Assembly (NCBI GenBank): GCA_016278615.1
Contig: JADQBM010000006.1
Location: 36,206 to 100,205 of the forward strand
DNA from: Clostridia bacterium
Lineage (GTDB): Bacteria; Bacillota; Clostridia; Peptostreptococcales; JAAYPU01
Direction: 5' to 3'
DNA: 64,000 nucleotides
Shown here: one piece after another, positions 1 to 64,000 of the stretch
Position numbering within the stretch: the first letter of the stretch is position 1
How the letters are laid out: every line of letters begins with the position of its first letter
Translations under genes and position numbers: made by a program
Notes under the pieces: generated by a model
What the model was told of the DNA's origin: nothing
Database searches by the model: none
What the model saw: the letters and a program-made list of their open reading frames with translations, nothing else

Positions 1-2364
1 TCCATGATTGAATTAGATGGTTTTGAAGCAGACGATTTGATAGGAACCATCGTTAAAAGAAGTGAAGAAGCAGATATTCAAGCTACAGTCATAACTGGAG
101 ATAAAGATGCACTACAACTTGCTTCAGATTCTACACAAATTGTCATCACAAAGAAAGGCATCAGCGAATTCGAAGCATATGACAAAAATTCTTTTGTGGA
201 CAAGTATGGGATCACACCGGAACAGTTTATTGATTTAAAAGGACTCATGGGAGATGCATCCGATAATATTCCAGGGGTCCCAGGAATTGGAGAAAAAACA
301 GGGTTGGATCTCATAAAAGTTTTTGGCTCCGTCAATAATTTAATTGAAAAAATTGATGAAGTGAAAAGCGAAAGAATCCGACAAAAAATAATGGATAACA
401 TGCAATCTGCCGTTATGAGTCGACGTCTTGCAGAAATAAATACCAATGTCCCTATAGAAATCACTTTTGATGAATACGCATTTGATCAACCGGATACCCA
501 AAAACTTATCAATATCTATAATCGACTTGAATTCTATAGCCTGATTCCAAAATTAAAAAAAGCAGCCCAATTAGATCCTCCCATTGAAATGATTCAAGAT
601 GATGTTGAATCTATTCTGGTTTCAGATGAAGCTTCTTTAAAGAAAATGATTGATTCACTTTCCAAAAATCAAGAAGTGATTATTAAAGTGTTTTCAGATG
701 ACAGTCATTTGGCCACACCAAAGTTTTTGAGTTTAAGCTTACTGGCAAATCATCTTTACTATAACATTAATATTGAAGATGAAAATTTAAAAAAGATGCT
801 TAGTGAAGTTTTAAATGAATTGGATTTACATATAATAGGTCATGATATCAAAAGGGATATTTATGAGCTGTTTCATATGAATATAAGGTGCTTTCACATT
901 GAATTTGATACAGCGATTGCTCAATACTTACTTCAGCCGGAAAGAAGTCAGTATGATTTAAAGTCACTGGCTTTAGAGTATTTAAACATTGAGTTGGAGA
1001 GCGAAAAAGATTTTCTGGAGAAGAATAGTCAAATAGAGTTTTTTAATAGCCTCCACAGTCACTATGGGGAATATGGACTCAAATGGTGTAAAATCACAAA
1101 GGCCATTGCAGCGATTTTAAAAGAAAGAATGATTCAAGAGAACTTAATAGATTTGTACCATGACATTGAACTTCCTTTAGTCGAAGTGCTTGCCAGTATG
1201 GAGTACGAAGGCTTTCTCATGGATAAAGAGGAACTTACAAAGATTGGATCGAGATTAACTGGTGAAATTGAAAGTATTACAAATAAAATATATGAATTGG
1301 CGGATGAAACATTCAATATAAATTCTACAAAGCAATTGGGACCCATTTTATTTGATAAACTAAAACTTCCCGCCATTAAAAAAACAAAGACAGGTTACTC
1401 AACCAGTATAGATGTTTTAGAAAAACTTAAAGACGCACATGAGATCATTCCTTTAATTATAGAATATCGAACCCTTGCCAAATTAAAAAGCACCTATATT
1501 GATGGGCTCATCCCTTTGATTAATAAAGACACCCATAAGGTACACGCTCATTTCAATCAAACGGTGACCACAACTGGAAGAATAAGCTGCACAGAGCCCA
1601 ATCTTCAAAACATACCCATTAAACAAGAAGTTGGACGGCTACTTAGAAAAGCTTTTATTCCAGAAAAAGGCTTTGTCTTAATGGGTGCGGACTATTCACA
1701 AATTGAACTTCGTGTTTTGGCACATATATCTGAAGATGCTTCTTTGATGGAAGCATTTATGACGGATCAAGACATTCATACTCTAACGGCTTCTAAAGTT
1801 TTTAACATACCGGCCCAAGATGTCACCAGTCTTCAACGTTCACAAGCTAAAGCAGTGAATTTTGGTGTTATCTATGGCATGAGCGATTATGGTTTATCTG
1901 AGAATTTGAATATATCGAGAAAAGAAGCAGCTCAGTATATAGAAGAATATTTTAAAAAATATTTTACCGTAAAGATTTATATGGATAAGATGATAGAACT
2001 CTGCAAAAGAAATGGATATGTGAGTACCATCATGAACAGAAAACGTCATGTGCCTGAAATTGCTTCTAAAAATTTCAATATTCGTTCCTTCGGTGAAAGA
2101 TTGGCTATGAATACACCCATACAGGGTAGCGCAGCTGATATCATTAAAATTGCCATGAGGGATGTGTATTTCGCTCTAAAAAAGGAAAAAACTAAGTCTC
2201 GCCTAATTCTTCAAGTCCATGATGAGCTTATAATAGAAGTGCATCAAGATGAAGTCGAGAAAGTTAAAAAAATATTGGTAGAAAAGATGGAGAATGCTAT
2301 AAATTTAAAAGTTCCTCTTAAAGTGGATTTTCATGTGGGTCAAAATTGGTATGAATTAAAATAG
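1..2364 (+). CDS. polA: DNA polymerase I (N-terminus cut by window edge)
   Basis: Frame open from base 1; 5'-nuclease HhH GVPGIGEKTG; Pol A-family motifs DYSQIELRVLAH, QAKAVNFGVIYG, LQVHDELI. Confidence 0.95.
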   Translation, partial: SMIELDGFEADDLIGTIVKRSEEADIQATVITGDKDALQLASDSTQIVITKKGISEFEAYDKNSFVDKYGITPEQFIDLKGLMGDASDNIPGVPGIGEKTGLDLIKVFGSVNNLIEKIDEVKSERIRQKIMDNMQSAVMSRRLAEINTNVPIEITFDEYAFDQPDTQKLINIYNRLEFYSLIPKLKKAAQLDPPIEMIQDDVESILVSDEASLKKMIDSLSKNQEVIIKVFSDDSHLATPKFLSLSLLANHLYYNINIEDENLKKMLSEVLNELDLHIIGHDIKRDIYELFHMNIRCFHIEFDTAIAQYLLQPERSQYDLKSLALEYLNIELESEKDFLEKNSQIEFFNSLHSHYGEYGLKWCKITKAIAAILKERMIQENLIDLYHDIELPLVEVLASMEYEGFLMDKEELTKIGSRLTGEIESITNKIYELADETFNINSTKQLGPILFDKLKLPAIKKTKTGYSTSIDVLEKLKDAHEIIPLIIEYRTLAKLKSTYIDGLIPLINKDTHKVHAHFNQTVTTTGRISCTEPNLQNIPIKQEVGRLLRKAFIPEKGFVLMGADYSQIELRVLAHISEDASLMEAFMTDQDIHTLTASKVFNIPAQDVTSLQRSQAKAVNFGVIYGMSDYGLSENLNISRKEAAQYIEEYFKKYFTVKIYMDKMIELCKRNGYVSTIMNRKRHVPEIASKNFNIRSFGERLAMNTPIQGSAADIIKIAMRDVYFALKKEKTKSRLILQVHDELIIEVHQDEVEKVKKILVEKMENAINLKVPLKVDFHVGQNWYELK

Positions 2365-2373
2365 GGGTAAAAT

Positions 2374-2982
2374 ATGAAAGTAATCGGTTTAACAGGAGGT
2401 ATTGGTTCAGGAAAAACTTCTGCATCCAACTATCTTGAAAAAAAAGGAATAACGGTCATTGATGCCGATAAAATTTCCAGAGAAATCGTTGAACCTGGCA
2501 AAGCGGCATTAAATGAAATTGTTCTTTGTTTTGGCAACGAAATATTGAATGAAGATGGTACTTTGAATCGAAAAGCATTGGGAGATATTATCTTTCATGA
2601 TAAAGAAAAGCGCGCTACCCTTAATAAAATCATGCATTCAAAAGTTCTTCTTGAAATTAAGCATCAGTTAAAAGAGCTTAGAGAAAAGATCGTAGTAGTA
2701 GATGCCCCTTTATTAATTGAAACAGGTATTGACCAAATGATGGATGAAATATGGGTTCTAAATGTCCATGAGAAGGTTCAAATTCATCGAATAAAAAAGA
2801 GAGACAAGTTGTCTGATGCTGAGATAGAAGCACGCATGAAAGCCCAATTACTTCCAGCTGAAAGAAACAAGTTTGCAGATGTTATATTAGATAACTCTGG
2901 GGACCTCAAAGATTTATATAAACAAATAGATGAAGCACTAATAAAGATAGATAAAAGATATAAGATAAGAGATAAGAGATAA
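2374..2982 (+). CDS. coaE: dephospho-CoA kinase; last ~12 codons (IDKRYKIRDKR) lie inside the AGATAAN repeat tract
   Basis: N-terminal P-loop GLTGGIGSGKT, ~200 aa, canonical position directly after polA. Confidence 0.9.
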   Translation: MKVIGLTGGIGSGKTSASNYLEKKGITVIDADKISREIVEPGKAALNEIVLCFGNEILNEDGTLNRKALGDIIFHDKEKRATLNKIMHSKVLLEIKHQLKELREKIVVVDAPLLIETGIDQMMDEIWVLNVHEKVQIHRIKKRDKLSDAEIEARMKAQLLPAERNKFADVILDNSGDLKDLYKQIDEALIKIDKRYKIRDKR

Positions 2983-3168
2983 TTTATTAAAGATAGATAA
3001 AAGATAATAGATAACAGATAATAGTTGAGGAAGGATTTTGTTGCACAAAATCTCAATTTAACATCATTTAAAATCATTTAACATAATGATAGTTTTGTAT
3101 AACAAAACTCACCATAACTGTTATCTATTATCTGTTATCTGTCATCTATTATCTGTTATCTCTTATCT
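2945..3168. repeat. E1: inverted pair of heptamer-tract/hairpin repeat arms
   Basis: Left arm: AGATAAN tract 2945-3024, AGTTGAGG, hairpin GATTTTGt-tgc-aCAAAATC 3034-3052. Right arm is the reverse complement: hairpin 3091-3109, heptamers 3119-3168. Confidence 0.85.
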
Positions 3169-3191
3169 AATCTTTTAACATTGGCGGTGAA

Positions 3192-4802
3192 GTGATTTTG
3201 TATGGAAAAAAAATAATATTAGGGACTGTATTGATATTTTTAATGATCCTTATTTCAGGATGTAGGGTAGCATCTAATCCTTTAGATGAGGGTGCTGAAA
3301 TTGAAGTGGAACCGATTATTCTAAATGAAGTATCCATTCCCATGCTGAATTTCAAAACGATTAATCCTGTTATTAGCAAGGATGAATCTATATATCATCT
3401 TAATAAGCTCATATATGAAAGTCTTGTGGATTTGGATGAATCCTTGCAAGCTGTTCCTTTGCTTGCTGAAAGCTGGTCCTATGAAAACGATGGCTATGAG
3501 CTTGTTTTCAACTTGCGTACAAATGTCCAATGGCATAACGGTACGCCTTTTCATGCCAATGATGTGGTATTTACCATTGATACTTTTTTAAACAATAAGA
3601 AATATGCCCCATCACCCTATAAAGCCTACTTGGCTAATGTTAAAAAGGCAGAAATAATAGATTCCAATACTGTGAGAATAACATTTAACAACAATTATGA
3701 CAATTCTATAGAGCATTTCATTTTCCCTATCCTATCTGAGGCATATGTATCATCACTGGGAAATGTTTATGAGAAAACTTCGGGTTATCTACCAGTGGGG
3801 ACTGGTCGATATGTGATTGAAGAAATAGAAAAATTAAAATATATTAAGTTAAAGGGAAATGATCAATATTGGGGGAAAGAGAAACCTTTGAATAATCTGA
3901 CCTTTAAAATTGTTCCTTCTCCAGAAGAGTCCATTGGGTTATTAGAGATTAATGATATTCACATTGCCTACTCCCATAGTACAGATTGGGAAAAATATCT
4001 TGAGGACAAAACTCTATCCATCCATGAATATGTCTCTAATGAGTTAGAATTTATAGGCTTTAATTTTAATAATGAAATTTTAGGAGATAGAAGAATACGT
4101 CAAGCCATATGCTATGCCATTGATAGGGAAGAAATCGTTAAACATATTTATTTAGGGGCGGCAGTGACGAGTAATAGCCTTTACTTTCCTGATTATTTAG
4201 ACGATGGGAATAGTTTGTTATCGAACTATAACTACGAACCTGATGAAGCTAAGGCGCTTTTAAAGGAAGCTGGATATGAGGATAGAAATAACGATGCAAT
4301 CCTGGAAGACTTGGATGGAAATAACTTGAGTTTGAATATATTGGTTAATTCGGAAAATAAAAATAGGATGGATAGTGCAATAATAATCACTAAAAGTCTT
4401 GACAAAATTGGGATATTAGCTAATATAATATATATTGGCTTTGAAGAATATACGCAACTTATTAACAAAGGCGAATTTGATATGTATTTAGGTGGATGGC
4501 GTGTATCGCCTTTAATGGATTTTCGATTTGCGCTTCATTCAGCGTATGACAATCCTATAGGCTATAATAATGATTATTTAGATTATCTTCTTGTAGACCT
4601 TCAGAGAAATCATACGGATGAAGAAAAGAAAGCACTCCTTACAGAAGCAAAAAATATTTTAAATCAAGATTTGCCCTACTATACGCTCTTGTATAAAAAA
4701 TATGGCGCCATATCAACGAAAGAACTAATTGGCGAAATAAGAACAAACTTTTTCAACCAATATAGAGGCGCAGAAACTTGGCAAATCAAGAAAACTCCAT
4801 AA
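3192..4802 (+). CDS. family-5 (OppA/DppA-like) ABC substrate-binding lipoprotein, no adjacent permease genes
   Basis: Lipobox LISGC; LAESWSYENDGYELVFNLRTNVQWHNGTPFHANDV matches the peptide/nickel SBP signature region; GTG (3192) or TTG (3198) start. Confidence 0.8.
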   Translation: MILYGKKIILGTVLIFLMILISGCRVASNPLDEGAEIEVEPIILNEVSIPMLNFKTINPVISKDESIYHLNKLIYESLVDLDESLQAVPLLAESWSYENDGYELVFNLRTNVQWHNGTPFHANDVVFTIDTFLNNKKYAPSPYKAYLANVKKAEIIDSNTVRITFNNNYDNSIEHFIFPILSEAYVSSLGNVYEKTSGYLPVGTGRYVIEEIEKLKYIKLKGNDQYWGKEKPLNNLTFKIVPSPEESIGLLEINDIHIAYSHSTDWEKYLEDKTLSIHEYVSNELEFIGFNFNNEILGDRRIRQAICYAIDREEIVKHIYLGAAVTSNSLYFPDYLDDGNSLLSNYNYEPDEAKALLKEAGYEDRNNDAILEDLDGNNLSLNILVNSENKNRMDSAIIITKSLDKIGILANIIYIGFEEYTQLINKGEFDMYLGGWRVSPLMDFRFALHSAYDNPIGYNNDYLDYLLVDLQRNHTDEEKKALLTEAKNILNQDLPYYTLLYKKYGAISTKELIGEIRTNFFNQYRGAETWQIKKTP

Positions 4803-4805
4803 CAT

Positions 4806-4890
4806 GCGGGGGTGGCGGAATTGGCAGACGCGCACGCTTGAGGGGCGTGTGGGGTAACTCGTGCGGGTTCAAGTCCCGCCCTTCGCACCA
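4806..4890 (+). tRNA. tRNA-Leu (anticodon GAG), CCA encoded
   Basis: Acceptor GCGGGGG/CCTTCGC; anticodon stem CACGC/GCGTG with loop TTGAGGG; long variable arm; T-arm GCGGGTTCAAGTCCCGC. Confidence 0.9.
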
Positions 4891-4935
4891 ATAGTAAATT
4901 TTCTTATAGACAACACTTCAAATATTCAAAATGTA

Positions 4936-4967
4936 AAGTTATCTTCTTAAAAGAAGATAACTTTTTT
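4936..4967 (+). terminator. intrinsic terminator after tRNA-Leu
   Basis: AAGTTATCTTCTT/AAGAAGATAACTT stem followed by a T-run. Confidence 0.8.
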
Positions 4968-5006
4968 ATATAATAGGAAATATCGATTTTCTATTATATA
5001 AAAAAA

Positions 5007-5106
5007 GGGGAGTGCAGAGGGGATACTCCTTTGCCGGTTAAGGAGGGTGCAGTGCCGAAGGGAACCATTGGGTTCCCTAGCGGAGTGGCGATAGCCACTT
5101 TTTTTT
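5007..5106 (+). ncRNA. candidate structured leader or small RNA ending in an intrinsic terminator (class unknown)
   Basis: Locally GC-rich. Hairpins GGAGT..ACTCC (5009-5029), GGGAACC-attg-GGTTCCC (5060-5077), AGTGGC-gata-GCCACT plus T8 (5084-5106). Internal repeat GGAGTGCAG / GGGTGCAG. Confidence 0.3.
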
Positions 5107-5167
5107 GTGTAATAATTCCTATTCTTTTTAAATATCTATTAAAAGAAGGAATGTTTGGAGGGGGACT

Positions 5168-5824
5168 ATGAGAAGAAAATTTTATAAAAAGAACAAGAGT
5201 ACTTTTAATAAAGTTGTTGTACAGATATTAGTATGTATCATTATTGTAATAACGGTTATCGGTATAAAAAAAGCAGATGTCACTATGACCAATAAATTTT
5301 TAAGCATTGTTGATACTGCCATCAATAAAGAATACAGTATTAAAGAAATTCCATCGAAAACATTTGCTATTCTTAAAAAAATTCCTGAATTGCCTCTTCA
5401 AGTTGCAAAAAGAATTCAAAACAGAGATGAACAAATGGCGTTTTCTCCTCCAATTGACCAAGGAGAAGTCATTTCAACCTTTGGAAGCAGCTATGATTCA
5501 GTTACTGAAACAGGCAGTTTTCAAAGAGGCATTGATTATTACTCACCTAAAACAATGGATATCTATTCTATTGGAGATGGGGTGGTGACTGAAGTGGCAA
5601 ATAGTAATGTTTATGGAAATTACATAAAAATACATCATGGAGAACAGGTTTTTTCTATTTACGGAAGTTGTTCTTCTATCTATGTGAATAATGATCAAAA
5701 TATTAAAAAAGGAGATATTCTAGCATCAGTAGAGCCTTTTGGAGATGATCCCACCTATTTCCATTTTGAATTATGGGTAAATGGGGAAATCGTTGATCCA
5801 GAAGAATTTATTGATTTTAATTAA
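5168..5824 (+). CDS. M23/LytM-domain peptidase with N-terminal membrane anchor, in the SpoIVFA position
   Basis: GIDY..., IHHGEQVFSIYG, HFELWVNGEIVDP LytM-type motifs; directly upstream of the spoIVFB-like gene. Confidence 0.7.
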   Translation: MRRKFYKKNKSTFNKVVVQILVCIIIVITVIGIKKADVTMTNKFLSIVDTAINKEYSIKEIPSKTFAILKKIPELPLQVAKRIQNRDEQMAFSPPIDQGEVISTFGSSYDSVTETGSFQRGIDYYSPKTMDIYSIGDGVVTEVANSNVYGNYIKIHHGEQVFSIYGSCSSIYVNNDQNIKKGDILASVEPFGDDPTYFHFELWVNGEIVDPEEFIDFN

Positions 5825-5828
5825 TAGG

Positions 5829-6704
5829 ATGTTTACATTTAAAATTCCTAAGACCAAAATTGAATTGAATTATGTTTTGGTTTTTGTACTCATTATTTTC
5901 ATCCTTTATGGAAATGCGAGTACTTTTTTCGTTTGCTTTTTATTTGTCTTTTTACATGAATTATCACATTATTTCACGGCACTATTATTGGGTTGTGAGA
6001 TTGAAAGAATGGAATTAAATTTATGGGGAGGGGTTTTGCATCTAAAGAACTACGTCATAAAGCCCTCTCATGAAATGCTGATTCTAATTGCAGGACCTTC
6101 TTCGAATCTATTGTTTGCATTAATCTTTAATATCTTGCCAAAATATACACAAACTAACTTCATAAAAGAGATTATTTTATTCAATGCTGTACTTGGGTTG
6201 TTTAACTTAATGCCAATTGTTCCTTTAGATGGAGGAAAAATAATAAGGCTTTATCTCACCTATTTTCTGGGATATGGAAAAGCCATAAAGATAACCCTGT
6301 TTTTTTCAAAAATATTTTCTATATTTCTTTTAATTTCAGGTATTTACTTGTTACAATATGATATATTAAACATGGTCATCTGTTTTGTTGCATTAAATAT
6401 TTATATTTCTTCAAAAAGAGAAAGCAATTTCGTTCTCTACAAAATCATGAGATATATGGATATCATTGATAGACAAATGCTTTCCAATAGGATTGTGGTA
6501 TATAAAAGCAATAAAAAAATAAAACATGCTTTAGATTCTTTTATTCCATCAAAAAAAAGAATCTTCACCATCGTAAATGATAAAGGGAAATATAGAGGTC
6601 AATTGTCGGAATCCGATTTATTGAATGGCATTTTAAAATACGGAATTTATTCGGATTTCAAGAAAATACTTGAACTAAAGAAAAGCAATAAAAAGGAGTT
6701 ATAG
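5829..6704 (+). CDS. spoIVFB: M50 site-2 metalloprotease with C-terminal CBS-like region (SpoIVFB-like)
   Basis: HELSH zinc motif, NLMPIVPLDGG motif, polytopic membrane protein. ATG at 5829 preferred over the track start at 5781, which overlaps the upstream CDS. Confidence 0.75.
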   Translation: MFTFKIPKTKIELNYVLVFVLIIFILYGNASTFFVCFLFVFLHELSHYFTALLLGCEIERMELNLWGGVLHLKNYVIKPSHEMLILIAGPSSNLLFALIFNILPKYTQTNFIKEIILFNAVLGLFNLMPIVPLDGGKIIRLYLTYFLGYGKAIKITLFFSKIFSIFLLISGIYLLQYDILNMVICFVALNIYISSKRESNFVLYKIMRYMDIIDRQMLSNRIVVYKSNKKIKHALDSFIPSKKRIFTIVNDKGKYRGQLSESDLLNGILKYGIYSDFKKILELKKSNKKEL

Positions 6705-8540
6705 ATGTCAAAATTAAATAATTTAGAAAAAATATTGCCTAAAGTTGAAAAACCAGCAAGATATATCGGAGGAGAAATCAATGCAGTTGTAAAAAAAGAT
6801 GCTGAAATAAAAGCAAGATTTGTATTTGCTTTTCCTGATATTTATGAAATTGGAATGTCTCATTTAGGCATGCAAATATTGTATCATGCACTTAATGCAG
6901 AAAATGATATCTTTTGCGAGCGCGTTTTTGCACCGGCTCAAGATATGGAATCTATTATGAGAGAGGAAAACATCCCTTTGTTTTCTTTGGAAACAAAAAC
7001 GCCACTTATGGATGCAGATATGATCGGCTTTACATTGCAGTATGAACTGAGCTATTCTAATGTTATTAATATGTTAAATTTAGCCAATATTCCATTGATG
7101 TGTGATGAAAGAAAAGAAGCTTTCCCATTTATTTGTGCAGGAGGACCTTGTGCTTTTAACCCAGAGCCTTTGGGCGAGATTATTGATTTTTTTATTTTAG
7201 GTGAAGGGGAAACAGTCAATATAGAAATAATGAAAAGGTATATTCTATGGAAGGAAACCGGCAGAACAAAGTTTGAATTTCTAAAAGAAATTTCATGTAT
7301 ACAAGGTGTTTATATTCCTTCTCTTTATAAACCGCGATATGATGAACATATGAAACTAATAGGTATGGACAAGTTATATGAATGGGCCCCAGAAAAAGTA
7401 ACGAAAAAAATTGAAGGGGACTTGGATGCTGCTTTTTTTCCAGAGAAATTTATTGTTCCTTTTATAGATATTGTTCACAATCGTGCCATGGTTGAGATTC
7501 TCAGAGGGTGTACAAGAGGCTGCAGGTTTTGTCAAGCAGGTGTTATTTATCGTCCTGTTCGAGAGCGTTCGGTAGAAAAGATTGAGGAAATAACCCATCA
7601 ATTAATTAAAAATACTGGATATGAAGAGATGTCCTTGCTTTCTCTAAGCACCAGTGATTATTCAAAGATTGAACCTTTGGTTTCATCTTTGATGGAAAAA
7701 TGCAGAAATGAAAATATATCTTTATCTTTGCCTTCACTAAGGTTAGACTCTTTTTCATTCAAGGTTTTAGATGAAGTGCAAAGTGTCAAGAAATCAGGAT
7801 TAACCTTTGCTCCTGAAGCAGGTACTCAGAGATTAAGAAATGTCATCAATAAAAGCATCACAGAAGAAGATATTTTCAATGGAGCAGAGAATGCTTTTAA
7901 ATTAGGCTGGGGAACGATAAAACTCTATTTTATGATTGGGCTCCCAACGGAAACTTATGACGACTTAGATGGTATAGTAAATATCGCAAAAAGAATCATT
8001 GATATTTACTATAAAATACAAGATAAGAAGAATAGAAAACTTAAGATAACCATTAGTACTTCTAATTTTGTTCCAAAACCTCACACTGCATTTCAATGGT
8101 TTCCCATGGATGATATGGAAACTCTATCATCCAAGCATCAGTATTTGTCCGAAAAGTTTAAAAAAATGAAGCACATTACCTTTAACTACAATGATGTGCG
8201 GACCAGCTTTTTAGAAGCAGTTTTAGCAAGAGGAGACAGAAGGGTTAACGAAGTGTTAATAAAAGCCTGGAAAAGCGGTTGCAAATTTGATGGGTGGCGA
8301 GAGCATTTTGATTTTGATAAGTGGCAGCAAGCATTTAATGATGTAGGGATTGATCCTGGCGTATTTTCATGCGAGAAATGGGACTATGATGATGTACTTC
8401 CTTGGGATCACATAGACGTGGGTGTCACCAAAGAATACCTAATTTCCGAAAATGAAAAGGCATACGAAGAAACATTTACGGATGATTGCAGAAATGGCTG
8501 CACGGACTGCGGTGTTAATAGAATATTTGAGTGTAAATAA
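6705..8540 (+). CDS. radical SAM protein with N-terminal B12-binding-like domain, function unknown (my assignment to TIGR03960 is from memory)
   Basis: CTRGCRFCQAG CxxxCxxC cluster motif, 611 aa, followed by a DUF2344-type partner. Confidence 0.8.
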   Translation: MSKLNNLEKILPKVEKPARYIGGEINAVVKKDAEIKARFVFAFPDIYEIGMSHLGMQILYHALNAENDIFCERVFAPAQDMESIMREENIPLFSLETKTPLMDADMIGFTLQYELSYSNVINMLNLANIPLMCDERKEAFPFICAGGPCAFNPEPLGEIIDFFILGEGETVNIEIMKRYILWKETGRTKFEFLKEISCIQGVYIPSLYKPRYDEHMKLIGMDKLYEWAPEKVTKKIEGDLDAAFFPEKFIVPFIDIVHNRAMVEILRGCTRGCRFCQAGVIYRPVRERSVEKIEEITHQLIKNTGYEEMSLLSLSTSDYSKIEPLVSSLMEKCRNENISLSLPSLRLDSFSFKVLDEVQSVKKSGLTFAPEAGTQRLRNVINKSITEEDIFNGAENAFKLGWGTIKLYFMIGLPTETYDDLDGIVNIAKRIIDIYYKIQDKKNRKLKITISTSNFVPKPHTAFQWFPMDDMETLSSKHQYLSEKFKKMKHITFNYNDVRTSFLEAVLARGDRRVNEVLIKAWKSGCKFDGWREHFDFDKWQQAFNDVGIDPGVFSCEKWDYDDVLPWDHIDVGVTKEYLISENEKAYEETFTDDCRNGCTDCGVNRIFECK

Positions 8541-8573
8541 AAAAACTTGTTAGGTCATGAAAAAGGTGATTAT

Positions 8574-9278
8574 ATGTATAAATATTTATTTCAATTTACT
8601 AAAACTGATTATATGAAGTTTATTTCCCACTTGGATTTGATGAGTACTTTTGAGAGAGCGTTTAGAAGGGCCGATATAAAAATTCTTTATTCTCAGGGGT
8701 TCTCACCGCATCCTAAATTGAGCATTGCACATCCTTTATCTGTAGGGATATCCAGTACCTCAGAGTACATGGAAGTGGAGATAGAGGAAAGAAAAGAGGG
8801 CTTAGAGATTCTTTCAAGGCTCAATGACGTGTTGCCTGAGGGAATCCGTATCTTAAATTGCAAAGAAATGATAGAAAAGAAAAAATCTTTAGCAGCACTT
8901 GTGGAATACGCTGCTTATGATATTTCATTCCATATCGAAGATATTGAGCAGGATGTATTAATAAAAACCATAGAGGATTTTCTATCCGAGATTGAGATTA
9001 TTGCCATAAAAAAACAAATGAAAACCCATACAATAAAACAAGTGGATATTCGACCCTTTATTGATGCCTTTGAATTAACAAAGTATTCTCAAGGAGTGGC
9101 AACTATTACTGCTATCATTAAAACAGGTAGTAATGGGAACCTAAATCCTGAATTGTTAATGCAAAGCTTTATTGAATCATCAGAGATAAAAATTGATCCC
9201 AATGAGATTAAAATAATGAGAACTGAACTTTATTTTGTCAAAGAGAACAAAAGAATTCCTTTTTCATCAATTAATTGA
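8574..9278 (+). CDS. DUF2344-like radical-SAM-associated protein
   Basis: Adjacent to and co-oriented with the radical SAM gene; AAAGGTGA RBS before ATG 8574; family assignment from memory of the FISHLDL motif. Confidence 0.65.
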   Translation: MYKYLFQFTKTDYMKFISHLDLMSTFERAFRRADIKILYSQGFSPHPKLSIAHPLSVGISSTSEYMEVEIEERKEGLEILSRLNDVLPEGIRILNCKEMIEKKKSLAALVEYAAYDISFHIEDIEQDVLIKTIEDFLSEIEIIAIKKQMKTHTIKQVDIRPFIDAFELTKYSQGVATITAIIKTGSNGNLNPELLMQSFIESSEIKIDPNEIKIMRTELYFVKENKRIPFSSIN

Positions 9279-9299
9279 CATCTGTAAAGGAATGTGATA

Positions 9300-9392
9300 A
9301 TATTTATCTTCGTAAGCCGCACGAATGAGGTTATAAAAAAACATTTAGTTTACCTGCATTTGGCGAGTATCGGGTAGAGGAGGTGCACATTA
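9300..9392 (+). promoter_or_regulatory. possible rplU (L21) leader RNA
   Basis: Two hairpins (TTCGT-aagccgc-ACGAA; TACCTG..CGGGTA) just before the rplU RBS. Ribosomal leader motifs are known at this position in Firmicutes, but the consensus was not verified. Confidence 0.25.
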
Positions 9393-9704
9393 ATGTATGC
9401 AGTCATAGAAACAGGTGGAAAACAATACAAAGTACAAGAAGGTGACGTAATATCTGTTGAAAAACTAGGACTTAGCGAAGGTGAAGCAGTTGAATTCACT
9501 AAAGTACTTATTTTTTCTGATGGAAATGAAATTAAATTCGGTACACCTGTATTAGAAAATGCTAAAGTTTTGGGCAATGTTGTAGAAAACGGAAAAGGAA
9601 AAAAAGTTATTATTTTTAAATACAAAGCCAAAAAAGATTCTAAGAAAAAACGTGGTCATAGACAGCCTTTTTCAACAGTTAAAATTGACAAAATTGAATG
9701 TTAG
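9393..9704 (+). CDS. rplU: 50S ribosomal protein L21
   Basis: MYAVIETGGKQYKVQEGD N-terminus, 103 aa, GGAGG RBS. Confidence 0.95.
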   Translation: MYAVIETGGKQYKVQEGDVISVEKLGLSEGEAVEFTKVLIFSDGNEIKFGTPVLENAKVLGNVVENGKGKKVIIFKYKAKKDSKKKRGHRQPFSTVKIDKIEC

Positions 9705-9920
9705 TGAATTGAAAATAGAAACAGATTAAAGTGATATAATTTTGACTATGGTAATTTTGATTGACAGTAGGAGTGCGCAGTCTCGAAGACGAAATCAAAG
9801 ATTTCCACGGAGCGAATGGCAACTCTTACTAATCATAGATTAGAGAGTTCCACTTTTCTCATTGCGTTTAAACTACGAGAGATTAAAATTCCGGTTAGGT
9901 CATAAAAGGAGGTGTGGTCA

Positions 9921-10181
9921 ATGGCAAGTAAAAAAGGAGTCGGTAGCTCCAAGAATGGTAGAGATAGTGAGTCCAAACGGTTAGGTGTTAAAAGAGCGGA
10001 TGGACAGACTGTACATGCAGGAAGTATCCTTGTTAGACAAAGGGGTACCAAAGTTCACCCTGGTAACAATGTTGGAAGAGGCGGAGATGACACACTTTTC
10101 GCTAAAATAGATGGTGTTGTGAAATTCGAGCGTAAAGGAAAAGAGAATAAACAAGTAAGTGTTTATACAAAAGAAGCATAA
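9921..10181 (+). CDS. rpmA: 50S ribosomal protein L27, without N-terminal propeptide
   Basis: [24 protein letters not shown] from ATG 9921 with AAAGGAGG RBS; the track start (GTG 9912) sits within 1 nt of the RBS, too close to serve as a start. Confidence 0.95.
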
Positions 10182-10214
10182 ACAAGTCTTTTGCGTGAGT
10201 TAAGCCTGACAACG

Positions 10215-10248
10215 AACCCTCTGTGTTTTCATAGAGGGTTAATTTTTT
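10215..10248 (+). terminator. intrinsic terminator after rpmA
   Basis: AACCCTCT-gtgttttcat-AGAGGGTT followed by AATTTTTT. Confidence 0.85.
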
Positions 10249-10305
10249 AGAAGATAAAAGATAAAAGATAACAGATAATAGTTAAGGTTGGGTTTATACA
10301 CCTGA
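10249..10305 (+). repeat. E2: solo heptamer-tract arm with a divergent or truncated hairpin part
   Basis: AGAAGATAAAAGATAAAAGATAACAGATAATAGTTAAGG, then TTGGGTTTATACACCTGATTTTT instead of the GATTTTG/CAAAATC hairpin. Confidence 0.75.
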
Positions 10306-10352
10306 TTTTTAGGTATAATAAGTCATAGAATCATTTAAAGTAGGTGATAATT

Positions 10353-11636
10353 ATGTTTGTAGACAGAGCAAGGGTTCTCATAAGATCTGGAAAAGGGGGA
10401 GATGGGGCTGTTTCCTTTCGAAGAGAAAAATATGTTCCTGATGGTGGGCCTGATGGTGGAGACGGTGGAAAAGGCGGAGATGTTGTATTACAAGCCGATA
10501 TAAGTTTAAGAACACTCATGGATTTCAGATATAAGACTCAGTATTTTGCAACAGCCGGAGAAAACGGAAAAAAGAAAAAACAATTTGGTAAAGATGCAAA
10601 CGACTTGATTTTAAAAGTTCCACCTGGGACCATTATAATTGACGAAGAGACAGGTCTCACTATGACGGATTTGATTCAAGATGGAGATAGATACATAGCA
10701 GCAAAAGGAGGCAAGGGTGGAAAAGGAAATGTCCATTTCAAGACTTCTACAAGGCAAGCACCAAATTTTGCTGAAGCAGGTGGTTTTGCAGAAGAAAGAT
10801 GGATTATTTTAGAATTGAAGCTCATTGCAGATGTGGGTATTATTGGTTTTCCAAATGTGGGCAAGTCAACTTTGCTCTCCATTGTGACCAGTGCGAAGCC
10901 CAAGATTGGAAATTATCATTTTACCACCATTAAACCCAACTTAGGCGTTGTTGAGGTGTTTGATAAAAGTTTTGTTATTGCAGATATTCCAGGCCTCATA
11001 GAAGGAGCCCATAAAGGGTTGGGATTGGGTCTCAGCTTCTTGAAACATATCGAAAGAACCAAAATGCTTATACATGTAATTGATGTTTCTGGTTCTGAAG
11101 GAAGGGACCCTGTAGAAGACTTTGAAAAAATAAACGATGAGCTTAAGAGTTATACAAAAAGGCTTGGGGAGAAACTACAAGTTGTTGCTGCAAATAAAAT
11201 GGATCTGTTACAGTCACAGGACAAATTTGAAGATTTCAAAAAATATATTGAAGACAAAGGATATAAATTGTTTCCTATATCTGCCGCTGCTAATCAAGGC
11301 ATCAATGATATGATGAAATATATTGCTTCTGAACTGGATAACATAGAAGTAGAACCAGAATCTCAACATGAGAATATTTTTGATTTTGATTTGCACGGTC
11401 AAGACGATGCTGAATACAAGAAAGTATTTGTTCGTAAAGAAAATGAGAGTTATATCTTAGAAGGCAAACAACTAGAAAAAATCTTTAATTCCACAAATTT
11501 CAATGATTTAGAATCTTTAAGATATTTATACAACTATTTAAAATCTAGAGGTGCTATCGAGAAATTGCTAGAGATAGGGATTAAAGAAGGCGATACTGTA
11601 AAAATAAAGAATTTTGAGTTTGAGTTTTACGAATAA
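10353..11636 (+). CDS. obg: GTPase Obg
   Basis: MFVDRARV start, glycine-rich Obg fold (GGPDGGDGGKGGDV), G1 GFPNVGKST, C-terminal OCT-like domain. Confidence 0.95.
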   Translation: MFVDRARVLIRSGKGGDGAVSFRREKYVPDGGPDGGDGGKGGDVVLQADISLRTLMDFRYKTQYFATAGENGKKKKQFGKDANDLILKVPPGTIIIDEETGLTMTDLIQDGDRYIAAKGGKGGKGNVHFKTSTRQAPNFAEAGGFAEERWIILELKLIADVGIIGFPNVGKSTLLSIVTSAKPKIGNYHFTTIKPNLGVVEVFDKSFVIADIPGLIEGAHKGLGLGLSFLKHIERTKMLIHVIDVSGSEGRDPVEDFEKINDELKSYTKRLGEKLQVVAANKMDLLQSQDKFEDFKKYIEDKGYKLFPISAAANQGINDMMKYIASELDNIEVEPESQHENIFDFDLHGQDDAEYKKVFVRKENESYILEGKQLEKIFNSTNFNDLESLRYLYNYLKSRGAIEKLLEIGIKEGDTVKIKNFEFEFYE

Positions 11637-11667
11637 AAAAAGCAGAAATATTGTTCCTGCTTTTTTT
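11634..11667. terminator. bidirectional terminator between obg and the convergent repressor gene
   Basis: A7-AGCAG..CTGCT-T7. Confidence 0.6.
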
Positions 11668-11681
11668 ATTGTTTATAGGTG

Positions 11682-12440
11682 TTAAAAATTCATTTTAAAA
11701 GAAATGACCTTTCCCAGATAATTAAAATTAGTCATATCGTCGAAACAAAAAATATCATAGTCTTTGTTTTCTGGTACTAAAATGATACTGCTATTCTGTT
11801 CGAAATATCTTCTGATGCAGGGCGATTTGTTATCCTTGGGATAAAAGGCCACCACATCTCTGTTTTTTAATAATTCAGTTCTTGTAGGCGTGATTTTTAC
11901 GTGTGCATTCATAGGAATTAAAGGGTCCATAGAACCATCTCTTAAAAAGAAATAGGCATTTTCTGAATTCTCTTCCTCAATACTATGAACAGCTCCCGAC
12001 ATAGTATTTATTTCTGCTATTAGAGCATTGACATCTGATTCGTTTATGCTTTGAATGAGTTTAGCTGATAAATCAAGAGCTGCTAATACTTCTAATTCAT
12101 CTATGTATTCCTCAAATTTCGCACCAACTTCCTTATCTTGAGAAATAGATTTAAGAAGGTGTTTATTGACGGCGACAGACATTAGAATATACTTTCTAAT
12201 GACTTCAGGCGCTTTTTCTAAATACCCCTGAAAAACCAATCTCATGGGATTTTTTTCACCACAGACAAATGCTAATGCTTTTGATATATCTTCGGAAGGA
12301 GGCGGCAGTTTGCCGTTTTTTAGCTGGCTGATATAAGAAGGTGTAATCTCGTAATTTAAATCACCACATCTCTTGGTAAGTTGCCTTAATGATAAGCCGC
12401 TTTTTCGAATAATTTCATCCAGCATCTTGGCATAGACCAT
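11682..12440 (-). CDS. XRE-family HTH repressor fused to an S24 (LexA/CI-like) peptidase-type C-terminal domain
   Basis: N-terminal HTH (SGLSLRQLTKRCGDLNYEITPSYISQLKNGK); C-terminal FFLRDGSMDPLIP...DVVAFY resembles the S24 fold; AGGGGG RBS before ATG at 12440. Confidence 0.65.
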   Translation of the reverse strand: MVYAKMLDEIIRKSGLSLRQLTKRCGDLNYEITPSYISQLKNGKLPPPSEDISKALAFVCGEKNPMRLVFQGYLEKAPEVIRKYILMSVAVNKHLLKSISQDKEVGAKFEEYIDELEVLAALDLSAKLIQSINESDVNALIAEINTMSGAVHSIEEENSENAYFFLRDGSMDPLIPMNAHVKITPTRTELLKNRDVVAFYPKDNKSPCIRRYFEQNSSIILVPENKDYDIFCFDDMTNFNYLGKVISFKMNF

Positions 12441-12555
12441 GATAAAAAACCCCCTATTTTCAAACATTTGTATTGAGTCATCTTCTGTTAAGTATATCAT
12501 TTACATTATGTTAAATCAATACATAACATGTTTCGACATTATACTACTATTTATT

Positions 12556-12586
12556 TAAAAAAAAAGAGAATTTTAATTCTCTTTTA
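12556..12586 (-). terminator. terminator downstream of the UPF0316 gene
   Basis: A9-AGAGAATT-tt-AATTCTCT-TTT palindrome. Confidence 0.65.
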
Positions 12587-12613
12587 GGGTAATTCTAATT
12601 TTAATTTTTAATA

Positions 12614-13174
12614 TTAAAGTTTTTTACTTGTTAATCTTGGTACAAAGATGCCCCTATTAACATATTTCATTTCTTCAATGGAATAGAACATATTTGAGTC
12701 TGTATGCTCAATGATATCCACTACTTTATTCAGTTCTTTTCTTCTAAAAATACAGAATAAAATGTTTGTTTCACTTACTTTACCCATTCCTTTAACAATG
12801 GTTACCCCAAAACCTTCTTCGAATAGCCTATTCCTGAGCATATCCATCTTTTCTTCAACTATAAAAACCCGAGCAGCTAATGTTCCTAATGCTAATTTTT
12901 CTTCAATAATCATCCCTACATAGTTTCCTATAGCAAAACCACCGGCGTATGCAACGTAGCAAAGATAGTTTGTAGCATTTTGCATGATATTACTAATAAC
13001 CACTAGCCAGATGAGGACTTCGAAAAATCCCAACAATGGTGCGAGATATTTTTTCCCCCGTGAAATAAAAATAATCCGCAATGTCCCTAATGATACATCA
13101 ATAATTCTCGAGGTAAATATTAAAATTGGTATGACAACCCATTCAAACAAATCATTACTTATAAATATATCCAT
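12614..13174 (-). CDS. UPF0316/DUF2179-family membrane protein
   Basis: IIDVSLGTLRIIFISRGKKYLAPLLGFFEVLIWLVVIS is typical of the YebE-like UPF0316 family. Confidence 0.75.
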   Translation of the reverse strand: MDIFISNDLFEWVVIPILIFTSRIIDVSLGTLRIIFISRGKKYLAPLLGFFEVLIWLVVISNIMQNATNYLCYVAYAGGFAIGNYVGMIIEEKLALGTLAARVFIVEEKMDMLRNRLFEEGFGVTIVKGMGKVSETNILFCIFRRKELNKVVDIIEHTDSNMFYSIEEMKYVNRGIFVPRLTSKKL

Positions 13175-13372
13175 TCCTGTACTCCTTTAAATGAGAATGT
13201 TTTCAAGTATAATTATAACCTTTTAAGAAATTTAAGTAAATCATATTATAAATAGTGGCTAATCATTATGTCTATCATTATTTAAAAAGTCTATTGGCAT
13301 AATAAAAGTAGAATGGTTATAATAAAATAAGATGTAAAGGTTATCGTATTCATGTAATATTGAAGGAGAATT

Positions 13373-14665
13373 ATGGAAGAGAATCTATTTATTGAATTCA
13401 AAGAATCTGAAAAGTTTTTATATGATGATCCTGTAGAATGGGGTAAAGTTATCATTGGCATGGCTAATAGGTATGGTGGTAAAATAATTGTTGGCAAAAA
13501 AGATGATGGGTCCAATGAAGGCTTTGATATTTTTGACAAATTTTCAGAAGAAACCAAAAGTGGTATTGACAAATTAAAAGAGAAAATTGAAGCGTTTTGT
13601 AAGGACAGAATAACGCCTTCCATATTGTGTGATTTAAATCATCATATTGAAAAAAGCGGAGAGTTATTAATCATCAGCATTCCCAGAAGAAAAGAATTGC
13701 CATATGCTTACAAAGATCATGTGCGACGGACGTATTACATCAAAAATAGTCATGGAACAGATCCCATAACCGATGATACCTTAATTTCCTGGTTATACAA
13801 TGAAGGAAATTTTTATTTAAACAGAGAATTTTATTCATTAATTCATTTTAACAAAAACAAAATATTACCTGTATCTGATTATCAGAACAGTTGCATGTTC
13901 TTATTACCTGGTGTTGAACTGGCCAATCGGGTACTATTTCCATTATATAAAGAATTCGTTTTAGATAATGCTGTTCAACAGGAAATTATTTCTTTTTTAT
14001 TCCCATATTTGATATCATTGTCCTTGAACGAAAAAATGCATCATGGATGGCGTATTATAGAAAACACCACAGAAATGGGCGGTAGTACTACCTCCATAAA
14101 AGAAGATGCTGTTGAAATTGATGTTGATAAAATTTTAAAAGAAAATATTAAAATCCATTATGAGAGCCGCCAAATTGAAATTATCGAAGATATCTTTCAT
14201 AAAGGTATTTTTGGATTAGAAAAAATATTAGCTCCCGTTGAAACTAACGTAAAAATCAGTCATATAAAAACGGGTAACACTTATAACAGTATCATTGAAT
14301 TCTCGAATCCTCAGTTTAATTATAAAGTGACTACTGGCATTAATGTATACTCAGCTGCATTGGACGGTCCAATTTATCGAACCATACTTAAATCAATGAT
14401 GAATTGTAATATGAAAGGAGATATGATTAAAGACAATCAGAATTTTGAAACTTATGAGTTTATCGTCACAACAGAATCAGAATTTCTATTTTTGGAACAT
14501 CAGCGCTATGAATTTAAAAAAATAAATGAGTTCATCAATATGATTAATAAAACCTTGCAGGAAAATTGGGATTATTACTATTTGATAGAAAACATTTCAC
14601 CGGTTACACTTTTATATAGCATCGAGAATAAGATCAATCAAGTGATAAAAAAAATGGAAGAATAA
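13373..14665 (+). CDS. hypothetical protein, N-terminal AlbA_2/Schlafen-like domain plus ~280-aa uncharacterised C-terminus
   Basis: EENLFIEFKES...GKVIIGMANRYGGKIIVGKKDDGS...YYIKNSHGTDPIT fits the AlbA_2 pattern; I recognise nothing in the rest. Confidence 0.55.
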   Translation: MEENLFIEFKESEKFLYDDPVEWGKVIIGMANRYGGKIIVGKKDDGSNEGFDIFDKFSEETKSGIDKLKEKIEAFCKDRITPSILCDLNHHIEKSGELLIISIPRRKELPYAYKDHVRRTYYIKNSHGTDPITDDTLISWLYNEGNFYLNREFYSLIHFNKNKILPVSDYQNSCMFLLPGVELANRVLFPLYKEFVLDNAVQQEIISFLFPYLISLSLNEKMHHGWRIIENTTEMGGSTTSIKEDAVEIDVDKILKENIKIHYESRQIEIIEDIFHKGIFGLEKILAPVETNVKISHIKTGNTYNSIIEFSNPQFNYKVTTGINVYSAALDGPIYRTILKSMMNCNMKGDMIKDNQNFETYEFIVTTESEFLFLEHQRYEFKKINEFINMINKTLQENWDYYYLIENISPVTLLYSIENKINQVIKKMEE

Positions 14666-14696
14666 ATATAAAGTGATAGAACCCTGTAAAAATGAC

Positions 14697-14765
14697 CTAG
14701 TACATCGTTCTCTAAATAACACTACTATGTAGGAATGCGTAGGTATTTAGAGAACGCTGTACTAG
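14697..14765. terminator. 22-bp inverted repeat between convergent genes (bidirectional terminator)
   Basis: CTAGTACATCGTTCTCTAAATA / TATTTAGAGAACGCTGTACTAG, one mismatch, 25-nt loop, flanked by AAAAATGACC/GGCCATTTTT. Confidence 0.7.
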
Positions 14766-14795
14766 ATAATAGGCCATTTTTACTTTTGGGCTTTT

Positions 14796-15302
14796 TTATT
14801 TAAATTTAGCATTATCTCTGGATTTATACTTTCGAGGTTCAAGTATCAAAATGAAAGAATCTGGTTCATATTCTTCAATTATTTTTACCAACTCATTTTC
14901 TTTGTGACGGGTCACCAATATATCAAATTTATAACGATCACCATCGACACCTGTGCCTTTAAAAACAGTAAAATGAAAGTCTTTTTTTCTTAATATATTT
15001 ATGAGTGTTTGGTTGTAATTTTTAAGATTAACACTTATAGTTATGGTTCCAATTGCTAGTTTTTTTTCAATTATTCCCCCAATGCAAATTCCTACAGCAA
15101 AACCAATAGCATAAGTGAACATAACAAGAATATCGTTTTGCTCACTTAAAACCAATGAAAGTCCAAATATATATACAATAGCTTCTAAAAAACCAAATAC
15201 TGCAGAGATTGTACATTTTCCTTTAACCATAAAATTTGTGCGTAAGGTTAATAAAGGCATAAAAAATAATTGCAGTATCAAAATAGGAATAATTCTTTCC
15301 AT
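14796..15302 (-). CDS. second UPF0316/DUF2179-like membrane protein (paralog of 12614..13174)
   Basis: Same architecture: LLTLRTNFMVKGKCTISAVFGFLEAIVYIFGLSLVL, then a soluble C-terminal domain. Confidence 0.65.
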   Translation of the reverse strand: MERIIPILILQLFFMPLLTLRTNFMVKGKCTISAVFGFLEAIVYIFGLSLVLSEQNDILVMFTYAIGFAVGICIGGIIEKKLAIGTITISVNLKNYNQTLINILRKKDFHFTVFKGTGVDGDRYKFDILVTRHKENELVKIIEEYEPDSFILILEPRKYKSRDNAKFK

Positions 15303-15474
15303 AAAACCCCACCTCTTAAAAAATACCTATGATTATTATTAATTCACTTATGCACAATAAAATATACAGCTAATGATTATGGTTAAACTTGTATTTGCCC
15401 ATTTAACTTGATATAATTAATCTAGTATTTAAAAATGAGTTTGTTGAGATGCAGACTATAAATGAAGGCGGTCT

Positions 15475-17436
15475 ATGTCAATGTTACAGTTTGAAAACTC
15501 TGTAGAGCATGAAGAATGGCAGGAATTTATAACAGAAGGAATTGAACCAACTAAGATAAAAAGAAACATTTTAGATTCATGGAAAAGATGTAAGGCAATA
15601 AATGTAAATCCTTACGAAGGCCATAAAGGTTCCTCAATGGATCAAAAAGAATTGATGCAAAAAATTAAGGAAAAAGGCATACTGATAGATGTAATAAAAC
15701 CTTACATGGAAAATCTTTATAAGATAGTGGAAGGTTCAGGCGTGATTGTCTTTTTAACAGATGAAGAGGCCAATATTTTACATGTTATTGGGGATGAAGA
15801 TATATTAAAGGATTATCGTACAGGCTGCAATTTCAAACTGGGTGCCAACTGGAGCGAAAAAAATGTTGGAACCAGTTCAATTGGAATGGTTTTAAAAGAG
15901 GGAAAACCCATTCAAGTAGTTGGACGGGAACATTATTGTCTCAAGCATCAAAAGTGGACATGTTCAGCGGTCCCTATTCGGGATGTGGAAAAAAATATAG
16001 TTGCCTCCATAAGTATGGCTGGGAGATCTGAAAAAGGACATATTCACACTTTAGGAATGCTGGTCGCTACAGAAATGGCCATAGAGAATCAACTTAAAAT
16101 AATTGAAACAACAGAAAAACTTATTTTTGCTACAAAGAATCACAAGGCGGTCATTGAATCCGTTTCAGAAGGGATTTTATCCATAGATAAGCATGGCATT
16201 GTTACCTTTATGAATGAAAGTGCTGGAAAAATACTTTTTTCTGATTATAAAAATGCTGTGGGTAAACATATTAATGATGTATTAGACTATAAAGCGGTCA
16301 TTTTAAATGTCCTTGAAACAGGGGAAGGATATATCGATAAGGAATTTATTATTAATTCTAAAAGGGGCAGAATTCATTTTGTAAAGAGTGCCATTCCTAT
16401 TAGAGATGAAAATGGAGAGATTAATGGCATCGTTGATATATTTAGAGAGATAAAACAAGTTAAGAAATTGGTTAATCAAATGGTAGGTGCCCATGCCCGA
16501 TTTACTTTTGATGATATATTAGGCAAGAGTGATGAATTGATTGAGGCAAAACGCCTTGCAATGTCTGCTTCCAAATCTTCTTCAAATGTATTAATAATGG
16601 GAGAAAGTGGTACAGGCAAGGAGCTCTTCGCTCAAGCACTGCATAATGCCAGTTCACGCGTTCAAGGACCCTTTGTTGCTGTTAACTGCGGTGCCATTCC
16701 AAGGGAATTGATTGAAAGTGAATTTTTTGGTTATGTAGAAGGGGCTTTCACGGGTGCTCAAAGAGGCGGGCGGCCTGGCAAGTTTGAAATGGCTGCCGGT
16801 GGGACACTATTTCTCGATGAAATAGGAGAAATGACTATGGATATGCAGGTCCGACTCCTAAGAGTATTACAAGAGAAAGAGGTGACGCGAGTAGGGGGCA
16901 ATAAAACTTTTCCGGTAGATGTACGAATAATAGCTGCTACCAACAAAAAACTCAATAAAGAAATCGAAGAAGGCACATTTCGCAACGACCTTTTTTGGCG
17001 CCTTAATGTCCTTACAATAAACATACCACCTCTCTGTCAAAGGACTGGGGATATTCCTCTTTTGACTGGATATTTTCTTGAGACCCTTTCAAAAGAACAT
17101 AATAAGAAGTACATTCTGAACCCTGAAACCATGAAAATTCTTAACAACTATTCTTGGCCTGGGAATGTGAGAGAGTTGGAAAATATATTGGAACGAGCCG
17201 TTAATTTCACTGAAAAGAATGAAATTTTTCCAATAGATTTACCTAAAAACATACTTAAAAACGGTCAAGATTTTAAAAGCCCTAACAAAGTATTGTCATT
17301 GGAACAAGCAGAATATCAAGCTATTATAGAAGCTATGGAGCATTGCCAAGGAAACATCACCTTAGCAGCAAAAATATTAGGTGTAGCACGAAATACGCTT
17401 TATAGTAAAGTGAAGAAATATAGCATCGAGTGTTAG
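15475..17436 (+). CDS. acoR: sigma-54-dependent transcriptional activator (AcoR-like: GAF/PAS sensor, AAA+, Fis-type HTH)
   Basis: Walker A GESGTGKE, GAFTGA loop (EGAFTGA), C-terminal HTH NITLAAKILGVARNTLYSKVKKY. Confidence 0.9.
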   Translation: MSMLQFENSVEHEEWQEFITEGIEPTKIKRNILDSWKRCKAINVNPYEGHKGSSMDQKELMQKIKEKGILIDVIKPYMENLYKIVEGSGVIVFLTDEEANILHVIGDEDILKDYRTGCNFKLGANWSEKNVGTSSIGMVLKEGKPIQVVGREHYCLKHQKWTCSAVPIRDVEKNIVASISMAGRSEKGHIHTLGMLVATEMAIENQLKIIETTEKLIFATKNHKAVIESVSEGILSIDKHGIVTFMNESAGKILFSDYKNAVGKHINDVLDYKAVILNVLETGEGYIDKEFIINSKRGRIHFVKSAIPIRDENGEINGIVDIFREIKQVKKLVNQMVGAHARFTFDDILGKSDELIEAKRLAMSASKSSSNVLIMGESGTGKELFAQALHNASSRVQGPFVAVNCGAIPRELIESEFFGYVEGAFTGAQRGGRPGKFEMAAGGTLFLDEIGEMTMDMQVRLLRVLQEKEVTRVGGNKTFPVDVRIIAATNKKLNKEIEEGTFRNDLFWRLNVLTINIPPLCQRTGDIPLLTGYFLETLSKEHNKKYILNPETMKILNNYSWPGNVRELENILERAVNFTEKNEIFPIDLPKNILKNGQDFKSPNKVLSLEQAEYQAIIEAMEHCQGNITLAAKILGVARNTLYSKVKKYSIEC

Positions 17437-17497
17437 ATTTTCTAACACTGTTCCAAAATTGAGCATCGTCTGAAAGCACTGCATTTTACCCTTAACC

Positions 17498-17551
17498 GTA
17501 TAAGTGATCATATTTTGAACATATTAAATATGATTACTTATACTTTTTTTT
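17498..17551 (+). terminator. intrinsic terminator after the activator gene
   Basis: 17-bp IR GTATAAGTGATCATATT / AATATGATTACTTATAC followed by T8. Confidence 0.75.
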
Positions 17552-17582
17552 AACTAATGTTGAAATTTCAACGTTTTTATCT

Positions 17583-17598
17583 TGGCATATAACTTGCT
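17583..17598 (+). promoter_or_regulatory. sigma-54 (-24/-12) promoter of the aco operon
   Basis: TGGCAT-ATAAC-TTGCT; GG at 17584-85 and GC at 17596-97, 12 nt apart as in the TGGCAC-N5-TTGCW consensus. Confidence 0.8.
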
Positions 17599-17669
17599 CT
17601 AATAATGTTTAAAGCAAATTTATAATGGTATTAATAAATATAGTATCAGTCTACGAAAGGAGAAATTTT

Positions 17670-18659
17670 ATGAAAATGAAGGACAAAGACTTATCTTTAA
17701 AATTCTATGAAGAAATGCAACGATTACGATTATTCGAGCTTAAGGCTTCGGAATTATTTACCCAGGCAATGCTTTCAGGAAACATCCATACCTATACAGG
17801 TCAGGAAGCTGTTGCAGTGGGAGCTTGTAATGCTATAAAAGAAAGTGATTTTATTGTATCCACACACCGTGGTCATGGACATTGTTTAGCTAAAGGATGC
17901 AAATCTGATAGGATGATGGCTGAATTATTTGGAAAAGCAACAGGTTATTGCAAAGGAAAAGGTGGTTCCATGCATATTGCCGATTTAGAGCTGGGTATCT
18001 TAGGTGCTAACGGTATTGTTGGAGCGGGTATTTCCATAGGAACTGGTTCAGCATTAGCTTCAAAGATACAAAACAAAGCGGAAGTTACACTTGCTTTTTT
18101 CGGTGATGGTGCATCCAACGAAGGTTCTTTTCACGAATCTATTAATATGGCTTCTGCTTGGAATCTGCCTATTGTTTATTTATGTGAAAATAACAAATAT
18201 GGTGTGTCCGTTTGTATTGATAGAATTTGTAATGTAACAGATATTGCTGAACGTGCTAAAGCATATGACATACCAGGTGTGGTTGTAGATGGAAATGATG
18301 TTTATGCGGTTTATAAGGCAGTGTTAGAAGCGGCGAAACATGCTCGTGAAGGAAATGGACCTACTTTAATTGAAGCAAAAACATATCGATATCATGGTCA
18401 CTATGAAGGTGATCCTCAAATGTATAAACCAAAAGAAGAAATGGAAAAATGGTTGAATTTGGATGCCATTAAAAAGTTAAAAAAAGATATCTTAGATAAT
18501 AATCTAGCCTCAGAAAAAGAGCTTGATTCCATAGATCAACAAGTTAAAGATGAAATTGAATCTGCGGTTGAATTTGCTAAAGAATCACCGTATCCAGATG
18601 TTGATAGCGTTACTGACGATGTATATGCGATGGATAATGAAAGAGGTGTTGTCAGATGA
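17670..18659 (+). CDS. acoA: acetoin/pyruvate dehydrogenase-type E1 alpha subunit (TPP-binding)
   Basis: FFGDGASNEGSFHESINMA TPP motif; GAAAGGAG RBS before ATG 17670. Confidence 0.9.
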   Translation: MKMKDKDLSLKFYEEMQRLRLFELKASELFTQAMLSGNIHTYTGQEAVAVGACNAIKESDFIVSTHRGHGHCLAKGCKSDRMMAELFGKATGYCKGKGGSMHIADLELGILGANGIVGAGISIGTGSALASKIQNKAEVTLAFFGDGASNEGSFHESINMASAWNLPIVYLCENNKYGVSVCIDRICNVTDIAERAKAYDIPGVVVDGNDVYAVYKAVLEAAKHAREGNGPTLIEAKTYRYHGHYEGDPQMYKPKEEMEKWLNLDAIKKLKKDILDNNLASEKELDSIDQQVKDEIESAVEFAKESPYPDVDSVTDDVYAMDNERGVVR

Positions 18660-19633
18660 GAAAAATAACTTATGGTCAAGCGATCAAAGAGGCGATGCAT
18701 GAAGAAATGATACGAGACAGTTCTGTCTTTGTGTTGGGAGAAGACATGGGCATTATGGGTAGTGTCTTTGGCTTAACTAAAGGCTTTTTAGAAGAATTTG
18801 GACCCCTCCGTGTTCTTGACACACCTATTTCAGAAAATGGTTTTATGGGTATGTCCGTGGGAGCTGCAATGAGAGGACTTCGTCCAATTGTTGAACTTAT
18901 GTATGTAGACTTTGCACCTATATGTTTGGACCCCATTGTTAACCAAGCTGCAAAAATGCGTTATATGACAGGTGGTCAGATTTCAATTCCTATGGTAATA
19001 CGAGCACCAGGAGGTTCGGGAAGAAGAAATGCCGGACAGCATTCCCAAAGTTTAGAAGCATTGTTCACACATTTTCCAGGTTTGAAAGTTGTTGCGCCGG
19101 GAACGCCCTACGATGCAAAAGGATTGCTAAAATCAGCAATTCGTGATGACGACCCCGTGGTATTTATAGAGCATAAGATTTTATACGCCAGTAAAGGAGA
19201 AGTGCCTGAAGAAGAATATCTGATTCCATTGGGTAAAGCGGATATCAAACGCAGTGGAAGTGATGTCACCATCATTGCCTATTCCAGGCAGACACTCTTT
19301 GCAATGCAAGCAGCAGAAGAACTTGAAAAACAAGGAATTAGTGCAGAAGTATTGGATTTGAGGTCTTTGGTGCCATTGGATTGGGAAACCATTGAAAAAT
19401 CTATTAAAAAAACACATCGAGTTGTATTGGTTCAGGAAGGTGTCCAGCGAGGAGGCTATACAGGCGAGATCGCTTCACAAATTACAGATGAGCTTTTCGA
19501 CTATTTAGATGCGCCTATAAAACGTGTTGCAGGTTTAAATGTCGTACCGCCATTTAGTCCTGCTTTAGAAGATCATACTTATCCAAATCCACAAGATATT
19601 ATTGCGAAAGTTAAAGAAATCGTGTCGAAATAA
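18656..19633 (+). CDS. acoB: E1 beta subunit
   Basis: ATGA overlap with acoA; LGEDMG..., DTPISENGF, transketolase-like pyrimidine-binding fold. Confidence 0.9.
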   Translation: MRKITYGQAIKEAMHEEMIRDSSVFVLGEDMGIMGSVFGLTKGFLEEFGPLRVLDTPISENGFMGMSVGAAMRGLRPIVELMYVDFAPICLDPIVNQAAKMRYMTGGQISIPMVIRAPGGSGRRNAGQHSQSLEALFTHFPGLKVVAPGTPYDAKGLLKSAIRDDDPVVFIEHKILYASKGEVPEEEYLIPLGKADIKRSGSDVTIIAYSRQTLFAMQAAEELEKQGISAEVLDLRSLVPLDWETIEKSIKKTHRVVLVQEGVQRGGYTGEIASQITDELFDYLDAPIKRVAGLNVVPPFSPALEDHTYPNPQDIIAKVKEIVSK

Positions 19634-19649
19634 AAGTAAGGAGGACAAT

Positions 19650-20960
19650 ATGGCAACAAACGTCTTAATGCCCAAACTCGGTCTCACTATGACCGAAGGA
19701 ACTGTTGTTAAATGGAATAAGTCAGTTGGTGATACAGTTAAAGCTGGTGAATCACTGGTAGAAATAGAAACCGATAAAATAAATAATGTGATTGATGCTC
19801 CTGCTGACGGATTACTTCTTAAGGTATTGGTCAATGAAGGAGATGCTATGGAAGTTTCTGGTCTTCTTGCCATAATAGGAGAGCAGGGAGAAAAAATTGA
19901 ATCAGACGCTGTATCGAAACCAGAAAAGGAAGCTCAGCCAGAAGATACTATAGCTGAAGAGACTCAAAGCAATGTTTCCCTTGAGACAGACTCTAATGAC
20001 ACTTGGATTAAAGCCTCGCCTGCTGCTAAAAAGCTGGCTAAAGAATTAGGTATATCTTTGTCGGGAGTTACTGGTACAGGTCCTGGCGGTCGAATTATAG
20101 AGCGTGATATACACAGTTTTAGTGAAAATACTCCAAAAATTAAAGCATCTCCTCTTGCTGTTAAAGTAGCAGCAGTAGAAGGGGTCAACCTATCAGATAT
20201 TAATAAGGATTCACGCATCATGAAAGAGGATGTTATGTCCGCAGCTTCAACTACTAAACCAGTAGAAGCAACTCAAACCCTATCTGACTCAAATGCAACG
20301 GCATTGAGTGGTATGCGTAAAGTTATTGCCCAGCGCATGAGTACAAGTTGGAATACTTCACCTCATGTCAATATGACTTATGAAATTGATATGACGGAAG
20401 CAAAAGAATTGAAAGCTAAAATATCTAAAGCTTCAGGTGCAAAATATTCCTTCACTGAAATAATCGTTAAAGCTACAGCACAAGCATTAACAGAACATAA
20501 GGAAATTAACAGAAGTCTAATAGATAATAAAATTTATCAACACGATACCATTAATATGGGCATTGCTGTTGCCCTTAAAGATGGACTTATTGTGCCCGTT
20601 ATTAAGGATGCACAAAAAAAATCAATTAGTGTTCTTCGAAATGAAATAAGTCTTCTTGGTGAAAAAGCGCGTAATGGTGAACTTTTACCTGGCGAAATCA
20701 GCGGCGGTACTTTTACAATCTCGAATTTAGGTATGTTTGGTGTGGATCAATTTACACCCATCATCAATCCTCCGGAGAGTGCCATACTTGGTGTATGCCG
20801 TATTGTAGAAAAACCCGTTGTTGTAGAAGGTGAAATAGCGGTTCGTCCCATGATGAATCTTTGTCTTTCCTTTGACCACCGTATAATTGATGGGGCAGTA
20901 GCGGCTTTGTTTATGAAAAAACTTCGGCATTTTCTTGAACAACCTTATCAAATACTTTAG
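19650..20960 (+). CDS. acoC: dihydrolipoamide acyltransferase E2
   Basis: Lipoyl domain (VEIETDKINNVIDAP), E3-binding domain (ASPAAKKLAKELGISL), catalytic DHRIIDGA. Confidence 0.9.
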   Translation: MATNVLMPKLGLTMTEGTVVKWNKSVGDTVKAGESLVEIETDKINNVIDAPADGLLLKVLVNEGDAMEVSGLLAIIGEQGEKIESDAVSKPEKEAQPEDTIAEETQSNVSLETDSNDTWIKASPAAKKLAKELGISLSGVTGTGPGGRIIERDIHSFSENTPKIKASPLAVKVAAVEGVNLSDINKDSRIMKEDVMSAASTTKPVEATQTLSDSNATALSGMRKVIAQRMSTSWNTSPHVNMTYEIDMTEAKELKAKISKASGAKYSFTEIIVKATAQALTEHKEINRSLIDNKIYQHDTINMGIAVALKDGLIVPVIKDAQKKSISVLRNEISLLGEKARNGELLPGEISGGTFTISNLGMFGVDQFTPIINPPESAILGVCRIVEKPVVVEGEIAVRPMMNLCLSFDHRIIDGAVAALFMKKLRHFLEQPYQIL

Positions 20961-20989
20961 TGAATGAATAATGCCAAGGAGGGCTTGAA

Positions 20990-22369
20990 ATGTCAAAGAA
21001 AATTATTGTAATAGGAGGCGGACCCGGCGGCTATGTTTCAGCCATTCGTGCCTCGCAGCTGGGTGCAGAAGTGCATCTGATAGAAAATGAAAAAATAGGT
21101 GGAACCTGTTTAAATGTAGGTTGCATTCCCACAAAAGTCCTACTTCATACTGCTGAGTTGTATCACTCTGTACTCCACGGTGATGCTATAGGACTGAAAG
21201 CAGATCATATAAAGATAGATTGGGATACTTTAATGAAAAGAAAGCAAACGGTTATTAGACGTTTGGTTGGTGGTGTAGAAGGACTCCTTAAAGCGAATAA
21301 AGTTATGGTCCACAAGGGAAAAGCAATTTTAGAAGACGAACATACTGTTAAAGTAAATGATGAAAGTATTAAAGGTGATAAAATAATTCTTGCCTATGGT
21401 TCTCTCCCTGTCTCATTGAATTTTCCTGGAGCGAACCTGCCAGGGGTTATTGATAGCACTGCTGCATTGAGTTTGTCCAAACCGCCATCATCTATTGTTA
21501 TTGTTGGTGGTGGCGTTATTGGCGTTGAGTTTGCTTGCTTATTTGCTTCAATGGGAACTAAAGTTACAGTTGTTGAATTACTTCCAGAGATACTTCCTTT
21601 GATTGATATTGAAATTACTCAATTGATTAAGCAGGAGATGAAAAAATTGGGTGTTACTTTTATGAATCAGGCCAAGTTATCTGAAGTTAAAAAGGGATCA
21701 AAAGACTTAATTGCTTGTGTTGATTGCAATGGCAGAGAAGCGCAACTTTCTGCAGAACACGTCCTGGTTGCTGTAGGCAGAAAACCAAATACTGTTGATG
21801 TTGGATTAGAGAAGCTTGGAATTCAGATGGAACGTGGTAAAATTATTGTCAATAAAGATTTTGAAACCAACATACCAGGTATTTATGCAATTGGAGATTG
21901 TAATGGGCAAATTATGTTGGCACATGCTGCTTCTGCTCAAGGCGTGGCGGCAGTAGAACACGCCATGGGACATAATCCTGAATACTTATCCAATACCATT
22001 CCATCCTGTATCTATACCAGTCCTGAAGTCGCAAGCGTAGGTTTGACTGAGGAAGAAGTCAAAAAGCAAAATATTGAATATAAGGTTGGCAAATTCCCTT
22101 TGGCGGGAAATGGAAAATCTATCATTGAAAACGATGGTGTTGGTATGGTTAAAATAATTGCTGGGAAAACACATGGAGAAATCCTTGGTGTTTCCATGAT
22201 GGGTCCAAGAGTTACGGATATAATAGCTGAAGCTGCTCTGGCAATACGATTAGAAGCCACCGCTGATGAGCTTATTACCACCATACACGCCCATCCAACC
22301 ATTAGCGAGAGCATGCCGGAAGCTGCTTTAAGCTTAGATGGTATAGCAATTCATTGGATAAATAACTAA
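20990..22369 (+). CDS. acoL: dihydrolipoyl dehydrogenase E3
   Basis: GGGPGGY FAD motif, redox-active GGTCLNVGCIPTK, C-terminal HAHPT. Confidence 0.9.
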   Translation: MSKKIIVIGGGPGGYVSAIRASQLGAEVHLIENEKIGGTCLNVGCIPTKVLLHTAELYHSVLHGDAIGLKADHIKIDWDTLMKRKQTVIRRLVGGVEGLLKANKVMVHKGKAILEDEHTVKVNDESIKGDKIILAYGSLPVSLNFPGANLPGVIDSTAALSLSKPPSSIVIVGGGVIGVEFACLFASMGTKVTVVELLPEILPLIDIEITQLIKQEMKKLGVTFMNQAKLSEVKKGSKDLIACVDCNGREAQLSAEHVLVAVGRKPNTVDVGLEKLGIQMERGKIIVNKDFETNIPGIYAIGDCNGQIMLAHAASAQGVAAVEHAMGHNPEYLSNTIPSCIYTSPEVASVGLTEEEVKKQNIEYKVGKFPLAGNGKSIIENDGVGMVKIIAGKTHGEILGVSMMGPRVTDIIAEAALAIRLEATADELITTIHAHPTISESMPEAALSLDGIAIHWINN

Positions 22370-22461
22370 CGAATTTGATTTATGAGAATAATAGTTATTG
22401 CTACTATTTATTGTATGGGTATTTTATATTTCAAAAATATCCATGAAAGACCGATTAGGGG

Positions 22462-22932
22462 GTGTCAATAATTTTTACTAAGAATAACAATATGATCTCA
22501 GGAAGGCTATTGCCGGGAGCTGATTTAATTCAGGGATTAAACGAAGTGTGTCGAAAGAATAATATAAAATACGGAAACATTGTAAGCTGCATCGGAAGTC
22601 TCAGCAAGGCCACTTATATATATGCCATCGATGATGACGAGAACCCCATTAAAATCCGTTATTGTGATCCAGTAGTGGTTGCTGGACCTATTGAGCTTAT
22701 TGCTTGTCAAGGGACCATTGGACAGGATGACGGAGAGAGCGTTATCCATTTACATGGTATGTTTAATGATAAATATACCAATGTATATTCTGGACATTTT
22801 TATGAAAAGAACAACACCGTTTTAGCTACTATCGAATTTCTTATAATAGGATACGACTCTCCCGTTATTAATAAAGAGTTTGATAGTGAAACAGGTTTTA
22901 GATTATTAAGATATAATGATGAGAAAGAGTAA
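22462..22932 (+). CDS. DUF296 (PPC-domain) protein
   Basis: GRLLPGADLIQGL...GSLSKATY...VIHLHGMF pattern; start ambiguous (GTG 22462 or ATG 22492). Confidence 0.55.
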   Translation: MSIIFTKNNNMISGRLLPGADLIQGLNEVCRKNNIKYGNIVSCIGSLSKATYIYAIDDDENPIKIRYCDPVVVAGPIELIACQGTIGQDDGESVIHLHGMFNDKYTNVYSGHFYEKNNTVLATIEFLIIGYDSPVINKEFDSETGFRLLRYNDEKE

Positions 22933-22944
22933 GGAGTGTGTCTT

Positions 22945-23694
22945 ATGGATTTTTCTAATAAAATAGTAGTTCTTACCGGCGGAAGTCAAGGCATTGGAAA
23001 AGAAATCGCCTTAGCATATGGACGGGCCAATGGAACGGTTATTATTTTTGATATTAGTATTGAAGAAGCGGAAAAAGTAAGTAATGAAATCATAAAAAAC
23101 GGATCAACAAGCAAGTCATATTTAGTAGATGTTACTAATAGAGAAAGTGTTTCAAAAGCAATAAAAGAGGTAATAGATACCTTTGGAAGAATTGATGTTT
23201 TAGTCAACAGTGCAGGTGTGGTTAACACAAAACCCTTTGTTGACGTTACAGATAAAGACTGGGACTTGGTTATGAATGTCAATTTTAGAGGTGTCTTTTA
23301 TACATGTCACGAAATATTTCCTTTCATGATCGGTGCGAAATATGGTAAGATAGTGAATATCGCGTCGATTGCAGGTAAAAAGGGTGGTGGATTTTTTGGA
23401 AACTCTCTTTATGGTGCTTCAAAGGCTGGTGTCATTGGTCTTACCAAAGGACTGGCTCGAGAAGGTGGCCCACATGGCATCAACGTAAATGCAGTTTGCC
23501 CTGGTCCAACAGATACAAAAATGCTTGAAGGTTTACAAGATGATGTCAGGAAATCATTGATCAACAACATACCTTTAAGAAAGTTTGCAACGCCTAAAGA
23601 CATTGCCAATGTCGTTCTGTTTTTATCATCTGATTTAGCAGGCCATGTATCCGGTGAAATCACTGATGTAGATGGTGGGGTGATGTTAGATTGA
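22945..23694 (+). CDS. short-chain dehydrogenase/reductase (acetoin/diacetyl reductase-like)
   Basis: TGGSQGIGK, NSAG, YGASKAG catalytic YxxxK. Confidence 0.85.
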   Translation: MDFSNKIVVLTGGSQGIGKEIALAYGRANGTVIIFDISIEEAEKVSNEIIKNGSTSKSYLVDVTNRESVSKAIKEVIDTFGRIDVLVNSAGVVNTKPFVDVTDKDWDLVMNVNFRGVFYTCHEIFPFMIGAKYGKIVNIASIAGKKGGGFFGNSLYGASKAGVIGLTKGLAREGGPHGINVNAVCPGPTDTKMLEGLQDDVRKSLINNIPLRKFATPKDIANVVLFLSSDLAGHVSGEITDVDGGVMLD

Positions 23695-23708
23695 TAAAAA
23701 CGAATAAA

Positions 23709-24740
23709 ATGCTTGCAATTGTTAAAGATAAAAAAAAAGTCGGTGCAACACTTAAAGAAGTTGACATCCCTGTAATTTCAGTAGATGAGGTGTTGGTTAA
23801 AGTAGAAGCAACAGCCATTTGTGGAACAGACATGCATATATATGACTGGAATCAATGGGCACAAAATGCCAACATTAAAGAAGATTTGGTAATGGGTCAT
23901 GAATTTTGCGGACAAGTTGTTGAAATTGGTGAAGATGTTAAACACGTGAAAATTGGAGACCGCGTGGTAGCAGAAACACACATTCCATGTGCCACTTGTT
24001 ATCAATGCAAACACGATTTGCAACATATTTGTGCCAATATGAAAATTTTTGGTGTTCATACAGATGGGTGTTTTTCTGAATATGCAAAGTTGCCTGAAAA
24101 ATGTGCCTATGTCATTGATAAGAAGATAGATAGAAAAGTAGGCGCCATGATGGAGCCTATTGGGGTGGGTGTCCGCGCTATATCTGAAGCTGAAGTTTTT
24201 GGAAAAAACCTTGTTGTAATCGGATGTGGCCCCATTGGCCTCCTTACCATTGCTACAGCAAAAACTGCAGGTGCAGCAAAAATAATATCCACGGATATCA
24301 GCAGTTCTCGATTAAACCTTTCAAAACAAATTGGAGCTGATATTACTCTGAATCCTTTAAAGGATGATGTTATAAAGTATGTATTGAACGAAACCAATCA
24401 GGTGGGAACAGATATCATCATTGATAGTTCTGGAAGTGTTCCTGCAATAATAGATGGCTTTAAATATTTGCGGAAAGGAGGCGTTGTCATATTAGCTGGC
24501 TTACCATCCGAAAAAGCAGAAATTGATTTAAGTGTCGATGTTGTTTTTAAGGAAGCCAGGATTATGGGTATTCATGGCAGAAGGATGGATGATACATGGA
24601 CAAAGATGAAAAGTCTCTTAGAAAATAATAAGTTAAATGTAATTGAAGTTGTTAGTCATGAAATGCCTTTAAGTGAATTTGAGACAGCATTTGACTTACT
24701 AAAAAAAGGAGAAGGAAGTAAAATTATTTTATTACCTTAA
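23709..24740 (+). CDS. zinc-dependent alcohol dehydrogenase, L-threonine 3-dehydrogenase-like
   Basis: CGTDMHIYDWNQWAQ and GHEFCG zinc motifs, GCGPIGL Rossmann. Confidence 0.75.
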   Translation: MLAIVKDKKKVGATLKEVDIPVISVDEVLVKVEATAICGTDMHIYDWNQWAQNANIKEDLVMGHEFCGQVVEIGEDVKHVKIGDRVVAETHIPCATCYQCKHDLQHICANMKIFGVHTDGCFSEYAKLPEKCAYVIDKKIDRKVGAMMEPIGVGVRAISEAEVFGKNLVVIGCGPIGLLTIATAKTAGAAKIISTDISSSRLNLSKQIGADITLNPLKDDVIKYVLNETNQVGTDIIIDSSGSVPAIIDGFKYLRKGGVVILAGLPSEKAEIDLSVDVVFKEARIMGIHGRRMDDTWTKMKSLLENNKLNVIEVVSHEMPLSEFETAFDLLKKGEGSKIILLP

Positions 24741-24758
24741 TGAGGAGGAAAATTAATT

Positions 24759-25790
24759 ATGTTAAAAAGAGTATTAAGTTTTGTTTTAATTTTTGTATTA
24801 GCACTTTCCCTTGCGGCTTGTGGTGGCGGTGGCGATGTTGTTGAAGATGGTGACAACGAAGCACCTGCAGTAGACGCAAAAACATTGAAACTAAGTATCA
24901 CAATAAGTGAAAATTCTACTTGGTATGAAGGTGCCATGAGATTCAAAGAGATTATTGAAGAAGAAACTGAGGGCCGATACTTAGTTGATATCTATCCCAA
25001 TGAGCAATTAGCTGGTGGAAACCAAATGAAGGGTATAGAAAACGTTCAAACTGGCGTAACAGATGTAGACATCCATTCAACAATCGTTTACACAATTGTT
25101 GATGAAAGATTTACTGCACTTAACATGCCTTGGATGATTCCAACCTATGAAGAAGCAGACGCAGCTATTAACGGAGAAGGCGGAGAAATGATCTTTGAGA
25201 TCGCAAGAGATAATGGTGTTATACCTTTGGCTCTAGGTGAATCCGGTTATAGACAGTTTACAAATAATGTAAGACCTATCACAAAACCTTCAGATCTTGA
25301 AGCATTAAAAATACGTGTTCCTGGAATCAAAATGTTCTTAGACTTATTTGGTATGCTTGGGGCAGATCCTACAGCAATGAATTTTGCAGAAGTATTTACA
25401 GCTCTACAGCAAGGTACTATTGATGGTCAGGAAAATCCTGTAGACATTATTTCTTCATCTAAACTTGATGAAGTGCAAAAATACTTAACCCTTTCAAATT
25501 ATGTTTATGACGCACTTTTAATGAGTGTTAGCACCAATCTATGGGATTCATTAAGTGACGAAGACAAAGCTATTTTTGAAGCAGCAGGACAAGAAGCTAT
25601 GGCTTATCAAAAAGAAAGAGCTAGAATTGTTAATGATGAAAAAGTAGCTGCTCTAAGCGAGACAATGGAAGTTAATGAATTGTCAGCAGAAGAAATAGCT
25701 GTATTCCAAGATGCTATGGTTCCATTATATGAACAATGGGTAGAAATTTTGGGTATGGACCTTATGAAAGCTTTCGGATACCAAGAATAA
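24759..25790 (+). CDS. TRAP transporter substrate-binding lipoprotein (DctP family)
   Basis: Lipobox LAACGGG; followed by DctQ/DctM genes. Confidence 0.85.
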   Translation: MLKRVLSFVLIFVLALSLAACGGGGDVVEDGDNEAPAVDAKTLKLSITISENSTWYEGAMRFKEIIEEETEGRYLVDIYPNEQLAGGNQMKGIENVQTGVTDVDIHSTIVYTIVDERFTALNMPWMIPTYEEADAAINGEGGEMIFEIARDNGVIPLALGESGYRQFTNNVRPITKPSDLEALKIRVPGIKMFLDLFGMLGADPTAMNFAEVFTALQQGTIDGQENPVDIISSSKLDEVQKYLTLSNYVYDALLMSVSTNLWDSLSDEDKAIFEAAGQEAMAYQKERARIVNDEKVAALSETMEVNELSAEEIAVFQDAMVPLYEQWVEILGMDLMKAFGYQE

Positions 25791-25844
25791 TCCTGTTTGA
25801 TTATAATGATTTAACATTTGTTATCAAACCTTTAATAACTATAG

Positions 25845-25876
25845 AGCACTACAAAGCTTTTATGCTTTGTAGTGCT
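25845..25876 (+). promoter_or_regulatory. intra-operon 13-bp hairpin after the TRAP SBP gene
   Basis: AGCACTACAAAGC-ttttat-GCTTTGTAGTGCT, no T-run. Confidence 0.5.
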
Positions 25877-25899
25877 ACTCTTTAAGAGGAGGAAAGCAA

Positions 25900-26376
25900 G
25901 TGATCAAAATTTATAATAAGTTAGAAGAACTATTATTGGCAGCGTCTTTAATTGTTATGGTCTCGGTTAATTTTCTTAATGTTGTTTCTCGTTACTTTAT
26001 CCATGCCTCCATATCATTTACAGAAGAATTGTTAATGCTGTTATTGATTTGGAACACAATGATTGCATCTGCCCTTGCCTTTAAATATAAAGCACATCTG
26101 GGCTTAAGTGCTCTTACAGACTTATTTCCACAAAAAGTTCAAAAATATGTTGTAGTACTTACTTCAGGTGCTACCATAGTATTAATGGGTGCTCTGTTGA
26201 AATTTGGCATTGACATGCTTAAAAACCAATTTAAATTTAATATCAAAACTCCAGTATTGGAAATGCCTGAATCAATTATTAGCTTTGCCATTCCAGTAGG
26301 CGCAACACTTATCATCCTAAGGGTCATTGAAGCAGGGTATCATGAAATCAAAGGTTTAAAGGAAGGAGAGAAATAA
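25900..26376 (+). CDS. TRAP transporter small permease (DctQ)
   Basis: 4-TM 158-aa protein between the DctP and DctM genes. Confidence 0.8.
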   Translation: MIKIYNKLEELLLAASLIVMVSVNFLNVVSRYFIHASISFTEELLMLLLIWNTMIASALAFKYKAHLGLSALTDLFPQKVQKYVVVLTSGATIVLMGALLKFGIDMLKNQFKFNIKTPVLEMPESIISFAIPVGATLIILRVIEAGYHEIKGLKEGEK

Positions 26377-27653
26377 TGGGATTCATTTTATTTGGATTAT
26401 TTGCAGCTTTTATTTTTGTTAATATACCTATATCTATTTCCTTAGGATTATCGGCTATTATTACCATAATACTATTTGATTTTCCTTTAATAATTTTCCC
26501 TTCCGCCATGTATTCTGCTATAGGCAAATTTAGTTTGCTTGCCATACCTTTTTTTATTCTTGCTGGAGTTATTATGGAAAAAGCTGGGATATCAAAAAGA
26601 TTGATTCATTTTGCCAATGTATGTGTGGGGCATTATAAAGGCGGCTTAGCTATCGTAACTGTAATTGTGGCATGTTTTTTTGCGGCAATCTCAGGTTCTG
26701 GACCTGCTACAGTAGCGGCATTAGGTGCAATACTGATTCCTGCTATGGTCCATGAAGGTTATGATAAGGGAATGGCCTCGGCATTAATGGCTTCATCAGG
26801 AGGAATAGGAATCGTTATCCCACCAAGTATTGCTTTTGTCGTATATGGTGTATTAGCGGAAGTATCCATCGGTAAATTATTTATTGCCGGTATCATCCCA
26901 GGTCTTCTAATGGGATTATCTTTGATAATAGTCAGTTTGTTTATGCTTAGAAAGAATAAAAACTTAAAAAAGAGAGAAAAGGCTACATGGAAAGAAATAG
27001 GCAAAGCCTTTTTTGATGCGTTTTGGGGGCTTATGACGCCTATTATTATTTTAGGTGGTATTTACGGTGGATTTGTAACACCCACTGAAGCAGCTGGTGT
27101 TGCGGTAGTTTATGGATTATTAGTGGGTCTATTCATTTATAAAGAGATAAAAATAAGAGACTTATATAAATTATTAGTTGAGTCTTCTATAGCTTCAGCA
27201 ACCGTTATGTTTATTATTGCCAATGCCAGTGTGTTTGCATGGATACTTACAACAGGTCGGATAGCAAATAACATGGCTACCACACTAATGGATCTGACAA
27301 CCAGCAAAATCGGATTGCTATTATTGATGAATTTGATTTTCCTTATTGCTGGATGTTTTATAGATGCAATTTCTGCATTTTATATCTTAGTTCCTATATT
27401 GTTACCTGTTATACTCGCCATAGGTGTGGATCCCATATTATTTGGTGTTTTCATGACCGTAAATTTAGCCATAGGTTTAGCAACGCCTCCTGTGGGCATA
27501 GATCTATACGTGGCCTGTAACATCTCGAAAATACCATTAAAAGAAATTTCTTATAAAGTATTACCCTTTATTTTTGCCATGTTAATTGCATTACTATTAA
27601 TCACATTCGTTCCACAAATTTCACTATGGCTACCTGAATTTATGGGTATGTAA
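26376..27653 (+). CDS. TRAP transporter large permease (DctM)
   Basis: 425-aa polytopic protein, start overlaps the dctQ stop. Confidence 0.9.
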   Translation: MGFILFGLFAAFIFVNIPISISLGLSAIITIILFDFPLIIFPSAMYSAIGKFSLLAIPFFILAGVIMEKAGISKRLIHFANVCVGHYKGGLAIVTVIVACFFAAISGSGPATVAALGAILIPAMVHEGYDKGMASALMASSGGIGIVIPPSIAFVVYGVLAEVSIGKLFIAGIIPGLLMGLSLIIVSLFMLRKNKNLKKREKATWKEIGKAFFDAFWGLMTPIIILGGIYGGFVTPTEAAGVAVVYGLLVGLFIYKEIKIRDLYKLLVESSIASATVMFIIANASVFAWILTTGRIANNMATTLMDLTTSKIGLLLLMNLIFLIAGCFIDAISAFYILVPILLPVILAIGVDPILFGVFMTVNLAIGLATPPVGIDLYVACNISKIPLKEISYKVLPFIFAMLIALLLITFVPQISLWLPEFMGM

Positions 27654-27698
27654 TTTGGTTAAATGCATTAGCAAATCTTTAATATAAAGAGAGATAAA

Positions 27699-28631
27699 AT
27701 GATTAGTGGGATAAACAGCATACTGACAATTTTCATTATGGTAGGGGTAGGTTTTTTCTTTACAAAGAGGGGATGGTTCAATGATGAGATTGGCCAATTG
27801 TTTTCTCAGATTGTAATTAGAATTGGAATCCCTGCTATGGCAATCGTAAATATAAGCACAAGTTTGCAAAGGGGCACTTTATTTTCATCACTTCAATATG
27901 TTTTCATTGCTATGTTAAGCATGTTGGTTTTATTCGTGATATCCGCTTTTATTGCAAAATTTTTAAAGATTAATAAAGAAAAGAAAATGATTTTTATTCT
28001 CATTTTTACTTTTTCTAATAGTTTTTTTATTGGAATACCTGTCAATGTGGCCATATTTGGAGAAGATAGTTTGCTTTATGTTTTTCTTTTCTTCATGGCA
28101 AATAACATCACATTTTGGACATTGGGTGCTTATGCACTTGCAAATGCAAAAAATAAGAACAAAACCAATTTAAAGAGTTTTTTATCTAATGCAAAAAGAG
28201 CAATTACTCCCGGATTAATTGCAATATTAACGGGTTACTTAATTGTATTGATAGATATTAAATTACCCTATTTTTTATTTGAAGGCCTAAGATATTTAGG
28301 TAACTTATCCATTCCGCTATCCATGATTTTTATTGGAATCGATTTGGCTTTGACAAAAAAGAAAGATTTGACCATTGATACGGCAGCCGTTGTTGGACTT
28401 GTAGGAAGATTTGTAATCAGCCCTATAGTCGTTATCCTGATAATGATCCCTTTTGGAATATCAGGTCTGCCCTATAGTGTATTTATATTAGAAGCAGCTA
28501 TGCCAGCTCAGGCGAATACTGCAATAGCAGCCAAATATTATGATGTGGAGTCAGAATATGCGTCTGCAATGGTGGGATTATCCACTATTGTTAGTATGAT
28601 CGCCATTCCTATATTTGCACTATTACTATAA
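27699..28631 (+). CDS. AEC (auxin efflux carrier) family transporter
   Basis: 310-aa, 10-TM-type profile with a central KNKNK loop. Confidence 0.75.
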   Translation: MISGINSILTIFIMVGVGFFFTKRGWFNDEIGQLFSQIVIRIGIPAMAIVNISTSLQRGTLFSSLQYVFIAMLSMLVLFVISAFIAKFLKINKEKKMIFILIFTFSNSFFIGIPVNVAIFGEDSLLYVFLFFMANNITFWTLGAYALANAKNKNKTNLKSFLSNAKRAITPGLIAILTGYLIVLIDIKLPYFLFEGLRYLGNLSIPLSMIFIGIDLALTKKKDLTIDTAAVVGLVGRFVISPIVVILIMIPFGISGLPYSVFILEAAMPAQANTAIAAKYYDVESEYASAMVGLSTIVSMIAIPIFALLL

Positions 28632-28664
28632 GCTTTTCTCCCCTCATTTATATAAATTAATGCG

Positions 28665-28688
28665 ACTGCCCTTAATAAGGGCAGTTTT
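28665..28688 (+). terminator. intrinsic terminator
   Basis: ACTGCCCTTA-a-TAAGGGCAGT followed by TTTT. Confidence 0.8.
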
Positions 28689-28786
28689 GCATTGTAATCT
28701 AAATTTAAGAGAACTGATTTTCTCAGTTGCAAATGAGAAAAAATGTTTACAGTTTAATATAAAAGGTGTAAAATTACACTAAGGAG

Positions 28787-29242
28787 TTGATGCTTGATAT
28801 GAACAGAGAAGGGTTTATAAAAAAAGCAGATGAAAAGTTAAAAATGATACGAATTGAAAATGATTACACACAAGATAAAATGGCAGAAGCTTTGGGCACA
28901 TCAAAAAAAACGCTGATTCAAATTGAAAAGGGTAGGGCTTCTTTAGGATGGTCTGGAGCGGTAACCTTATGTACCATTTTTAAAAATAGCGAAGTCTTAG
29001 AAATGACCTTTGGGGGACCACCTCATGATGTGATACTTTTGTTGGCTTTTGACAATTATGAAAGCTACGATAAAACAATGGGTGGAAAAGTCTGGTGGAA
29101 AGATATAGAAAAAAGAGGCAAATACAAAGTGCAACAAAATATCATTACTCAACATTATAGGATTTTAGACAGTGTTGAAAGAAAAATCTGTTCCTCTTTT
29201 GATTACAAATATATTAAAAAAAGATTATTGGAACTTACTTAA
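28787..29242 (+). CDS. XRE-type HTH protein with uncharacterised C-terminal domain
   Basis: YTQDKMAEALGTSKKTLIQIEKG HTH; start ambiguous (28787/28790/28799). Confidence 0.55.
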   Translation: MMLDMNREGFIKKADEKLKMIRIENDYTQDKMAEALGTSKKTLIQIEKGRASLGWSGAVTLCTIFKNSEVLEMTFGGPPHDVILLLAFDNYESYDKTMGGKVWWKDIEKRGKYKVQQNIITQHYRILDSVERKICSSFDYKYIKKRLLELT

Positions 29243-29290
29243 AAGGTTACTTTAGAAATAAAATCATGAAGAATGCAACGAGGTAAAATA

Positions 29291-30271
29291 ATGTTGACTT
29301 TTATGAAAGCCTATATTAAATCAATGCGACTATATTACTCATTTATAACTGGTATTTCTGGATGGATTGGTATTGCATTTTATGAACATATTGCTACCTC
29401 TCCTTACCAAACAATCGAAGTCCTTCCATCAACTGAGAAAAAGGCAGTCATATTAATTATGTTATTTCTAAGCTGGGGAATCAACCAAATTATCAATGAT
29501 TATTTAGGGCTTAAAGAAGATAGAATTAATGCACCACAACGGCCTATGGTTACAGGAGAATTAGATTTGCACAAATCTTTATTGGTTTCTTTTTTATTAC
29601 TGACCATGACTTTTATAATTACATTCTTTTTATTGGAACCTCTGGCTTTGATTCCTTTAATACTCGGCATTTTATTAAATGTTTTATACGAACATGCAAA
29701 AGGGTATGGACTTTTAGGGAATATAGTATTTGGATTAATGATTTCAATGTGCGCGGTATTCGGATTTCTTGCAGCAGGGCCGACACAGTCTCCCTATTTT
29801 ACTGAAAGTCGTGTTTCAATTCTTCTTTTAGTCATTATACTCAATGGACTCATGACCTTTTACACTTACTTTAAAGACTATGAAGGGGATAAGGCTGCAG
29901 CTAAAAAAACCCTTGTAGTGAAATTTGGAATTGAAAGATCAAGAATTGTCGCAGTTATTTCATCTTTTATTCCTGCGGCTGCTTTTATACTGCTATATTC
30001 TAATGATTTTATTATGGCAAGAGTAAATACTATGTTTCTGATTTTAGCCGGATTAACACTTTTTTTAGAAATATGGACTGGATATCTTTTTTATAAAAAC
30101 CCTGAGGGGGAAAGAACTTATTATTCATTGGCTGTTAATTTTAGAGCTTGCACCTGTGGCCAGGCGACACTTATCGCTTTATTTAATACAGAACTTGCCA
30201 TGCTTTTATTCTTAGTTTCATATATATTTGTAGGATTATTATTTGATTTACATGCAAATCCAAAATCATAA
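29291..30271 (+). CDS. UbiA-family aromatic/lipid prenyltransferase
   Basis: NQIINDYLGLKEDRINAPQRP (NxxxDxxxD) and YFKDYEGD second Asp-rich motif; ~8-9 TM. Confidence 0.8.
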   Translation: MLTFMKAYIKSMRLYYSFITGISGWIGIAFYEHIATSPYQTIEVLPSTEKKAVILIMLFLSWGINQIINDYLGLKEDRINAPQRPMVTGELDLHKSLLVSFLLLTMTFIITFFLLEPLALIPLILGILLNVLYEHAKGYGLLGNIVFGLMISMCAVFGFLAAGPTQSPYFTESRVSILLLVIILNGLMTFYTYFKDYEGDKAAAKKTLVVKFGIERSRIVAVISSFIPAAAFILLYSNDFIMARVNTMFLILAGLTLFLEIWTGYLFYKNPEGERTYYSLAVNFRACTCGQATLIALFNTELAMLLFLVSYIFVGLLFDLHANPKS

Positions 30272-30314
30272 GATCTAAAGAGTTCATTAAGTTAGAATTA
30301 TTGGGAGTTTTAAA

Positions 30315-31517
30315 ATGAAAGTATTTAAGGCAAAAAAAATCGGAACATGTCTACTAAAAAACAGATTAATTCGTTCTGCAACCTTTGAAGGCATGTGTGA
30401 CTCAAATGGCTTTCCCCTACAGGCCTATGAAGAGTTATACACTAAGTTGGTAGCAGGAGGTGTAGGGGGTATTATTACTGGCTTTGCTTATGTTTCTCTA
30501 GAAGGAAAAGCCATGCAACCCGGTCAAGCAGGTATGGATTCCCAGTCAAAAATTCCCTACTTTAAGTCCATCACGGACAATGTCCACAAATATAATAGCA
30601 AAATTTTCATGCAATTGGCCCACACTGGCCGCCAGACCAGAAAAAAGGAAACCAAACAGGATGTTTGGGGCGTATCAAGAAAGAGATCCTTGTATTTTTT
30701 ACAAAGGCCAAAAGTATTAACGTCTTCTGAAATCTATACAATCATAAATCAGTTTGCACAATCCGCCTTATACGCAAAAATGGCGGGTTTTGATGGGGTA
30801 CAGTTACACGCCGCTCATGGATATCTGATTCATCAATTTATTTTACCATCCATTAACAATAGAAGAGACGAATTTGGGATACCAGAAGGTTCCAACATCG
30901 GCACAAGATTCTTAGAATTGGTTATTGACGCCATTAGGATTCAATGCGGAAATGACTTTCCGTTACTTGTAAAAATAAGTGGTGGCGTAGATTATTGTCA
31001 TCCATTTACCCCAGTGCAATTCAAAAACCTTATAGGTTTCTTGGATTCAAAAAAAGTGGATGCCATTGAAATTAGTTATGGGACTATGGATTATGCTCTA
31101 AGTATCTTTAGAGGTGAAATACCTAAGCAGACCATTTTAGAGCATAATCCTATTTATAAAACCAATCATCCTTTTAAAAAAGTAGTCTTTAACGCATTGA
31201 TTTATCCTTTTATGTCATTAAAAATAAAGTCCTTTACACCTCTTTATAATATTGAGTATGCTAAGTTGGCAAAAGAGATTACGAAGATTCCTATTATTTG
31301 TGTTGGCGGAGTTCGAAAAGGCCAAGAAATTATATCTTGTATTGAGAATAACTCTGTTGATTTCATGAGCTTATGCAGACCACTTATTTGCGAACCTGAT
31401 TTTATCGAAAAATTGAAAAAAGATGAAAATTATATTTCAAAATGCACAAATTGCAATGTATGTGCAATTATGTGTGATGCCTTAGAACAGACTAAGTGCT
31501 ATAGGAGGCTACTATGA
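30315..31517 (+). CDS. Old-Yellow-Enzyme-type NADH:flavin oxidoreductase with C-terminal Cys cluster
   Basis: [31 protein letters not shown] motifs; C-terminal [11 protein letters not shown]. Confidence 0.8.
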
Positions 31518-31762
31518 ATTTAGAAGAGCGCATTATCACAACATTAAAAAACAACATGGAACGACTCCAAGAGATAAATATAGAAAGCAAATTAAAAGAA
31601 GATCTTGCATTGGATTCATTTGATATATTGATGGTTATATCTGCATTAGAAGATGAATTTTCAATTACGATCAATGAAGAAGACTTTTCAGAGGTTGTTA
31701 CTGTAGGTGATATCGTAGACAGAATGAGAGCAGTAAATAAGAAAGATAAAGATAAAAGATAA
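31514..31762 (+). CDS. acyl carrier protein; C-terminal KKDKDKR tail encoded by the repeat tract
   Basis: 82 aa, [19 protein letters not shown] phosphopantetheine-Ser context; ATGA overlap with the upstream gene. Confidence 0.8.
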
Positions 31763-31808
31763 TAGTTTAGGATGATTTTGCAACTCTTGTAGCAAAATCT
31801 TCATTTTA
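31739..31808 (+). repeat. E3: solo heptamer-tract/hairpin arm inside the operon
   Basis: AAGAAAGATAAAGATAAAAGATAATAGTTTAGGAT, then GATTTTGC-aactcttgta-GCAAAATC, then TTCATTTT. Confidence 0.85.
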
Positions 31809-31846
31809 AACTTTTTGCTTTGAACCTGATAGTAAAGGAGAAATGT

Positions 31847-33022
31847 ATGGGTTTTGAGAGTTTTTATAAGAGATTTGATGTTGATGAAAGGGTTGCGAAT
31901 GTAGCCGGCTTTAATCCGTATTATATGGAAATCGACTCTGGATTAAATGAAAAGATATGGATGAATGGCAGACAAATCATTAATCTTGCTTCAAATAATT
32001 ACCTTGGCTTAGCAACAGATGAAAGGGTAAAGGAAGCCATTATTTCAGCAGTTGAAAAATATGGCGCATCTTTGTGTGGAACGCCCATATCAACGGGATA
32101 TGTTGATTTGTATAAAAGGCTGGAATACTCATTGTCAAATTTTGTTAGGCTTGAGGATACCATCATACTTCCTTCATGCTATCAAGGAAATAATGGATTA
32201 TTTGTTTCCATTGCAAAAAAGGAAGATCTTATCATTGTTGATCGCTTTGCACATTCCTCATTGATTCAAGGGATTAAGGCTGTTGGCTGTAAGATCAGAC
32301 CTTTTCTACATAATAATTTAGAACATCTTGAAGGTATTTTGAAACGCTCACAAGATTATAAGCAAATCTTTGTTGTTACGGAATCTGTATTCTCAACAGA
32401 TGGGGATATCTCACCCTTTAAGGAAATTATCGATCTATGTGAAAAATACAACGCCTTACCAATCATAGATGATTCCCATGGCATTGGTGTGTTGGGGAAT
32501 ACAGGAAAAGGCATCCTTGAAGAGGAAAACATTATTAACTTCAAAGGCATTTATACCGCTTCCCTTGGTAAGGCCCTGGCCAATTCGGGAGGGATGATAA
32601 GTGGTAAAAAAGAGATTATAAACTACCTGAAATATTACTGTCCTCATTTGGTTTATTCTACTTCACTTACACCCTCAATCTTGGCAGGTATAGAAGCCGT
32701 GTTAAAGATTGTATCCTCAGAATTTGAATCATTAAAAAATAAATTGTATTCAAATAAACAAATTCTATTTGCAAGTCTTATGGAGGCAGGATTTGAAACA
32801 ACTGAGTGTATTGCTCCAATTAATAGCATTAAAACACAGAGCAAAGAAAATACTTTTAAAACAGCAAAAAGCTTTTTTGAGAAGGGCATTCTTTCAACCC
32901 CTTTTATTGAACCCTCTGTTCCTGTAAACCAAGGCTGTATAAGACTCATTGCAGGGGCCAATCTGACTCAGTCTACTATTGAAGAAGCCTGTGAGATTAT
33001 AAAGAGTGTGAGGAAGACATGA
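31847..33022 (+). CDS. PLP-dependent alpha-oxoamine synthase family (Spt/BioF/Kbl-like), divergent
   Basis: NNYLGL, DDSHGIGVLG, PLP-lysine context ASLGKAL; AAAGGAG RBS before ATG 31847. Confidence 0.8.
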   Translation: MGFESFYKRFDVDERVANVAGFNPYYMEIDSGLNEKIWMNGRQIINLASNNYLGLATDERVKEAIISAVEKYGASLCGTPISTGYVDLYKRLEYSLSNFVRLEDTIILPSCYQGNNGLFVSIAKKEDLIIVDRFAHSSLIQGIKAVGCKIRPFLHNNLEHLEGILKRSQDYKQIFVVTESVFSTDGDISPFKEIIDLCEKYNALPIIDDSHGIGVLGNTGKGILEEENIINFKGIYTASLGKALANSGGMISGKKEIINYLKYYCPHLVYSTSLTPSILAGIEAVLKIVSSEFESLKNKLYSNKQILFASLMEAGFETTECIAPINSIKTQSKENTFKTAKSFFEKGILSTPFIEPSVPVNQGCIRLIAGANLTQSTIEEACEIIKSVRKT

Positions 33023-33999
33023 AATATTTTCTTATCTTGAACCCTGGTTCTAAGGGAGGAAAAAGCAGAAAAAAATTCAAAACGATACTGGATATCTTGG
33101 AAGAGAACAATATTTCTTATGATTACAAGATAACCACAACCCTTGAAGATGCCACTGTTTTTTCAGCAGAAGCCAATCAAAAAGGTTATGATGTCATTGT
33201 ATCTGTAGGTGGTGACGGAACGATTAATAGAGTCATCAATGGATTTTTTGATCCTTATGGCAAAAGAATATCCCATTCAAAATTAGGCGTCATCTACACG
33301 GGAACAAGCCCTGATTTCTGCAAAAGCTATCATGTTCCTTTAAAAATCGAAAATGCAATGGGTGTATTGATTTCGGCCAAAAGCAAAAAAATTCAGATTG
33401 GCAAAATAAGTCATGCTTTACATTTTGAAAAAATCTTAGAGGGTCAAGCTTTGCCAATTAATTACCACCCCATGAAAACCAGCTACTTTGCATGCTGTGC
33501 CAATATTGGTATAGGTGCTTCACTTGCTAAGAATGCAAATAGTGGCATCAGAAAGTGGTTGGGGGATTACGGTGGAACCTTTATTTCTCTTATTAAAGCA
33601 TTAAAAAAATACGAAGCTTCAAGTTTTACAGTAACCTTAGATGGAAAAAAGCAAATCCTCCAAAAAGTTTATAATATAGGAGTAGGCCGAACGACTTTTA
33701 TTGCCTCTGGAATAAAAGTTAAAAACAATTTACAACCAGGTGATGGTCTTTTTTATAATCTTATAATTAAAAACATAAGTTTTTTTAATTGCCTTGGTAT
33801 ATTAAAAAAAATATATAGTGGAAAAGATATTATCAATGGACCTATTATTGCATTGAAATATGCAAAAGTCATAGAAATTTACGGGTGCAATAAGAATCCT
33901 GAGTTGGAGTTTGACGGTGATGCAAGTGGTTATCTTCCATGCCTGATAGAATCAACTCGAGACCCATTGGACTTAATTTGCGAGGTGCAAAATGAGTAA
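33019..33999 (+). CDS. DAGK-catalytic-domain lipid kinase (YegS/BmrU-like)
   Basis: ILNPGSKGGK, VSVGGDGTINRVINGF; ATGA overlap with the upstream gene. Confidence 0.8.
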   Translation: MKYFLILNPGSKGGKSRKKFKTILDILEENNISYDYKITTTLEDATVFSAEANQKGYDVIVSVGGDGTINRVINGFFDPYGKRISHSKLGVIYTGTSPDFCKSYHVPLKIENAMGVLISAKSKKIQIGKISHALHFEKILEGQALPINYHPMKTSYFACCANIGIGASLAKNANSGIRKWLGDYGGTFISLIKALKKYEASSFTVTLDGKKQILQKVYNIGVGRTTFIASGIKVKNNLQPGDGLFYNLIIKNISFFNCLGILKKIYSGKDIINGPIIALKYAKVIEIYGCNKNPELEFDGDASGYLPCLIESTRDPLDLICEVQNE

Positions 34000-34999
34000 A
34001 GAGAAAGAAATGATTGAAATCATCAACAAACACATGCCGAAAAGTCCAACACAGTTGAATAAATTGTTTGAATCAGATGCTGAAATCATCGATTTTCAAA
34101 GCAAAAGACTTGCCTATAGCATGGATGAATTTTCCGAAGAAGATTTATTATCAGATGAAGACGCCTATACCCTTGGGTGGAATATGGCAGTGGGGTGTAT
34201 AAGTGATATCTTGGCCAGCGGCGGAAATCCTAAGTATTATGCCCATAGTCTTGCAGTTAATCGCACATGGACAAAGGAATATATTGAAAAGCTTTCAATG
34301 GGAATAGGCAAGGCTCTAGAAGAAGCGGGAATGTCCTTTATTGGGGGAGATTTTAGTATTGCAAAGACTTGGCGATATACAGGCTCCATAATCGGTGAAC
34401 TTATAGGAAATCCCTTATTAAGGCGTGGAGCAAAAGTTGGAGATCTAATATTTATTTCCGGCAGAATAGGCGCTGGAAATATTGATGCCGCTCTTAAGCT
34501 TTATTGGGATAACCCAAGAGACATTAAAATACCTAAACAGTTTAAGAGTCGGTTTAAACTTCGAAAAAATGAGGCGTTATTAATCAAAGAATTTGCTCAT
34601 TGTTGTATAGATACAAGTGATGGCGTTTTAAGTGCACTTAAGGCAGTATCTGACATCAATGAAACTGGCTATAAAGTGAGTTATTTACCCTATAAAAAGA
34701 GGGGCATCTTCCTTGCGAAATTACTAAATCTGCCCAAAGAATTGTTATTTTTTGGGGGATGTGGCGAGTACGAGCTACTTTTTACTATTAGCAAAGAGGC
34801 ATCTGAAGATTTTTTAATTCAATCCAAGAAAAGAAATTTTAAATTTTATAAAATTGGCGAAATAAAAGAAAAAGACATTCAGTTATTGCATACTAAAGAG
34901 AAAGAAATTGATTTAAATTTATATGATTTATGTGCAAGAGACTATGAAAACCCCAAAGATTATTTGAAGGATGCGATTCATTTTTTGCATGTTAAATAA
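33992..34999 (+). CDS. PurM/AIR-synthase-superfamily protein (ThiL-like ATP-dependent enzyme)
   Basis: SDAEIID...YSMDEF...ISDILASGGNP...FIGGD... resembles ThiL/PurM N- and C-domains; 8-nt overlap with the kinase gene. Confidence 0.65.
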   Translation: MSKEKEMIEIINKHMPKSPTQLNKLFESDAEIIDFQSKRLAYSMDEFSEEDLLSDEDAYTLGWNMAVGCISDILASGGNPKYYAHSLAVNRTWTKEYIEKLSMGIGKALEEAGMSFIGGDFSIAKTWRYTGSIIGELIGNPLLRRGAKVGDLIFISGRIGAGNIDAALKLYWDNPRDIKIPKQFKSRFKLRKNEALLIKEFAHCCIDTSDGVLSALKAVSDINETGYKVSYLPYKKRGIFLAKLLNLPKELLFFGGCGEYELLFTISKEASEDFLIQSKKRNFKFYKIGEIKEKDIQLLHTKEKEIDLNLYDLCARDYENPKDYLKDAIHFLHVK

Positions 35000-35016
35000 G
35001 AAAGATGGCGTTTATT

Positions 35017-36273
35017 ATGAAGCGAAGAGTTGTTATTACAGGAATAGGTCCTGCAACAGCTATAGGGATCGGGAAAGAAGAATTATTCCAAAGTGTCTTG
35101 GAAATGAAAACATGCATTTTAAAGATACCAGATTGTTATGAAAAGAATTATACTTTTAAGTCTCGTTATTTTGTTCCCAAGCCTGTGTTTTCCTTAGTGG
35201 ATTATGGTATTCCTAAATCCTCTGAATATATTATGGAGGAGATCTCACGACTTTCAGTTCTGTGTACAAGGTTGGCTCTGGAAGATGCAAAGTTTAAAAT
35301 CAAGAAAAGGGGTCAATTTTTTGAAGTGGTGGATTGCCCAAAGAACTCTATGACGATACTTGGCATAGGGATGAGCAGTCTTCAGACAGCTTTTGATTCT
35401 TATACAGCTCATAATACAGAAAATAGCAAGAATCGTTTTAATCGGATGGTGATTCCCATGTTGATGCCAAACTCAGCATCGTCTTGGGTATCTATTGTAT
35501 ATGGTACAAATGGTTTTAATTATACGGTAAACGCTGCCTGTGCATCTGGAAGTCTGGCAATAGGTGAGGCTTATTCCAATATCCTAAATGGCAAATGTGA
35601 TGTGGCCATAACCGGTGGGGTTGAAGCTCTGGCTGAAAAAGAGGGTGCTGTTATGAGAGGCTTTGACATGCTCACAACTCTTACAAAATCAAAAGATGGC
35701 AAACCTTTACCTTTTTCAAAACAACGAAGCGGATTTTTATTTAACGAGGGCGCAGGATGCGTTCTGATCCTTGAAGAACTCCAAAATGCTCGCAAGAGAG
35801 GCGCTGATATATACGCGGAAATAGTGGGATATGAAAGTTCCAGTGATTCACATCATATTGTTCAGATGGAACCTTCAGGACAAAACATTGCTATGCTCTT
35901 TGAAAAGCTAACTAAGGGAATAAAGATTGATTATTTAAACGCCCATGGAACAGCAACCCTTTCCAATGATGAAATTGAAGCTAAAATCATTCAAGATTTG
36001 TTTGGAGACAAAAGCACCCAACCCACTATAAATTCAACAAAAGGTATTTTAGGACACAGCATCGGTGCAAACGGAGCCATAGAGGCTGCCGTAACAGCTA
36101 TGTCAATAAAAAATGCCTTAATACATGGGAATCTAACAACAGACCCAATGGACAACTTAAATCTTCCCATGACAACCATTGAAGCTAAAATCAAATATGC
36201 TATTTCCGCTTCATATGGCTTTGGGGGACATAATGTCTTATTATTATTGAAGAGGTTTGAAGAAAATGAATAA
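35017..36273 (+). CDS. beta-ketoacyl-ACP synthase (KAS I/II family)
   Basis: MKRRVVITGIG, active-site AACASGS, NAHGTAT and GHSIGANG His motifs. Confidence 0.85.
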   Translation: MKRRVVITGIGPATAIGIGKEELFQSVLEMKTCILKIPDCYEKNYTFKSRYFVPKPVFSLVDYGIPKSSEYIMEEISRLSVLCTRLALEDAKFKIKKRGQFFEVVDCPKNSMTILGIGMSSLQTAFDSYTAHNTENSKNRFNRMVIPMLMPNSASSWVSIVYGTNGFNYTVNAACASGSLAIGEAYSNILNGKCDVAITGGVEALAEKEGAVMRGFDMLTTLTKSKDGKPLPFSKQRSGFLFNEGAGCVLILEELQNARKRGADIYAEIVGYESSSDSHHIVQMEPSGQNIAMLFEKLTKGIKIDYLNAHGTATLSNDEIEAKIIQDLFGDKSTQPTINSTKGILGHSIGANGAIEAAVTAMSIKNALIHGNLTTDPMDNLNLPMTTIEAKIKYAISASYGFGGHNVLLLLKRFEENE

Positions 36274-37297
36274 TGTAATGATTACAGGTGCCACTGGCTT
36301 TATTGGCAGTCACATTGTCCGAATTTTTTGTGAGAATCAGATTCATGTGGGTTGTTTAATGAGAGAAACCAGCAATAGAAAGAACCTAAATGGACTGCCA
36401 ATAGAAATAAAGATTGGCGATATAAGAGAGGGCGAAGGGATAGAAACTGCATTTCAAGGATACGATTGTGTCATTCATAATGCTGCAAAAGCAGAGGACT
36501 GGGGACATTATGATGAATTTTTTCAAACAAATGTGATGGGAACATTAAATGTATTAAGAGCATCTGTAAAAGCAGGTGTTAAGAATATCATTTTAACTGC
36601 TTCTAATTCCGTTTATGGAGAAGAAAACAGTTTTATTGTAAAAGATGAGAATTCACCCTACAAGTCTCACTACAAATATTTCGGAGATGGTGTTTTCCCG
36701 TGCAAATTGAATTATTATCGCGATACCAAGGCCTTGGCAAAAAAAGAAGCCATAAAATTTGCTAAAGAACATGATTTGAACCTTACGATCATAGAGCCTG
36801 TTTGGGTTTATGGCGAAAGGGAATTCAATACTGGGTTTTATGAGTATATTAAGACAGCTGGAACCGGCATTGTGTTTTTGCCAGGATCGAAAAAAAATAA
36901 ATTTCATGTTGTGTATGCAGGGGATCTCGCCAGGGCCTACCTTGCTGCGTATAAGAAACACTTGGTAGGCATCAACTGTATACTTATTGGAAATGAAAAA
37001 GCTGAAAGCATGGACAAAATCTATAGACTGTTTTGCTTAGAAGCTGGAATTAGAAAGCCTTTCAATATCCCAAAGATCCTAGTATATCCAATAGCATTTA
37101 AACTAGAGTTACTCTACACGATATTTCGCGCTAAGAAACCACCCCTTCTAACCCGGGGAAGGGTCAATATGTTTTATGATAATATCGAGTTCTCAGTTAA
37201 AAAAGCAGAGGAACTTCTGGGGTTTACAAACCAATATACTTTAGAGGAAGGAATCAAAAAAACAGTTGCTTGGTATAAGGAGCAGAAGCTAATTTGA
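36266..37297 (+). CDS. NAD-dependent epimerase/dehydratase-family reductase
   Basis: ITGATGFIGSH Rossmann, YYRDTKALAKK (YxxxK); 8-nt overlap with KAS. Confidence 0.8.
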   Translation: MNNVMITGATGFIGSHIVRIFCENQIHVGCLMRETSNRKNLNGLPIEIKIGDIREGEGIETAFQGYDCVIHNAAKAEDWGHYDEFFQTNVMGTLNVLRASVKAGVKNIILTASNSVYGEENSFIVKDENSPYKSHYKYFGDGVFPCKLNYYRDTKALAKKEAIKFAKEHDLNLTIIEPVWVYGEREFNTGFYEYIKTAGTGIVFLPGSKKNKFHVVYAGDLARAYLAAYKKHLVGINCILIGNEKAESMDKIYRLFCLEAGIRKPFNIPKILVYPIAFKLELLYTIFRAKKPPLLTRGRVNMFYDNIEFSVKKAEELLGFTNQYTLEEGIKKTVAWYKEQKLI

Positions 37298-37323
37298 TAC
37301 AAGTGATAGGAAACTGGAAAATG

Positions 37324-37622
37324 AAGATAAAAGATAATAGATAATAGATAACAGTTAAGGATGATTTTGTTCCAAAATCTTCGTTTTAATTTAAAAGAGT
37401 AAGAAGATGCGTAGAGACGACCCTTGCGGTTGTCCGTATGAGATAAAAGAGTATTTGTCATCGCGAGGAGTATAGCGACGTGGCGATCTATCATAAAGCA
37501 AAATAAAGGTAACTGTAGGGGCTGGTCCTGTGCCTGCCCGAACAAGATTCAGGTTTATTATTCAAATGAAGATTTTGTGTAACAAAATCCTTCCTAAACT
37601 ATTATCTGTTATCTATTACCTA
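37324..37622. repeat. E4: inverted pair of heptamer-tract/hairpin arms enclosing a ~170-nt GC-richer cargo (MITE-like)
   Basis: Left arm 37324-37388 (hairpin GATTTTG-ttc-CAAAATC 37363-37379). Right arm 37563-37622 is its reverse complement (hairpin 37571-37589). Interior has several hairpins and no credible ORF. Confidence 0.85.
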
Positions 37623-37636
37623 TAAGGGAGATTATT

Positions 37637-38932
37637 ATGATAAAAACAAATAATGTCACTGGGATTCATAAAAATTTATTTAATTTGAAATTGAAAATCT
37701 TTGTTTTCTTTTATTTCATTCCTGAGTTTATTAAAGGAAATATTTCATTAAAAAGATATACGCTCTTTTTAAAAAGACTTTTACTTTTCCTTGCAAAGAT
37801 GCAACACAATAAATTTGTAAAAATCGGAAGCAAAACTCGAATGAATTTATATGTCCCGGGTTTTGCTTCAAAAGCATTTCTCACGGCCTGTAAGAAATTT
37901 TTACAATTTGAAAATCAAATGCCTTGTACAACGGTTTTAATATCCATTACTTCTTCTTGTACATATCACTGTAGCCATTGTTATCAAAAACTCGATAAAG
38001 GCAAAGATGTGGATTTAAACTTATTGATTCCAATTGTGAAAAAACTTCAAGACAGGGGCATTGCTTTCTTCAATATTGAAGGAGGGGAGCCATTTTTAGT
38101 CTATGACAGATTAAAAAGTATCTGCACATCCATTGATGAGAGATCAGAAATCTGGATAAACTCAACGGGTGTTGGAATTACCATAGAGAGACTAATGGAA
38201 TTGAAAAAAATGAATGTTACTGCTATCATGTTTTCTTTACATAGTTCTCAGCGGGATATTTTTAATGATTTTATGGGGGATGATTCTGCGTGGGATACAC
38301 TTGAATCCGCTATTCATCTATGTCATGAAGCAGGCTTAGGAGTTACCTTTAATTCATGTCTTATGAAAGATGATTTTTACAACGGGAATTTTGAAAAAAT
38401 CATGGAAACTACTAAAAAATATAACGCCTCCTTGGTTCAAATCATAAAGCCAAAGCCTTCCGGCGGATGGCTTGAAAAAGAAGATATAGAATTTACTCAA
38501 ATGGATATAGACGATATTAAGAAAAAGGTTCTTCGATACAATTCCCAGCATAAGTTTAAAGAATACCCTTCGATTTTTGCTCAGATTATTGAAGAGGATA
38601 AAGATGTTTTTGGCTGCACAGCGGGTGGAATAGACAGGTTTTATATCAATGCAAAAGGAGACATTCAGCCATGTGAGTTTCTAAACATATCTTTTGGGAA
38701 CATAAGAGAAGAAGATTTCGAAACCATCTATAATAGAATGAGAAATTCTTTTGAGTGGGGAGGGGATTGCATGATTTGTGAGAAATATGCTAAGGAAGTT
38801 CGTGAAATCTTTAAAGATAATCATTTATCATCCTTACCCCTTTCTTCAACACTATCTGAAAAGATTTATGGTTCATGGGATAGAGGTGACAAGACGGAAT
38901 TGTATGAAAAGCTGGAAGAGATTAAAGGATAG
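37637..38932 (+). CDS. radical SAM enzyme with extra C-terminal Cys motifs
   Basis: CTYHCSHCYQ cluster motif; C-terminal CTAGG...QPCEF and CMICEKY cysteines. Confidence 0.8.
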   Translation: MIKTNNVTGIHKNLFNLKLKIFVFFYFIPEFIKGNISLKRYTLFLKRLLLFLAKMQHNKFVKIGSKTRMNLYVPGFASKAFLTACKKFLQFENQMPCTTVLISITSSCTYHCSHCYQKLDKGKDVDLNLLIPIVKKLQDRGIAFFNIEGGEPFLVYDRLKSICTSIDERSEIWINSTGVGITIERLMELKKMNVTAIMFSLHSSQRDIFNDFMGDDSAWDTLESAIHLCHEAGLGVTFNSCLMKDDFYNGNFEKIMETTKKYNASLVQIIKPKPSGGWLEKEDIEFTQMDIDDIKKKVLRYNSQHKFKEYPSIFAQIIEEDKDVFGCTAGGIDRFYINAKGDIQPCEFLNISFGNIREEDFETIYNRMRNSFEWGGDCMICEKYAKEVREIFKDNHLSSLPLSSTLSEKIYGSWDRGDKTELYEKLEEIKG

Positions 38933-39040
38933 ATATCAGAAAATAGATAACAGATAATAGATAAGGGATAGATAAGAGATAACAGATAATAGATAAGAGT
39001 TGAGGAGGATTTTGCATGAAATAGGCAAAATCTTCTTTTG
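38931..39040 (+). repeat. E5: solo heptamer-tract/hairpin arm
   Basis: ~10 AGATAAN-type units, AGTTGAGG, GATTTTGC-atgaaatag-GCAAAATC (39008-39032), TTCTTTTG. Confidence 0.85.
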
Positions 39041-39117
39041 TTTAGATTAATACCTTTTGTTTAGGGTAATCTAATAAGTGAGAAGTTGTAAAAATAACAA
39101 CGTAAAGGAGAATTTCT

Positions 39118-39579
39118 ATGAGTGCAATTGCAGTAGGTGTAGACGCACCGAACTTTACTGTAAAGGATCAGAATAACAATAATATAAGCTTATCAGATTT
39201 AAGAGGAAAAAAGGTTCTCTTATCTTGGCATCCTTTGGCCTGGACTCCAGTTTGTACCGATCAAATGCGAGGATTAGAAACCAATTTTCAAGAATTTCTT
39301 AATCTAAACACAGTACCCCTAGGTTTTAGTGTAGACTCTCAGCCTTGCAAAGCAGCATGGGCTACAGCACTACAAATTCATTATGTTAGTCTTCCGGCTG
39401 ACTTTTGGCCTCATGGTAAAGTTGCACAGGAATATGGCATATTTAACGACAAGATAGGGGTATCTGAGCGTGCCAATATCATTATAGACGAAAATGGCAA
39501 GGTAAAATGGGTGAAAGTTTACCCACCGGGACAACTTCCGGATATTAATGAGGTTTTGCAGGTTTTGGGAGAAGCGTAA
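39118..39579 (+). CDS. thiol peroxidase / peroxiredoxin (AhpC/TSA-Bcp-like)
   Basis: WHPLAWTPVCTDQ peroxidatic Cys context, 153 aa. Confidence 0.8.
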   Translation: MSAIAVGVDAPNFTVKDQNNNNISLSDLRGKKVLLSWHPLAWTPVCTDQMRGLETNFQEFLNLNTVPLGFSVDSQPCKAAWATALQIHYVSLPADFWPHGKVAQEYGIFNDKIGVSERANIIIDENGKVKWVKVYPPGQLPDINEVLQVLGEA

Positions 39580-39580
39580 A

Positions 39581-39720
39581 GAAGAAAGATTAAAAAGATA
39601 GATAAAAGATTAAAAAGATAGATAAAAGATAAGAAGATAGATAAGAGAAAAAGATAGATAAGAGATAACAGATAATAGTTAAGGTTGATTTTGCAACAAC
39701 TGCTAGCAAAATCTTCATTG
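39581..39720 (+). repeat. E6: longest solo arm, with a 22-nt higher-order duplication
   Basis: AGATTAAAAAGATAGATAAAAG occurs twice in tandem, then AGATAAN units, AGTTAAGG, GATTTTGC-aacaactgcta-GCAAAATC (39687-39713), TTCATTG. Confidence 0.85.
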
Positions 39721-39734
39721 ATTTATAAGTTCAG

Positions 39735-39951
39735 TGAGGTAGAGTAAAATCTATCTCGTTTTTTTATCTTAAAGATACTCCAGGGACATTCCTTAAAAAG
39801 ATAGACCCTTAAGCGAAAGGTGTGTCCCTTTACCTTTAATTTGAGTCCTTTAATTGAAATTTACTGCAAAACGGGCGCAAACCTGCTAATAAATACATTA
39901 AACATCTCTTACGTGTTGGAACTTAGAATGTATGAGGAACAGGGTGCAAAA
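39735..39951. repeat. X1: mosaic repeat copy (modules A+B)
   Basis: Module A 39735-39838 with 13-bp hairpin AGGGACATTCCTT/AAGGTGTGTCCCT (39781-39828); module B 39858-39951. Confidence 0.8.
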
Positions 39952-40097
39952 GTGGGGGAGATACTTGGTTTAAAGCGAAAAGATATATATCGTTACATTA
40001 TTTTACATTAATTGTTAATTTTATGCTATTATAATATTAAATAATCTTTATTGTCACAACAAATTTGTTGTGATAATATGTATAAAAGAGAGGTAAG

Positions 40098-40439
40098 ATG
40101 AAAATACATGCTTATACTACTAAAGGTGGTAAGAATGAAATATTCGGTTACTTAAATAGTCTACCAAATAAGGAAAAAGCTGAAGGCTATACAATTATTT
40201 CAATGTTAGAAGAAAAAGGTATGGAATTACTTAACATTTTGAATACACGGCAACTTCAAGGTAAGATTTGGGAAATTAAATTCTATAGACATAATAGAAT
40301 AATGTATATTTTAATAGATGAAGAAAATATTTTTTTACTACATGCTTGTAAGAAGCAAAAAAACAAAGCAGAAAAGAAAAATATAAATATAGCCGTTCAA
40401 AGAGCGAAGGAGATTTCACCTACTGTTTCTGCAGAATAA
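40098..40439 (+). CDS. higB: type II toxin, RelE/HigB-like (Gp49/DUF891-type)
   Basis: 113 aa; KIWEIKF...RIMY...LLHACKKQKNK pattern; toxin-first order with an XRE antitoxin gene downstream. Confidence 0.7.
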   Translation: MKIHAYTTKGGKNEIFGYLNSLPNKEKAEGYTIISMLEEKGMELLNILNTRQLQGKIWEIKFYRHNRIMYILIDEENIFLLHACKKQKNKAEKKNINIAVQRAKEISPTVSAE

Positions 40440-40476
40440 GTCCATGAGTAAACATGTAAGGAAAGGAGAAAAACAA

Positions 40477-40770
40477 ATGCCTTTTGAGCGTATTAATATT
40501 AAAGAATCCATTTCCCAGGAATGTGGAAAGAATGAAGAGTTCAGAGAAGCTTACAATGAAATGATGGAAGAATATAAATTAATTAGTTATGTGGTAAAAG
40601 CTAGAAAAGCAAAAGGATTAACCCAAGAAGCCTTAGCAAAAGCAATCGGTGTTAAACAACAAGAAATTTCCAGATTCGAGAATAGAAAACATATGCCGAC
40701 TTTATCTAATTTAACAAAAATTTTAGATGGTTTAGATTTGCAATTAAGCATTACTCCTAAAAAAAGATAG
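40477..40770 (+). CDS. higA: XRE-family HTH antitoxin (HigA-like)
   Basis: LTQEALAKAIGVKQQEISRFENRK HTH; AAAGGAG RBS before ATG 40477. Confidence 0.75.
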   Translation: MPFERINIKESISQECGKNEEFREAYNEMMEEYKLISYVVKARKAKGLTQEALAKAIGVKQQEISRFENRKHMPTLSNLTKILDGLDLQLSITPKKR

Positions 40771-40807
40771 TGTTTTGTAAAACAAAATAAGAAACGTTGC
40801 TTTTCTT

Positions 40808-41181
40808 GAGGTGGGTTAAAAATCTATCTCATTTTTTTATCTTAAGGATCGCCCAGGGACATTCCTTGGAAAGATAGACCCTTAAGCGAAAGGTGTGTCC
40901 CTGTACCTTAAATCTCTTCTTGTTTTGCAAACGAACCCTTAAGATAAGGTTAAGCTTCAGCATAGACGCGGTGCGCTAAGTCCTTGCAAATTGTGATGTA
41001 GGGACCGGTTCTGTAGTAAATAAGATACCCTAGGGACATTCCTTAGAAAGATAGACCTCTAAGGGAAAGGTGTGTCCCTTTACCTTTATATTTACTGCAA
41101 AACAAGCGCAAACCTGCTAATAAATACATTGAACATCTCTTACGTATTGAAACTTAAAATGTATGAGAACAGGGTGCAAAA
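40808..41181. repeat. X2: mosaic repeat copy (modules A+C+A'+B)
   Basis: A 40808-40910, C 40914-41021, partial A 41024-41086 inserted in the C/B hairpin loop, B 41090-41181. Confidence 0.8.
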
Positions 41182-41292
41182 TGAAAAGCAAGAATACTTA
41201 AGAGAGGTAGCCCCCAGGCATTCTAAATCAACTTTTGCACACAAAATAGTGAGTTGGATGTAATAGTTCAAGGGGGAGACGTTCAATCTATT

Positions 41293-41516
41293 TCTTCTTG
41301 TTTTGCAAACGAACCCTTAAGGTAGGGTTAAGCTTCAGCATAGACGCGGTGCGCTAAATCCTTTCAACATATGATGTAGGGACCGGTTTTGCAGTAAATG
41401 ATATTTAAGTTCTTTAAAGGAAATTTACTGCAAAACAGATGCAAACCTGCGAATAAATAGATTAAACATCTCTTACGTATTGGAACTTAGAATGTATTAG
41501 AAACAGGGTGCAAAAG
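41293..41516. repeat. X3: mosaic repeat copy (modules C+B), the cleanest ~225-nt unit
   Basis: C 41293-41399, B 41423-41516. 14-bp IR GTTTTGCAGTAAAT/ATTTACTGCAAAAC; possible closing helix TTTTGCA (41301-07)/TGCAAAA (41509-15). Confidence 0.8.
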
Positions 41517-41563
41517 TTAAATTTAAACAAAAAGATTATAGGATGAACCTATAATCTTTTTCT

Positions 41564-41606
41564 TGGTGCCGAAGGCGGGACTTGAAGACGGGCGGCCGTC
41601 TGCCGA
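41564..41606 (-). pseudogene. tRNA-Leu 3'-end fragment (internally deleted copy)
   Basis: TGGTGCCGAAGGCGGGACTTGAA is identical to the first 23 nt of the intact tRNA at 41750; preceded by a similar terminator hairpin. Confidence 0.6.
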
Positions 41607-41749
41607 TCTTTTGTGTCATGTTTGTATTGATGATGTTGTTTATTTGATTTCTATATAGCATTTGAAAGTGTCCGCTTCTTTACGCGGGTTCTTCGCACCC
41701 ACCTTTCAGACAATTAAAAAATCATAGGATAACCCTATGATTTTTTAAT

Positions 41750-41836
41750 TGGTGCCGAAGGCGGGACTTGAACCCGCACGTTGTTACCAACACTGGATTT
41801 TGAGTCCAGCGCGTCTGCCAATTCCACCACTTCGGC
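41750..41836 (-). tRNA. tRNA-Leu (anticodon CAA), CCA encoded
   Basis: Reverse complement reads GCCGAAGTGGTGGAATTGGCAGACGCGCTGGACTCAAAATCCAG...GCGGGTTCAAGTCCCGCCTTCGGCACCA; anticodon loop CTCAAAA. Confidence 0.9.
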
Positions 41837-41964
41837 AAGTCACTTAACAATAATAGCATATTCCATATAAATATTCAAGAAAAATTAAATTCTATATTAT
41901 GTAAAAAAATAAAGGAATTTGAATTTTTTAGGAGAATATAAATAATTCATAAGGGGGGATAGAA

Positions 41965-42753
41965 TTGTCTAATAAGCAGCTCTATAAATTAGCTTTCGGA
42001 TTCTTCATGATTGTTATCTCTTGTTGTGTTTATTATTTTCAAGATATCAACAATCATGATTCTGAGATTGCAATTGATAGTGAAGGTTTTCAAGAAGAAG
42101 AAATGCAACCTCCTGAAATATTTGTAGATATCTCAGGGGAGGTCTTGGAGCCGGGATTTATCGAACTTCCATTCAACTCTAAGGTTTTTGAAGCTATTAA
42201 TGTTGCAGGAGGTCTTTCAGAAAAAGCTAATATTAGAGTCATCAATGTGGTTCAGACGCTTACAGATGGTGAAAAGGTATTTATACCAAGCCAAGAAGAA
42301 GCAAATCAAATAAAAGGACTCATCCCTGTAAAAGATATTTTTGATGATAGAGGTGAACCCGTATATGTCAGTATCATCGGGGCAATTGATACGCCTTGTG
42401 TGGTTATTGCAAGTTCAGAGTGCCGAGTTATTGATGCCCTCGATGCTGCAGGGGGACCCACAATAAAAGCCGATATGAATCGAGTCAATCTCGCAGAAAG
42501 GCTTATTGATGGAATGAATCTTTACATACCAAAAAAAGGAGAAGATAACAAGACACTTAATCAAGTCAATATAAATACAGCCAGTCAACTTGAATTACAA
42601 CAATTAAGTGGTATTGGGGAAGTGCTGGCAAGCGAGATTGTAAAATACAGAGATGAAAATGGTTTCTTTAAAAAAAGTGAAGACATCATGAAAGTCCCCG
42701 GCATAGGTCAAGGGAAATTTAATAATATCAAAGAAGATGTTTGTATTTATTAA
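41965..42753 (+). CDS. comEA: ComEA-like DNA receptor (SLBB domains plus C-terminal HhH)
   Basis: VNINTASQLELQQLSGIGEVLASEIVKYRDENGFFKKSEDIMKVPGIG; membrane anchor; TTG start after AAGGGGGG. Confidence 0.8.
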   Translation: MSNKQLYKLAFGFFMIVISCCVYYFQDINNHDSEIAIDSEGFQEEEMQPPEIFVDISGEVLEPGFIELPFNSKVFEAINVAGGLSEKANIRVINVVQTLTDGEKVFIPSQEEANQIKGLIPVKDIFDDRGEPVYVSIIGAIDTPCVVIASSECRVIDALDAAGGPTIKADMNRVNLAERLIDGMNLYIPKKGEDNKTLNQVNINTASQLELQQLSGIGEVLASEIVKYRDENGFFKKSEDIMKVPGIGQGKFNNIKEDVCIY

Positions 42754-42958
42754 AAAAGCCATCAAATAAATAACTAAAAATTACTAAAGAGTTTTGTATC
42801 ATATGGCAAAATTCTTTTTTTATTGGCCTAAAAATCCCAAGATGTATAAAATTAGAAATAATTGCAAATAATACTTTCGAGACGAATTCTATGGTAATGC
42901 AATTTTTTATCAAAATATTTTATAAAAAGAAATTGTCTGTTTTAAAGAGGTGTTAAAC

Positions 42959-43624
42959 ATGTTTAATAGTAAAAGAAAAGGAAAATTGTTCAGTAAATTA
43001 TTTGTTATAACCATTATTGCACTTTTTGTATATGGTTATATTTTAGATGAAGAAAATATGGATTATTTTAAAAATTTATATTCCAAAAATGAGCCGGATT
43101 CTAATGAAATGAATGACCCAAATAATGAAAGTCAAAATGCAGATTCAGCTAAAGATGAAGATCCAAATACCATAAATCCAGTTAATCAACCTTCAAATAA
43201 TCTAAAAACACTTTCATCTGATACAAAACTTATATTCAAAACTTATAATAACGATAATAATGAAATTTCTACTCAAGAATTGGACATTCCTAAAGATTTA
43301 ATCAATTTATCTATTGATGATGCAAAAGTTTACATTGCTGAGAATTACTCAAATTGGATTGTAAATGATATTAATCAGGATTATATTGAGGTATTTAAAA
43401 CATCACAACAAGATGTCTTTGTTGAACCCTATTATCTTATTAAAGAAACAGAAGGGAAAATTTACATATATGAATTTAATGAAAAAGGGGAACAAAAAAT
43501 GGTACAGGAAACTAATATCGTTTTCAATTTATTAAGTGAATCAGATCAAGCACTTTTTAAAGATGGAATCGTCAAATATGATATGGAAGAAGTCACAGAA
43601 ATCATGCAAGATTTCGAAAGTTAA
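42959..43624 (+). CDS. hypothetical membrane-anchored protein with N/D-rich linker
   Basis: N-terminal TM, low-complexity region, globular C-terminus; upstream of spoIVB. Confidence 0.45.
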   Translation: MFNSKRKGKLFSKLFVITIIALFVYGYILDEENMDYFKNLYSKNEPDSNEMNDPNNESQNADSAKDEDPNTINPVNQPSNNLKTLSSDTKLIFKTYNNDNNEISTQELDIPKDLINLSIDDAKVYIAENYSNWIVNDINQDYIEVFKTSQQDVFVEPYYLIKETEGKIYIYEFNEKGEQKMVQETNIVFNLLSESDQALFKDGIVKYDMEEVTEIMQDFES

Positions 43625-43714
43625 TGTTTACTGAATTAATATTATGTAACCATTAGCAAAATCTGCAAAGCATAAACATTTATAAATAAGGCAACATTAA
43701 TTTTAACAGATTAT

Positions 43715-45037
43715 ATGAGGAGAGTGATTTTTTTGTATAAGGTATCAAGATCAAGCCTTTTTTATATATGTTTGGTTTTCATGTTGTTTTTTTCTTTAAG
43801 TTTTTCTTACTATATTTATAGCATTCCAGATAATATTGATATTTTTGAGAATGAAACCAGGTCATTTCATCTCAACTTTCCTTTTTCTCTAAGTTTTAAT
43901 GATTCGGAAGATATACTGGAACACTCGTATCTTAATCACACTGTGAGACATTCATATAACATTTCTCCTCTTCAATTAGGGAATTCTAATTTAAAACTCA
44001 CTTTGTTTGGGAAAATCCCAGTAAAGGATATTGCAGTTAATGTTATTCCCGATTGTCAGGTAATTCCAGGAGGGCATTCCATAGGTGTGAAAATGAACAT
44101 AAAAGGTGTTTTAGTTGTTGGAATGGAAGAAATTGAAAATAATGAAGGTAGTTTTATAAATCCCAGTTTAGAGGCAGGCCTTCAAATTGGCGATGTCCTC
44201 TTATCCATTAACGGTACAGATGTAACAAATTCTTCCCATGTCCAAGATTTAATAAATGATTCTTCCAAAGAGGTAAATGTAAGAGTGAAACGAAAGGATG
44301 AAATTTATAATTTCACTGTGCATCCAGTTTTTTCAAAATTAGATAATTCCTATAGAATTGGGCTCTGGGTTCGTGATAAAACGGCTGGAGTTGGCACTTT
44401 AACTTTTTTTAATGAAGCAAATAAGGCCTTTGGAGCTTTAGGACATGCCATTACGGATGTGGACACTGGGATTCTTTTTAATGTTCAGGATGGTGAAATA
44501 TTAAACTCAAAAGTATTATCTGTACAACAAGGCAAATCAGGACATCCCGGCGAAATTAAAGGTATCTTTTATGAAGCAGACAAACCAATTGGCGCTTTGC
44601 GCTCAAATACTGAATTCGGAATTTTTGGTGAAATCTACAATAGTATTGAAAACCCTATGATTCATTCGTCTATACCTATAGGGTATCAAAATGATATTAA
44701 GAAAGGTAAAGCCCATATCTATACTACGCTTGAAGGAAACAAAATAGAAAAATTTGAAGTCTATATAGAAAAGATTAATTATCAAACGAAACCCGATACA
44801 AAAAGTATGATTATCAGAGTAACAGACGATCGCTTGCTTAATAAAAGCGGCGGGATAGTACAAGGCATGAGCGGAAGTCCAATTATACAAAATAATAAAC
44901 TTATTGGAGCTGTTACCCATGTTTTTGTTAATGATCCCAGCAAAGGATATGGCATATTTATTGAATGGATGTTAAAAGCGTCTGAGCTCAATATAAACGA
45001 GGATCAGCTTGTGAATAACTTGAATATGGCAAACTAA
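43715..45037 (+). CDS. spoIVB: SpoIVB signalling serine peptidase (S55)
   Basis: PDZ region (GLQIGDVLLSINGT), GTLTFF...GALGHAI, catalytic GMSGSPI; true start may be TTG 43733. Confidence 0.9.
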   Translation: MRRVIFLYKVSRSSLFYICLVFMLFFSLSFSYYIYSIPDNIDIFENETRSFHLNFPFSLSFNDSEDILEHSYLNHTVRHSYNISPLQLGNSNLKLTLFGKIPVKDIAVNVIPDCQVIPGGHSIGVKMNIKGVLVVGMEEIENNEGSFINPSLEAGLQIGDVLLSINGTDVTNSSHVQDLINDSSKEVNVRVKRKDEIYNFTVHPVFSKLDNSYRIGLWVRDKTAGVGTLTFFNEANKAFGALGHAITDVDTGILFNVQDGEILNSKVLSVQQGKSGHPGEIKGIFYEADKPIGALRSNTEFGIFGEIYNSIENPMIHSSIPIGYQNDIKKGKAHIYTTLEGNKIEKFEVYIEKINYQTKPDTKSMIIRVTDDRLLNKSGGIVQGMSGSPIIQNNKLIGAVTHVFVNDPSKGYGIFIEWMLKASELNINEDQLVNNLNMAN

Positions 45038-45089
45038 CTGTATTTTATTGTTACAAATAATATTTTTTATAATAATTATCAGTTATTGA

Positions 45090-45116
45090 GAAGGATTTTT
45101 TATCCAGTTGTCGAAT
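45090..45116 (+). promoter_or_regulatory. sigma-H-type promoter with embedded 0A box upstream of spo0A
   Basis: GAAGGATTT (45090-98), 11-nt spacer, GTCGAAT (45110-16) fits RNAGGAWWW-N11-12-RNNGAAT; TGTCGAA 0A box at 45109-45115. Confidence 0.55.
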
Positions 45117-45158
45117 ATATAATTAAATCAACAAAAAACAAAAGGGGGGCGTATATTT

Positions 45159-45959
45159 ATGGAACATATTAGAATAGGGATTGCTGACGATAATAATGAT
45201 TTCTGTGATATTTTAACAGAATTCTTGGATCGTCAGCAGGAAATTGAAGTAATTTGGACTGCAAAAGATGGGTTAAATGCGGTGGATATGATATCTGAAA
45301 ATGTACCAGATGTATTAATTCTGGATATTATCATGCCACATTTGGATGGACTTGGTGTTCTGGAGAAAATAGCAACGATGAATATAGAACAAGATTTAAA
45401 GGTAATTGTTCTATCTGCAGTAGGACAAGAATACATAACCCACAAAGCAATCAATATGGGTGCTGATTATTACATTGTTAAACCCTTTGATTTTAACACT
45501 CTTACCAAACGAATTTATCAATTAGCGGGAAAGGCAGATGGGCTCAGCCAGATTAATAAAAAGAATATATCAAAGTCATTATTTAAGTCACTTGGCAATG
45601 ATTTACCAGATCTTGAAACAGACATTACAAGTGTCATTCATGAAGTAGGGGTCCCAGCACATATAAAAGGTTACCAATACTTAAGAGAAGCGATTACCCT
45701 TGTTGTTGGAAATATTGAATTATTAAGTGCTGTTACTAAGGAATTATATCCATCTATTGCTAAAAAATATAATACCACCCCAAGTAGGGTCGAACGAGCT
45801 ATCCGTCATGCAATAGAAGTGGCGTGGAATAGAGGAAAAATTGATACCATTAATTCTTTATTTGGTTATACGGTTCATAACGATAAAGGCAAACCAACTA
45901 ACAGTGAGTTCATAGCCATTATAGCGGATAAATTGAGACTGGAAAGAAAAGCTGTTTAA
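45159..45959 (+). CDS. spo0A: sporulation master regulator Spo0A
   Basis: REC domain ([14 protein letters not shown]) plus Spo0A-specific C-domain [33 protein letters not shown]. Confidence 0.95.
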
Positions 45960-45963
45960 AAAT

Positions 45964-45990
45964 AAAAAAAGGGTGTTAGCCCTTTTTTTT
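45964..45990 (+). terminator. intrinsic terminator after spo0A
   Basis: A7-GGGT-gtta-GCCC-T8. Confidence 0.75.
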
Positions 45991-46040
45991 ATTTTATAAA
46001 AAGTTATAATATAGATATCATAATAAATGGAGTGATTAAT

Positions 46041-46217
46041 ATGTTATCTAAAGAAAAGTTAAATCGTTTAAATTTTTTAGCACGAAAATCAAAAACCACA
46101 CAATTATCAGATAAAGAGAAAGAAGAACAAGCTGAATTAAGAAATGAGTATTTATTAAAATTTAAAAGCAATTTTAGAAAACAATTAGAAAACATTGAAT
46201 TTGTGGATGATAAATAA
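46041..46217 (+). CDS. UPF0291/DUF896 small protein (YnzC-like)
   Basis: MLSKEKLNRLNFLARKSK...LSDKEKEEQAELRNEYL. Confidence 0.7.
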   Translation: MLSKEKLNRLNFLARKSKTTQLSDKEKEEQAELRNEYLLKFKSNFRKQLENIEFVDDK

Positions 46218-46307
46218 TAAAAATAAATTTTGACAACAGCTTTTAACATTTTTTTTTGCTTATAGAGTTTATGATATATCTATCTCTTATAGAAAGGACT
46301 TTTTTCT

Positions 46308-46775
46308 TTGAATAGATATATGCAAAAACTCTTTTTCATTTTGTTATTTCTTTTAATGATTTTTAGCTTAAATTATTTCAGAACAGAAAGAATCAGCACT
46401 GTATTAGATGACATCATGTCAGAACGCATTGAAATTATTGAAAATACAGCATATGGAGAGCACTCCTATATGCATGCTGAGGATCTTTTAAGTGAAATCA
46501 TTGATAATCCACTTTTACAATCAGATATAGAATTTTTAAAAGCTATAGATCAGAATCCAACAGAGCTGGATTTAGTTCGGGATATAGAAATCGGAAAGAT
46601 TGAAAAAGTTCAAACACTAGATGATACAGTCACCCTTTGGGCCACCATTCTCTGGACTATGGAAGGACCTAATGGTACTTATTCTGAATTATCCACCTAT
46701 GCTTTTGAAATGCTTAAAGATGGCAACACCTATATCTTGTGCGATTATTATCCAATAAATTATGAGCTCAAATAA
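46308..46775 (+). CDS. hypothetical membrane-anchored protein
   Basis: N-terminal TM; AAAGGA RBS 9 nt before TTG 46308. Confidence 0.45.
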   Translation: MNRYMQKLFFILLFLLMIFSLNYFRTERISTVLDDIMSERIEIIENTAYGEHSYMHAEDLLSEIIDNPLLQSDIEFLKAIDQNPTELDLVRDIEIGKIEKVQTLDDTVTLWATILWTMEGPNGTYSELSTYAFEMLKDGNTYILCDYYPINYELK

Positions 46776-46794
46776 TAACACTTAAATAACAAAA

Positions 46795-46818
46795 CGCCTC
46801 ATTATTGAGGCGTTTTTT
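46795..46818 (+). terminator. intrinsic terminator
   Basis: CGCCTCA-ttat-TGAGGCG followed by T6. Confidence 0.85.
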
Positions 46819-46905
46819 ATTAAAAATGTTTCTTGACAATAAAAAACGGGTATACTATACTTAGATTAAATCCGAGTACACTACTGGGAATTAGGAGGAC
46901 GTAAA

Positions 46906-47310
46906 ATGTGGTTATCTACTAAAACCCGCTACGGTTTAAAAGCCATTTATGAAATTGGAATGCATGAAAAAAGCCCCATTGCTTTAAACACCATTGCTTC
47001 CAAACATGAAATTTCTTTGAGCTATTTGGAACAGATCATAGCACTTTTAAAGAAAGATGGACTCATTAGGAGCACCAGAGGTCCACATGGTGGTTATTCC
47101 TTAGCAAAACCTCCCGAAAAGATTTATGTTGGAGATATTATTCGAGCTTTAGAAGGCTCATATGCCCCAACAGAATGTGTAGAGGAAAATGACTTGTGTA
47201 ATCTGCGAACCTCTTGTGTGACACATTATGTTTATAAAAAAATAAATGACAGTATAACCGAAGTCGTCGATCATATGACTCTAAAGGATTTAATGGATCA
47301 AATGCTATAA
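46906..47310 (+). CDS. iscR: Rrf2-family regulator (IscR/CymR-like)
   Basis: STKTRYGLKAIYEI..., HTH ISLSYLEQIIALLKKDGLIRSTRGPHGGY; three Cys (C..C.....C) for a cluster. Confidence 0.85.
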   Translation: MWLSTKTRYGLKAIYEIGMHEKSPIALNTIASKHEISLSYLEQIIALLKKDGLIRSTRGPHGGYSLAKPPEKIYVGDIIRALEGSYAPTECVEENDLCNLRTSCVTHYVYKKINDSITEVVDHMTLKDLMDQML

Positions 47311-47324
47311 AGGAGATGATTTTA

Positions 47325-48494
47325 ATGAAAGAAGTATATTTAGATTATTCTGCTACAACTCCAGTAAAAAAGGAAGTTTTGGATGCGATGCTTCCGTTCT
47401 TCATAAACTCATACGGAAATCCATCGAGTCTATATAAAAAAGGAAGAGAAGCAAAAGCTGCCATCTCTGATGCCCGGAAAAAAATTGCAGACCTCATAGG
47501 TGCTTCAGAACGTGAAATCATTTTCACTTCCAGTGGTACAGAAGCAGATAACTGGGCTGTAAAAGGTGCTGCTTATGGCAACTCTCATAAAGGAAATCAT
47601 ATTATTACAACGAAAATAGAGCATCATGCACTCCTCCATACATGTGAATTTTTAGCAGATAATGGGTTTGAAATCACATATTTGGATGTAGATCAATATG
47701 GAATGATCAATTTAGAAGATTTGAAAAATGCCATTAAAGAAAATACTATTTTAGTAAGTATTATGCTTGTAAATAATGAAATAGGAACCATTCAACCCAT
47801 AAAGGAAATAGGTAAAATCACTAGAAACCACGGCATATTGTTTCATACTGATGCCGTTCAAGCTCTTGGGAATATCGAAATAAATGTAGATGATATGAAT
47901 ATTGATTTACTCTCCATCTCATCTCACAAAATTTATGGACCCAAGGGGATAGGCGCATTGTATATCAATAAGAAAATCAAAATCCCCAATTTTATTCACG
48001 GGGGTGCTCAAGAGTATCAAAAACGTGCAGGGACGGAAAATGTTCCAGGAATTGTTGGTTTCGGAAAAGCAGCAGAATTAGCTAAAGAAAACCTTGCTGA
48101 ACATATAGAAAAGTTGACTCACTTAAGAAACTATTTTGTTGATACAATTCTTGAAAAAATTGAAGAAGTAACTCTTAATGGACATCCTCAAAAAAGGCAT
48201 CCAGGAAATATCAATATGACTTTTTCTTATGTGGAAGGCGAGACTATGTTGTTATATTTAGATGTTCAGGGAATAAGTGCTTCTAGTGGATCTGCTTGTT
48301 CTTCCAGTTCTTTTCAGGCATCTCATGTTCTGAAAGCCATTGGTATACCCTTAGAAAATGCCTTGAGTTCTGTCAGATTCACTATAGGGGATTTTACTAC
48401 CAAAGAAGACTTGGATTATGTCATTGATACTATTGTAACCATTGTTAATAAATATAGAAAGATTTCTCCATTTTATAAAGAAAAGAAAGGATGA
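47325..48494 (+). CDS. iscS: cysteine desulfurase (NifS/IscS type)
   Basis: LDYSATTP, SSHKIYGPKG PLP-Lys, SSGSACSS active-site Cys loop. Confidence 0.9.
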   Translation: MKEVYLDYSATTPVKKEVLDAMLPFFINSYGNPSSLYKKGREAKAAISDARKKIADLIGASEREIIFTSSGTEADNWAVKGAAYGNSHKGNHIITTKIEHHALLHTCEFLADNGFEITYLDVDQYGMINLEDLKNAIKENTILVSIMLVNNEIGTIQPIKEIGKITRNHGILFHTDAVQALGNIEINVDDMNIDLLSISSHKIYGPKGIGALYINKKIKIPNFIHGGAQEYQKRAGTENVPGIVGFGKAAELAKENLAEHIEKLTHLRNYFVDTILEKIEEVTLNGHPQKRHPGNINMTFSYVEGETMLLYLDVQGISASSGSACSSSSFQASHVLKAIGIPLENALSSVRFTIGDFTTKEDLDYVIDTIVTIVNKYRKISPFYKEKKG

Positions 48495-48500
48495 GTTATT

Positions 48501-48932
48501 ATGTTTAATGATAAAGTAATCGACCATTTTATGAATCCTCACAATGCAGGAGATATGGAAAATCCCGATGCTGAAGGAACAATAGGAAGCCCAGTATGCG
48601 GTGATATTATGCAAATCTTTTTAAAGATTGAAGATAATATTATTAAAGATGTTAAATTTAAAACTTTCGGTTGTGGTTCTGCTATTGCATCATCAAGTGT
48701 TGCAACGGATATGATAAAAGGGAAATCCATAGAGGATGCTCTTAAAATCACCAACAAAGATGTTGTTGATGAACTTGGTGGGCTACCCAGTCAAAAAGTA
48801 CATTGTTCTGTACTTTCTGAACAAGCCATTAAAACAGCTATTTATAATTATGCAAAAAAACATAATTTAGAATTTGAAGGTTTAAAAGGTTTTAATCCCG
48901 ATTATGATCCCCATGAACACCACGACGAATAA
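48501..48932 (+). CDS. iscU: Fe-S cluster scaffold NifU/IscU
   Basis: GSPVCGDIM, FGCGSAIASSS, VHCSVLSEQA conserved Cys motifs. Confidence 0.9.
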   Translation: MFNDKVIDHFMNPHNAGDMENPDAEGTIGSPVCGDIMQIFLKIEDNIIKDVKFKTFGCGSAIASSSVATDMIKGKSIEDALKITNKDVVDELGGLPSQKVHCSVLSEQAIKTAIYNYAKKHNLEFEGLKGFNPDYDPHEHHDE

Positions 48933-48951
48933 ATACGAAAGCGTGATTTGT

Positions 48952-49998
48952 ATGTCTTTGGATAAAAAAAAAGTATTAATAGGTTTTAGTGGCGGAGTGG
49001 ATAGTACCGCTTCGTCTTTACTTCTTAGAGAAAAAGGTTATGAAGTTCATGGTATTTTTTTTAATGTATTTGGAAGTGAGTCAGATACTCAGAATAAAGC
49101 CACTGAAGTTGCCAGAAAACTCTCTATGCCCCTTATCACTTTAGACATTTCTAAGGAATTTAAAAAGAGGGTTAAAGATTATTTCTACGAAGAATATAAA
49201 CAGGGAAGAACACCGAATCCATGCGTACAATGCAACAAATATATAAAGTTCAATTTCATGCTACAAGAAGCAAAAAAGATTAATGCTTACTATATTTCTA
49301 CTGGTCACTACGCAAGGATACTCTATGATGATATAGGCGATTATTATGTCATAAAAAAATCTACTGCTTTAAATAAAGATCAGACCTATATGCTCTATAA
49401 CCTTAATCAGGAAATCCTTAGGCACACACTTTTCCCCTTGGGTAATATGGAATCTAAAGACTATGTGAGAGAAATTGTTCATCATGTAGGCCTTCCAAAT
49501 GCTAATACAAAAGACAGTCAAGAAATTTGTTTTATACAAAATAATGATTACGTTGATTATATATGCCGCAATTATGATTACTCGCCTATGGAAGGTGATT
49601 ATGTGGATATATCTGGTAATATTTTGGGGAGACATCGTGGTGTTGTAAATTACACCATTGGTCAAAGAAAAGGATTAGGTATTACACTGGGTAAACCTGT
49701 CTATGTAACCCATATTGATGCTCATAAAAATACAGTTGTATTAGGGAATAATGATGAATTGTACCAAGATGTTGTTTATTCCAATAAAAACAATTTCATT
49801 CATATTGAATTTAATCAACCTATGAAAGTAGAAGCTAAAGTTAGATATTCTGCCAATCCAACTGAAGCAATTCTTACTTTTGAAGATGACAATATCATTA
49901 AAACAACTTTCTTAAAACCACAAAGAGCCATTACTCCAGGGCAATCCATCGTTTTTTATTCTGGGGATACGCTTTTAGGAGGCGGAACCATCATTTAA
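48952..49998 (+). CDS. mnmA: tRNA 2-thiouridylase
   Basis: PP-loop GFSGGVDS, NPCVQCN, DSQEICF. Confidence 0.9.
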   Translation: MSLDKKKVLIGFSGGVDSTASSLLLREKGYEVHGIFFNVFGSESDTQNKATEVARKLSMPLITLDISKEFKKRVKDYFYEEYKQGRTPNPCVQCNKYIKFNFMLQEAKKINAYYISTGHYARILYDDIGDYYVIKKSTALNKDQTYMLYNLNQEILRHTLFPLGNMESKDYVREIVHHVGLPNANTKDSQEICFIQNNDYVDYICRNYDYSPMEGDYVDISGNILGRHRGVVNYTIGQRKGLGITLGKPVYVTHIDAHKNTVVLGNNDELYQDVVYSNKNNFIHIEFNQPMKVEAKVRYSANPTEAILTFEDDNIIKTTFLKPQRAITPGQSIVFYSGDTLLGGGTII

Positions 49999-50002
49999 TT
50001 TA

Positions 50003-50136
50003 AAATTAAGAATTAAGAATGAAGAATTAAGGTAGAGATTTTCATAAAAATCTCTTTGATTTTTATGAAAAAATAATTGATTTTATAAAATAAAATCTAC
50101 CATAATTCTTAATTCTTAATTTTTAATTCTTAATTA
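50003..50136. repeat. E7: inverted-pair element of the same architecture but with GAATTAA-type heptamers
   Basis: Left: AATTAAG repeats, AAGG, hairpin AGAGATTT/AAATCTCT (50034-50055). Right (reverse complement): AATTAAG repeats, ATGG, GATTTTA/TAAAATC (50079-50097). Confidence 0.8.
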
Positions 50137-50245
50137 TTTTATGGTAATTATAACCTTCATCAAATATTCATGACGTTGCATGATTTCTTTTATATTTAGG
50201 CAAAATAAAAGCATGTAAGAGAATATAAAAAGAAAGGATGAATAA

Positions 50246-50440
50246 ATGATGCAAAGAAATGGGTTTTTCGCTGGAGTTGTTGCTGGAAGTATGATTGGAG
50301 CCGTTACAGGTATGAATGTATACAGAAGAATGTCTCCAAGTACTAAAAAATCGGTTGACAAAAGTATAAATACAGTCATTGATCAGATGACAGATGTTCT
50401 TGACACACTTCAAAACATGCAACCATTTGATCAACAATAA
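50246..50440 (+). CDS. small glycine-zipper/YtxH-like membrane protein (hypothetical)
   Basis: AAAGGATG RBS region, FFAGVVAGSMIGAVTG segment; two longer antisense ORFs overlap it and look spurious. Confidence 0.45.
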   Translation: MMQRNGFFAGVVAGSMIGAVTGMNVYRRMSPSTKKSVDKSINTVIDQMTDVLDTLQNMQPFDQQ

Positions 50441-50479
50441 ATTCTTTTAAAAAAGGAACTTAACTTGTCTTAGTATCTT

Positions 50480-50510
50480 AGGAGTAGCTTAAATATCTAC
50501 TCCTATTTTA
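50480..50510 (+). terminator. intrinsic terminator
   Basis: AGGAGTAG-cttaaatat-CTACTCCT followed by ATTTTAATTTTT. Confidence 0.7.
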
Positions 50511-50612
50511 ATTTTTGATTCAAGTTTTCATAAAGAAAATACATATATAAATTAGGAATATTCAATTAATTCGTAATAATGTAATGACAATATCACAAAA
50601 ATATATTATAAT

Positions 50613-51386
50613 TTGGTTGAAAAAGCGAATATTCGAAAGGAGGACTATACTATTTTAGACCATACTAGAGGCGCTCGTCCGCTTTATCAACAAATTATAG
50701 ATGAAATGTTAGAAGGCATCAATCAAAGTAAGTGGATTGAAGGTAGTAAGTTTCCTACAGAAGAAGAATTTTGTGAATATTACAAGGTAAGTAGAATTAC
50801 AGTTCGACATGCTATTAATGAACTTGTTCGAGAAGGATTTTTGACTAGAAAAAGAGGGAAAGGAACAATTGTAAAAAGTAGAATCATAGATAATTATAAT
50901 AAAGCCATCGGCCTTGAGGAAAGAATGAAGGAACTGGGTGTAGATACTTTTAATACAAATATTGAAATAAAAAAAATAGTACCACCTATAAGAGTATGTC
51001 GTGAATTTGTAATCGATGAAAACCAATGGGTTTATGAAATAAGGCGAATACAAGTCGTAAAAGAGGATGGTGTTGTTTTAGCAGGTATCCACAATTATTT
51101 AAACCCTAAGCTTGATATTAGTTTAAATCCTAAAGATTACTCAGTTTCTCTTTATAAATATTTAAAGGAAAAAAAGGGAATCATTGTCTCCAGTGCAAAA
51201 GAAACCATTGAAGCTATTAAATCAAATAAAAGAATCAATGATTTTTTAGGAGTTGAAATTGATGTCGTTTTAAAAAAGACAAGAACTTCTTATGATCAAA
51301 ATAATGATATAGTTGAATTTACTTATTCCTATTATCCTTCTACAGCTTATAAATATACTGTGGAGTTTAGTTTGAATGGTAAATAA
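50613..51386 (+). CDS. GntR-family regulator with UTRA-like effector domain (HutC subfamily)
   Basis: PTEEEFCEYYKVSRITVRHAINELVREGFLTRKRGKGT. Start uncertain: TTG 50613 abuts a TATAAT box, while a strong AAGGAGG (50636-42) is followed in frame only by ATT 50652. Confidence 0.8.
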   Translation: MVEKANIRKEDYTILDHTRGARPLYQQIIDEMLEGINQSKWIEGSKFPTEEEFCEYYKVSRITVRHAINELVREGFLTRKRGKGTIVKSRIIDNYNKAIGLEERMKELGVDTFNTNIEIKKIVPPIRVCREFVIDENQWVYEIRRIQVVKEDGVVLAGIHNYLNPKLDISLNPKDYSVSLYKYLKEKKGIIVSSAKETIEAIKSNKRINDFLGVEIDVVLKKTRTSYDQNNDIVEFTYSYYPSTAYKYTVEFSLNGK

Positions 51387-51637
51387 TTTTGATTATTAAC
51401 ATTTCTCTCTTATAATTTCCATTACCTTTTTATTTCTTTAATATCTAATTTTATTATATTTACCATACCTTCCCTTTCTTGTACAATGAGTTACTCAAGG
51501 ATCCGGTTGTGATCTTTGATTTTTTTTTGGTAATTTTTATCATATTTATTGAAATTTCAGCATTAAAACCTTTAAACCTCGAATTATCAATAATTAAAAT
51601 TTTAACAATTGTTGTAATTTTCTAAAAACTCATATAT

Positions 51638-51697
51638 TATTGTTATAACATTAAAAATTATAACATTATAACAATTCGAGTTTAATGTTATAACAAT
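51638..51697. promoter_or_regulatory. cluster of GTTATAAC palindromes (candidate GntR operator)
   Basis: ATTGTTATAACATT, ATTATAACATTATAACAATT, AATGTTATAACAAT within 60 nt, just upstream of the 51715 operon. Confidence 0.6.
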
Positions 51698-51714
51698 AAA
51701 GGTAGGGGAGCTAT

Positions 51715-52488
51715 ATGAATTACAATTTAAGTGAAATGTTTGGAGTAAAAGACGAAGTTACAGTTATCACAGGTAGTGCCAATGGCATCGGAAAAGAAGT
51801 TGCGCTGTCCATGGCGTCTCTTGGAGCAAAAGTTATACTAATTGACATTAGTAATGATAATTTAAATATTACTGTTAATGAATTTATGAAACTTGGACTA
51901 ACTGTTGATAGTTATGAAACAGATATCACAAAAAAAGACAGTGTTGTTGCAACTGTAAATCAAATAATTGAGAAATATAATAAAGTGGATATTTTAATAA
52001 ATTGTGCTGGCGTTTGTTATCTGGAAGACGCAGTTGATTTTGATGAAAAAAAATGGGACTGGGTTATGGATGTAAATGTAAAAGGTACAATGCTTACTTG
52101 TCAAGCATTTGGAAAACATATGATCAAGCAGCAAAAAGGTAAGATTGTCAACTTTTCATCCGTTAGGGGACTTCAAGGACGTGCAAAGTATTTAGCATAT
52201 GCACCTAGCAAAGGTGCTATAAACATGTTGACTAAATCATTAGCAACAGAATGGGCAAAATATAATATTAACGTAAATGCAATAGCACCAGCATTTACGT
52301 TAACAGATCTAAACAAAAATATGTTAAAGGATGATGAAACTTATAACTGGGTGATTAGTAGAATTCCTACAGGATCCTTAGGAGAACTTAAATATATGGC
52401 AGGAGCCACTGTTTTCCTCTGTTCAAAAGCAGCAGAATTTATAAATGGACATATTTTATATGTAGATGGAGGATGGACTGCAAGTTAA
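51715..52488 (+). CDS. short-chain dehydrogenase/reductase
   Basis: TGSANGIGK, NCAG, YAPSKGA (YxxxK). Confidence 0.85.
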   Translation: MNYNLSEMFGVKDEVTVITGSANGIGKEVALSMASLGAKVILIDISNDNLNITVNEFMKLGLTVDSYETDITKKDSVVATVNQIIEKYNKVDILINCAGVCYLEDAVDFDEKKWDWVMDVNVKGTMLTCQAFGKHMIKQQKGKIVNFSSVRGLQGRAKYLAYAPSKGAINMLTKSLATEWAKYNINVNAIAPAFTLTDLNKNMLKDDETYNWVISRIPTGSLGELKYMAGATVFLCSKAAEFINGHILYVDGGWTAS

Positions 52489-52551
52489 AAAAATTGCGTG
52501 AATAACATCCCAATAAACGATTAAGAAAATAAATGGAAATAGGTGATTAAA

Positions 52552-52938
52552 ATGGCAGTAATAAATACAAATGAAATTGAATTCAAAAAATTGCCTGGAC
52601 GGAATTTAAAATGGATTTGTAATGAAACATTACTAGGGGCACAATACTTAACATCCTGTATAGGTCGGATACCAGTGGGACAAACTGTTAACCCCGCCCA
52701 TGCCCATCCTGATGGCGAGGAATTAGTATATATTATCAAAGGCGAAGGTAGAGTATGGATTGATGGCGAGATAAGTAGTTTTATAGCTGGATCTGCCATA
52801 CTTTTCCCTCAGAATTCTATTCATATGGTTCAAAATAATGGAGAAGAGGAAGTAGAAATGATTTGTTTTTATGCGCCACCAGCAGACACTTCTACCTATA
52901 AATATTACGAAAATGTTGGATTTTCAAAAGCGGACTAG
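52552..52938 (+). CDS. cupin-domain protein
   Basis: NPAHAHPDGEELVYIIKGEG...SIHMVQN two-motif cupin signature. Confidence 0.75.
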   Translation: MAVINTNEIEFKKLPGRNLKWICNETLLGAQYLTSCIGRIPVGQTVNPAHAHPDGEELVYIIKGEGRVWIDGEISSFIAGSAILFPQNSIHMVQNNGEEEVEMICFYAPPADTSTYKYYENVGFSKAD

Positions 52939-53086
52939 GTTGTTTATATTTTTCCAATATTAACTCGAAAAATGACTTCACTATAGAACGTTAAATAAGA
53001 TTTTGGAAGGAGTGATGATAAACAATACACATTTAAAATGTCTGTACAGTAGTAAAATTATTACTAAAACACAGGAGGAGAGAAAA

Positions 53087-54319
53087 ATGAAAAAATTATT
53101 AAGCTTACTAATCGTACTTATCATGTTGTCTTCACTATTTGTTGGTTGTGGAAGCGAACAAACCGGAGAAGAGGCAGAAGAAGTTACTGTGGTTAAGATT
53201 GCATTCATGAATCCCTTGTCAGGGAATAATGCTGATGCAGGACAACAAGACTTAAATGCTGCAGAACTTGCAGTTAAGCATATCAATGAATCAGGCGGTA
53301 TAGCAGCATTAAATGGTGCTCTTATCGAGTTAGTCGTAACGGATACTACAAGTGATCCTACTCAGGCTCAATCCGTTGCACAACGAGTTCTTTCTGATGA
53401 AGACATCGTCGGAATTGTTGGAACAGGAATTAGTGGTTTAACTTTACCAATCTTACCTATTGCTGAAAAAAACGAAGTGGCTATGATTACAAATTCCATT
53501 AGTAATGATATTACAAGTCAAGGTTACAGATATGTTTTTGAACCCGTTCCAAAAGGAAATATGTTTGGAGAAACTCAAGTTGATTTCTTAAAAGCTTTAA
53601 ATGAAGAATTTAATTTAGGTATTAAAAAAGTTGCTATTGTTTATGAAAACTCTGCTTACGGTGTTTCTACAGCAGAAGGGACAAAAGCGAGAGCTGAGTC
53701 TGCTGGATTAGAAGTTGTTGTTAATCAATCTTATCCTCAAGGATTCACAGATGCTTCTTCACTTGTTACGACTGTTAAACAATCTGGCGCACAAGCAATC
53801 TTTCCTGTTGCTTATACAACAGATGCCAAACTTATTATTAATACAATGAAGAGTATGGATTACAATCCGCTTATTATTGGTGGTGGCGCTGGTTTCTTAT
53901 GGCCTGCAATGGGTGAAGAACTGGGCGACAACATTAATGGATTGCTTTCAGTTGCATCTTGGAACTGGGACAGTAAAAATATAAGCAGCAACCCAGAATT
54001 GGCTAAAATTCCTGAAGATTATGAAGCAGAATTTGGTGAGTTTATGACCGAACATGCTGGCCCAACATATAGTTTTGTATGGATGTTTAAAGAAGCTATT
54101 GAAAAAACAGGTTCTACAGATTCAGTTGTTATAAGAGATGCTTTAGCTGAAATGACATTTGAAAACACACCAGCTGCACTTATGCAACCAGGGATTACCC
54201 AATTTGGTGATGATGGTTGGAATGTGAAAACACATCCTGTAATGATTCAATGGCAAGATGGAAAACCACGTACAATATATCCAGTTTCCGATGCTTCAAG
54301 TGATATTATTGTAGATTAA
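53087..54319 (+). CDS. Liv-type (branched-chain amino acid/amide family) ABC substrate-binding lipoprotein
   Basis: MKKLLSLLIVLIMLSSLFVGCGS lipobox after an AGGAGGAG RBS; type I periplasmic-binding-fold length. Confidence 0.8.
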   Translation: MKKLLSLLIVLIMLSSLFVGCGSEQTGEEAEEVTVVKIAFMNPLSGNNADAGQQDLNAAELAVKHINESGGIAALNGALIELVVTDTTSDPTQAQSVAQRVLSDEDIVGIVGTGISGLTLPILPIAEKNEVAMITNSISNDITSQGYRYVFEPVPKGNMFGETQVDFLKALNEEFNLGIKKVAIVYENSAYGVSTAEGTKARAESAGLEVVVNQSYPQGFTDASSLVTTVKQSGAQAIFPVAYTTDAKLIINTMKSMDYNPLIIGGGAGFLWPAMGEELGDNINGLLSVASWNWDSKNISSNPELAKIPEDYEAEFGEFMTEHAGPTYSFVWMFKEAIEKTGSTDSVVIRDALAEMTFENTPAALMQPGITQFGDDGWNVKTHPVMIQWQDGKPRTIYPVSDASSDIIVD

Positions 54320-54352
54320 CTTGACCTAAAATATGATTTACACATAGATGAA

Positions 54353-54381
54353 ACATGGGCGATATTTTATCGCCCATGTTC
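54353..54381 (+). promoter_or_regulatory. intra-operon 12-bp hairpin after the SBP gene
   Basis: AACATGGGCGAT-atttt-ATCGCCCATGTT. Confidence 0.5.
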
Positions 54382-54420
54382 ATAAAACAGCTATTATATT
54401 ATTTGACTAGAGGTGAAAAA

Positions 54421-55290
54421 ATGTTATTAGGACAAACGATCATTAATGGTCTAATGATAGGCGGGGTATATGCGCTTATCGCAGTAGGCTTAACTATTAT
54501 TTTTGGCGTAATGAAAATAGTAAATTTTGCTCAAGGCGAGTTTTTAATGGTGGGCATGTATGTTACTTGGCTACTCTATAAAGCAATTGGCGGCAGTCCA
54601 TACCTTTTAATTCCGCCAGTTATAGTCATCATGTTTATTTTTGGATTGTTATTGTATAAAATCGTTGTTAAACCGGTAGTAGGAAAAGGAGACACTGCTT
54701 ATATCTTACTGACTGTAGGCTTATCAATATTTTTGCAAAATGTGGTTCAACTCATTTGGGGCGCAAATTATTTTTCAATTGAAACAACCATTAAAACAGA
54801 AGCGATTCAAATGGGAGATGTTTCAATACAACTGCCCAGGTTAATTGCTTTTATAGGCGCAATCATCTTGGTAGGCGGCTTGCACTTATTCTTAAAGAAA
54901 ACAGATATTGGAAAAGCCATGCGCGCGACAGCTGAAAATAGTCAAGTGGCTTCTTTGCTTGGGATTAATCCTTCAAGATCATTTGCTATTGCATTTGCTA
55001 TTGGAGTTGTTATGGCTGGAATGGCTGGTGTTTTATTAACGCCAATGTTCTATGTATATCCAAGAGTCGGACAACTTTTTGGATTAACTGCATTTGTTGT
55101 AGTTGTGTTAGGCGGGCTTGGGAATATAACAGGTGCGTTATTTGGCGGCCTAATTATCGGACTCGTTGAAGCATTTACAGCAAGCTATGTAGCCCTTGAT
55201 TTAGCTCCTGTTGGTACTTTCGTTGTATTTCTGTTAGTTTTACTACTTAAGCCTGAAGGAATTTTTGGAGGAGGTGTGCGCAAGACATGA
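54421..55290 (+). CDS. LivH-type ABC permease
   Basis: MLLGQTIINGLMIGGVYALIAVGLTIIFG is typical of LivH. Confidence 0.85.
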   Translation: MLLGQTIINGLMIGGVYALIAVGLTIIFGVMKIVNFAQGEFLMVGMYVTWLLYKAIGGSPYLLIPPVIVIMFIFGLLLYKIVVKPVVGKGDTAYILLTVGLSIFLQNVVQLIWGANYFSIETTIKTEAIQMGDVSIQLPRLIAFIGAIILVGGLHLFLKKTDIGKAMRATAENSQVASLLGINPSRSFAIAFAIGVVMAGMAGVLLTPMFYVYPRVGQLFGLTAFVVVVLGGLGNITGALFGGLIIGLVEAFTASYVALDLAPVGTFVVFLLVLLLKPEGIFGGGVRKT

Positions 55291-56279
55291 CAGATTTTAA
55301 AGAATTAATTAAAAAACAAAAATATTCAGTATTTATAGTAATTCTTTTTTTGCTTTTTCCATTGATTTCACCGTCAGATTATATTACACATGTTATGGTA
55401 TTAATCTTTTTATTTGCTGCCATGGCAACTGCTTGGAATGTAATAGGTGGGTATGGCGCACAGGTATCTTGGTGTCATGCAACTTTTTTTGCAATAGGCG
55501 CTTACACAAGTTTTCTGCTTTTCCTAAGATTTAATATATCTCCAATAATTAGTATATTTGCCGCCATGATTATGTCATTTATACTTGCTATGATTGTTGG
55601 ATATCCTTCTTTTAGGCTTAGAGGTGTTTATTTCTCATTAGCAACCATTGCATTTGCAGAAATTGTGAAAACTCTATTGTTATATTTTACCGATTTTACA
55701 GGTGGTGCTAATGGGTTGATGTTACCCTATAAAGGGGCTAGTCTCATGAGTCTTCAGTTTAAAACTGAAATACCCTACTATTATATTAGTTTTGTAGTGC
55801 TGGCTTTATTGATATTTGTTACGTGGAAATTTGAAAAATCCAAATTAGGTTACTTTTTAAAAGCAATCAAAGAGGATGAAGATGCAGCAGAATCACTGGG
55901 AATAAAAGCTTATAAGGTAAAATTAACTGCATTTGCATTAAGTGCTGTTATGATATCAATTGTTGGGCCCATATATGCATTCAACATCTCATACATTGAC
56001 CCCATAGGTATCGGTCATCTTGATTTATCCATTAAAATTGGAACGATTGCAATAATAGGGGGTGTCGCTACTTTATGGGGACCACTTCTTGGAGCAATAA
56101 TCATTATCCCTTTATCAGAAATAACAAACGCTTTATTGGGAAGCACACGTGGTGGTGCAAGCACTGCGATTTATGGTTTAATACTTATACTTGTTATCAT
56201 CTTTAAACCCGAAGGGTTGATCAGCCTATTTGATAAGTTTAAGGGAAGAAAAAAAGATAAAAAACTGAAAGTGAGGTGA
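55287..56279 (+). CDS. LivM-type ABC permease
   Basis: ATGA overlap; polytopic; GGYGAQVSWCHATFFAIGAY. Confidence 0.85.
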   Translation: MTDFKELIKKQKYSVFIVILFLLFPLISPSDYITHVMVLIFLFAAMATAWNVIGGYGAQVSWCHATFFAIGAYTSFLLFLRFNISPIISIFAAMIMSFILAMIVGYPSFRLRGVYFSLATIAFAEIVKTLLLYFTDFTGGANGLMLPYKGASLMSLQFKTEIPYYYISFVVLALLIFVTWKFEKSKLGYFLKAIKEDEDAAESLGIKAYKVKLTAFALSAVMISIVGPIYAFNISYIDPIGIGHLDLSIKIGTIAIIGGVATLWGPLLGAIIIIPLSEITNALLGSTRGGASTAIYGLILILVIIFKPEGLISLFDKFKGRKKDKKLKVR

Positions 56280-57010
56280 CCATAGTGGAGAAAATATTAG
56301 ACATTAAAAATTTGGACAAATCATTTGGAGGGATACATGCTGTAAATAATGTTAGCTTTGCAGTAAATAAAGGCGAAATATTAGGATTAATTGGACCAAA
56401 TGGATCAGGAAAATCCACATGCGTTAACCTTATTAGTGGTGTATATAAGCCTGATTCTGGAGAAATTCTCTATAATGAAAAAGATATCGTAGGCATGACA
56501 GTTCCAGATAGGGCAAACATAGGGATAGGTAGAACATTTCAATCTCCAAAGCCTTTCTCCAATTTAACTGTTTTTGAAAGTGTGCTTACCATTGCTTTAT
56601 TGCATAATAGTATGGCAAAGGCAAAAGTGAAAGCGAACGAAATATTAGAGCTTACGGAATTAAATAATGTTGCTGAAATCAAAAGTGGGAAACTTCCCAT
56701 TGAAAAAAGAAAATGGTTAGACCTTGCCAGAATTTTAGCGATTAATCCACAAGTTATTATGATGGATGAAGTTATGGCTGGATTAAATCCTTCTGAAATG
56801 GAAGAGAGCATAAAACTGGTAAAGAAAGTTAATAAACAAGGCATCACAGTTGTATTCATTGAACATGTTATGACCGCAGTTATTAAACTATGTAATCGCG
56901 TCATTGTATTAAATGAGGGTACGGTCTTGAGCCAAGGAAATGCAAAAGAAGTAATGAAAGAAGAGGCTGTAATTAAAGCATATCTGGGGGGAGGTTACAA
57001 AGATGCTTAA
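56276..57010 (+). CDS. LivG-type ABC ATPase
   Basis: Walker A GPNGSGKST, Walker B IMMDEV. Confidence 0.9.
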   Translation: MTIVEKILDIKNLDKSFGGIHAVNNVSFAVNKGEILGLIGPNGSGKSTCVNLISGVYKPDSGEILYNEKDIVGMTVPDRANIGIGRTFQSPKPFSNLTVFESVLTIALLHNSMAKAKVKANEILELTELNNVAEIKSGKLPIEKRKWLDLARILAINPQVIMMDEVMAGLNPSEMEESIKLVKKVNKQGITVVFIEHVMTAVIKLCNRVIVLNEGTVLSQGNAKEVMKEEAVIKAYLGGGYKDA

Positions 57011-57710
57011 CGTTAGCAATGTACACGCGGGTTATGGAGATTTGAAAGTGCTTTTTGATGTTTCCATAGACTTACAAGATGGTGAAGTCGTAAGTTTAGT
57101 AGGCTCAAATGGTGCTGGTAAAACAACACTATTAAGAGCTATTTCCGGATTAATTCCTGTAACTTCAGGCGAAATCACTTGGTACGATAAAAGCATGACA
57201 AAAATGCCTGCTTATAAAATACCTGAATTAGGTATCGCACATATCCCCCAAGGCAGAGGCATTTTGTCAACTTTGTCTATTAGAGATAATCTATTATTGG
57301 GAGGTTATATTAAAAGTGCTAGAGCGATGCGCGAAGAAAGAATGGAATATGTACTAGGGTTATTCCCAATACTTAGGAAAAGAATAAATCTATTGGCTGG
57401 CACTTTAAGTGGTGGACAGCAGCAAATGCTAGCAATAGCAAGAGCATTAATGATGAATCCTAAACTGCTTATATTAGATGAACCTTCATTAGGGCTAGCA
57501 CCGATTATTGTAGATGAAGTCTTTAATATCATAAAACGCGTTAGTAAAGAAGAGGGTGTATCCATACTTTTAATAGAGCAAAATCTGTTACAAGCATTAT
57601 CCGCTTCAGATAGAGGGTATGTACTTGAGACAGGGCAAATAGTAATGTCTGGCTCCAGTGATGAATTGTTCGCAAATAAAGATATTAAAAAAGCATATTT
57701 GGGAATATAA
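57003..57710 (+). CDS. LivF-type ABC ATPase
   Basis: Walker A GSNGAGKTT, signature LSGGQQQ, Walker B LILDEP. Confidence 0.9.
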   Translation: MLNVSNVHAGYGDLKVLFDVSIDLQDGEVVSLVGSNGAGKTTLLRAISGLIPVTSGEITWYDKSMTKMPAYKIPELGIAHIPQGRGILSTLSIRDNLLLGGYIKSARAMREERMEYVLGLFPILRKRINLLAGTLSGGQQQMLAIARALMMNPKLLILDEPSLGLAPIIVDEVFNIIKRVSKEEGVSILLIEQNLLQALSASDRGYVLETGQIVMSGSSDELFANKDIKKAYLGI

Positions 57711-57760
57711 GCTAAAAAGGGAAGGAAGGAACCTGCATATATATTATGTAGAAAAATAAA

Positions 57761-58798
57761 ATGAAAGCATTAGTAAAATACGCAACAGGACCAGGCAATA
57801 TGGAAATTCGAGAAATTCCAGAACCCATTCCGGGTCCAGGTCAAATAAAAATAGAAGTGAAAGCAGCAGCGATATGTGGTTCGGATTTGCATATATTTCA
57901 TGATGCCATTGGGATACCACAAAATCCGCCCTTTGTTCTTGGACATGAATTTTGTGGTGTTATCGCAGAAATTGGGGAAGGTGTTATAGGTTGGAAAAAG
58001 GGCGACCGTGTTACTTCTCAAACGGCAGTCAGTTTTTGTGGTAAGTGTGTGAATTGTAATACAGGTAGATATAATTTGTGTGATGAACGTAAGACACTTG
58101 GTTTTTGGTATAATGGTGCATTTGCCAAATACACCATAGTACCGGATGCAAGAGTGCATCTGCTTCCTGATAACGTGAGTTTTAATGCTGGCGCTGTAAC
58201 AGAACCAACAGCAAGCGTGGTGCATCCGGTATTAGAACTAACTGTAATCACTGCCGGGGATGTTGTTTTAGTAAATGGTCCTGGAGGAATTGGATTAATC
58301 GCCCTTCAAGTAGCCAAGGCACAAGGTGCAATCGTAATCGTAACCGGAACAACAGTAGACCAAGAGCGTCTTGAAAAAGCAAAAGAACTAGGGGCTGACT
58401 ATGTTGTAAATGTACAAGAGATAGATTTAGACACATTTATTAAATCCATTACCAATGGGTTAGGTGTAGATGTTGTCTTAGAATGTACAGGAGTTGAGGC
58501 TGCTGCAAATAGTGCACTGAAGGTAATCAAAAAGCAAGGAAAGTATACTCAAATCGGTCTATTTGGGAAACCTATTACTTTAGATTTTGAAATAATATGT
58601 TACAAAGAGCTCATGGTTACTGGTTCACTTGGCTCCACATGGACTTCTTGGCATAGAGCACTGAAATTAATGAAAATAGGCAAAGTAAACAACGAGCTCA
58701 TCGTATCACATAGTTTTCCTATCACAGAATGGGAAAAGGCATTTAAAATGTTCGAAAATAAAGAAGGACTTAAGATCGTTTTGACACCTGCGGAGTAA
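57761..58798 (+). CDS. zinc-dependent polyol/alcohol dehydrogenase (MDR family)
   Basis: CGSDLHIF, GHEFCG, structural-zinc CGKCVNCNTGRYNLC, GPGGIGL. Confidence 0.85.
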   Translation: MKALVKYATGPGNMEIREIPEPIPGPGQIKIEVKAAAICGSDLHIFHDAIGIPQNPPFVLGHEFCGVIAEIGEGVIGWKKGDRVTSQTAVSFCGKCVNCNTGRYNLCDERKTLGFWYNGAFAKYTIVPDARVHLLPDNVSFNAGAVTEPTASVVHPVLELTVITAGDVVLVNGPGGIGLIALQVAKAQGAIVIVTGTTVDQERLEKAKELGADYVVNVQEIDLDTFIKSITNGLGVDVVLECTGVEAAANSALKVIKKQGKYTQIGLFGKPITLDFEIICYKELMVTGSLGSTWTSWHRALKLMKIGKVNNELIVSHSFPITEWEKAFKMFENKEGLKIVLTPAE

Positions 58799-58852
58799 CA
58801 TATAAAACAGTAAATAAGTCTTTAAATTGTATGCTATTAAGAGTAATAATTA

Positions 58853-58872
58853 TTGTTATAACATTATAACAA
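58853..58872. promoter_or_regulatory. second copy of the candidate GntR operator
   Basis: TTGTTATAA-CA-TTATAACAA: perfect 9-bp inverted repeat, 40 nt before the transketolase-like gene. Confidence 0.6.
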
Positions 58873-58911
58873 ATAATTTGGCTAATAAAGCTAAAAGAAA
58901 GAGAGGACACT

Positions 58912-60954
58912 ATGAAAAATAATAATAACTATTCAAATTCATTACACAAGCTATTAGAGGTTAAAGATTCCTGTATTAGGTTGTCACTTATAGATCAAGC
59001 CTATACAGCAATTGACAAAGGTATTCATATGGGTGGATGTATGTCGTCAGTAGTGCCAATGAACGCACTTTATTACGGTGGTTTTATAGATTATAACGTT
59101 GAATACCCTACACAAATTGAACAAGATAGATTCGTATTAAGTAAAGGTCATAATATTGCTTTAATGGCATCAATATTTGCAGATCTAGGCTATTTCAGTA
59201 CCGATCATCTTGTAGGTTCCCGTGCTCTTAAAAGTATTGTAAATGGTCATCCAGGTCCAATTTTACCAGGATTCCATGTATCTACAGGGCCATTGGGACA
59301 AGGTGTATCTGCAGCTACAGGTTATGCCGTAGCAGGAAAAGGTTCTGTAGCTTTTGATGTATATTGCCTAGCTGGTGATGGAGAACTTCAAGAAGGCATT
59401 TTTTGGGAACCTATTATGTATGCAGGTGCTGAGAATTTAGATAATCTATGCTTAATTATTGATGCAAATAATGGACAACTTGACAATGTGGAACAACTAA
59501 TATTCCCATCAGGTCCTCTAAAACAACGTTTTGAATCTTTTGGCTGGAATGGAATAGATGTTGATGGTAAAGAGTATGCAAATGTTGTTAATGCAATTAG
59601 TGAATTTAAGAATGGTGATCGCTCTGGAAGGCCGACAGTTATCATTTGCCATACTACAAAAGGGTACGGTGGCTTTTCAAATAAAATGAATAAGCATAAA
59701 GCAACAATGGATGAAAGCTTGTACACTACTGAAAAAACGCTACAAACCAGTAGATTGAAGTCTAGAGAAGCCTCTTTTGCAGCAGCTTATAGGACTATAA
59801 ATGAAAATGAAAAAATTGAATTAAACAAAATAGCTACAAATATGAATTTCAAGATTTCAAAAGACGGTACAATAGAATATATTAAGCCTTTTGTAAAAAC
59901 AAAAATAGCACCCATACTCGATAAAAGTATAAAATATGACGCAACTCAATTACCACAGTTGCAAATGGGAAAAGATTATGCCGCACATGAAGTCATCGCT
60001 CAATGCATGAAAGTTTTTGCTGCTGATGAAAGAGTCGTGTCTATTGATTGTGATTTATCATCAGCCAGTGGATTGCAAAATGGTATTGGAAGTGTGGATA
60101 AAAGCCGCGCCCTTAATGTAGGTATCGCTGAAGCCAATATGATGTCCATGGCTGAAGCTTTTGCATCGTTAGGATATAATGCATGGAACTCTACATTCTG
60201 CCCATTTTTTGACTGGAAAGTATTACGAAGAACTGCCGTAGGCTACCAAGAGAGGAAAGAATCTATTGAATCGGGGCTTTGGTTATCCAAAGGCCATAAT
60301 CTAGATATTACTTACCTTGCTTCAGCGGCTAATTTTGATACACAAGTCAATGGCGCAACGCATATGGGTAATGATGATATTATGGTTTTCTCAGAAATAG
60401 CCCATCTTAAAATAATTGATACTTCATGCCCTAATCAATTAATAAGTATTATGAAGTGGATAATGGAAGGTGAAAAGGGACTTGTTTACCTTCGTATCAT
60501 GAGGGCTGCTGCCCCTGTAATTTACACCAGCGATTACAAGTTTGAATATGGTAAAGCCTATCAAATAAAAGAACTCGAAAACCCTGATATGTATTTTGTA
60601 GCTTCTGGCAGACAAATACACAATTGCCTTGAAGCCTCCAATAAGCTTGAAGAAATGGGTATTCGCGTTGGCGTTATAGATATGCCATCTTTCGATGAAG
60701 AGATGATGCTATCACTTTGTGATTCAAAAAAACCAGTCATTATTACAGAACAAAATAATGGATATATCTATAAGAAATGTGGAGAAGTGCTTCTTAAAAA
60801 TGGCGTATCTTCAAAATCTAAAATAATTTCAGTCAATGCATTAGACACTAAGCAAGAGAAACAGTTTATTCATTCAGGTAAACTTAATGAATTACAAGAA
60901 GAGTTTAACCTTTCAGCGAATAAATTATTGGAGCTTGTGAAAGAATTAAAGTAG
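58912..60954 (+). CDS. transketolase-family TPP enzyme, N- and C-terminal subunit types fused with a long linker
   Basis: GPLGQGVSAATGYA, GDGELQEG TPP motif, C-terminal pyrimidine-binding/Tkt-C-like part; lacks the canonical Tkt THDSIGLGEDGPTHQ stretch. Confidence 0.75.
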   Translation: MKNNNNYSNSLHKLLEVKDSCIRLSLIDQAYTAIDKGIHMGGCMSSVVPMNALYYGGFIDYNVEYPTQIEQDRFVLSKGHNIALMASIFADLGYFSTDHLVGSRALKSIVNGHPGPILPGFHVSTGPLGQGVSAATGYAVAGKGSVAFDVYCLAGDGELQEGIFWEPIMYAGAENLDNLCLIIDANNGQLDNVEQLIFPSGPLKQRFESFGWNGIDVDGKEYANVVNAISEFKNGDRSGRPTVIICHTTKGYGGFSNKMNKHKATMDESLYTTEKTLQTSRLKSREASFAAAYRTINENEKIELNKIATNMNFKISKDGTIEYIKPFVKTKIAPILDKSIKYDATQLPQLQMGKDYAAHEVIAQCMKVFAADERVVSIDCDLSSASGLQNGIGSVDKSRALNVGIAEANMMSMAEAFASLGYNAWNSTFCPFFDWKVLRRTAVGYQERKESIESGLWLSKGHNLDITYLASAANFDTQVNGATHMGNDDIMVFSEIAHLKIIDTSCPNQLISIMKWIMEGEKGLVYLRIMRAAAPVIYTSDYKFEYGKAYQIKELENPDMYFVASGRQIHNCLEASNKLEEMGIRVGVIDMPSFDEEMMLSLCDSKKPVIITEQNNGYIYKKCGEVLLKNGVSSKSKIISVNALDTKQEKQFIHSGKLNELQEEFNLSANKLLELVKELK

Positions 60955-61005
60955 GAATTAATACAACTAACAATAAAAGACTTTGTTATACCTAATTGAA
61001 AAAAA

Positions 61006-61074
61006 CACTTGGATATAGAATTGTAAAGACGAGCTCCCCTCACTTATAAAATAAATATATCCAAGTGATTTTTT
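61006..61074 (+). terminator. terminator-like 12-bp IR with 38-nt loop
   Basis: CACTTGGATATA / TATATCCAAGTG followed by ATTTTTT. Confidence 0.55.
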
Positions 61075-61199
61075 ATTTCTCAGTATTAAAAGCAAAACAA
61101 TGCAATAATCCTCATAGCTATTGACATATCTACACCTATTTATTATAATTTCTTTAGTCTATACATATAATAAGACAATGAAAAAGAAAAGTATAATAT

Positions 61200-61570
61200 A
61201 ACTTGTTCTCAAGAGAGAAAGATGTATGGTGAAAGTCTTTTGCTCAGGTATATTAGAAGCAGCTTTTGAGTCTTTTTCCTGAAAAAGCAGTAGAAATCTA
61301 CAAATACAAGATTTGGTCGGCTAAGTAATCTAAATCAAAGATTTAGACTACGCGACATCTGACCTACGACACAATCAAAGATTGTTGTTAGGTCATTATG
61401 ATTTCATTGCATAAGTTCGCCATCAATTCATTATCATGAACTGGGCGAGCTAATATTAGGGAAAAACGGTTTCCGCCGTTATTGGATTAAGTGATCATCA
61501 TTTTTGATGGTAAGTAGGGTGGTACCGCGATACACTCGTCCCTATATTCCTTTAGAGGCGGGTTTTTTTA
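61200..61570 (+). promoter_or_regulatory. T-box riboswitch leader of alaS
   Basis: AGAGAG/GGTGAAAG stem I elements (61210-61245), T-box core GGGTGGTACCGCG at 61517-61529, terminator-like CTCGTCCCT..AGAGGCGGG plus T7 (61535-61569); GAAGCAG context offers a GCA (Ala) specifier. Confidence 0.85.
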
Positions 61571-61594
61571 TATAAAAATTTGGAGGTGTATGTT

Positions 61595-64000
61595 TTGAAT
61601 AAACTTGGTTTAAATGAAATAAGACAAAAATTTCTTGATTTTTTTGCAAGTAAAGATCATTATGTTCGTCATAGTTACTCATTGATTCCTGAGAAAGATA
61701 AGAGTTTACTATTAATTAATGCTGGCATGGCGCCATTAAAACCCTATTTCATGGGTATTGAAACGCCTCCTAACAAAAGAATGACGACTTGCCAAAAATG
61801 TATCCGAACAGGTGACATAGATAATGTAGGGCACACTGCACGACATGGTACTTTTTTTGAAATGTTAGGGAATTTTTCTTTTGGTGATTATTTTAAAAAA
61901 GAATCTATTAGCTGGGGATGGGAATTTGTAACAGAGCACCTCAATATGCCAGTGGATAAATTATGGATCACAATATATGAGGAAGACGAAGAAGCTTACG
62001 ATATTTGGAAAGATCATATTGGCATAGCAGAAAATAGAATTGTTCGTTTAGGAAAAGCCGATAACTTTTGGGAAATTGGCGTTGGCCCTTGTGGCCCATG
62101 CTCTGAAATATATTTTGACAGAGGAGAAAAATATGGCTGCAACAACAATGAATGTAAACCTGGCTGTGATTGTGACCGATATGTAGAATTTTGGAATCAC
62201 GTTTTTACTCAATATAATAAAAATGAAGCAGGTGAATACACACCACTTCCCAGTCCTAATATTGATACTGGAATGGGCCTGGAAAGAATGGCATGTATTC
62301 TTCAAGAGGTTGAGTCCATTTTTGAAGTGGATACCATTTCTTACATATTGAATCGAATTGCTTCAGAAGCTAATGTTACATATACTTCCAGTAATTCGTC
62401 TCAAGATGTATCCATAAGAGTCATAACGGATCATATTCGTTCTGTCACTTTTCTTGTTTGCGATGGAATTCTTCCAAGTAATGAAGGGCGTGGCTATGTA
62501 CTTAGAAGACTTCTTAGAAGGGCTGCAAGACACGGTAAGTTAATAGGCATCAAGGGTTCTTTTTTAGCTGAATTGTCTAAAAATGTAATTGAAGCTTCAA
62601 AAGATGCTTATCCTGAATTAGAGAATAGAAAAGACTATATTGAAAAAATCATTTCAATTGAAGAGGAAAGATTTCAAGAAACCTTAGAGCAAGGAAACAC
62701 TATATTAAATGAATACATGGAAGAACTCAATAAATCCTCAAAAAAAATTCTTTCTGGTGAAAAAGCATTTAAACTTTATGATACCTTTGGATTTCCTCTT
62801 GAATTAACTGAAGAGATTTTAAAAGAAAATAATTATACGGTAAATATTGAAGATTTTAATCTTTATATGGAAAACCAAAAGAATATGTCAAGATCTGCAA
62901 GAAAATCCGAAACAGGGGACGGATGGGAAGAAGGTATCAACATTGACTTTGATAATCTAAACAAAACAATATTTACTGGATATCAGCAGTTAACAGACGA
63001 AGCTCAGATTCTTCTCATTATAGAAGATAATTGTGAGATTGATACAGCAAAAGAAGGGCAGAGAGTAAAGATTGTCTTAGACAAAACACCCTTTTATGCT
63101 GAAAGCGGTGGACAAATTGGCGATAAAGGAAGCTTATCTAATGACCAGTGTGAGGTTGAAGTTTACTCCTGCGATAAATCCAAAGATATTTATTTCCATA
63201 ATTGCATCATCAAAAAAGGAAGCCTTAAAAAGGACCATAAGGTTAGTGCAGAAGTCGATAAAATATTGAGAAACGCTACATCTAGAAACCATACTGCAAC
63301 CCATATCCTACACAAAGTATTAAAAAATGTTTTAGGTCAACATGTTGAGCAAGCAGGGTCCTTGGTAACGGATGAACGCATGAGATTCGACTTTACGCAC
63401 TTTGAGAACATTTCTAAAGACGACCTTAGAAACATTGAAGAAAAAGTTAATGCTATTATTTCGGAAAGTTACAATGTAATAGTGGAAGAAACTGATCTAA
63501 AAAAGGCCATGGAAAAAGGTGTTACAGCATTGTTTGGAGAAAAATATGGGAGTAAAGTTAGAATTGTAGAAATTGATTCCTTTAGTATGGAACTTTGTGG
63601 GGGTACTCATGTAAAGGATTCTGGGCAAATTGGCGTCTTTAAAATACTAAGTGAAAATGGCGTGGCTGCCGGTGTAAGACGCATCGAGGCAATAACTGGC
63701 CAGAATGTATACCGTTATCTACTACAAACAGATGACTTAATAAACAATATCAACCTTGTGTTGAAGTCCAATGCCAATAATGTGATTAACAAGCTGGAAA
63801 ACCTTAATGATGAGTACAAGAATTGCAAAAAGGAACTTGAAGAATTGAAAAAGAAAGATATGATTGATTCTTTAGATGATATCATAAGTGATCCAACGAA
63901 TATTAATGGAATCAACTTAATAAAACATAAGTTTTACAACACTGAAATAAAAGATTTGAGAAATATCACAGATAATATTAAATCAAAATCCAACAAAACT
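61595..64000 (+). CDS. alaS: alanyl-tRNA synthetase (3' end beyond window)
   Basis: TTG start 6 nt after GGAGGTG; LNKLGLNEIRQKFLDFFASKDHY..., WEIGVGPCGPCSEIYF; frame open through base 64000. Absent from the ORF track, probably because there is no stop in the window. Confidence 0.95.
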   Translation, partial: MNKLGLNEIRQKFLDFFASKDHYVRHSYSLIPEKDKSLLLINAGMAPLKPYFMGIETPPNKRMTTCQKCIRTGDIDNVGHTARHGTFFEMLGNFSFGDYFKKESISWGWEFVTEHLNMPVDKLWITIYEEDEEAYDIWKDHIGIAENRIVRLGKADNFWEIGVGPCGPCSEIYFDRGEKYGCNNNECKPGCDCDRYVEFWNHVFTQYNKNEAGEYTPLPSPNIDTGMGLERMACILQEVESIFEVDTISYILNRIASEANVTYTSSNSSQDVSIRVITDHIRSVTFLVCDGILPSNEGRGYVLRRLLRRAARHGKLIGIKGSFLAELSKNVIEASKDAYPELENRKDYIEKIISIEEERFQETLEQGNTILNEYMEELNKSSKKILSGEKAFKLYDTFGFPLELTEEILKENNYTVNIEDFNLYMENQKNMSRSARKSETGDGWEEGINIDFDNLNKTIFTGYQQLTDEAQILLIIEDNCEIDTAKEGQRVKIVLDKTPFYAESGGQIGDKGSLSNDQCEVEVYSCDKSKDIYFHNCIIKKGSLKKDHKVSAEVDKILRNATSRNHTATHILHKVLKNVLGQHVEQAGSLVTDERMRFDFTHFENISKDDLRNIEEKVNAIISESYNVIVEETDLKKAMEKGVTALFGEKYGSKVRIVEIDSFSMELCGGTHVKDSGQIGVFKILSENGVAAGVRRIEAITGQNVYRYLLQTDDLINNINLVLKSNANNVINKLENLNDEYKNCKKELEELKKKDMIDSLDDIISDPTNINGINLIKHKFYNTEIKDLRNITDNIKSKSNKT

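Follow-up and report, generated by a model that had tools for sequence, protein, structure and literature searches.

A nine-gene cluster from anaerobes of at least seven phyla that most likely makes an undescribed phosphorylated fatty amino-lipid

The window is the whole stretch of DNA analysed here, 64,000 nucleotides of contig JADQBM010000006.1 from a Clostridia bacterium. Inspection of its open reading frames (ORFs) confirmed nine genes at 29291-38932, all on one strand and at the coordinates claimed in the original prediction, with an XRE-type regulator immediately upstream, as had also been described. The features are as follows.

28787..29242, + strand: XRE-family HTH regulator (HTH_19, HTH_3 and HTH_31 matches)
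29291..30271 (ORF from 29273), + strand: UbiA-superfamily integral-membrane transferase, DGGGPS/chlorophyll-synthase-like (PF01040)
30315..31517, + strand: OYE-family FMN ene-reductase with a C-terminal 4Fe-4S motif (PF00724)
31514..31762, + strand: dedicated acyl carrier protein, ACP (PF00550)
31847..33022 (ORF from TTG 31820), + strand: PLP-dependent alpha-oxoamine synthase, AOS (PF00155)
33019..33999, + strand: DAGK_cat/YegS-family soluble lipid kinase, DAGK (PF00781, PF19279)
33992..34999, + strand: ThiL-like PurM-superfamily ATP-dependent enzyme (PF00586)
35005..36273, + strand: FabF-like elongating beta-ketoacyl-ACP synthase, KAS (PF00109, PF02801)
36266..37297 (ORF from 36257), + strand: extended SDR ketoreductase, HpnA/OleD/3beta-HSD-like (PF01370, PF01073)
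37325..37623, no strand: inverted-repeat (MITE/REP-like) insertion with (AGATAAN)n arms between SDR and rSAM
37637..38932, + strand: radical SAM enzyme, rSAM, with a SPASM/twitch-type C-terminal domain (PF04055, PF13186)
38938..39045, + strand: repeat unit with a hairpin and U-run, probable operon terminator (repeat and RNA fold)

A Pfam search found every family predicted for these genes apart from PF02769, which goes undetected in the window's ThiL-like protein yet is precomputed for many of its orthologues. The four overlapping junctions that had been described follow from the coordinates: 4 nt for OYE/ACP (31514-31517) and AOS/DAGK (33019-33022), and 8 nt for DAGK/ThiL-like (33992-33999, a junction with a median of -8 nt over 49 loci) and for KAS/SDR (36266-36273), the last provided that the SDR begins at its ATG. 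For UbiA, 29291, which is preceded by a GAGGT ribosome-binding site, is a better start than 29273; for AOS, the ATG at 31847, behind an AAGGAG site, is probably the likelier start than the TTG at 31820. The genes form one operon, of ten genes in Firmicutes, where the XRE gene is probably the first, and of nine elsewhere.

Dozens of independent loci carry the same nine genes, among them loci of Bacillota, Cloacimonadota, Bacteroidota, Spirochaetota, Omnitrophota and further groups. Gene order is kept in at least seven phylum-level groups, in two arrangements that differ by a circular permutation of two blocks. Presence was counted over 31 related loci, non-redundant and untruncated; because 19 share all nine genes in identical order and the core genes occur in 27-31 of them, the arrangement is far beyond chance. 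UbiA, the ThiL-like enzyme and rSAM are conserved as strictly as AOS. The XRE regulator (12 of the 31) lies directly 5' of UbiA in all Firmicutes-type loci, with an identity of 64-79%, and is missing from cluster loci of other phyla. An anaerobic spore-former had been thought an unusual host; an anaerobic Firmicute is instead a typical one, and some hosts, such as Desulfosporosinus orientis, are in culture, so that the product can be tested for directly.

Orthologue alignments show invariant catalytic motifs in all nine proteins, which are intact, co-inherited enzymes of the superfamilies listed above. AOS and DAGK are a single ORF in two independent assemblies (L061 and L062), which argues that the product of AOS is the kinase's substrate; SDR and rSAM are likewise fused in L097 and L092, two loci that are 66% identical. 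A distant mini-cluster (L091/L075) retains ThiL-like, AOS, DAGK, UbiA, reductase and rSAM functions at an identity of just 31-40%, with the reductase and rSAM roles filled by non-orthologous enzymes (in L091, a classical SDR in place of the extended one), so the functional association outlives individual genes.

One might still suppose that housekeeping genes for biotin (BioF/BioB), thiamine (ThiL), fatty-acid (FabF/ACP) and quinone (UbiA) synthesis lie together by chance, the more so as automated annotations carry names such as 'thiamine-monophosphate kinase' and 'ubiquinone biosynthesis protein UbiA'. No member, however, reaches the curated NCBIfam cutoff of its housekeeping family or of any other; the neighbours form no biotin, threonine or fatty-acid pathway, and the cross-phylum order, overlapping junctions and gene fusions also speak against the idea. 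Synteny and cutoff scores have already disproved it, and it retains next to no probability.

AOS (PF00155, 149 bits) was scored against NCBIfam models, each with its own curated cutoff. It obtained 287 bits against a cutoff of 426 for BioF, 283 against 460 for Kbl, 209 against 428 for CqsA, and 269 against 640, 221 against 500 and 163 against 670 for three Spt models; it is below the ALAS cutoff as well. Since every score is under its cutoff, all five assignments were rejected. Plasmid proteins annotated as Kbl, HemA or BioF are at most 33% identical to it, in keeping with the divergent enzyme of the original prediction. H145, D217, H220 and K251 are invariant.

In the PDB the best AOS match is a bacterial serine palmitoyltransferase, that of Sphingobacterium, in a near tie with Kbl (203 versus 196 bits). 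This match would suit an ordinary bacterial sphingolipid (ceramide) pathway with its ceramide synthase elsewhere in the genome, as would the company AOS keeps: the Caulobacter sphingolipid system combines an AOS and a dedicated ACP with a reductase of the epimerase family and a kinase of the DAGK family, and the cluster shares all four classes. Yet AOS is far under all three Spt cutoffs, no bCerS-type gene was found in or near any cluster locus, and UbiA, the ThiL-like enzyme and rSAM, for all their strict conservation, would be useless to classical ceramide synthesis, which makes such a pathway very improbable. The earlier label 'sphingolipid-like' is true at the superfamily level only, since none of the members is accepted by a model specific to sphingolipid enzymes.

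The ACP falls below the cutoff of every NCBIfam ACP model and has an invariant phosphopantetheine attachment site, D34-S35. KAS scores 297 against a FabF cutoff of 494 and just 70 bits with the PigJ model, and its C179/H314/H351 triad is invariant. It is present in 25 and absent from 6 of the 31 loci, and in some loci an AMP-binding long-chain fatty-acid/ACP ligase replaces or accompanies it. The Spirochaete locus has no KAS and carries a 642-aa long-chain fatty-acid ligase, L084 encodes an Aas-type fatty acid-[ACP] ligase domain (501 bits), and L054/L055 hold within the cluster what we take to be a PlsA-type activase architecture. Because such ligases replace KAS in variant loci, the starter is expected to be fatty-acyl; their presence there and the fusion of AOS to a lipid kinase strengthen the view that the product would be an amino-lipid.

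The trio of KAS, ACP and AOS is also common to prodigiosin biosynthesis, whose bipyrrole branch uses PigJ and PigH, and one could thus envisage a diffusible signal or specialised metabolite, with AOS joining the beta-ketoacyl-ACP from KAS to an amino acid in a PigJ/PigH- or CqsA-like manner. The product would be of a cyclised hydroxymethyl-pyrrole or alpha-hydroxyketone type, and its hydroxymethyl group would be pyrophosphorylated before UbiA couples or prenylates it; hydroxymethyl-heteroaryl diphosphates are classic coupling electrophiles, as with HMP-PP in thiamine and F1-PP in methanofuran synthesis. The dedicated XRE regulator heading the operon in Firmicutes fits this picture, as does a patchy spread over many phyla with non-conserved flanks, in which no further recurring gene was found, typical of mobile biosynthetic clusters. 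It is nevertheless distinctly unlikely: KAS is dispensable and long-chain fatty-acid ligases substitute for it, the kinase is of a lipid-kinase family, UbiA is an integral membrane enzyme, and the CqsA and PigJ scores are poor.

DAGK scores 100.7 with TIGR00147 (cutoff 118.65), has S. aureus DgkB as its nearest structure and keeps an invariant GGDGT motif (64-68). The ThiL-like enzyme is a ThiL paralogue, with 139.7 bits against the ThiL cutoff of 184, from a broad paralogue family in which all sampled members are under that cutoff. The structure nearest to its AlphaFold model (pLDDT 83.5) is that of A. aeolicus ThiL (TM 0.72/0.79), with SelD and HypE nearly matching ThiL in structural score, and the C-terminal part fails to align with ThiL. 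PurM-fold enzymes carry out other ATP-dependent chemistry too; the invariant ThiL-type ligands (D29, D45, D72, D120, R144 and D207-x-S209-D210) are consistent with a putative phosphomonoester kinase.

UbiA (PF01040, 94.5 bits) is the most conserved member, with 62-87% identity over its best 120 homologues. Its best NCBIfam matches are a prenyltransferase model (87 against 269) and DGGGPS (72 against 296), both under cutoff; it scores about 61 bits with BchG/ChlG, and in the PDB M. jannaschii DGGGPS (6m31) ranks first. It is accordingly DGGGPS-like only, DGGGPS proper being rejected. Both Asp-rich motifs (N75-D76...E82-D83...N86xP88xR90-P91 and K201-D202xxG205-D206) are invariant, and the pattern N-D-Y-L-x-x-x-E-D-R-I-N-x-P-x-R-P resembles the DGGGPS/ChlG type. 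The OYE (PF00724, 155.6 bits) has no NAD(P)H/FAD domain and is nearest in structure to YqjM/TOYE-class OYEs and the FadH N-terminal domain. H165, H168 and Y170 are invariant within a preserved HAAHGY enone site, and the predicted CxxCxxCxxxC tail was borne out as C377/C380/C383/C387, invariant in 42 orthologues. Present in 23 of the 31 loci, and there always directly after UbiA, it is missing from the otherwise complete L014 group, L016 and L061. The partner reductase first suggested is, given its canonical enone-binding site, unlikely to be a prenyl reductase working with UbiA.

These relatives of UbiA bring up the main rival, in which AOS and SDR would make a sphinganine-like base, and DAGK its 1-phosphate; UbiA would put an isoprenoid chain on the free amine or 3-hydroxyl, and the ThiL-like enzyme would then form a diphosphate head group or an activated intermediate. 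The result would be a two-tailed hybrid isoprenoid-sphingoid phospholipid, its prenyl diphosphate drawn from the cell's pool and its second chain replacing the work of the missing ceramide synthase. The best matches of UbiA are indeed O-prenyltransferases with amphipathic acceptors (DGGGPS models at 72-87 bits, BchG/ChlG, 6m31), a sphingoid 1-phosphate closely resembles GGGP, the presumed PlsA-type architecture hints at a membrane-lipid setting, and by Pfam search the cluster has no N-acyltransferase, so the second chain must come from elsewhere. Against this, the OYE that always adjoins UbiA would have no role and the universally conserved ThiL-like enzyme a weak one, UbiA is far under the DGGGPS cutoffs, and about 45 loci showed no prenyl-diphosphate synthase, either inside the cluster or nearby. 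We regard such prenylation as unlikely, though worth keeping in view.

Nor do the last two enzymes reach a family cutoff. The SDR scores 149 against 368 for HpnA and 118-120 against 580 for OleD, with GxxGxxG and Y154xxxK158 invariant. The rSAM protein, 59-74% identical across phyla, reaches no NCBIfam family at cutoff and bears a helical extension at its N terminus and an auxiliary-cluster domain of the SPASM/twitch type at its C terminus; C108/C112/C115 and C327, C346 and C381 are invariant. A fold search with its AlphaFold model (pTM 0.80) returned generic rSAM cores alone (viperin, SkfB, anSME; TM about 0.4).

The combination of enzymes is unlike any known pathway, and full-text literature searches found no description of a cluster with a matching gene set, as the original prediction had anticipated. 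Most likely the nine genes make a fatty amino-lipid, phosphorylated and so far undescribed. We tentatively propose, as a possibility somewhat short of probable, a self-contained pathway to a lipid that would associate with the membrane and have a long-chain alpha-amino-ketone or amino-alcohol as its core, by way of a lipid diphosphate that UbiA consumes; from AOS onward its steps draw on the families of the enzymes, the gene fusions and what is chemically plausible. The dedicated ACP would receive its fatty acyl chain when KAS elongates this onto malonyl-ACP; a long-chain fatty-acid/ACP ligase would load the ACP instead in some lineages. AOS would then join the acyl-ACP to an amino acid with loss of CO2; serine is the most plausible, because the next step needs a primary hydroxyl, which the DAGK-family kinase would phosphorylate. 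The ThiL-like enzyme would attach another phosphate, much as ThiL turns thiamine phosphate into the diphosphate, and the lipid diphosphate would pass to UbiA, whose two Asp-rich Mg sites could expel pyrophosphate, the cation being stabilised as it forms by the adjacent keto/enol or amino group, yielding a C1-substituted product or a 2-amino-enone. The OYE could reduce the conjugated double bond at its His/His/Tyr enone site, a step that is not universal since some loci lack the enzyme; the SDR would reduce the 3-ketone, and rSAM would make a final radical modification.

The sequence from alcohol to phosphate to diphosphate to displacement is that of thiamine, methanofuran and phytol-salvage chemistry, proposed here on a lipid. 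A lipid diphosphate consumed by UbiA would give the OYE an enone substrate, whereas prenylation would give it none, and the retention of both UbiA diphosphate/Mg motifs and of ThiL-type phosphotransfer residues and fold appears to favour it. On the other side, DGGGPS and chlorophyll synthase, the closest relatives of UbiA, use ordinary C20 prenyl diphosphates, and we know of no UbiA enzyme with an amino-lipid diphosphate substrate.

The repeat elements said to interrupt and bound the operon are real. Units of (AGATAAN)n plus hairpin lie at 31750-31800, 37325-37369/37585-37623 and 38938-39037, and the pattern has 30 matches in the window against 0.05 expected. The SDR-rSAM insertion, with inverted arms at 37325-37369 and 37585-37623, is host-specific; in relatives the junction is only about 13 nt. 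It folds as RNA at -97.7 kcal/mol (z = -5.6), and an Rfam search with it gave no match. The unit at 38938..39045 forms a 14-bp hairpin (-15.8 kcal/mol, z = -4.05) followed by UUUUGUUU and is probably the operon terminator.

The operon lies at 28787-38932 on the forward strand, counting the XRE gene ahead of it. An ORF check of the window bears out the nine co-oriented ORFs of the original prediction at the positions it proposed, and a Pfam search found the expected domain in each of the nine products. In gene order, the features are:

28787-29242, forward strand: XRE gene, confirmed upstream of the operon
from 29291, forward strand: UbiA (PF01040)
forward strand: old yellow enzyme (OYE)-type FMN oxidoreductase (PF00724)
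31514-31762, forward strand: ACP of 82 aa (PF00550), directly upstream of the next gene
from 31847, forward strand: alpha-oxoamine synthase (AOS; PF00155)
forward strand: DAGK-type lipid kinase (DAGK_cat/YegS_C)
forward strand: PurM-superfamily protein with an AIRS domain, here called ThiL-like
forward strand: ketoacyl synthase (KAS; PF00109/PF02801)
forward strand: extended SDR (PF01370/PF01073)
forward strand: radical SAM enzyme (rSAM) with a weak SPASM match (PF13186, 29.4 bits)

The overlapping junctions proposed at 31514, 33019, 33992 and 36266 agree with the ORF coordinates. The start of UbiA at 29291, also as proposed, is most likely correct, since a GAGGT site lies ahead of it, and the AOS most likely begins at the ATG at 31847, downstream of an AAGGAG site.

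With the ThiL-like protein as query, a genome scan returned eight loci from Desulfosporosinus, Peptococcaceae, Desulfitobacteriaceae and Anaerovorax; those not ended by a contig edge carry the XRE gene and all nine genes in the window order at 52-80% identity, and the flanking genes differ. Protein searches and contig look-ups place the cluster also in a Spirochaetes metagenome-assembled genome (MAG) and a Bacteroidia MAG, with the complete nine genes in a Cloacimonetes MAG and likewise in a 'Proteobacteria' MAG, and the source names of homologues include Omnitrophota, Halanaerobiales, Dehalobacterium, Aureabacteria and Delongbacteria. A metagenome scan contributed 80 further loci. The nine window proteins were mapped onto all loci, and the removal of duplicates and truncated contigs left 31.

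All nine genes occur in the window order in 19/31 loci, so the gene order is conserved in relatives, and chance juxtaposition can be given almost no credence. The ThiL-like gene is present in all 31 loci, SDR and rSAM in 29 each, AOS in 28, and UbiA and DAGK in 27 each; the less constant members are KAS (25), OYE (23) and ACP, whose count of 24 is an undercount, as an ACP-sized gap is retained in the loci that seem to be without it. In an alternative order, ThiL-KAS-SDR-rSAM-UbiA-OYE-ACP-AOS-DAGK, two blocks are circularly permuted. Most junctions between cluster genes overlap or span no more than 20 nt. No additional gene recurs in the flanks of the mapped loci, and the gene set is therefore self-contained; the immediate neighbours in the window (up1, up2 and Prx) have no match in related loci, and the XRE gene is part of the cluster in Firmicutes only. 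Catalytic motifs are invariant in every family (35-83 orthologues per family), which points to nine active enzymes under purifying selection. Judged from these alignments, the nine genes are one inherited unit of predicted active enzymes.

The cluster is presented here as a widespread lipid-type pathway of anaerobes without prior characterisation, and its carriers are strict anaerobes from at least seven phyla, Firmicutes among them. No account of it was found in the literature examined, which included work on Black Sea sphingolipids, euxinic lipid producers, phospholipid-gene origins or the Cloacimonetes digeranylgeranylglyceryl phosphate synthase (DGGGPS). One related locus, L036, has two ThiL-like copies in opposite orientation (1625-2620 and ~6164, the latter on the minus strand), both 47% identical to that of the window, which suggests two copies of the cluster placed head-to-head.

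The repeat elements E3-E5, described earlier as interrupting and bounding the operon, are real; they are copies of a host-specific, intergenic family in which tandem AGATAAN heptamers are followed by a GATTTTGC...GCAAAATC hairpin, as single copies or inverted pairs. The AGATAAN repeat pattern has 30 matches in the window against 0.05 expected, and the repeats are found at:

2949-3168: AGATAAN repeats
10252-10281: AGATAAN repeats
31750-31800: AGATAAN repeats in the ACP-AOS spacer
37325-37623: AGATAAN repeats between SDR and rSAM
38938-39037: AGATAAN repeats
39620-39725: AGATAAN repeats

At 37325-37623, an inverted pair flanks a structured insertion of ~290 nt (z = -5.6), which is MITE-like, palindromic and absent from relatives. 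The insertion need not inactivate rSAM, because the gene retains its own ribosome-binding site, AAGGGAG. An IS200-type Y1 transposase occupies the same junction in another locus (L044:13377-14027), and the SDR/rSAM junction is therefore a repeated insertion site. The copy that follows rSAM contains a 14-bp hairpin and a U-run, and is probably the operon terminator. No riboswitch or known RNA was found in 27000-42000, the AGATAAN repeats match no Rfam family, and promoter and terminator scans did no better than on shuffled sequence.

Gene fusions link some members of the set. AOS and DAGK form a single ORF with a linker of ~50 aa in L061 and L062, which come from two samples and are 99% identical. 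Likewise, one ORF spans SDR and rSAM both in the complete cluster L097 and in L092. At the junction that receives insertions elsewhere, the two genes are here joined instead. The SDR-rSAM fusion is conserved between species, since the two versions are 66% identical. Fusion thus ties the kinase to AOS and the SDR to rSAM; no more fusion architectures were seen among the best 120 UbiA, ThiL-like or rSAM homologues. L092 was also considered as an informative variant lacking AOS, and this was rejected because its UbiA is truncated and the copy is decayed.

Variant loci are equally instructive. The Spirochaete locus is without KAS and OYE; its extra genes encode a long-chain fatty-acid ligase of 642 aa, an enoyl-CoA hydratase, a reductase of the ApbA type and another SDR. 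In L084, a ligase domain of the Aas-type fatty acid-[ACP] class (501 bits) lies 2.4 kb upstream. Given these fatty-acid ligases, we argue that the chain borne by the ACP is a long fatty acyl one and that KAS is one of two routes for loading it. A divergent mini-cluster (L091:10001-16375 and L075:206-5043) comprises ThiL-like (40%) and AOS (31-36%) proteins, DAGK, UbiA, a classical short-chain SDR and a B12-type rSAM; ACP, KAS and OYE are all missing. It may be a sister pathway, and AOS, reductase, lipid kinase, ThiL-like enzyme, UbiA and rSAM stay associated in it, with non-orthologous enzymes in two of the roles. Its B12-binding rSAM is HpnJ/ladderane-lipid-like, and the mini-cluster sits on an 859-kb marine contig. 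In a peat metagenome, the ThiL-like gene and KAS are separated by an inserted gene whose 1,471-aa product has DUF2229 and two BcrAD/BadFG activase domains (L054:8306-12721; also L055). We take this architecture to be that of the plasmalogen synthase PlsA or its ether-lipid relatives, and its presence hints at a membrane-lipid context.

Placement of the AOS was by curated HMM cutoffs and pairwise identities; scores are given here as bits/curated NCBIfam cutoff, and the cutoff was reached by 0/9 cluster proteins. The AOS scores 287/426 against BioF, 209/428 against CqsA, 181/339 against ALAS, 283/460 and 243/493 against the two Kbl models, and 269/640 (NF047600), 221/500 (NF047599) and 163/670 (NF047603) against the Spt models. 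Its best solved structures in the PDB, Sphingobacterium SPT (203 bits) and Kbl (196 bits), are a near tie, and it is at most 33% identical to annotated Kbl, HemA and BioF proteins in a plasmid collection that carries those labels only. The ordinary alternative named in the original prediction, an AOS within BioF or Kbl beside biotin or threonine genes, does not apply, the enzyme being below both cutoffs. BioA and BioD are absent from the window locus, and rSAM has no specific BioB match. A Tdh-like gene lies ~7 kb upstream in a separate operon.

Caulobacter-type sphingolipid loci combine Spt, a dedicated ACP, an acyl-ACP synthetase, bCerS, CerR and a ceramide kinase. The cluster resembles them in having an AOS with a dedicated ACP, which adjoins it and has an invariant phosphopantetheine site (D34-S35), an epimerase-family ketoreductase, a DAGK-family lipid kinase and, in variant loci, an acyl-ACP synthetase-type ligase; a phosphorylated long-chain amino-alcohol backbone is the likely outcome in both. 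The likeness to CerR/KDSR and to ceramide/sphingosine kinases is at the level of the superfamily only (Epimerase/3Beta_HSD and DAGK_cat/YegS_C, respectively). Unlike the Caulobacter-type loci, the cluster has an AOS beyond all curated Spt families, is without a ceramide synthase, has UbiA, the ThiL-like enzyme and rSAM as obligatory members and KAS and the Fe-S OYE as usual ones, and is hosted by strict anaerobes, including Firmicutes. As predicted, the window operon has neither a GNAT-type ceramide synthase nor an acyl-ACP synthetase, the latter being found only in the variant loci L014 and L084, and no acyltransferase domain, of the bCerS type or otherwise, is present in the nine products or in recurrent flanking genes. 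Classical ceramide synthesis shares the superfamilies and fails both the Spt and the ceramide-synthase tests, and is very improbable. The description 'sphingolipid-like' therefore stands at the superfamily level and falls at the Spt cutoffs and the ceramide synthase, and the more cautious reading as a lipid-type pathway survived all tests run.

A second comparison is with the MBC branch of prodigiosin synthesis, where the PigJ KAS, the PigH AOS and a carrier protein are used, and with the alpha-hydroxyketone synthases CqsA/LqsA; amino-enones are known as intermediates in CqsA chemistry. Joint action of a KAS, a carrier protein and an AOS is the shared feature, and would suit a diffusible signal as the product. 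The cluster differs in that its proteins score far under the family models, its KAS is dispensable, and its lipid kinase, UbiA, ThiL-like enzyme and rSAM have no counterpart there. The KAS itself scores 297/494 against the FabF equivalog, with its Cys-His-His triad intact. Because KAS is dispensable and fatty-acid ligases occur in variant loci, we regard a signal as improbable.

The ThiL-like protein scores 139.7/184.15 against the ThiL equivalog. Its family profile aligns with Aquifex aeolicus ThiL over the Mg/ATP ligands and the catalytic segment, where MDISDG of ThiL is IDTSDG, and the invariant residues D29, D45, D72, D120, R144, D207, S209 and D210 line up with those of ThiL. An AlphaFold model (pLDDT 83.5) superposes best on AaThiL (TM 0.72/0.79), with SelD and HypE structures close behind. 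The wider family is large (125 representative clusters at E <= 1e-30 in an exhaustive search), and ten sampled representatives score 110-163 bits, all under the ThiL cutoff. By these alignments and scores, the protein belongs to a ThiL-like paralogue family and is predicted not to be ThiL. The nearest structure to the DAGK-type kinase is S. aureus DgkB.

The OYE matches PF00724 and is nearest to YqjM/TOYE-class enzymes and the N-terminal domain of FadH. It shares with FadH/BaiCD-type enzymes an FMN TIM barrel, a His/His/Tyr enone site and then a CxxCxxCxxxC motif: the HAAHGY enone-binding/proton-donor motif is kept, H165, H168 and Y170 are invariant, and so are the 4Fe-4S cysteines C377/380/383/387. 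Unlike them, it has no C-terminal FAD/NAD(P)H domains, stopping at residue 400 after the 4Fe-4S motif; it scores 124-163 bits where the cutoffs are 793-825, and matches the 640-aa models over the first ~260 positions only. An external electron donor would then be needed, and the retained enone motif predicts an ene-reductase for conjugated C=C bonds. A role as a geranylgeranyl-type prenyl reductase, acting on isolated double bonds, was rejected in view of the canonical activated-alkene site.

UbiA matches PF01040 with 94.5 bits, and both Asp-rich diphosphate/Mg motifs are invariant in 41 orthologues. It scores 72/296, 62/353 and 29/278 against DGGGPS models and 87/269 against a generic prenyltransferase model, with DGGGPS enzymes as its nearest characterised relatives. 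As in the archaeal DGGGPS step, the enzyme is membrane-embedded with two Asp-rich motifs, and could plausibly have a lipid phosphate as partner substrate; unlike that step, it has no linked gene for GGGPS, G1P dehydrogenase or polyprenyl synthase, and no GGGPS or PcrB gene was found in or beside any locus. The validated Cloacimonetes DGGGPS adjoins a GGGP synthase and a polyprenyl synthase (PMC7852524), neither of which is present at the Cloacimonetes copy of the cluster, and since their neighbour genes differ, the two are distinct paralogues. Many bacterial 'DGGGPS orthologues' were noted by Coleman et al. (PMC6431249) to be without known use, and some of these may belong to the cluster UbiA.

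Caution is needed with public labels. The cluster UbiA is recorded as 'geranylgeranylglycerol-phosphate geranylgeranyltransferase' or 'ubiquinone biosynthesis protein UbiA' (e.g., the homologues P0431, P0459 and P0466; others), and the ThiL-like protein as 'thiamine-monophosphate kinase' (e.g., P0003 and P0080; others). These are probably wrong, because both proteins are under curated cutoffs, and the DGGGPS mislabel can inflate counts of 'archaeal-type lipid genes' for bacteria in lipid-divide surveys.

The main rival to the pathway proposed here takes UbiA as a true prenyltransferase, which would make up for the missing ceramide synthase by adding an isoprenoid chain to a sphingoid phosphate. 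It agrees with the nearest relatives of UbiA and leaves OYE and the ThiL-like enzyme without a clear role, and we consider it unlikely.

In the proposed pathway, AOS would use an acyl-ACP bearing a fatty chain and an amino acid to make a long-chain alpha-amino-ketone. DAGK-family lipid kinases phosphorylate primary hydroxyls, which makes serine the most plausible amino acid. The DAGK-type kinase would phosphorylate the hydroxyl of the amino-ketone, and the ThiL-like enzyme would add a second phosphate to give a lipid diphosphate. That this lipid diphosphate would be the diphosphate substrate of UbiA is the favoured reading, though possible rather than probable; pyrophosphate loss beside the ketone or enol would yield a conjugated enone, which the adjacent OYE would reduce.

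Four points favour this lipid diphosphate as the substrate of UbiA. To our knowledge, every characterised UbiA-superfamily enzyme binds diphosphate through both Asp-rich motifs; a prenyl-diphosphate synthase is never in the cluster; loss of pyrophosphate would give exactly the enone suited to the OYE; and the sequence of alcohol, monophosphate, diphosphate and displacement recurs in biosynthesis, as in ThiD/ThiL-ThiE (thiamine) and MfnE/MfnF (methanofuran), with VTE5/VTE6 feeding the UbiA-family VTE2/ChlG in the phytol salvage of plants. As in these systems, two consecutive kinases adjoin a diphosphate-consuming transferase, and the second kinase of the cluster has the ThiL fold and catalytic residues. 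Unlike them, the cluster has a DAGK-type first kinase, a presumed amino-lipid substrate and a DGGGPS-like UbiA, and none of its enzymes is orthologous to theirs. Salvage of a free prenol for UbiA by the two kinases was rejected, since the kinase, being fused to AOS in some loci, is tied to the product of that enzyme.

The SDR scores 149/368 against HpnA and ~120/580 against OleD, and the best NCBIfam score of rSAM is 86/500. In rSAM, C108/C112/C115 (CX3CX2C) and C327, C346 and C381 are invariant, with C378 in the consensus, and the C-terminal cysteines suggest a single auxiliary cluster. Its predicted structure (pTM 0.80) finds only generic rSAM cores in the PDB with Foldseek (TM ~0.4), and no cutoff or specific structural match was obtained for NirJ, AhbD, PqqE, SkfB, MoaA, viperin or GDGT-MAS. 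A tetraether-synthase-like tail-coupling role was considered and is unsupported, with no tetraether synthase in the best 50 fold matches.

Taken as a whole, the lipid logic would be new: a lipid kinase and a ThiL-like one would turn the fatty amino-ketone of an orphan AOS into a lipid diphosphate, the electrophile of a DGGGPS-like UbiA, and the product would be an unseen class of membrane lipid or lipid-conjugate in strict anaerobes of at least seven phyla. The full chain is rather unlikely to hold in every part. If true, it would supply the first non-prenyl, non-sugar diphosphate donor for the UbiA superfamily, extend the chemistry of the UbiA, PurM/ThiL and alpha-oxoamine synthase superfamilies, and mean that a sphingolipid-like backbone is made in Firmicutes. 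The product might be found among those amino- or phospholipids of anoxic sediments that are still unassigned. Orphan bacterial lipids serve as environmental proxies, and should the class prove new, the nine genes would offer a ready genetic marker for it in metagenomes of peat, sediment, groundwater and digesters. Cultured hosts with sequenced genomes make the proposal open to direct testing; they include Desulfosporosinus orientis DSM 765, D. youngiae, D. fructosivorans and Petroclostridium sp. X23.

Upstream of the operon, 15475-25790 looks like a separate catabolic operon, with a sigma-54 activator (PrdR/DhaR-like), then a 2-oxoacid dehydrogenase complex (E1 alpha, E1 beta, E2 and E3), together with an SDR, a TRAP transporter and an L-threonine 3-dehydrogenase that falls just short of its threshold (370/380 bits). 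Downstream, at 39746-41520 and 40098-40770, a Gp49-like/HTH_3 gene pair, which has the look of a HigB/HigA-type toxin-antitoxin, lies among 3-4 copies of larger repeats (95-115 nt, 73-91% identical); together these may be a mobile-element remnant beside the operon. They are followed by a tRNA-Leu(caa) on the minus strand (41750-41836) and a ComEA-like protein (41965-42753). The host DNA is 34% GC, and the presence of a SpoIVB peptidase (43715-45037; 488 bits, over its cutoff) confirms the host as an endospore former.

Follow-up and report, generated by a model that had tools for sequence, protein, structure and literature searches.

The REP, BIME, and REPIN sequences of Proteobacteria are short extragenic imperfect palindromes present in many copies, which stand singly or as inverted doublets, form mosaics with other motifs in their spacers, are transcribed with the upstream gene, and can stabilize mRNA (PMC3116915). 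Intergenic heptamer repeats are known as TAACTGA in Beggiatoaceae, Cyanobacteria, and Bacteroidetes (PMC4679880) and as GGGNATC in Xanthomonas and Nostoc (PMC4692102); intergenic heptamer arrays with stop codons have already been described (PMC4679880, PMC4692102), and MacGregor argued for TAACTGA that stop-containing units can overlap the end of a coding sequence by a few codons only (PMC4679880). Among bacterial MITEs, those compared here were Correia/NEMIS, RUP, ERIC, Nezha, and the enterobacterial RU-1/2/3 elements (PMC2759123).

The repeats reported here lie in a 64-kb window (the whole stretch of DNA analysed, 64,000 nucleotides). The host is an uncultured, spore-forming member of the Clostridia. 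An arm of the family runs from a tandem array of AGATAA-N heptamers through the junction AGTTRWGG and a spacer of 2-3 nt into the hairpin GATTTTG-loop-CAAAATC, and its tail is usually, though not universally, TTCNTTT. The window contains seven complete arms, one truncated arm (E2), and one variant pair (E7); three loci are inverted pairs (E1, E4, and E7) and the other four of the seven are solo:

E1a, 2945-3060, + strand: left arm of the E1 pair, with about 11 AGATAA-N units and a small interruption, then AGTTGAGG, AAG, and GATTTTGT-TGC-ACAAAATC (nhmmer E = 7.9e-12); the coaE stop codon (2980-2982) falls within the array.
E1b, 3083-3169, - strand: inverted right arm of the E1 pair, b-type, with seven in-register units (nhmmer E = 1.5e-9), a 21-nt super-period in the array, and the variant stem GTTTTG/CAAAAC; it ends 23 nt upstream of the GTG start of the SBP gene.
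E2, 10251-10297, + strand: truncated arm of four units and AGTTAAGG, lacking the GATTTTG/CAAAATC hairpin, between rpmA (L27; upstream) and obg (downstream), directly behind a canonical terminator and starting 70 nt past the L27 stop codon.
E3, 31742-31812, + strand: solo arm between the ACP gene and an aminotransferase gene; the ACP frame runs into the array, which encodes six extra residues and gives the C-terminal tail KKDKDKR.
E4a, 37325-37392, + strand: left arm of the E4 pair, with four units, AGTTAAGG, AT, and GATTTTG-TTC-CAAAATC (nhmmer E = 1.2e-13), starting 27 nt past the upstream stop codon.
E4 pair interior, 37409-37546, + strand: three G+C-rich modules, M1, M2, and M3.
M1, 37409-37442, and M3, 37513-37546, in the E4 interior: each GTAG plus an imperfect palindrome, REP-like.
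M2, 37454-37498, in the E4 interior: a module with a copy in L007 that is 95.6% identical.
E4b, 37556-37622, - strand: inverted right arm of the E4 pair, a-type (nhmmer E = 1.7e-12), whose end abuts the AAGGGAG ribosome-binding site in front of the radical SAM gene.
E5, 38931-39045, + strand: solo arm of about 10 units, starting at the TAG with which the radical SAM gene stops.
E6, 39580-39725, + strand: solo arm that begins immediately past the peroxiredoxin stop codon (TAA), with a long, degenerate array containing super-repeats of about 20 nt; a canonical terminator (39733-39767) lies downstream.
E7, 49999-50138, unstranded: inverted pair of variant type, situated behind mnmA and built from AATTAAG units, the junction AATTAAGG, and GATTTT/AAAATC hairpins.

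All loci listed in the initial annotation were recovered where it had placed them, and its central proposal, a dispersed repeat family with a three-part arm, was borne out well above chance. The array pattern AGATAANAGATAANAGATAA, with up to two mismatches, matched 30 times in the window (0.06 expected), and GATTTTG-N(3-15)-CAAAATC matched six times (0.02 expected), each time adjoining an array. When a nhmmer profile of 13 arms was searched in the window and in 42 kb from three relatives, E1a, E1b, E3, E4a, E4b, E5, and E6 were found as complete main-type arms (E = 1e-13 to 1.5e-9) and E2 matched model positions 1-32 only (E = 5.9e-6), while the 42 kb of the relatives gave no significant arm match and contained no heptamer arrays. 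As a control, the hairpin-plus-tail pattern alone matched 27 viral contigs, none of them with an array (0/27). Seven of the eight AGATAA-N arrays in the window are joined to the common junction and hairpin, and the eighth (E2) retains the junction alone; the earlier count of E2 among the full arms therefore holds for its array and junction and fails for its hairpin.

The arrays are tandem and intergenic, with a copy number that varies from 3 to about 15 units per arm (TRF and period-7 scans); positions 1-6 of the AGATAA-type units show at least 95% conservation, whereas position 7 accepts any of the four bases. The hairpin is a short imperfect palindrome present in seven arms per 64 kb, all intergenic or at gene ends, with an invariant stem sequence and a loop of 3-12 nt, so that the ranges first given for spacer (1-3 nt) and loop (3-11 nt) needed slight correction. 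Structural selection had been proposed from the conserved stem and free loop, and it gains support from the fixed stem itself, from covariation at the eighth stem pair (T-A, C-G, A-T, or T.G), and from the b-type stem, which lacks one base per side relative to the a-type. As claimed at the outset, all solo arms are co-directional with their upstream gene; the companion claim, that they start at or within the last codons of that gene, is wrong for E2. The array starts at a stop codon or a few nucleotides off in E1a, E3, E5, E6, and E7a and in the external sequences L002, L003, and L006. Since TAA is present in each 7-nt unit, three units close all three reading frames, and an insertion in the last codons costs the gene no more than a short Lys/Asp/Arg-rich tail.

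Compared with the described systems, the arms are like REP, BIME, and REPIN sequences in being multi-copy short extragenic palindromes that occur solo or as inverted doublets and as mosaics (E4 encloses M1-M3), and M1 and M3 resemble classical REPs in their GTAG-plus-hairpin build. In contrast to REPs, GTAG, the tetranucleotide recognised by RAYT (Y1 transposase) proteins, is confined to M1 and M3 and is absent 5' of the arm hairpin, where AGTTRWGG and 2-3 nt stand instead; the arm hairpin is also A/T-rich and fused to a heptamer microsatellite, the arms come with no known RAYT gene (none in the 64-kb window), and the host belongs to a Clostridia lineage and not to the Proteobacteria. With the STRRs of heterocystous cyanobacteria and other heptamer arrays, the arms share intergenic 7-nt tandem units of variable copy number and several flavours per genome, and as with TAACTGA, the AGATAA-N units carry stop codons and can overlap the end of a coding sequence by a few codons only. 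They differ from such arrays in that six unit positions are fixed and the seventh is free, that the array is not the whole element but is tied to a conserved junction and hairpin and copied together with them, and that the arrays also occur as inverted pairs. The small dispersed repeats (SDR) of Nostoc are reportedly very small, hairpin-forming, apparently mobile, and associated with tandem heptamer and other repeats (Elhai et al. 2008), and the arms are like them as very small hairpin-forming repeats with heptamers, though sequence, size, and host differ.

The elements are no assembly artefacts. Independent Logan contigs of SRR24974067 exactly reproduce E4b and the start of E5, a JGI metagenome contig contains the entire E7 pair with 1 SNP in about 460 nt, and the elements are identical in independent samples of the same strain. 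Logan contigs of SRR24974067 end inside E1a and E7b, and such assembly breaks are expected for multi-copy repeats.

Three relatives (L009, L010, and L011; 70-74% protein identity, about 27% diverged in DNA) have the operon of E3 and E4 in a tightly packed, arm-free form with gaps of 10-15 nt. The ACP-to-aminotransferase gap is 10-11 nt in all three versus 84 nt in the window (E3), and between the epimerase and radical SAM genes two of the three have 14-15 nt, versus 339 nt in the window (E4 pair). The presence/absence comparison of orthologous spacers that the initial annotation had suggested thus found E3 and E4 missing from L009 and L011, and likewise from L010, which yet carries an unrelated insert, all three being distant relatives only. 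Gaps of 10-15 nt against 84 and 339 nt mark E3 and the E4 pair as insertions, and the comparison shows that copies have inserted into tight spacers behind genes after divergence from the nearest sequenced relatives, two of these spacers lying within a conserved operon. This insertion history is fatal to the earlier idea that the radical SAM gene is a cassette: it is the conserved last gene of the operon in all three arm-free relatives. The peroxiredoxin gene, likewise proposed as a cassette, stands in other contexts in the relatives, without arms. An integron-like arrangement, with the arms as attC-like sites bracketing these two genes, could draw on the arms behind consecutive genes in the same orientation (E4, E5, and E6) and on a loose similarity between the junction GTTRAGG and the integron core GTTRRRY. 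It is essentially refuted, as the window has no integrase, the radical SAM gene has its fixed place at the end of the relatives' operon, the core-like motifs in the pairs follow an order reversed relative to attC, and E3 splits the ACP and aminotransferase genes, which are never separated in the relatives. We rejected the identity as integron cassettes or attC sites on the lack of an integrase in the window and the fixed radical SAM gene.

The inverted pairs also resemble MITEs, a likeness suggested at first from these pairs and now strengthened by the E1 pair, which is homologous along its whole length to the L008 pair (73% over 150 nt). The E1, E4, and E7 pairs are non-coding, 140-300 bp in size, with long inverted ends and folds into long hairpins (E1, -76.9 kcal/mol, z = -11.1; E4, -96.7 kcal/mol, z = -7.6; E7, -44.6 kcal/mol, z = -8.5), and they insert in spacers and gene ends, where they can alter C-termini. 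Unlike MITEs, the pairs end in variable-length arrays and not in defined terminal inverted repeats, half-elements (the solo arms) are in the majority and strictly oriented, no parent IS was found among the matching contigs, and no target-site duplication was found: E4 is the only site where both flanks can be aligned, and any duplication seen there against relatives about 27% diverged in DNA is no longer than 1-2 nt. None of the contigs that matched the arm in genome and metagenome scans carries a transposase, and the 64-kb window has no transposase, RAYT, or integrase.

Outside the window, searches for the full arm returned just one further Eubacteriales MAG and six metagenome contigs, where it lies behind DUF711, hydF, mutS2, and T2SS-F genes. 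Rfam gave no arm match even at E <= 5 (only a T-box and two tRNAs reached the gathering score), and plasmid BLAST, phage BLAST, and literature string searches returned no match to the full arm, in agreement with the initial view that no named family has this architecture. The stronger statement that the architecture is without precedent stands for the full arm and not for its parts, as stop-containing heptamer arrays are in the literature and AGATAAN arrays alone are common: they occur without a full arm in at least 80 viral contigs, cyanophage-like HIP1-carrying ones (with (AGATAAG)n arrays) included. In L007, L008, and L002, AGATAA-N units accompany the hairpin within or next to arrays of other heptamers. 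This linkage, the 80-93% identity of arms at unrelated loci, the copies outside the window, and the whole-length homology of the E1 and L008 pairs speak for dispersal of the arm as a unit. An origin without common descent, in which heptamer microsatellites expanded independently beside existing terminator hairpins and became similar by convergence, could draw on the occurrence of AGATAAN arrays in many unrelated contexts, on the other heptamer flavours present on the same contigs, and on the rank of heptamers as the most frequent type of long simple-sequence repeat in bacteria (Mrazek 2007, cited in PMC4679880 and PMC4692102). We nevertheless disfavour this account as very improbable, because the roughly 45 nt outside the array (junction, spacer, stem, and TTC tail) match at 80-93% identity across unrelated loci and across assemblies and the 10-15 nt orthologous spacers of the relatives offer no starting hairpin.

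Folding bears on what the arms may do once copied. In 13 of 14 arms, the sense strand gives the more stable structure (mean -11.1 vs -8.5 kcal/mol for the antisense strand), and G.U pairs occur in the sense-strand stems. E3 has an extended stem of -16.6 kcal/mol followed by TTTTGCTT, and E5 a 14-bp stem (-15.8 kcal/mol, three of its pairs G.U) with a T-rich tail behind it; a significant fold was sought in E2 and none was found. Like intrinsic terminators, the arms place a hairpin right after stop codons, with A-rich sequence on its 5' side and a U-rich tail on the other, and a host-selected 3'-UTR or terminator module is a possible, if rather unlikely, explanation: the A-rich array would be an unstructured spacer or protein platform, the hairpin with its U-tract would terminate or attenuate transcription and protect the mRNA 3' end, and selection, not mobility, would maintain it. 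The array starts at or near stop codons listed above, the shared direction of all solo arms with their upstream gene, the T-rich tails, and the sense-strand G.U pairs are all consistent with this, as are E3, E5, and L003 (whose stems reach -14 to -17 kcal/mol, with 4-6 U among the next 8 nt), L002, where inverted arrays flank a canonical terminator, and a 65% G+C viral contig in which (AGATAAR)n with AGTTATGG or AGATATGG precedes G+C-rich hairpins and the sole array with a listed neighbouring ORF sits behind that ORF. However, the other arms are weaker; the core stems are only 7-8 bp and A/U-rich, the folded segments range from -5.5 to -16.6 kcal/mol, loops reach 12 nt, and a consensus terminator scan flagged no arm. 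Several arms lie within an operon or next to separate canonical terminators (E2 and E6), the L008 pair lies between divergent genes, and the relatives do without arms. E3 and E4 are inside an operon with no promoter-like site ahead of the downstream genes, and must therefore be read through. The arms are probably co-transcribed as a weak 3' stem-loop.

The heptamer itself may be a site of iterated recognition, which its sequence pattern makes plausible. Double-stranded binding sites for a regulator, a nucleoid protein, or a transposase (subterminal sites), with the AGATAA hexamer at 7-bp spacing, would account for conservation at positions 1-6 beside a free position 7, a pattern that a drifting microsatellite does not show, and for the 21-nt super-period of E1b, equal to two helical turns; GATAAT also resembles the hexamer unit of the Fur box. 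We consider this quite improbable, given that the arrays are found at gene 3' ends rather than promoters, Fur arrays are spaced at 6 bp and these at 7 bp, the copy number (3 to about 15) is unrelated to gene function, the variable hairpin loop favours an extruded single strand over a duplex dimer site, and homogeneous AGATAAN arrays are widespread among unrelated viral contigs. The array could alternatively be no passive microsatellite but the iterated site of a candidate RNA- or ssDNA-binding protein that works with the hairpin as a dedicated module at 3' ends or as a mobility system, common to some Clostridia and to phages of very different base composition (the L017 group, 63-66% G+C). Such a system is doubtful, although three observations fit it: the hexamer is fixed while one position stays free, solo arms are strictly sense-oriented, and G+C-rich viral contigs again combine an array, an ATGG-type junction, and a hairpin.

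We favour, with a probability of roughly 0.55, a lineage-restricted family of mosaic repeats, small and non-coding in the manner of BIMEs or MITEs, in which an STRR-like heptamer microsatellite is coupled to a REP-like hairpin. The copied unit would comprise at least 2-3 AGATAA-N heptamers, AGTTRWGG, and the imperfect palindrome of about 45 nt (GATTTTG-loop-CAAAATC-TTC). Copies stand alone or in inverted pairs, and a pair can have further small repeats, the REP-like GTAG hairpins, between its arms. Stops in all three frames within three units would make arms tolerable at gene ends, and array length may grow and shrink by replication slippage. The hairpin would act in a sense-strand single-stranded nucleic acid, most likely the read-through transcript, where a solo hairpin and its U-rich tail may form a weak terminator or a 3' protective stem-loop and pairs may form duplexes of 25-40 bp that are possibly processed; spread would require a trans-acting enzyme or ectopic recombination via the arrays. 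Against this reading stand the lack of a transposase, RAYT, or integrase in the 64-kb window and of a target-site duplication at E4. It is also awkward for it that variable-length arrays at the outer ends are ill-suited to classical transposon termini, and the strict solo orientation and the arrays at stop codons could mean a host-selected function and not tolerated insertion.

The family is real and apparently unnamed, a variation on known kinds of bacterial intergenic repeats rather than a wholly new system. With it, the few bacterial repeat families that physically couple a heptamer microsatellite to a hairpin would gain a member from the Firmicutes, and it shows a route by which an element with stops in three frames can enter gene ends and operon spacers of 10-15 nt and leave the genes intact. 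In this lineage, the arms break short-read assemblies, add short C-terminal extensions (ACP and CoaE), and may modulate operon polarity, effects that are relevant to MAG annotation and operon interpretation. Should a cognate enzyme or binding protein come to light, it would offer an entry to the old question why heptamer arrays abound in some bacteria.

All seven repeat loci of the initial annotation (the pairs E1, E4 and E7 and the solo loci E2, E3, E5 and E6) were recovered at the coordinates proposed, and their components were strongly over-represented in the window: three consecutive AGATAA-N units matched 30 times against 0.06 expected, and GATTTTG-N(3-15)-CAAAATC matched six times against 0.02 expected, in each case (6/6) adjoining an array. 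The three-part arm proposed for them, namely an AGATAA-N heptamer array, an AGTTRWGG junction and a GATTTTG/CAAAATC hairpin, held for the seven complete arms of the window and failed for E2, which is truncated. A profile HMM trained on 13 arms detected those seven as well as E2 and gave no significant match over 42 kb from relatives. E7 represents a sister type, its units being AATTAAG and its stems GATTTT/AAAATC. The elements were reproduced by independent assemblies, which also break at them, and independent copies of window loci (L001, L012, L124 and L125) were identical to the window or 1 SNP apart, with the same array length.

The window is a chromosomal segment (34% G+C) of a spore-forming member of Clostridia, with SpoIVB, Spo0A, a T-box leader, polA-coaE, rplU-rpmA-obg and iscS-iscU-mnmA among its contents. 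The + strand holds almost all genes and is the leading strand, since its GC and AT skews are positive throughout. Apart from one NCBI MAG contig (106,967 bp), exact window proteins were found only on Logan contigs of SRR24974067 and a single JGI contig, and exact-protein matches to the source beyond the window came only from short Logan contigs that end at arms; the nearest relatives of the radical SAM protein were at 70-74% identity. No transposase, RAYT or integrase gene was found in the 64-kb window.

T-box leader: 61169-61546, full length, 119.5 bits, near the window end

One operon (HTH-UbiA-OYE-ACP-aminotransferase-DAGK-AIRS-KAS-epimerase-radical SAM) is conserved in three relatives (L009, L010 and L011), with the following spacers:

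ACP-to-aminotransferase spacer: 10-11 nt in relatives (stop, RBS, start); 84 nt in the window, containing E3
Epimerase-to-radical-SAM spacer: 14-15 nt in L009 and L011; 339 nt in the window, containing the E4 pair

These comparisons show the E3 and E4 arms to be insertions into operon spacers. The array encodes a six-residue tail (KKDKDKR) of the window ACP, and L010 carries an unrelated, hairpin-rich 124-nt insert (9877-10000) in the same spacer as the E4 pair, where small repeats have thus landed recurrently. It had been suggested that the radical SAM and peroxiredoxin genes, each bracketed by elements, are like cassettes. Given the conserved operon and the short spacers of relatives, this reading falls for the radical SAM gene, a fixed operon member in all three; nor does it survive for the peroxiredoxin gene, whose homologues in relatives are monocistronic, lie in other contexts and lack arms. 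Directly 3' of the E5 hairpin (39033-39080) come CTTTTGTTTAGATTAATAC and then CTTTTGTTTAGGGTAATC, and the second copy matches the peroxiredoxin promoter region conserved in relatives (L015); the two may be a local duplication arising at insertion. The operon itself (28787-38932) comprises ten tightly packed genes common to L009, L010 and L011, whose products are an HTH regulator, a UbiA prenyltransferase, an OYE flavoprotein, an ACP, a KBL/SPT-like aminotransferase, DAG-kinase-like and AIR-synthase-like proteins, a ketoacyl synthase, an epimerase and a radical SAM/SPASM protein, and it seems to encode an uncharacterised pathway, for a lipid or a secondary metabolite, common to several Clostridia.

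Within the arrays, positions 1-6 of AGATAA-type units were at least 95% conserved, and position 7 was T in 18, C in 26, A in 10 and G in 12 of 66 in-register units, a set that includes those of two other arm-bearing contigs (L007 and L008). Deviations at positions 1-6 were mainly AGGTTAC units (L008) and degenerate outer units (L007). A microsatellite drifting freely would not show a fixed hexamer with a free seventh base. TAA recurs every 7 nt on the sense strand, so three units close all three of its frames; the reverse complement is without stop codons. The AGTTRWGG junction, too, is a degenerate unit. A GGA/SD-like motif occurs there in 9/12 arms, and a conserved small ORF starting at a junction ATG was rejected, having been found only in E3 and E4a.

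The hairpin proved, as originally described, to combine a conserved stem with a free loop: the sequence of the 7-bp stem does not vary, the loop spans 3-12 nt and the eighth pair varies (T-A in 3 arms, C-G in 4, A-T in 1, T.G in 1). Both hexamer and stem are shown to be constrained. In b-type arms (E1b and the right arm of the L008 pair) each stem side has lost one base (GTTTTG/CAAAAC). A loop of free length favours an extruded hairpin over a dimer site on duplex DNA. Pairing is also strand-asymmetric: the 5' half is purine-rich and the 3' half pyrimidine-rich, pairing runs through G.U pairs, and the sense strand therefore folds better, with predicted folds more stable than antisense in 13/14 arms (mean -11.1 vs -8.5 kcal/mol). 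The pairs were predicted to fold into long hairpins at -76.9 (E1), -96.7 (E4) and -44.6 kcal/mol (E7), with z-scores of -7.6 to -11.1.

A full-arm pattern with 25 specified bases matched one of 185,579 species-representative genomes (GTDB; source genome not among them), an uncultured Eubacteriales MAG, as well as six metagenome contigs, and had 0 matches in viral contigs. Outside the window, arms lie behind DUF711, hydF, mutS2 and T2SS-F genes, co-directional with the gene, and the L008 pair sits between divergent genes; this pair and E1 are homologous over 150 nt, both with an a-type left and a b-type right hairpin. AGATAA-N units and hairpin also occur together inside or beside other heptamer arrays (AGGTTAC, GGTTAGN, GGATAGA), which establishes that the arm behaves as one copied unit. 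The family also shows a mosaic association with REP-like modules. In the E4 interior (37409-37546), modules M1 and M3 each show GTAG plus an imperfect palindrome, the classical REP form, and M2 has a copy at 95.6% identity next to an arm in L007. This lineage may have a system of REP/RAYT type. Related G+C-rich module sites lie at L007:335-379 and 597-630. The same contig contains purine-rich, telomere-like, G-rich arrays of 7-8-nt units (GGTTAGN/GGATAGA/GGGTAGA) over hundreds of nt (120-240, 400-590 and 1170-1266), which flank a hutP gene and surround one AGATAA-N arm. Several heptamer flavours in one genome resemble cyanobacterial STRR, a published analogue as cited in PMC4679880 and PMC4692102.

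The earlier view that the family is apparently unnamed was supported, as no arm matched Rfam at gathering score or E <= 5. BLAST of the E4 interior with both hairpins (37352-37600, arrays excluded) against plasmids and phages gave no match, and literature searches on array strings returned only irrelevant matches. The CodY box, Fur box, ToxR heptads, TRAP, Hfq and CsrA motifs, DnaA boxes, dif and parS were considered as candidate identities and set aside for wrong spacing or position. Published analogues include TAACTGA arrays, where stop codons have been argued to play the same part (PMC4679880), GGGNATC arrays (PMC4692102) and REP/REPIN (PMC3116915).

AGATAA-N arrays alone are common, with four or more units in at least 80 viral contigs. 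Among the matches listed, three groups were seen: homogeneous arrays in A/T-rich giant-virus bins and phages; (AGATAAG)n in contigs with the cyanobacterial HIP1 palindrome; and 63-66% G+C contigs (L017, L050, L079, L099 and L120), in which A/T-rich, mixed A/G (AGATAAR)n arrays end in AGTTATGG, AGATATGG or AGATAGGG and adjoin G+C-rich hairpins. L017 (IMGVR_UViG_3300035512_000712) also carries an inverted array pair (4420-4517), a hairpin with (AATTCCG)n arrays on both sides (6022-6114) and a 161-nt tandem repeat (2156-2495). For L045, L054, L058, L059, L066, L072 and ~15 more viral loci (~36-40% G+C), (AGATAAG)4-9 is followed by a shared conserved ~60 nt ending in GCGATCGC, the HIP1 palindrome; this element is probably of cyanophage or cyanobacterial STRR type. 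Structured sequence (z < -2) lay downstream of 12 and upstream of 4 of 46 non-redundant viral arrays among the matches listed, a weak trend largely due to the G+C-rich group.

Other repeats occur in the window. Another set of dispersed direct repeats, unrelated to the arms (39760-41840; three unit types of ~60-110 nt, 2-3 copies each), surrounds a HigB(Gp49)/HigA-like toxin-antitoxin pair (40098-40770), and the region is flanked by two near-identical terminators (39733-39767 and 40807-40840). A partial 3'-end duplicate of tRNA-Leu(caa) (~41567-41605) lies beside the intact gene (41750-41836, minus strand), and the region seems to be left over from an element that integrated at this tRNA gene. 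Separately, TGTTATAACA palindromes precede two operons, with four or five copies before an SDR/cupin/ABC operon (51641-51700) and two before a transketolase gene (58853-58874); the adjacent GntR/UTRA regulator (50613-51386) probably uses them as operators.

Mechanistically, array copy number would change by slippage, and all-frame stop codons could allow arrays to abut or replace gene stop codons. The arms are likely co-transcribed with genes, as E3 and E4 lie inside the operon and nothing promoter-like precedes the genes downstream of them. A solo arm in a transcript would form a weak to moderate stem-loop (predicted at ~-7 kcal/mol for E4a and ~-16 kcal/mol for E3 and E5), then a U-rich tail. 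A full-terminator role is less plausible, since a terminator consensus scan flagged no arm and E2 and E6 adjoin separate canonical terminators; on the folding predictions, a solo arm would more plausibly act as a leaky terminator or 3' protective structure. Spread could have proceeded through a Y1/RAYT-type enzyme on the lagging-strand template (the + strand here) or through ectopic conversion between arrays. Overall, the arms constitute a real, lineage-restricted and apparently unnamed repeat family whose parts are of known kinds (heptamer microsatellite, REP-like hairpin and MITE-like pair), and what is new is their fusion into one oriented unit in which the hexamer is fixed and the seventh base free.

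Follow-up and report, generated by a model that had tools for sequence, protein, structure and literature searches.

The operon that runs through the window, by which we mean the whole 64-kb stretch of DNA analysed here, is interrupted between its epimerase and radical SAM genes by a block, E4, with inverted arms and a visibly different centre, and the question is what this block is and how it came to lie inside a set of biosynthetic genes. The original prediction described inverted arms, a GC-richer interior, and three local hairpins (GACGACC/GGTTGTC, ATCGC..GCGAT, and GGGC(T)GG/CC(T)GCCC), all of which are present where it placed them, and proposed that the interior is a passenger small RNA or a remnant of foreign sequence delivered by a MITE-like element. 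We consider it probable, with a chance of about two in three, that E4 is instead a non-coding 327-nt mosaic resembling a BIME, in which relic REPs are nested within an inverted pair of local repeat units.

Homologues of the radical SAM protein were found at 69–74% identity, and four relatives keep the same operon, with its genes in the order OYE, ACP, aminotransferase, DAGK-like, AIRS-like, ketosynthase, epimerase, and radical SAM. The distance from the epimerase stop codon to the radical SAM start codon is 14 nt in one of these relatives (L168), where the junction reads TGA AGGGAGGCGAGACT ATG, and a similarly short 15 nt in a second (L170). The spacer is 52 nt in an Anaerovorax-like MAG (L171), where it contains a rudimentary AAGATAAAGGATAACAG tract, and 124 nt in the fourth relative (L169), where it is occupied by a different hairpin-rich insert. 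The corresponding spacer in the window is 339 nt long and consists of E4 followed by the ribosome-binding site (RBS), kept as AAGGGAGATTATTATG. Because the relatives have spacers of 14–124 nt compared with 339 nt here, and because the RBS has been retained, E4 is, on this comparison, an insertion into the operon spacer, and the predicted interruption of a biosynthetic operon is borne out. The inserted block spans positions 37298–37624 (327 nt, with no strand assigned), flanked on one side by the epimerase stop codon TGA at 37295–37297 and on the other by the RBS that the radical SAM gene has kept, AGGGAG. The start of this gene, which encodes a radical SAM/SPASM protein, occupies positions 37625–37639 on the + strand, with the ATG at 37637 and the RBS 3 nt past the right arm and homologous to the RBS of L168. 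A comparison with relatives that lack the insertion had been suggested as a way to define its limits and any target-site duplication. The limits followed from the comparison, but no target-site duplication was seen at the junctions TTTGA/TACAAG and CCTATA/AGGGAG when they were set against the empty site TGA/AGGGAGG.

Repeat comparison identifies each arm of E4 as a unit of one local family. The left arm (37324–37390, + strand) is a single unit made up of a GATAA-heptamer tract (37324–37352), the head GATAACAGTTAAGG (37347–37360), the hairpin GATTTTG-TTC-CAAAATC (37363–37379), and the tail TTCGTTTTAAT. The right arm (37560–37622, − strand) is an inverted unit that reads, on the minus strand, as a tract, GATAATAGTTTAGG, the hairpin GGATTTTG-TTACA-CAAAATC, and TTCATTTGAAT. 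The description of these arms as near-perfect reverse complements was overstated: global alignment of 37324–37390 with the reverse complement of 37560–37622 gives 52 identical columns out of 69 and 84% identity in the core, so that the arms are 75–84% alike overall. Pairing between them extends over 37 nt at 81% complementarity (37332–37368 with 37585–37621) and over a further 18 nt at 89% (37373–37390 with 37560–37577). The nearest copy of the right arm is a unit at position 3016, to which it is 95.9% identical over 49 nt and 89% identical in the core, compared with 84% for its own left arm. Therefore, the arms are better described as members of a repeat family than as the matched ends of a transposon.

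GC content is 44% in the interior as a whole, 63% in the three hairpin units, 26% in the spacers between these units, and 22–25% in the arms, compared with 34% for the window, and in 100-nt steps it reaches 0.46–0.47 over the interior and 0.20–0.30 around it. The arms give the entire block a predicted fold far stronger than that of shuffled sequences (z −5.7 and −7.1), while the interior alone folds no better than its shuffles (z −1.3 and −0.06). Assembly contigs in Logan break inside E4, at ~37368 and 37519, and the intervening 150 nt were not recoverable there.

The family to which the arms belong recurs elsewhere in the window. Its aligned copies begin with a variable tandem tract of AGATAAN heptamers and the head GATAAYAGTTAAGG, and continue with a hairpin, GATTTTG-(3–13 nt loop)-CAAAATC, and the tail TTCATTT. 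The core AGATAACAGTTAAGG, with at most two mismatches, matches the window nine times against an expectation of 0.26, and we count about eight copies of the family, at ~3016 (+), 3112 (−), 10273 (degenerate), 31757, 37346 (+), 37593 (−), 38991, and 39670. The first two form another inverted pair at 2993–3150, with the + unit at 2993–3062 and the − unit at 3078–3150; the hairpins of this pair are separated by only ~40 nt, and it is without GC-rich units. When the GC-rich block at 37411–37539 is subtracted from the E4 interior, 20 + 20 nt are left, which equals the gap between the hairpins of the 2993–3150 pair.

Most units of the family are solo. Solo units lie in the spacer between the ACP and aminotransferase genes (31742–31806, +), immediately downstream of the radical SAM stop codon (38942–39040, +), and, with a long tract, directly 3′ of the stop codon of an AhpC/TSA-family gene (39590–39722, +). 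A degenerate unit upstream of obg (10250–10290, +) consists of tract and head with the hairpin missing. Every solo unit has the same orientation as its flanking genes and starts at or just past a stop codon. At 31742–31806, the ACP reading frame continues into the tract and encodes 82 aa, ending in NKKDKDKR, compared with 76 aa in relatives; its stop codon is a TAA supplied by the tract itself, and the spacer to the aminotransferase gene is 57 nt rather than the 10–17 nt of relatives. Because the period of the tract is 7 nt, three heptamers suffice to put a stop codon into each of the frames. When other collections were scanned for the arm pattern, six genome, four metagenome, and one viral match were returned, among which the real units are those in the GTDB MAG "Anaerovorax odorimutans" BM5_bin.11, the Anaerovorax-like MAG mentioned above (L011 and L015, the latter with a partial inverted pair), and in one metagenome contig (L016). 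The remaining matches have neither tract nor hairpin, and no fewer than three of them (L010, L017, and L173) are a single identical stretch. The GATAA-tract/hairpin family is an undescribed local repeat that has spread into operon spacers, where it lies at stop codons.

This behaviour of the arm family bears on the proposal that E4 is a MITE, in which one non-autonomous transposon, with the arms as its terminal inverted repeats and the interior as its passenger, would have inserted in a single event. The inverted arms flanking the interior, the existence of two other inverted pairs (2993–3150 and, in part, L015), and the empty sites in the relatives, which fit insertion of a single block, are all as such an element would have them. 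It is nevertheless improbable as the source of E4, with a right arm that matches the copy at 3016 better than its own partner, a family whose units mostly stand alone and co-oriented with genes, and no duplicated target at 37298 or 37624. Neither a second whole element nor a second interior was found: the interior has no other copy in the window and no plasmid match by blastn, an exact scan for an interior 25-mer in the genome-contig collection, which does not contain this locus of the source genome, gave 0 matches, and the protein collections searched did not contain it either. A Pfam search of 29 real open reading frames in the window, and of the spurious one discussed below, identified no Y1_Tnp/RAYT or other transposase that could be cognate to such an element.

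The interior itself resolves into three units, U1, X, and U3, all on the + strand and separated by gaps of 21 and 26 nt. By sequence comparison, U1 (37411–37435, +; GTAGAGACGACCCTTGCGGTTGTCC) and U3 (37515–37539, +; GTAGGGGCTGGTCCTGTGCCTGCCC) are GTAG-tagged hairpins of the REP type. U1 agrees with its family consensus, GTAGGGGCGACCCTTGCGGTCGCCC, at 21 of 25 positions, and two of its four differences, G7>A and C23>T, compensate one another and keep the pair, while C21>T leaves a G-T pair. U3 agrees with its consensus, GTAGGGGCAGGTCTTGTGCCTGCCC, at 23 of 25 positions, with two differences. In the folds of both consensus sequences, an unpaired GTAG tag precedes an 8-bp stem with a loop of 5 nt, and the calculated energies as DNA are −10.3 kcal/mol for U1 and −8.5 kcal/mol for U3 (z −4.7 and −3.8). 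The copies in E4 fold more weakly as DNA, at −3.9 and −5.9 kcal/mol, with a 7-bp stem in U1 and a stem of 4+3 bp interrupted by one T-T mismatch in U3, and GTAG is unpaired in both folds. Scans of viral contigs with the U1 pattern returned 34 copies, spread over 26 loci and set in random flanks, and the chance expectation of the match in the window is 1.6e-6. The U3 pattern was found in nine copies in six viral loci, again with random flanks; its E4 copy is the sole match in the window at up to three mismatches, with none in 100 shuffles and an expectation of 7e-9. Outside E4, U3 is often followed by an inverted GGGCAACCACAAGGGTTGCCCCTAC.

The middle unit, X (37457–37488, +; GTCATCGCGAGGAGTATAGCGACGTGGCGATC), is a TGTC-tagged motif that is preceded by T and followed by TA. 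Its family, (C/T)GTCATTGCGAGGAGCGaAGCGACGnrGCAATC(C/T), occurs in at least 120 viral loci and is conserved at positions outside the search pattern as well as within it. A covariance model based on 84 distinct copies from viral contigs recovers the E4 copy at 37455–37490 with 49.9 bits (E 9e-11), compared with 10.4 bits for the runner-up in the window. The stem of X has 5 bp (ATYGC/GCRAT) and encloses 18 nt of conserved sequence, and X has no significant fold. The variable pair of the stem covaries, being T-A in 137, C-G in seven, and something else in four of the matches listed; the E4 copy has the C-G form. Of 133 copies, 83 have T, 42 have C, and eight have G immediately before GTC, and E4 reads T-GTC-AT at this point. 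The tails of the family are often CCA, and otherwise CTC, CCG, and others, with CTA in E4. About one-third of the copies have an inverted partner ending in ...CTCGCAATGAC, with the tags on the outside. Plasmids of Methylosinus, Methylocystis, Halomonas, Calothrix, and Aulosira carry X, as do human-faecal phage contigs; in phage contigs it often lies 5–15 nt upstream of an RBS and ATG.

Taken over U1, X, and U3, the matches have chance expectations in the window of 1e-5 to 7e-9, and shuffled sequences contain none. All three families have sharp borders and unrelated flanks, and occur in many unrelated viral contigs with GC contents of 36–74%. The units elsewhere form clusters and tandem arrays, and the arrangement seen in E4, a GTAG unit with a co-oriented X 20–60 nt further on, recurs in unrelated contigs (L092, L108, L094, L052, and others). 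U1 is also present at 40 or more places on pMM35_01, an 861-kb replicon of the cultured species Vescimonas fastidiosa (Oscillospiraceae, Clostridia), and a 24-kb sample of Vescimonas (60% GC) contains eight copies of U1 along with many other GTAG- and CGTC-tagged hairpins. With U1 and other tagged hairpins this abundant in Vescimonas, tagged REPs are native to some Bacillota. No second copy of U1, X, or U3 and no other tagged GC-rich hairpin lies elsewhere in the window, and loci of related genomes, ~63 kb in all, contain neither these units nor such hairpins. With single copies in 64 kb and none in those loci, high copy number, the hallmark of REPs, is not evident for this genome. Six of the nine differences from the consensus sequences are GC-to-AT changes, and these changes, the weakened hairpins, and the isolation of the units argue that they are old and inactive.

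The part of the original prediction that saw a remnant of foreign sequence in E4 is borne out, in that the GC-rich interior is foreign-looking, non-coding repeat DNA. It is a different matter whether the block, or its GC-rich core, arrived as foreign DNA, perhaps from a phage with REP clusters, that recombination or the repair of a break captured at a fragile palindrome with no dedicated transposition involved. Members of the U1, X, and U3 families are frequent in viral contigs, low-GC and human-faecal phage contigs among them, the units are isolated in this region of the genome, and long palindromes are break-prone (PMC3733652), all of which is in keeping with capture. We nonetheless think capture unlikely, for the spacers between the units look like the host, with 26% GC and GATAA-like words, and no donor with the same order of units and spacers was found.

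A still less likely possibility is that the interior encodes a small RNA, or serves the radical SAM gene as a cis-regulatory leader, with the hairpins as its structure. The hairpins are partly maintained, through the G7>A and C23>T changes in U1, the C-G variant in X, and changes that give G-T pairs, and X tends to sit just upstream of translation starts in phage contigs. Searches of Rfam with the window and with E4 gave no relevant match at the gathering threshold or at E up to 10, however, a tRNA/tmRNA scan found nothing in E4, and a promoter and terminator scan remained at background level with no convincing candidate for either. The interior folds at shuffle level and contains three REP-type units, and E4 is missing from all four of the relatives that have the same operon. 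Because these operons do without it, the radical SAM gene does not require E4. A riboswitch or leader in the interior was considered and rejected, as the relatives are without the element. The covariance-model and BLASTN checks that had been proposed for the interior gave neither an Rfam match nor a second copy in the collections searched; against phages, blastn returned three short marginal matches (E 0.05–0.6), two of which overlap X, and the rest of the interior, outside the units, resembles nothing else that was found. A search of the literature for the unit sequences, or for peptides that they would encode, yielded nothing useful. The interior of E4 is most probably ordinary selfish or structural DNA and no new RNA gene.

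Decay of a protein-coding gene is effectively refuted as the origin of the interior, since the relatives have no gene here and the 123-aa minus-strand open reading frame (37174–37545) that overlaps it, rightly regarded as not credible from the outset, crosses an arm into the epimerase gene, has no Pfam match, and has in its 52-aa interior part no homologue or shared words in a protein search, the interior being fully accounted for by repeat units and AT-rich spacers.

For the nested mosaic that we favour, we infer an order of events in which a palindromic pair of arm units, like the one at 2993–3150, was present first, and the REP units or their cluster then entered the central, single-stranded-prone loop of this pair. 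Entry into the loop is suggested because REP dimers elsewhere sit inside long palindromes (PMC3733652). The mobiliser may have been a hairpin-recognising Y1 transposase of the RAYT/IS200 type supplied in trans, as in the RAYT mobilisation hypothesis for REPs and REPINs (Nunvar 2010, PMC2817692; Bertels & Rainey 2011, PMC3116915). The units would since have drifted towards AT and are probably now immobile relics. Against this reading stand the single copies of the units in the sequence covered, the lack of a transposase among the reading frames scanned, the shared direction of the three units, and the short stem and non-significant fold of X; the juxtaposition of units with 63% GC and spacers with 26% GC also calls for separate insertions or for selection on the hairpins. 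In the operon mRNA, the arms would be expected to pair as a ~60-bp stem ending 3 nt before the RBS, and this stem would take the place of the tight stop/start coupling found in the relatives. It could also provide a site for a double-strand-specific RNase, in which case E4 would act as a processing or stability site and not as a separate RNA gene. One could go further and speculate, with little expectation of being right, that the arm unit is a miniature element, strand-specific and still active in an Anaerovoracaceae-like lineage, that inserts at operon stop codons and carries stops in all frames, that its palindromic pairs serve as landing pads for tagged REPs travelling on phages from one distant host to another, and that E4 is a fossil of cross-lineage traffic into low-GC Clostridia.

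On this account, what looked like a small RNA or a MITE with cargo inside a biosynthetic operon is a mosaic built from repeats of known kinds. It also extends the GTAG- and CGTC/TGTC-tagged REPs to Clostridia, where they are abundant in Vescimonas and present as relics in this genome, and indicates that tagged REP families are widespread in contigs classified as viral. For the operon, the change from a coupled junction of 14 nt to a structured spacer of 339 nt could alter expression of the radical SAM gene relative to the genes upstream.

Several known systems resemble E4 in part. Like MITEs, E4 is short and non-coding, has inverted ends, and is present or absent between relatives, but it differs in its lack of a target-site duplication, its unmatched ends, its unrepeated interior, and the absence of a parent IS. 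The small dispersed repeats (SDRs) of heterocystous cyanobacteria (Elhai et al. 2008, Genome Res 18:1484, as cited in PMC4390886) are reportedly mobile palindromic modules of ~21–27 nt that insert precisely into other repeats. Compared by description only, the E4 units are similar to SDRs as very small palindromic modules within repeats, and are set apart from them by different sequences and hosts.

Likenesses are also found among the tagged REPs, which have been recorded chiefly from Proteobacteria, Cyanobacteria, Chloroflexi, and PVC bacteria. They have been divided into two superfamilies, GTAG-tagged and CGTC-tagged, in a survey that makes no mention of Firmicutes (Di Nocera, De Gregorio & Rocco 2013, PMC3733652). 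Members of both superfamilies are found singly, in head-head or tail-tail dimers, and in groups, mostly downstream of open reading frames and between co-directional genes (PMC3733652). A GTAG-tagged REP consists of an unpaired GTAG followed by a stem of 6–13 bp (PMC3733652), and U1 and U3 share the unpaired 5′ GTAG, a GC-rich stem of 7–8 bp, and a 5-nt loop. They are likewise intergenic between co-directional genes, and their families elsewhere also occur as singles, inverted doublets, and clusters. E4 differs from the usual GTAG-tagged REP/RAYT system in having one worn copy of each unit, co-oriented units, no RAYT seen, and a low-GC, Clostridia-like host. Group 1 RAYTs have been reported in Clostridia (PMC5581495). 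E4 also differs from a REPIN, as it contains no inverted pair of REPs forming one hairpin and the units have no inverted partner inside E4. In CGTC-tagged REPs, the tag is often TGTC, the stem begins with AT, and the tail is about CCA; the named families have stems of 8–9 bp and loops of 4–5 nt, and units of this type are without a known transposase (PMC3733652). X shares the (C/T)GTC tag and the AT at the start of the stem; its family has a short unpaired tail, often CCA, and the E4 copy has CTA there. In contrast, its stem is 5 bp around an 18-nt interior, its conservation is mainly at the level of sequence, and the E4 copy is solo. X therefore appears to be a CGTC/TGTC-tag-like motif that lies outside the four named CGTC families. 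At the level of the whole block, E4 resembles BIMEs and REP clusters in that small palindromic units of different kinds form a mosaic within a single intergenic spacer. The BIMEs of E. coli have alternating orientations and defined linkers, whereas the units of E4 are co-oriented, and same-direction orientation is rare among REP dimers (PMC3733652). REP dimers nested in long palindromes, as described for GTAG-15 of A. variabilis and CGTC-1 of H. neapolitanus (PMC3733652), offer a parallel to the overall plan of E4, in which GC-rich REPs are likewise central in a longer, AT-rich palindrome, but the outer palindrome of E4 is formed by a repeat in its own right, present twice here and as solo units elsewhere.

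The operon that carries E4, the insertion between its epimerase and radical SAM genes, comprises eight genes and is conserved between the window, where it spans 30315-38932, and four relatives' loci (L168-L171). Its genes encode an OYE flavoprotein, an acyl carrier protein (ACP), a class I/II aminotransferase, a DAGK-like kinase, an AIR-synthase-like protein, a ketosynthase, an NAD epimerase/reductase and a radical SAM/SPASM protein, a set that suggests a lipid or amino-lipid pathway. The source names of the radical SAM homologues are those of Clostridia (Desulfosporosinus, Peptococcaceae, Petroclostridium) and Omnitrophota. At 31514-31806, the ACP gene continues for ~6 codons (KDKDKR) within a GATAA tract, and the tract provides the gene's stop codon; on the + strand, GATAA heptamer tracts contain stop codons in all three frames.

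The epimerase-to-radical-SAM junction seems to take up insertions recurrently or to be permissive for them. At the same spacer, L169 carries a 124-nt hairpin-rich insert (5877-6000) that is unlike E4, and L171, from an Anaerovorax-like MAG, has a rudimentary GATAA tract (5949-6000). Two Logan contigs from SRR24974067 match the window around E4: L172 ends in the left arm (~37368) and L001 begins inside the REP-type hairpin U3 (37519), leaving ~150 nt of the E4 interior attached to neither contig. This gap may be due to repeats or to a strain variant at the locus.

Units of the kinds found in E4 also occur in other contigs. In five viral contigs (L021, L024, L034, L042 and L043), the TGTC-tagged motif X often lies 5-15 nt 5' of a ribosome-binding site and ATG, in the same orientation as the downstream gene. 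Four copies of motif X in L027 have a common conserved upstream sequence, TTCTTTAG(C/T)CCT. Six GTAG-tagged hairpins are arranged in tandem in L149 (6845-7110), all co-oriented and with a period of ~47 nt that corresponds to the unit plus a conserved spacer; orientation alternates in other clusters (L149 1953-2131 and L146).

Beside the arm family and the E4 units, the window holds three more repeat modules between 39746 and 41520, none of which had a match in Rfam. The first, of 95 nt with a GGGACA...TGTCCC hairpin, has three copies (39746, 40819 and 40996); the second, of 115 nt, also has three (39839, 41070 and 41403); and the third, a separate 115-nt module, has two (40912 and 41290). An inverted copy of the 95-nt module adjoins an arm-type unit of the Anaerovorax-like MAG (L011 5033-5083), where another kind of heptamer tract, (TAATCAC/TAACCAC)n, comes after the arm-type hairpin (5150-5215).

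The 3' end of tRNA-Leu(CAA) and its upstream hairpin are present twice in the window (41530-41586 and 41716-41772), the duplicates being 86% identical over 57 nt and 186 nt apart. This duplication, which lies near a Gp49-like toxin/HTH antitoxin pair (40098-40770), resembles the scar that an element leaves on integrating at a tRNA. Elsewhere, the window contains a T-box leader (61169-61546; 119.5 bits) and a Spo0A gene (45159-45959), each consistent with a spore-forming Bacillota (Clostridia-like) genome as the source.
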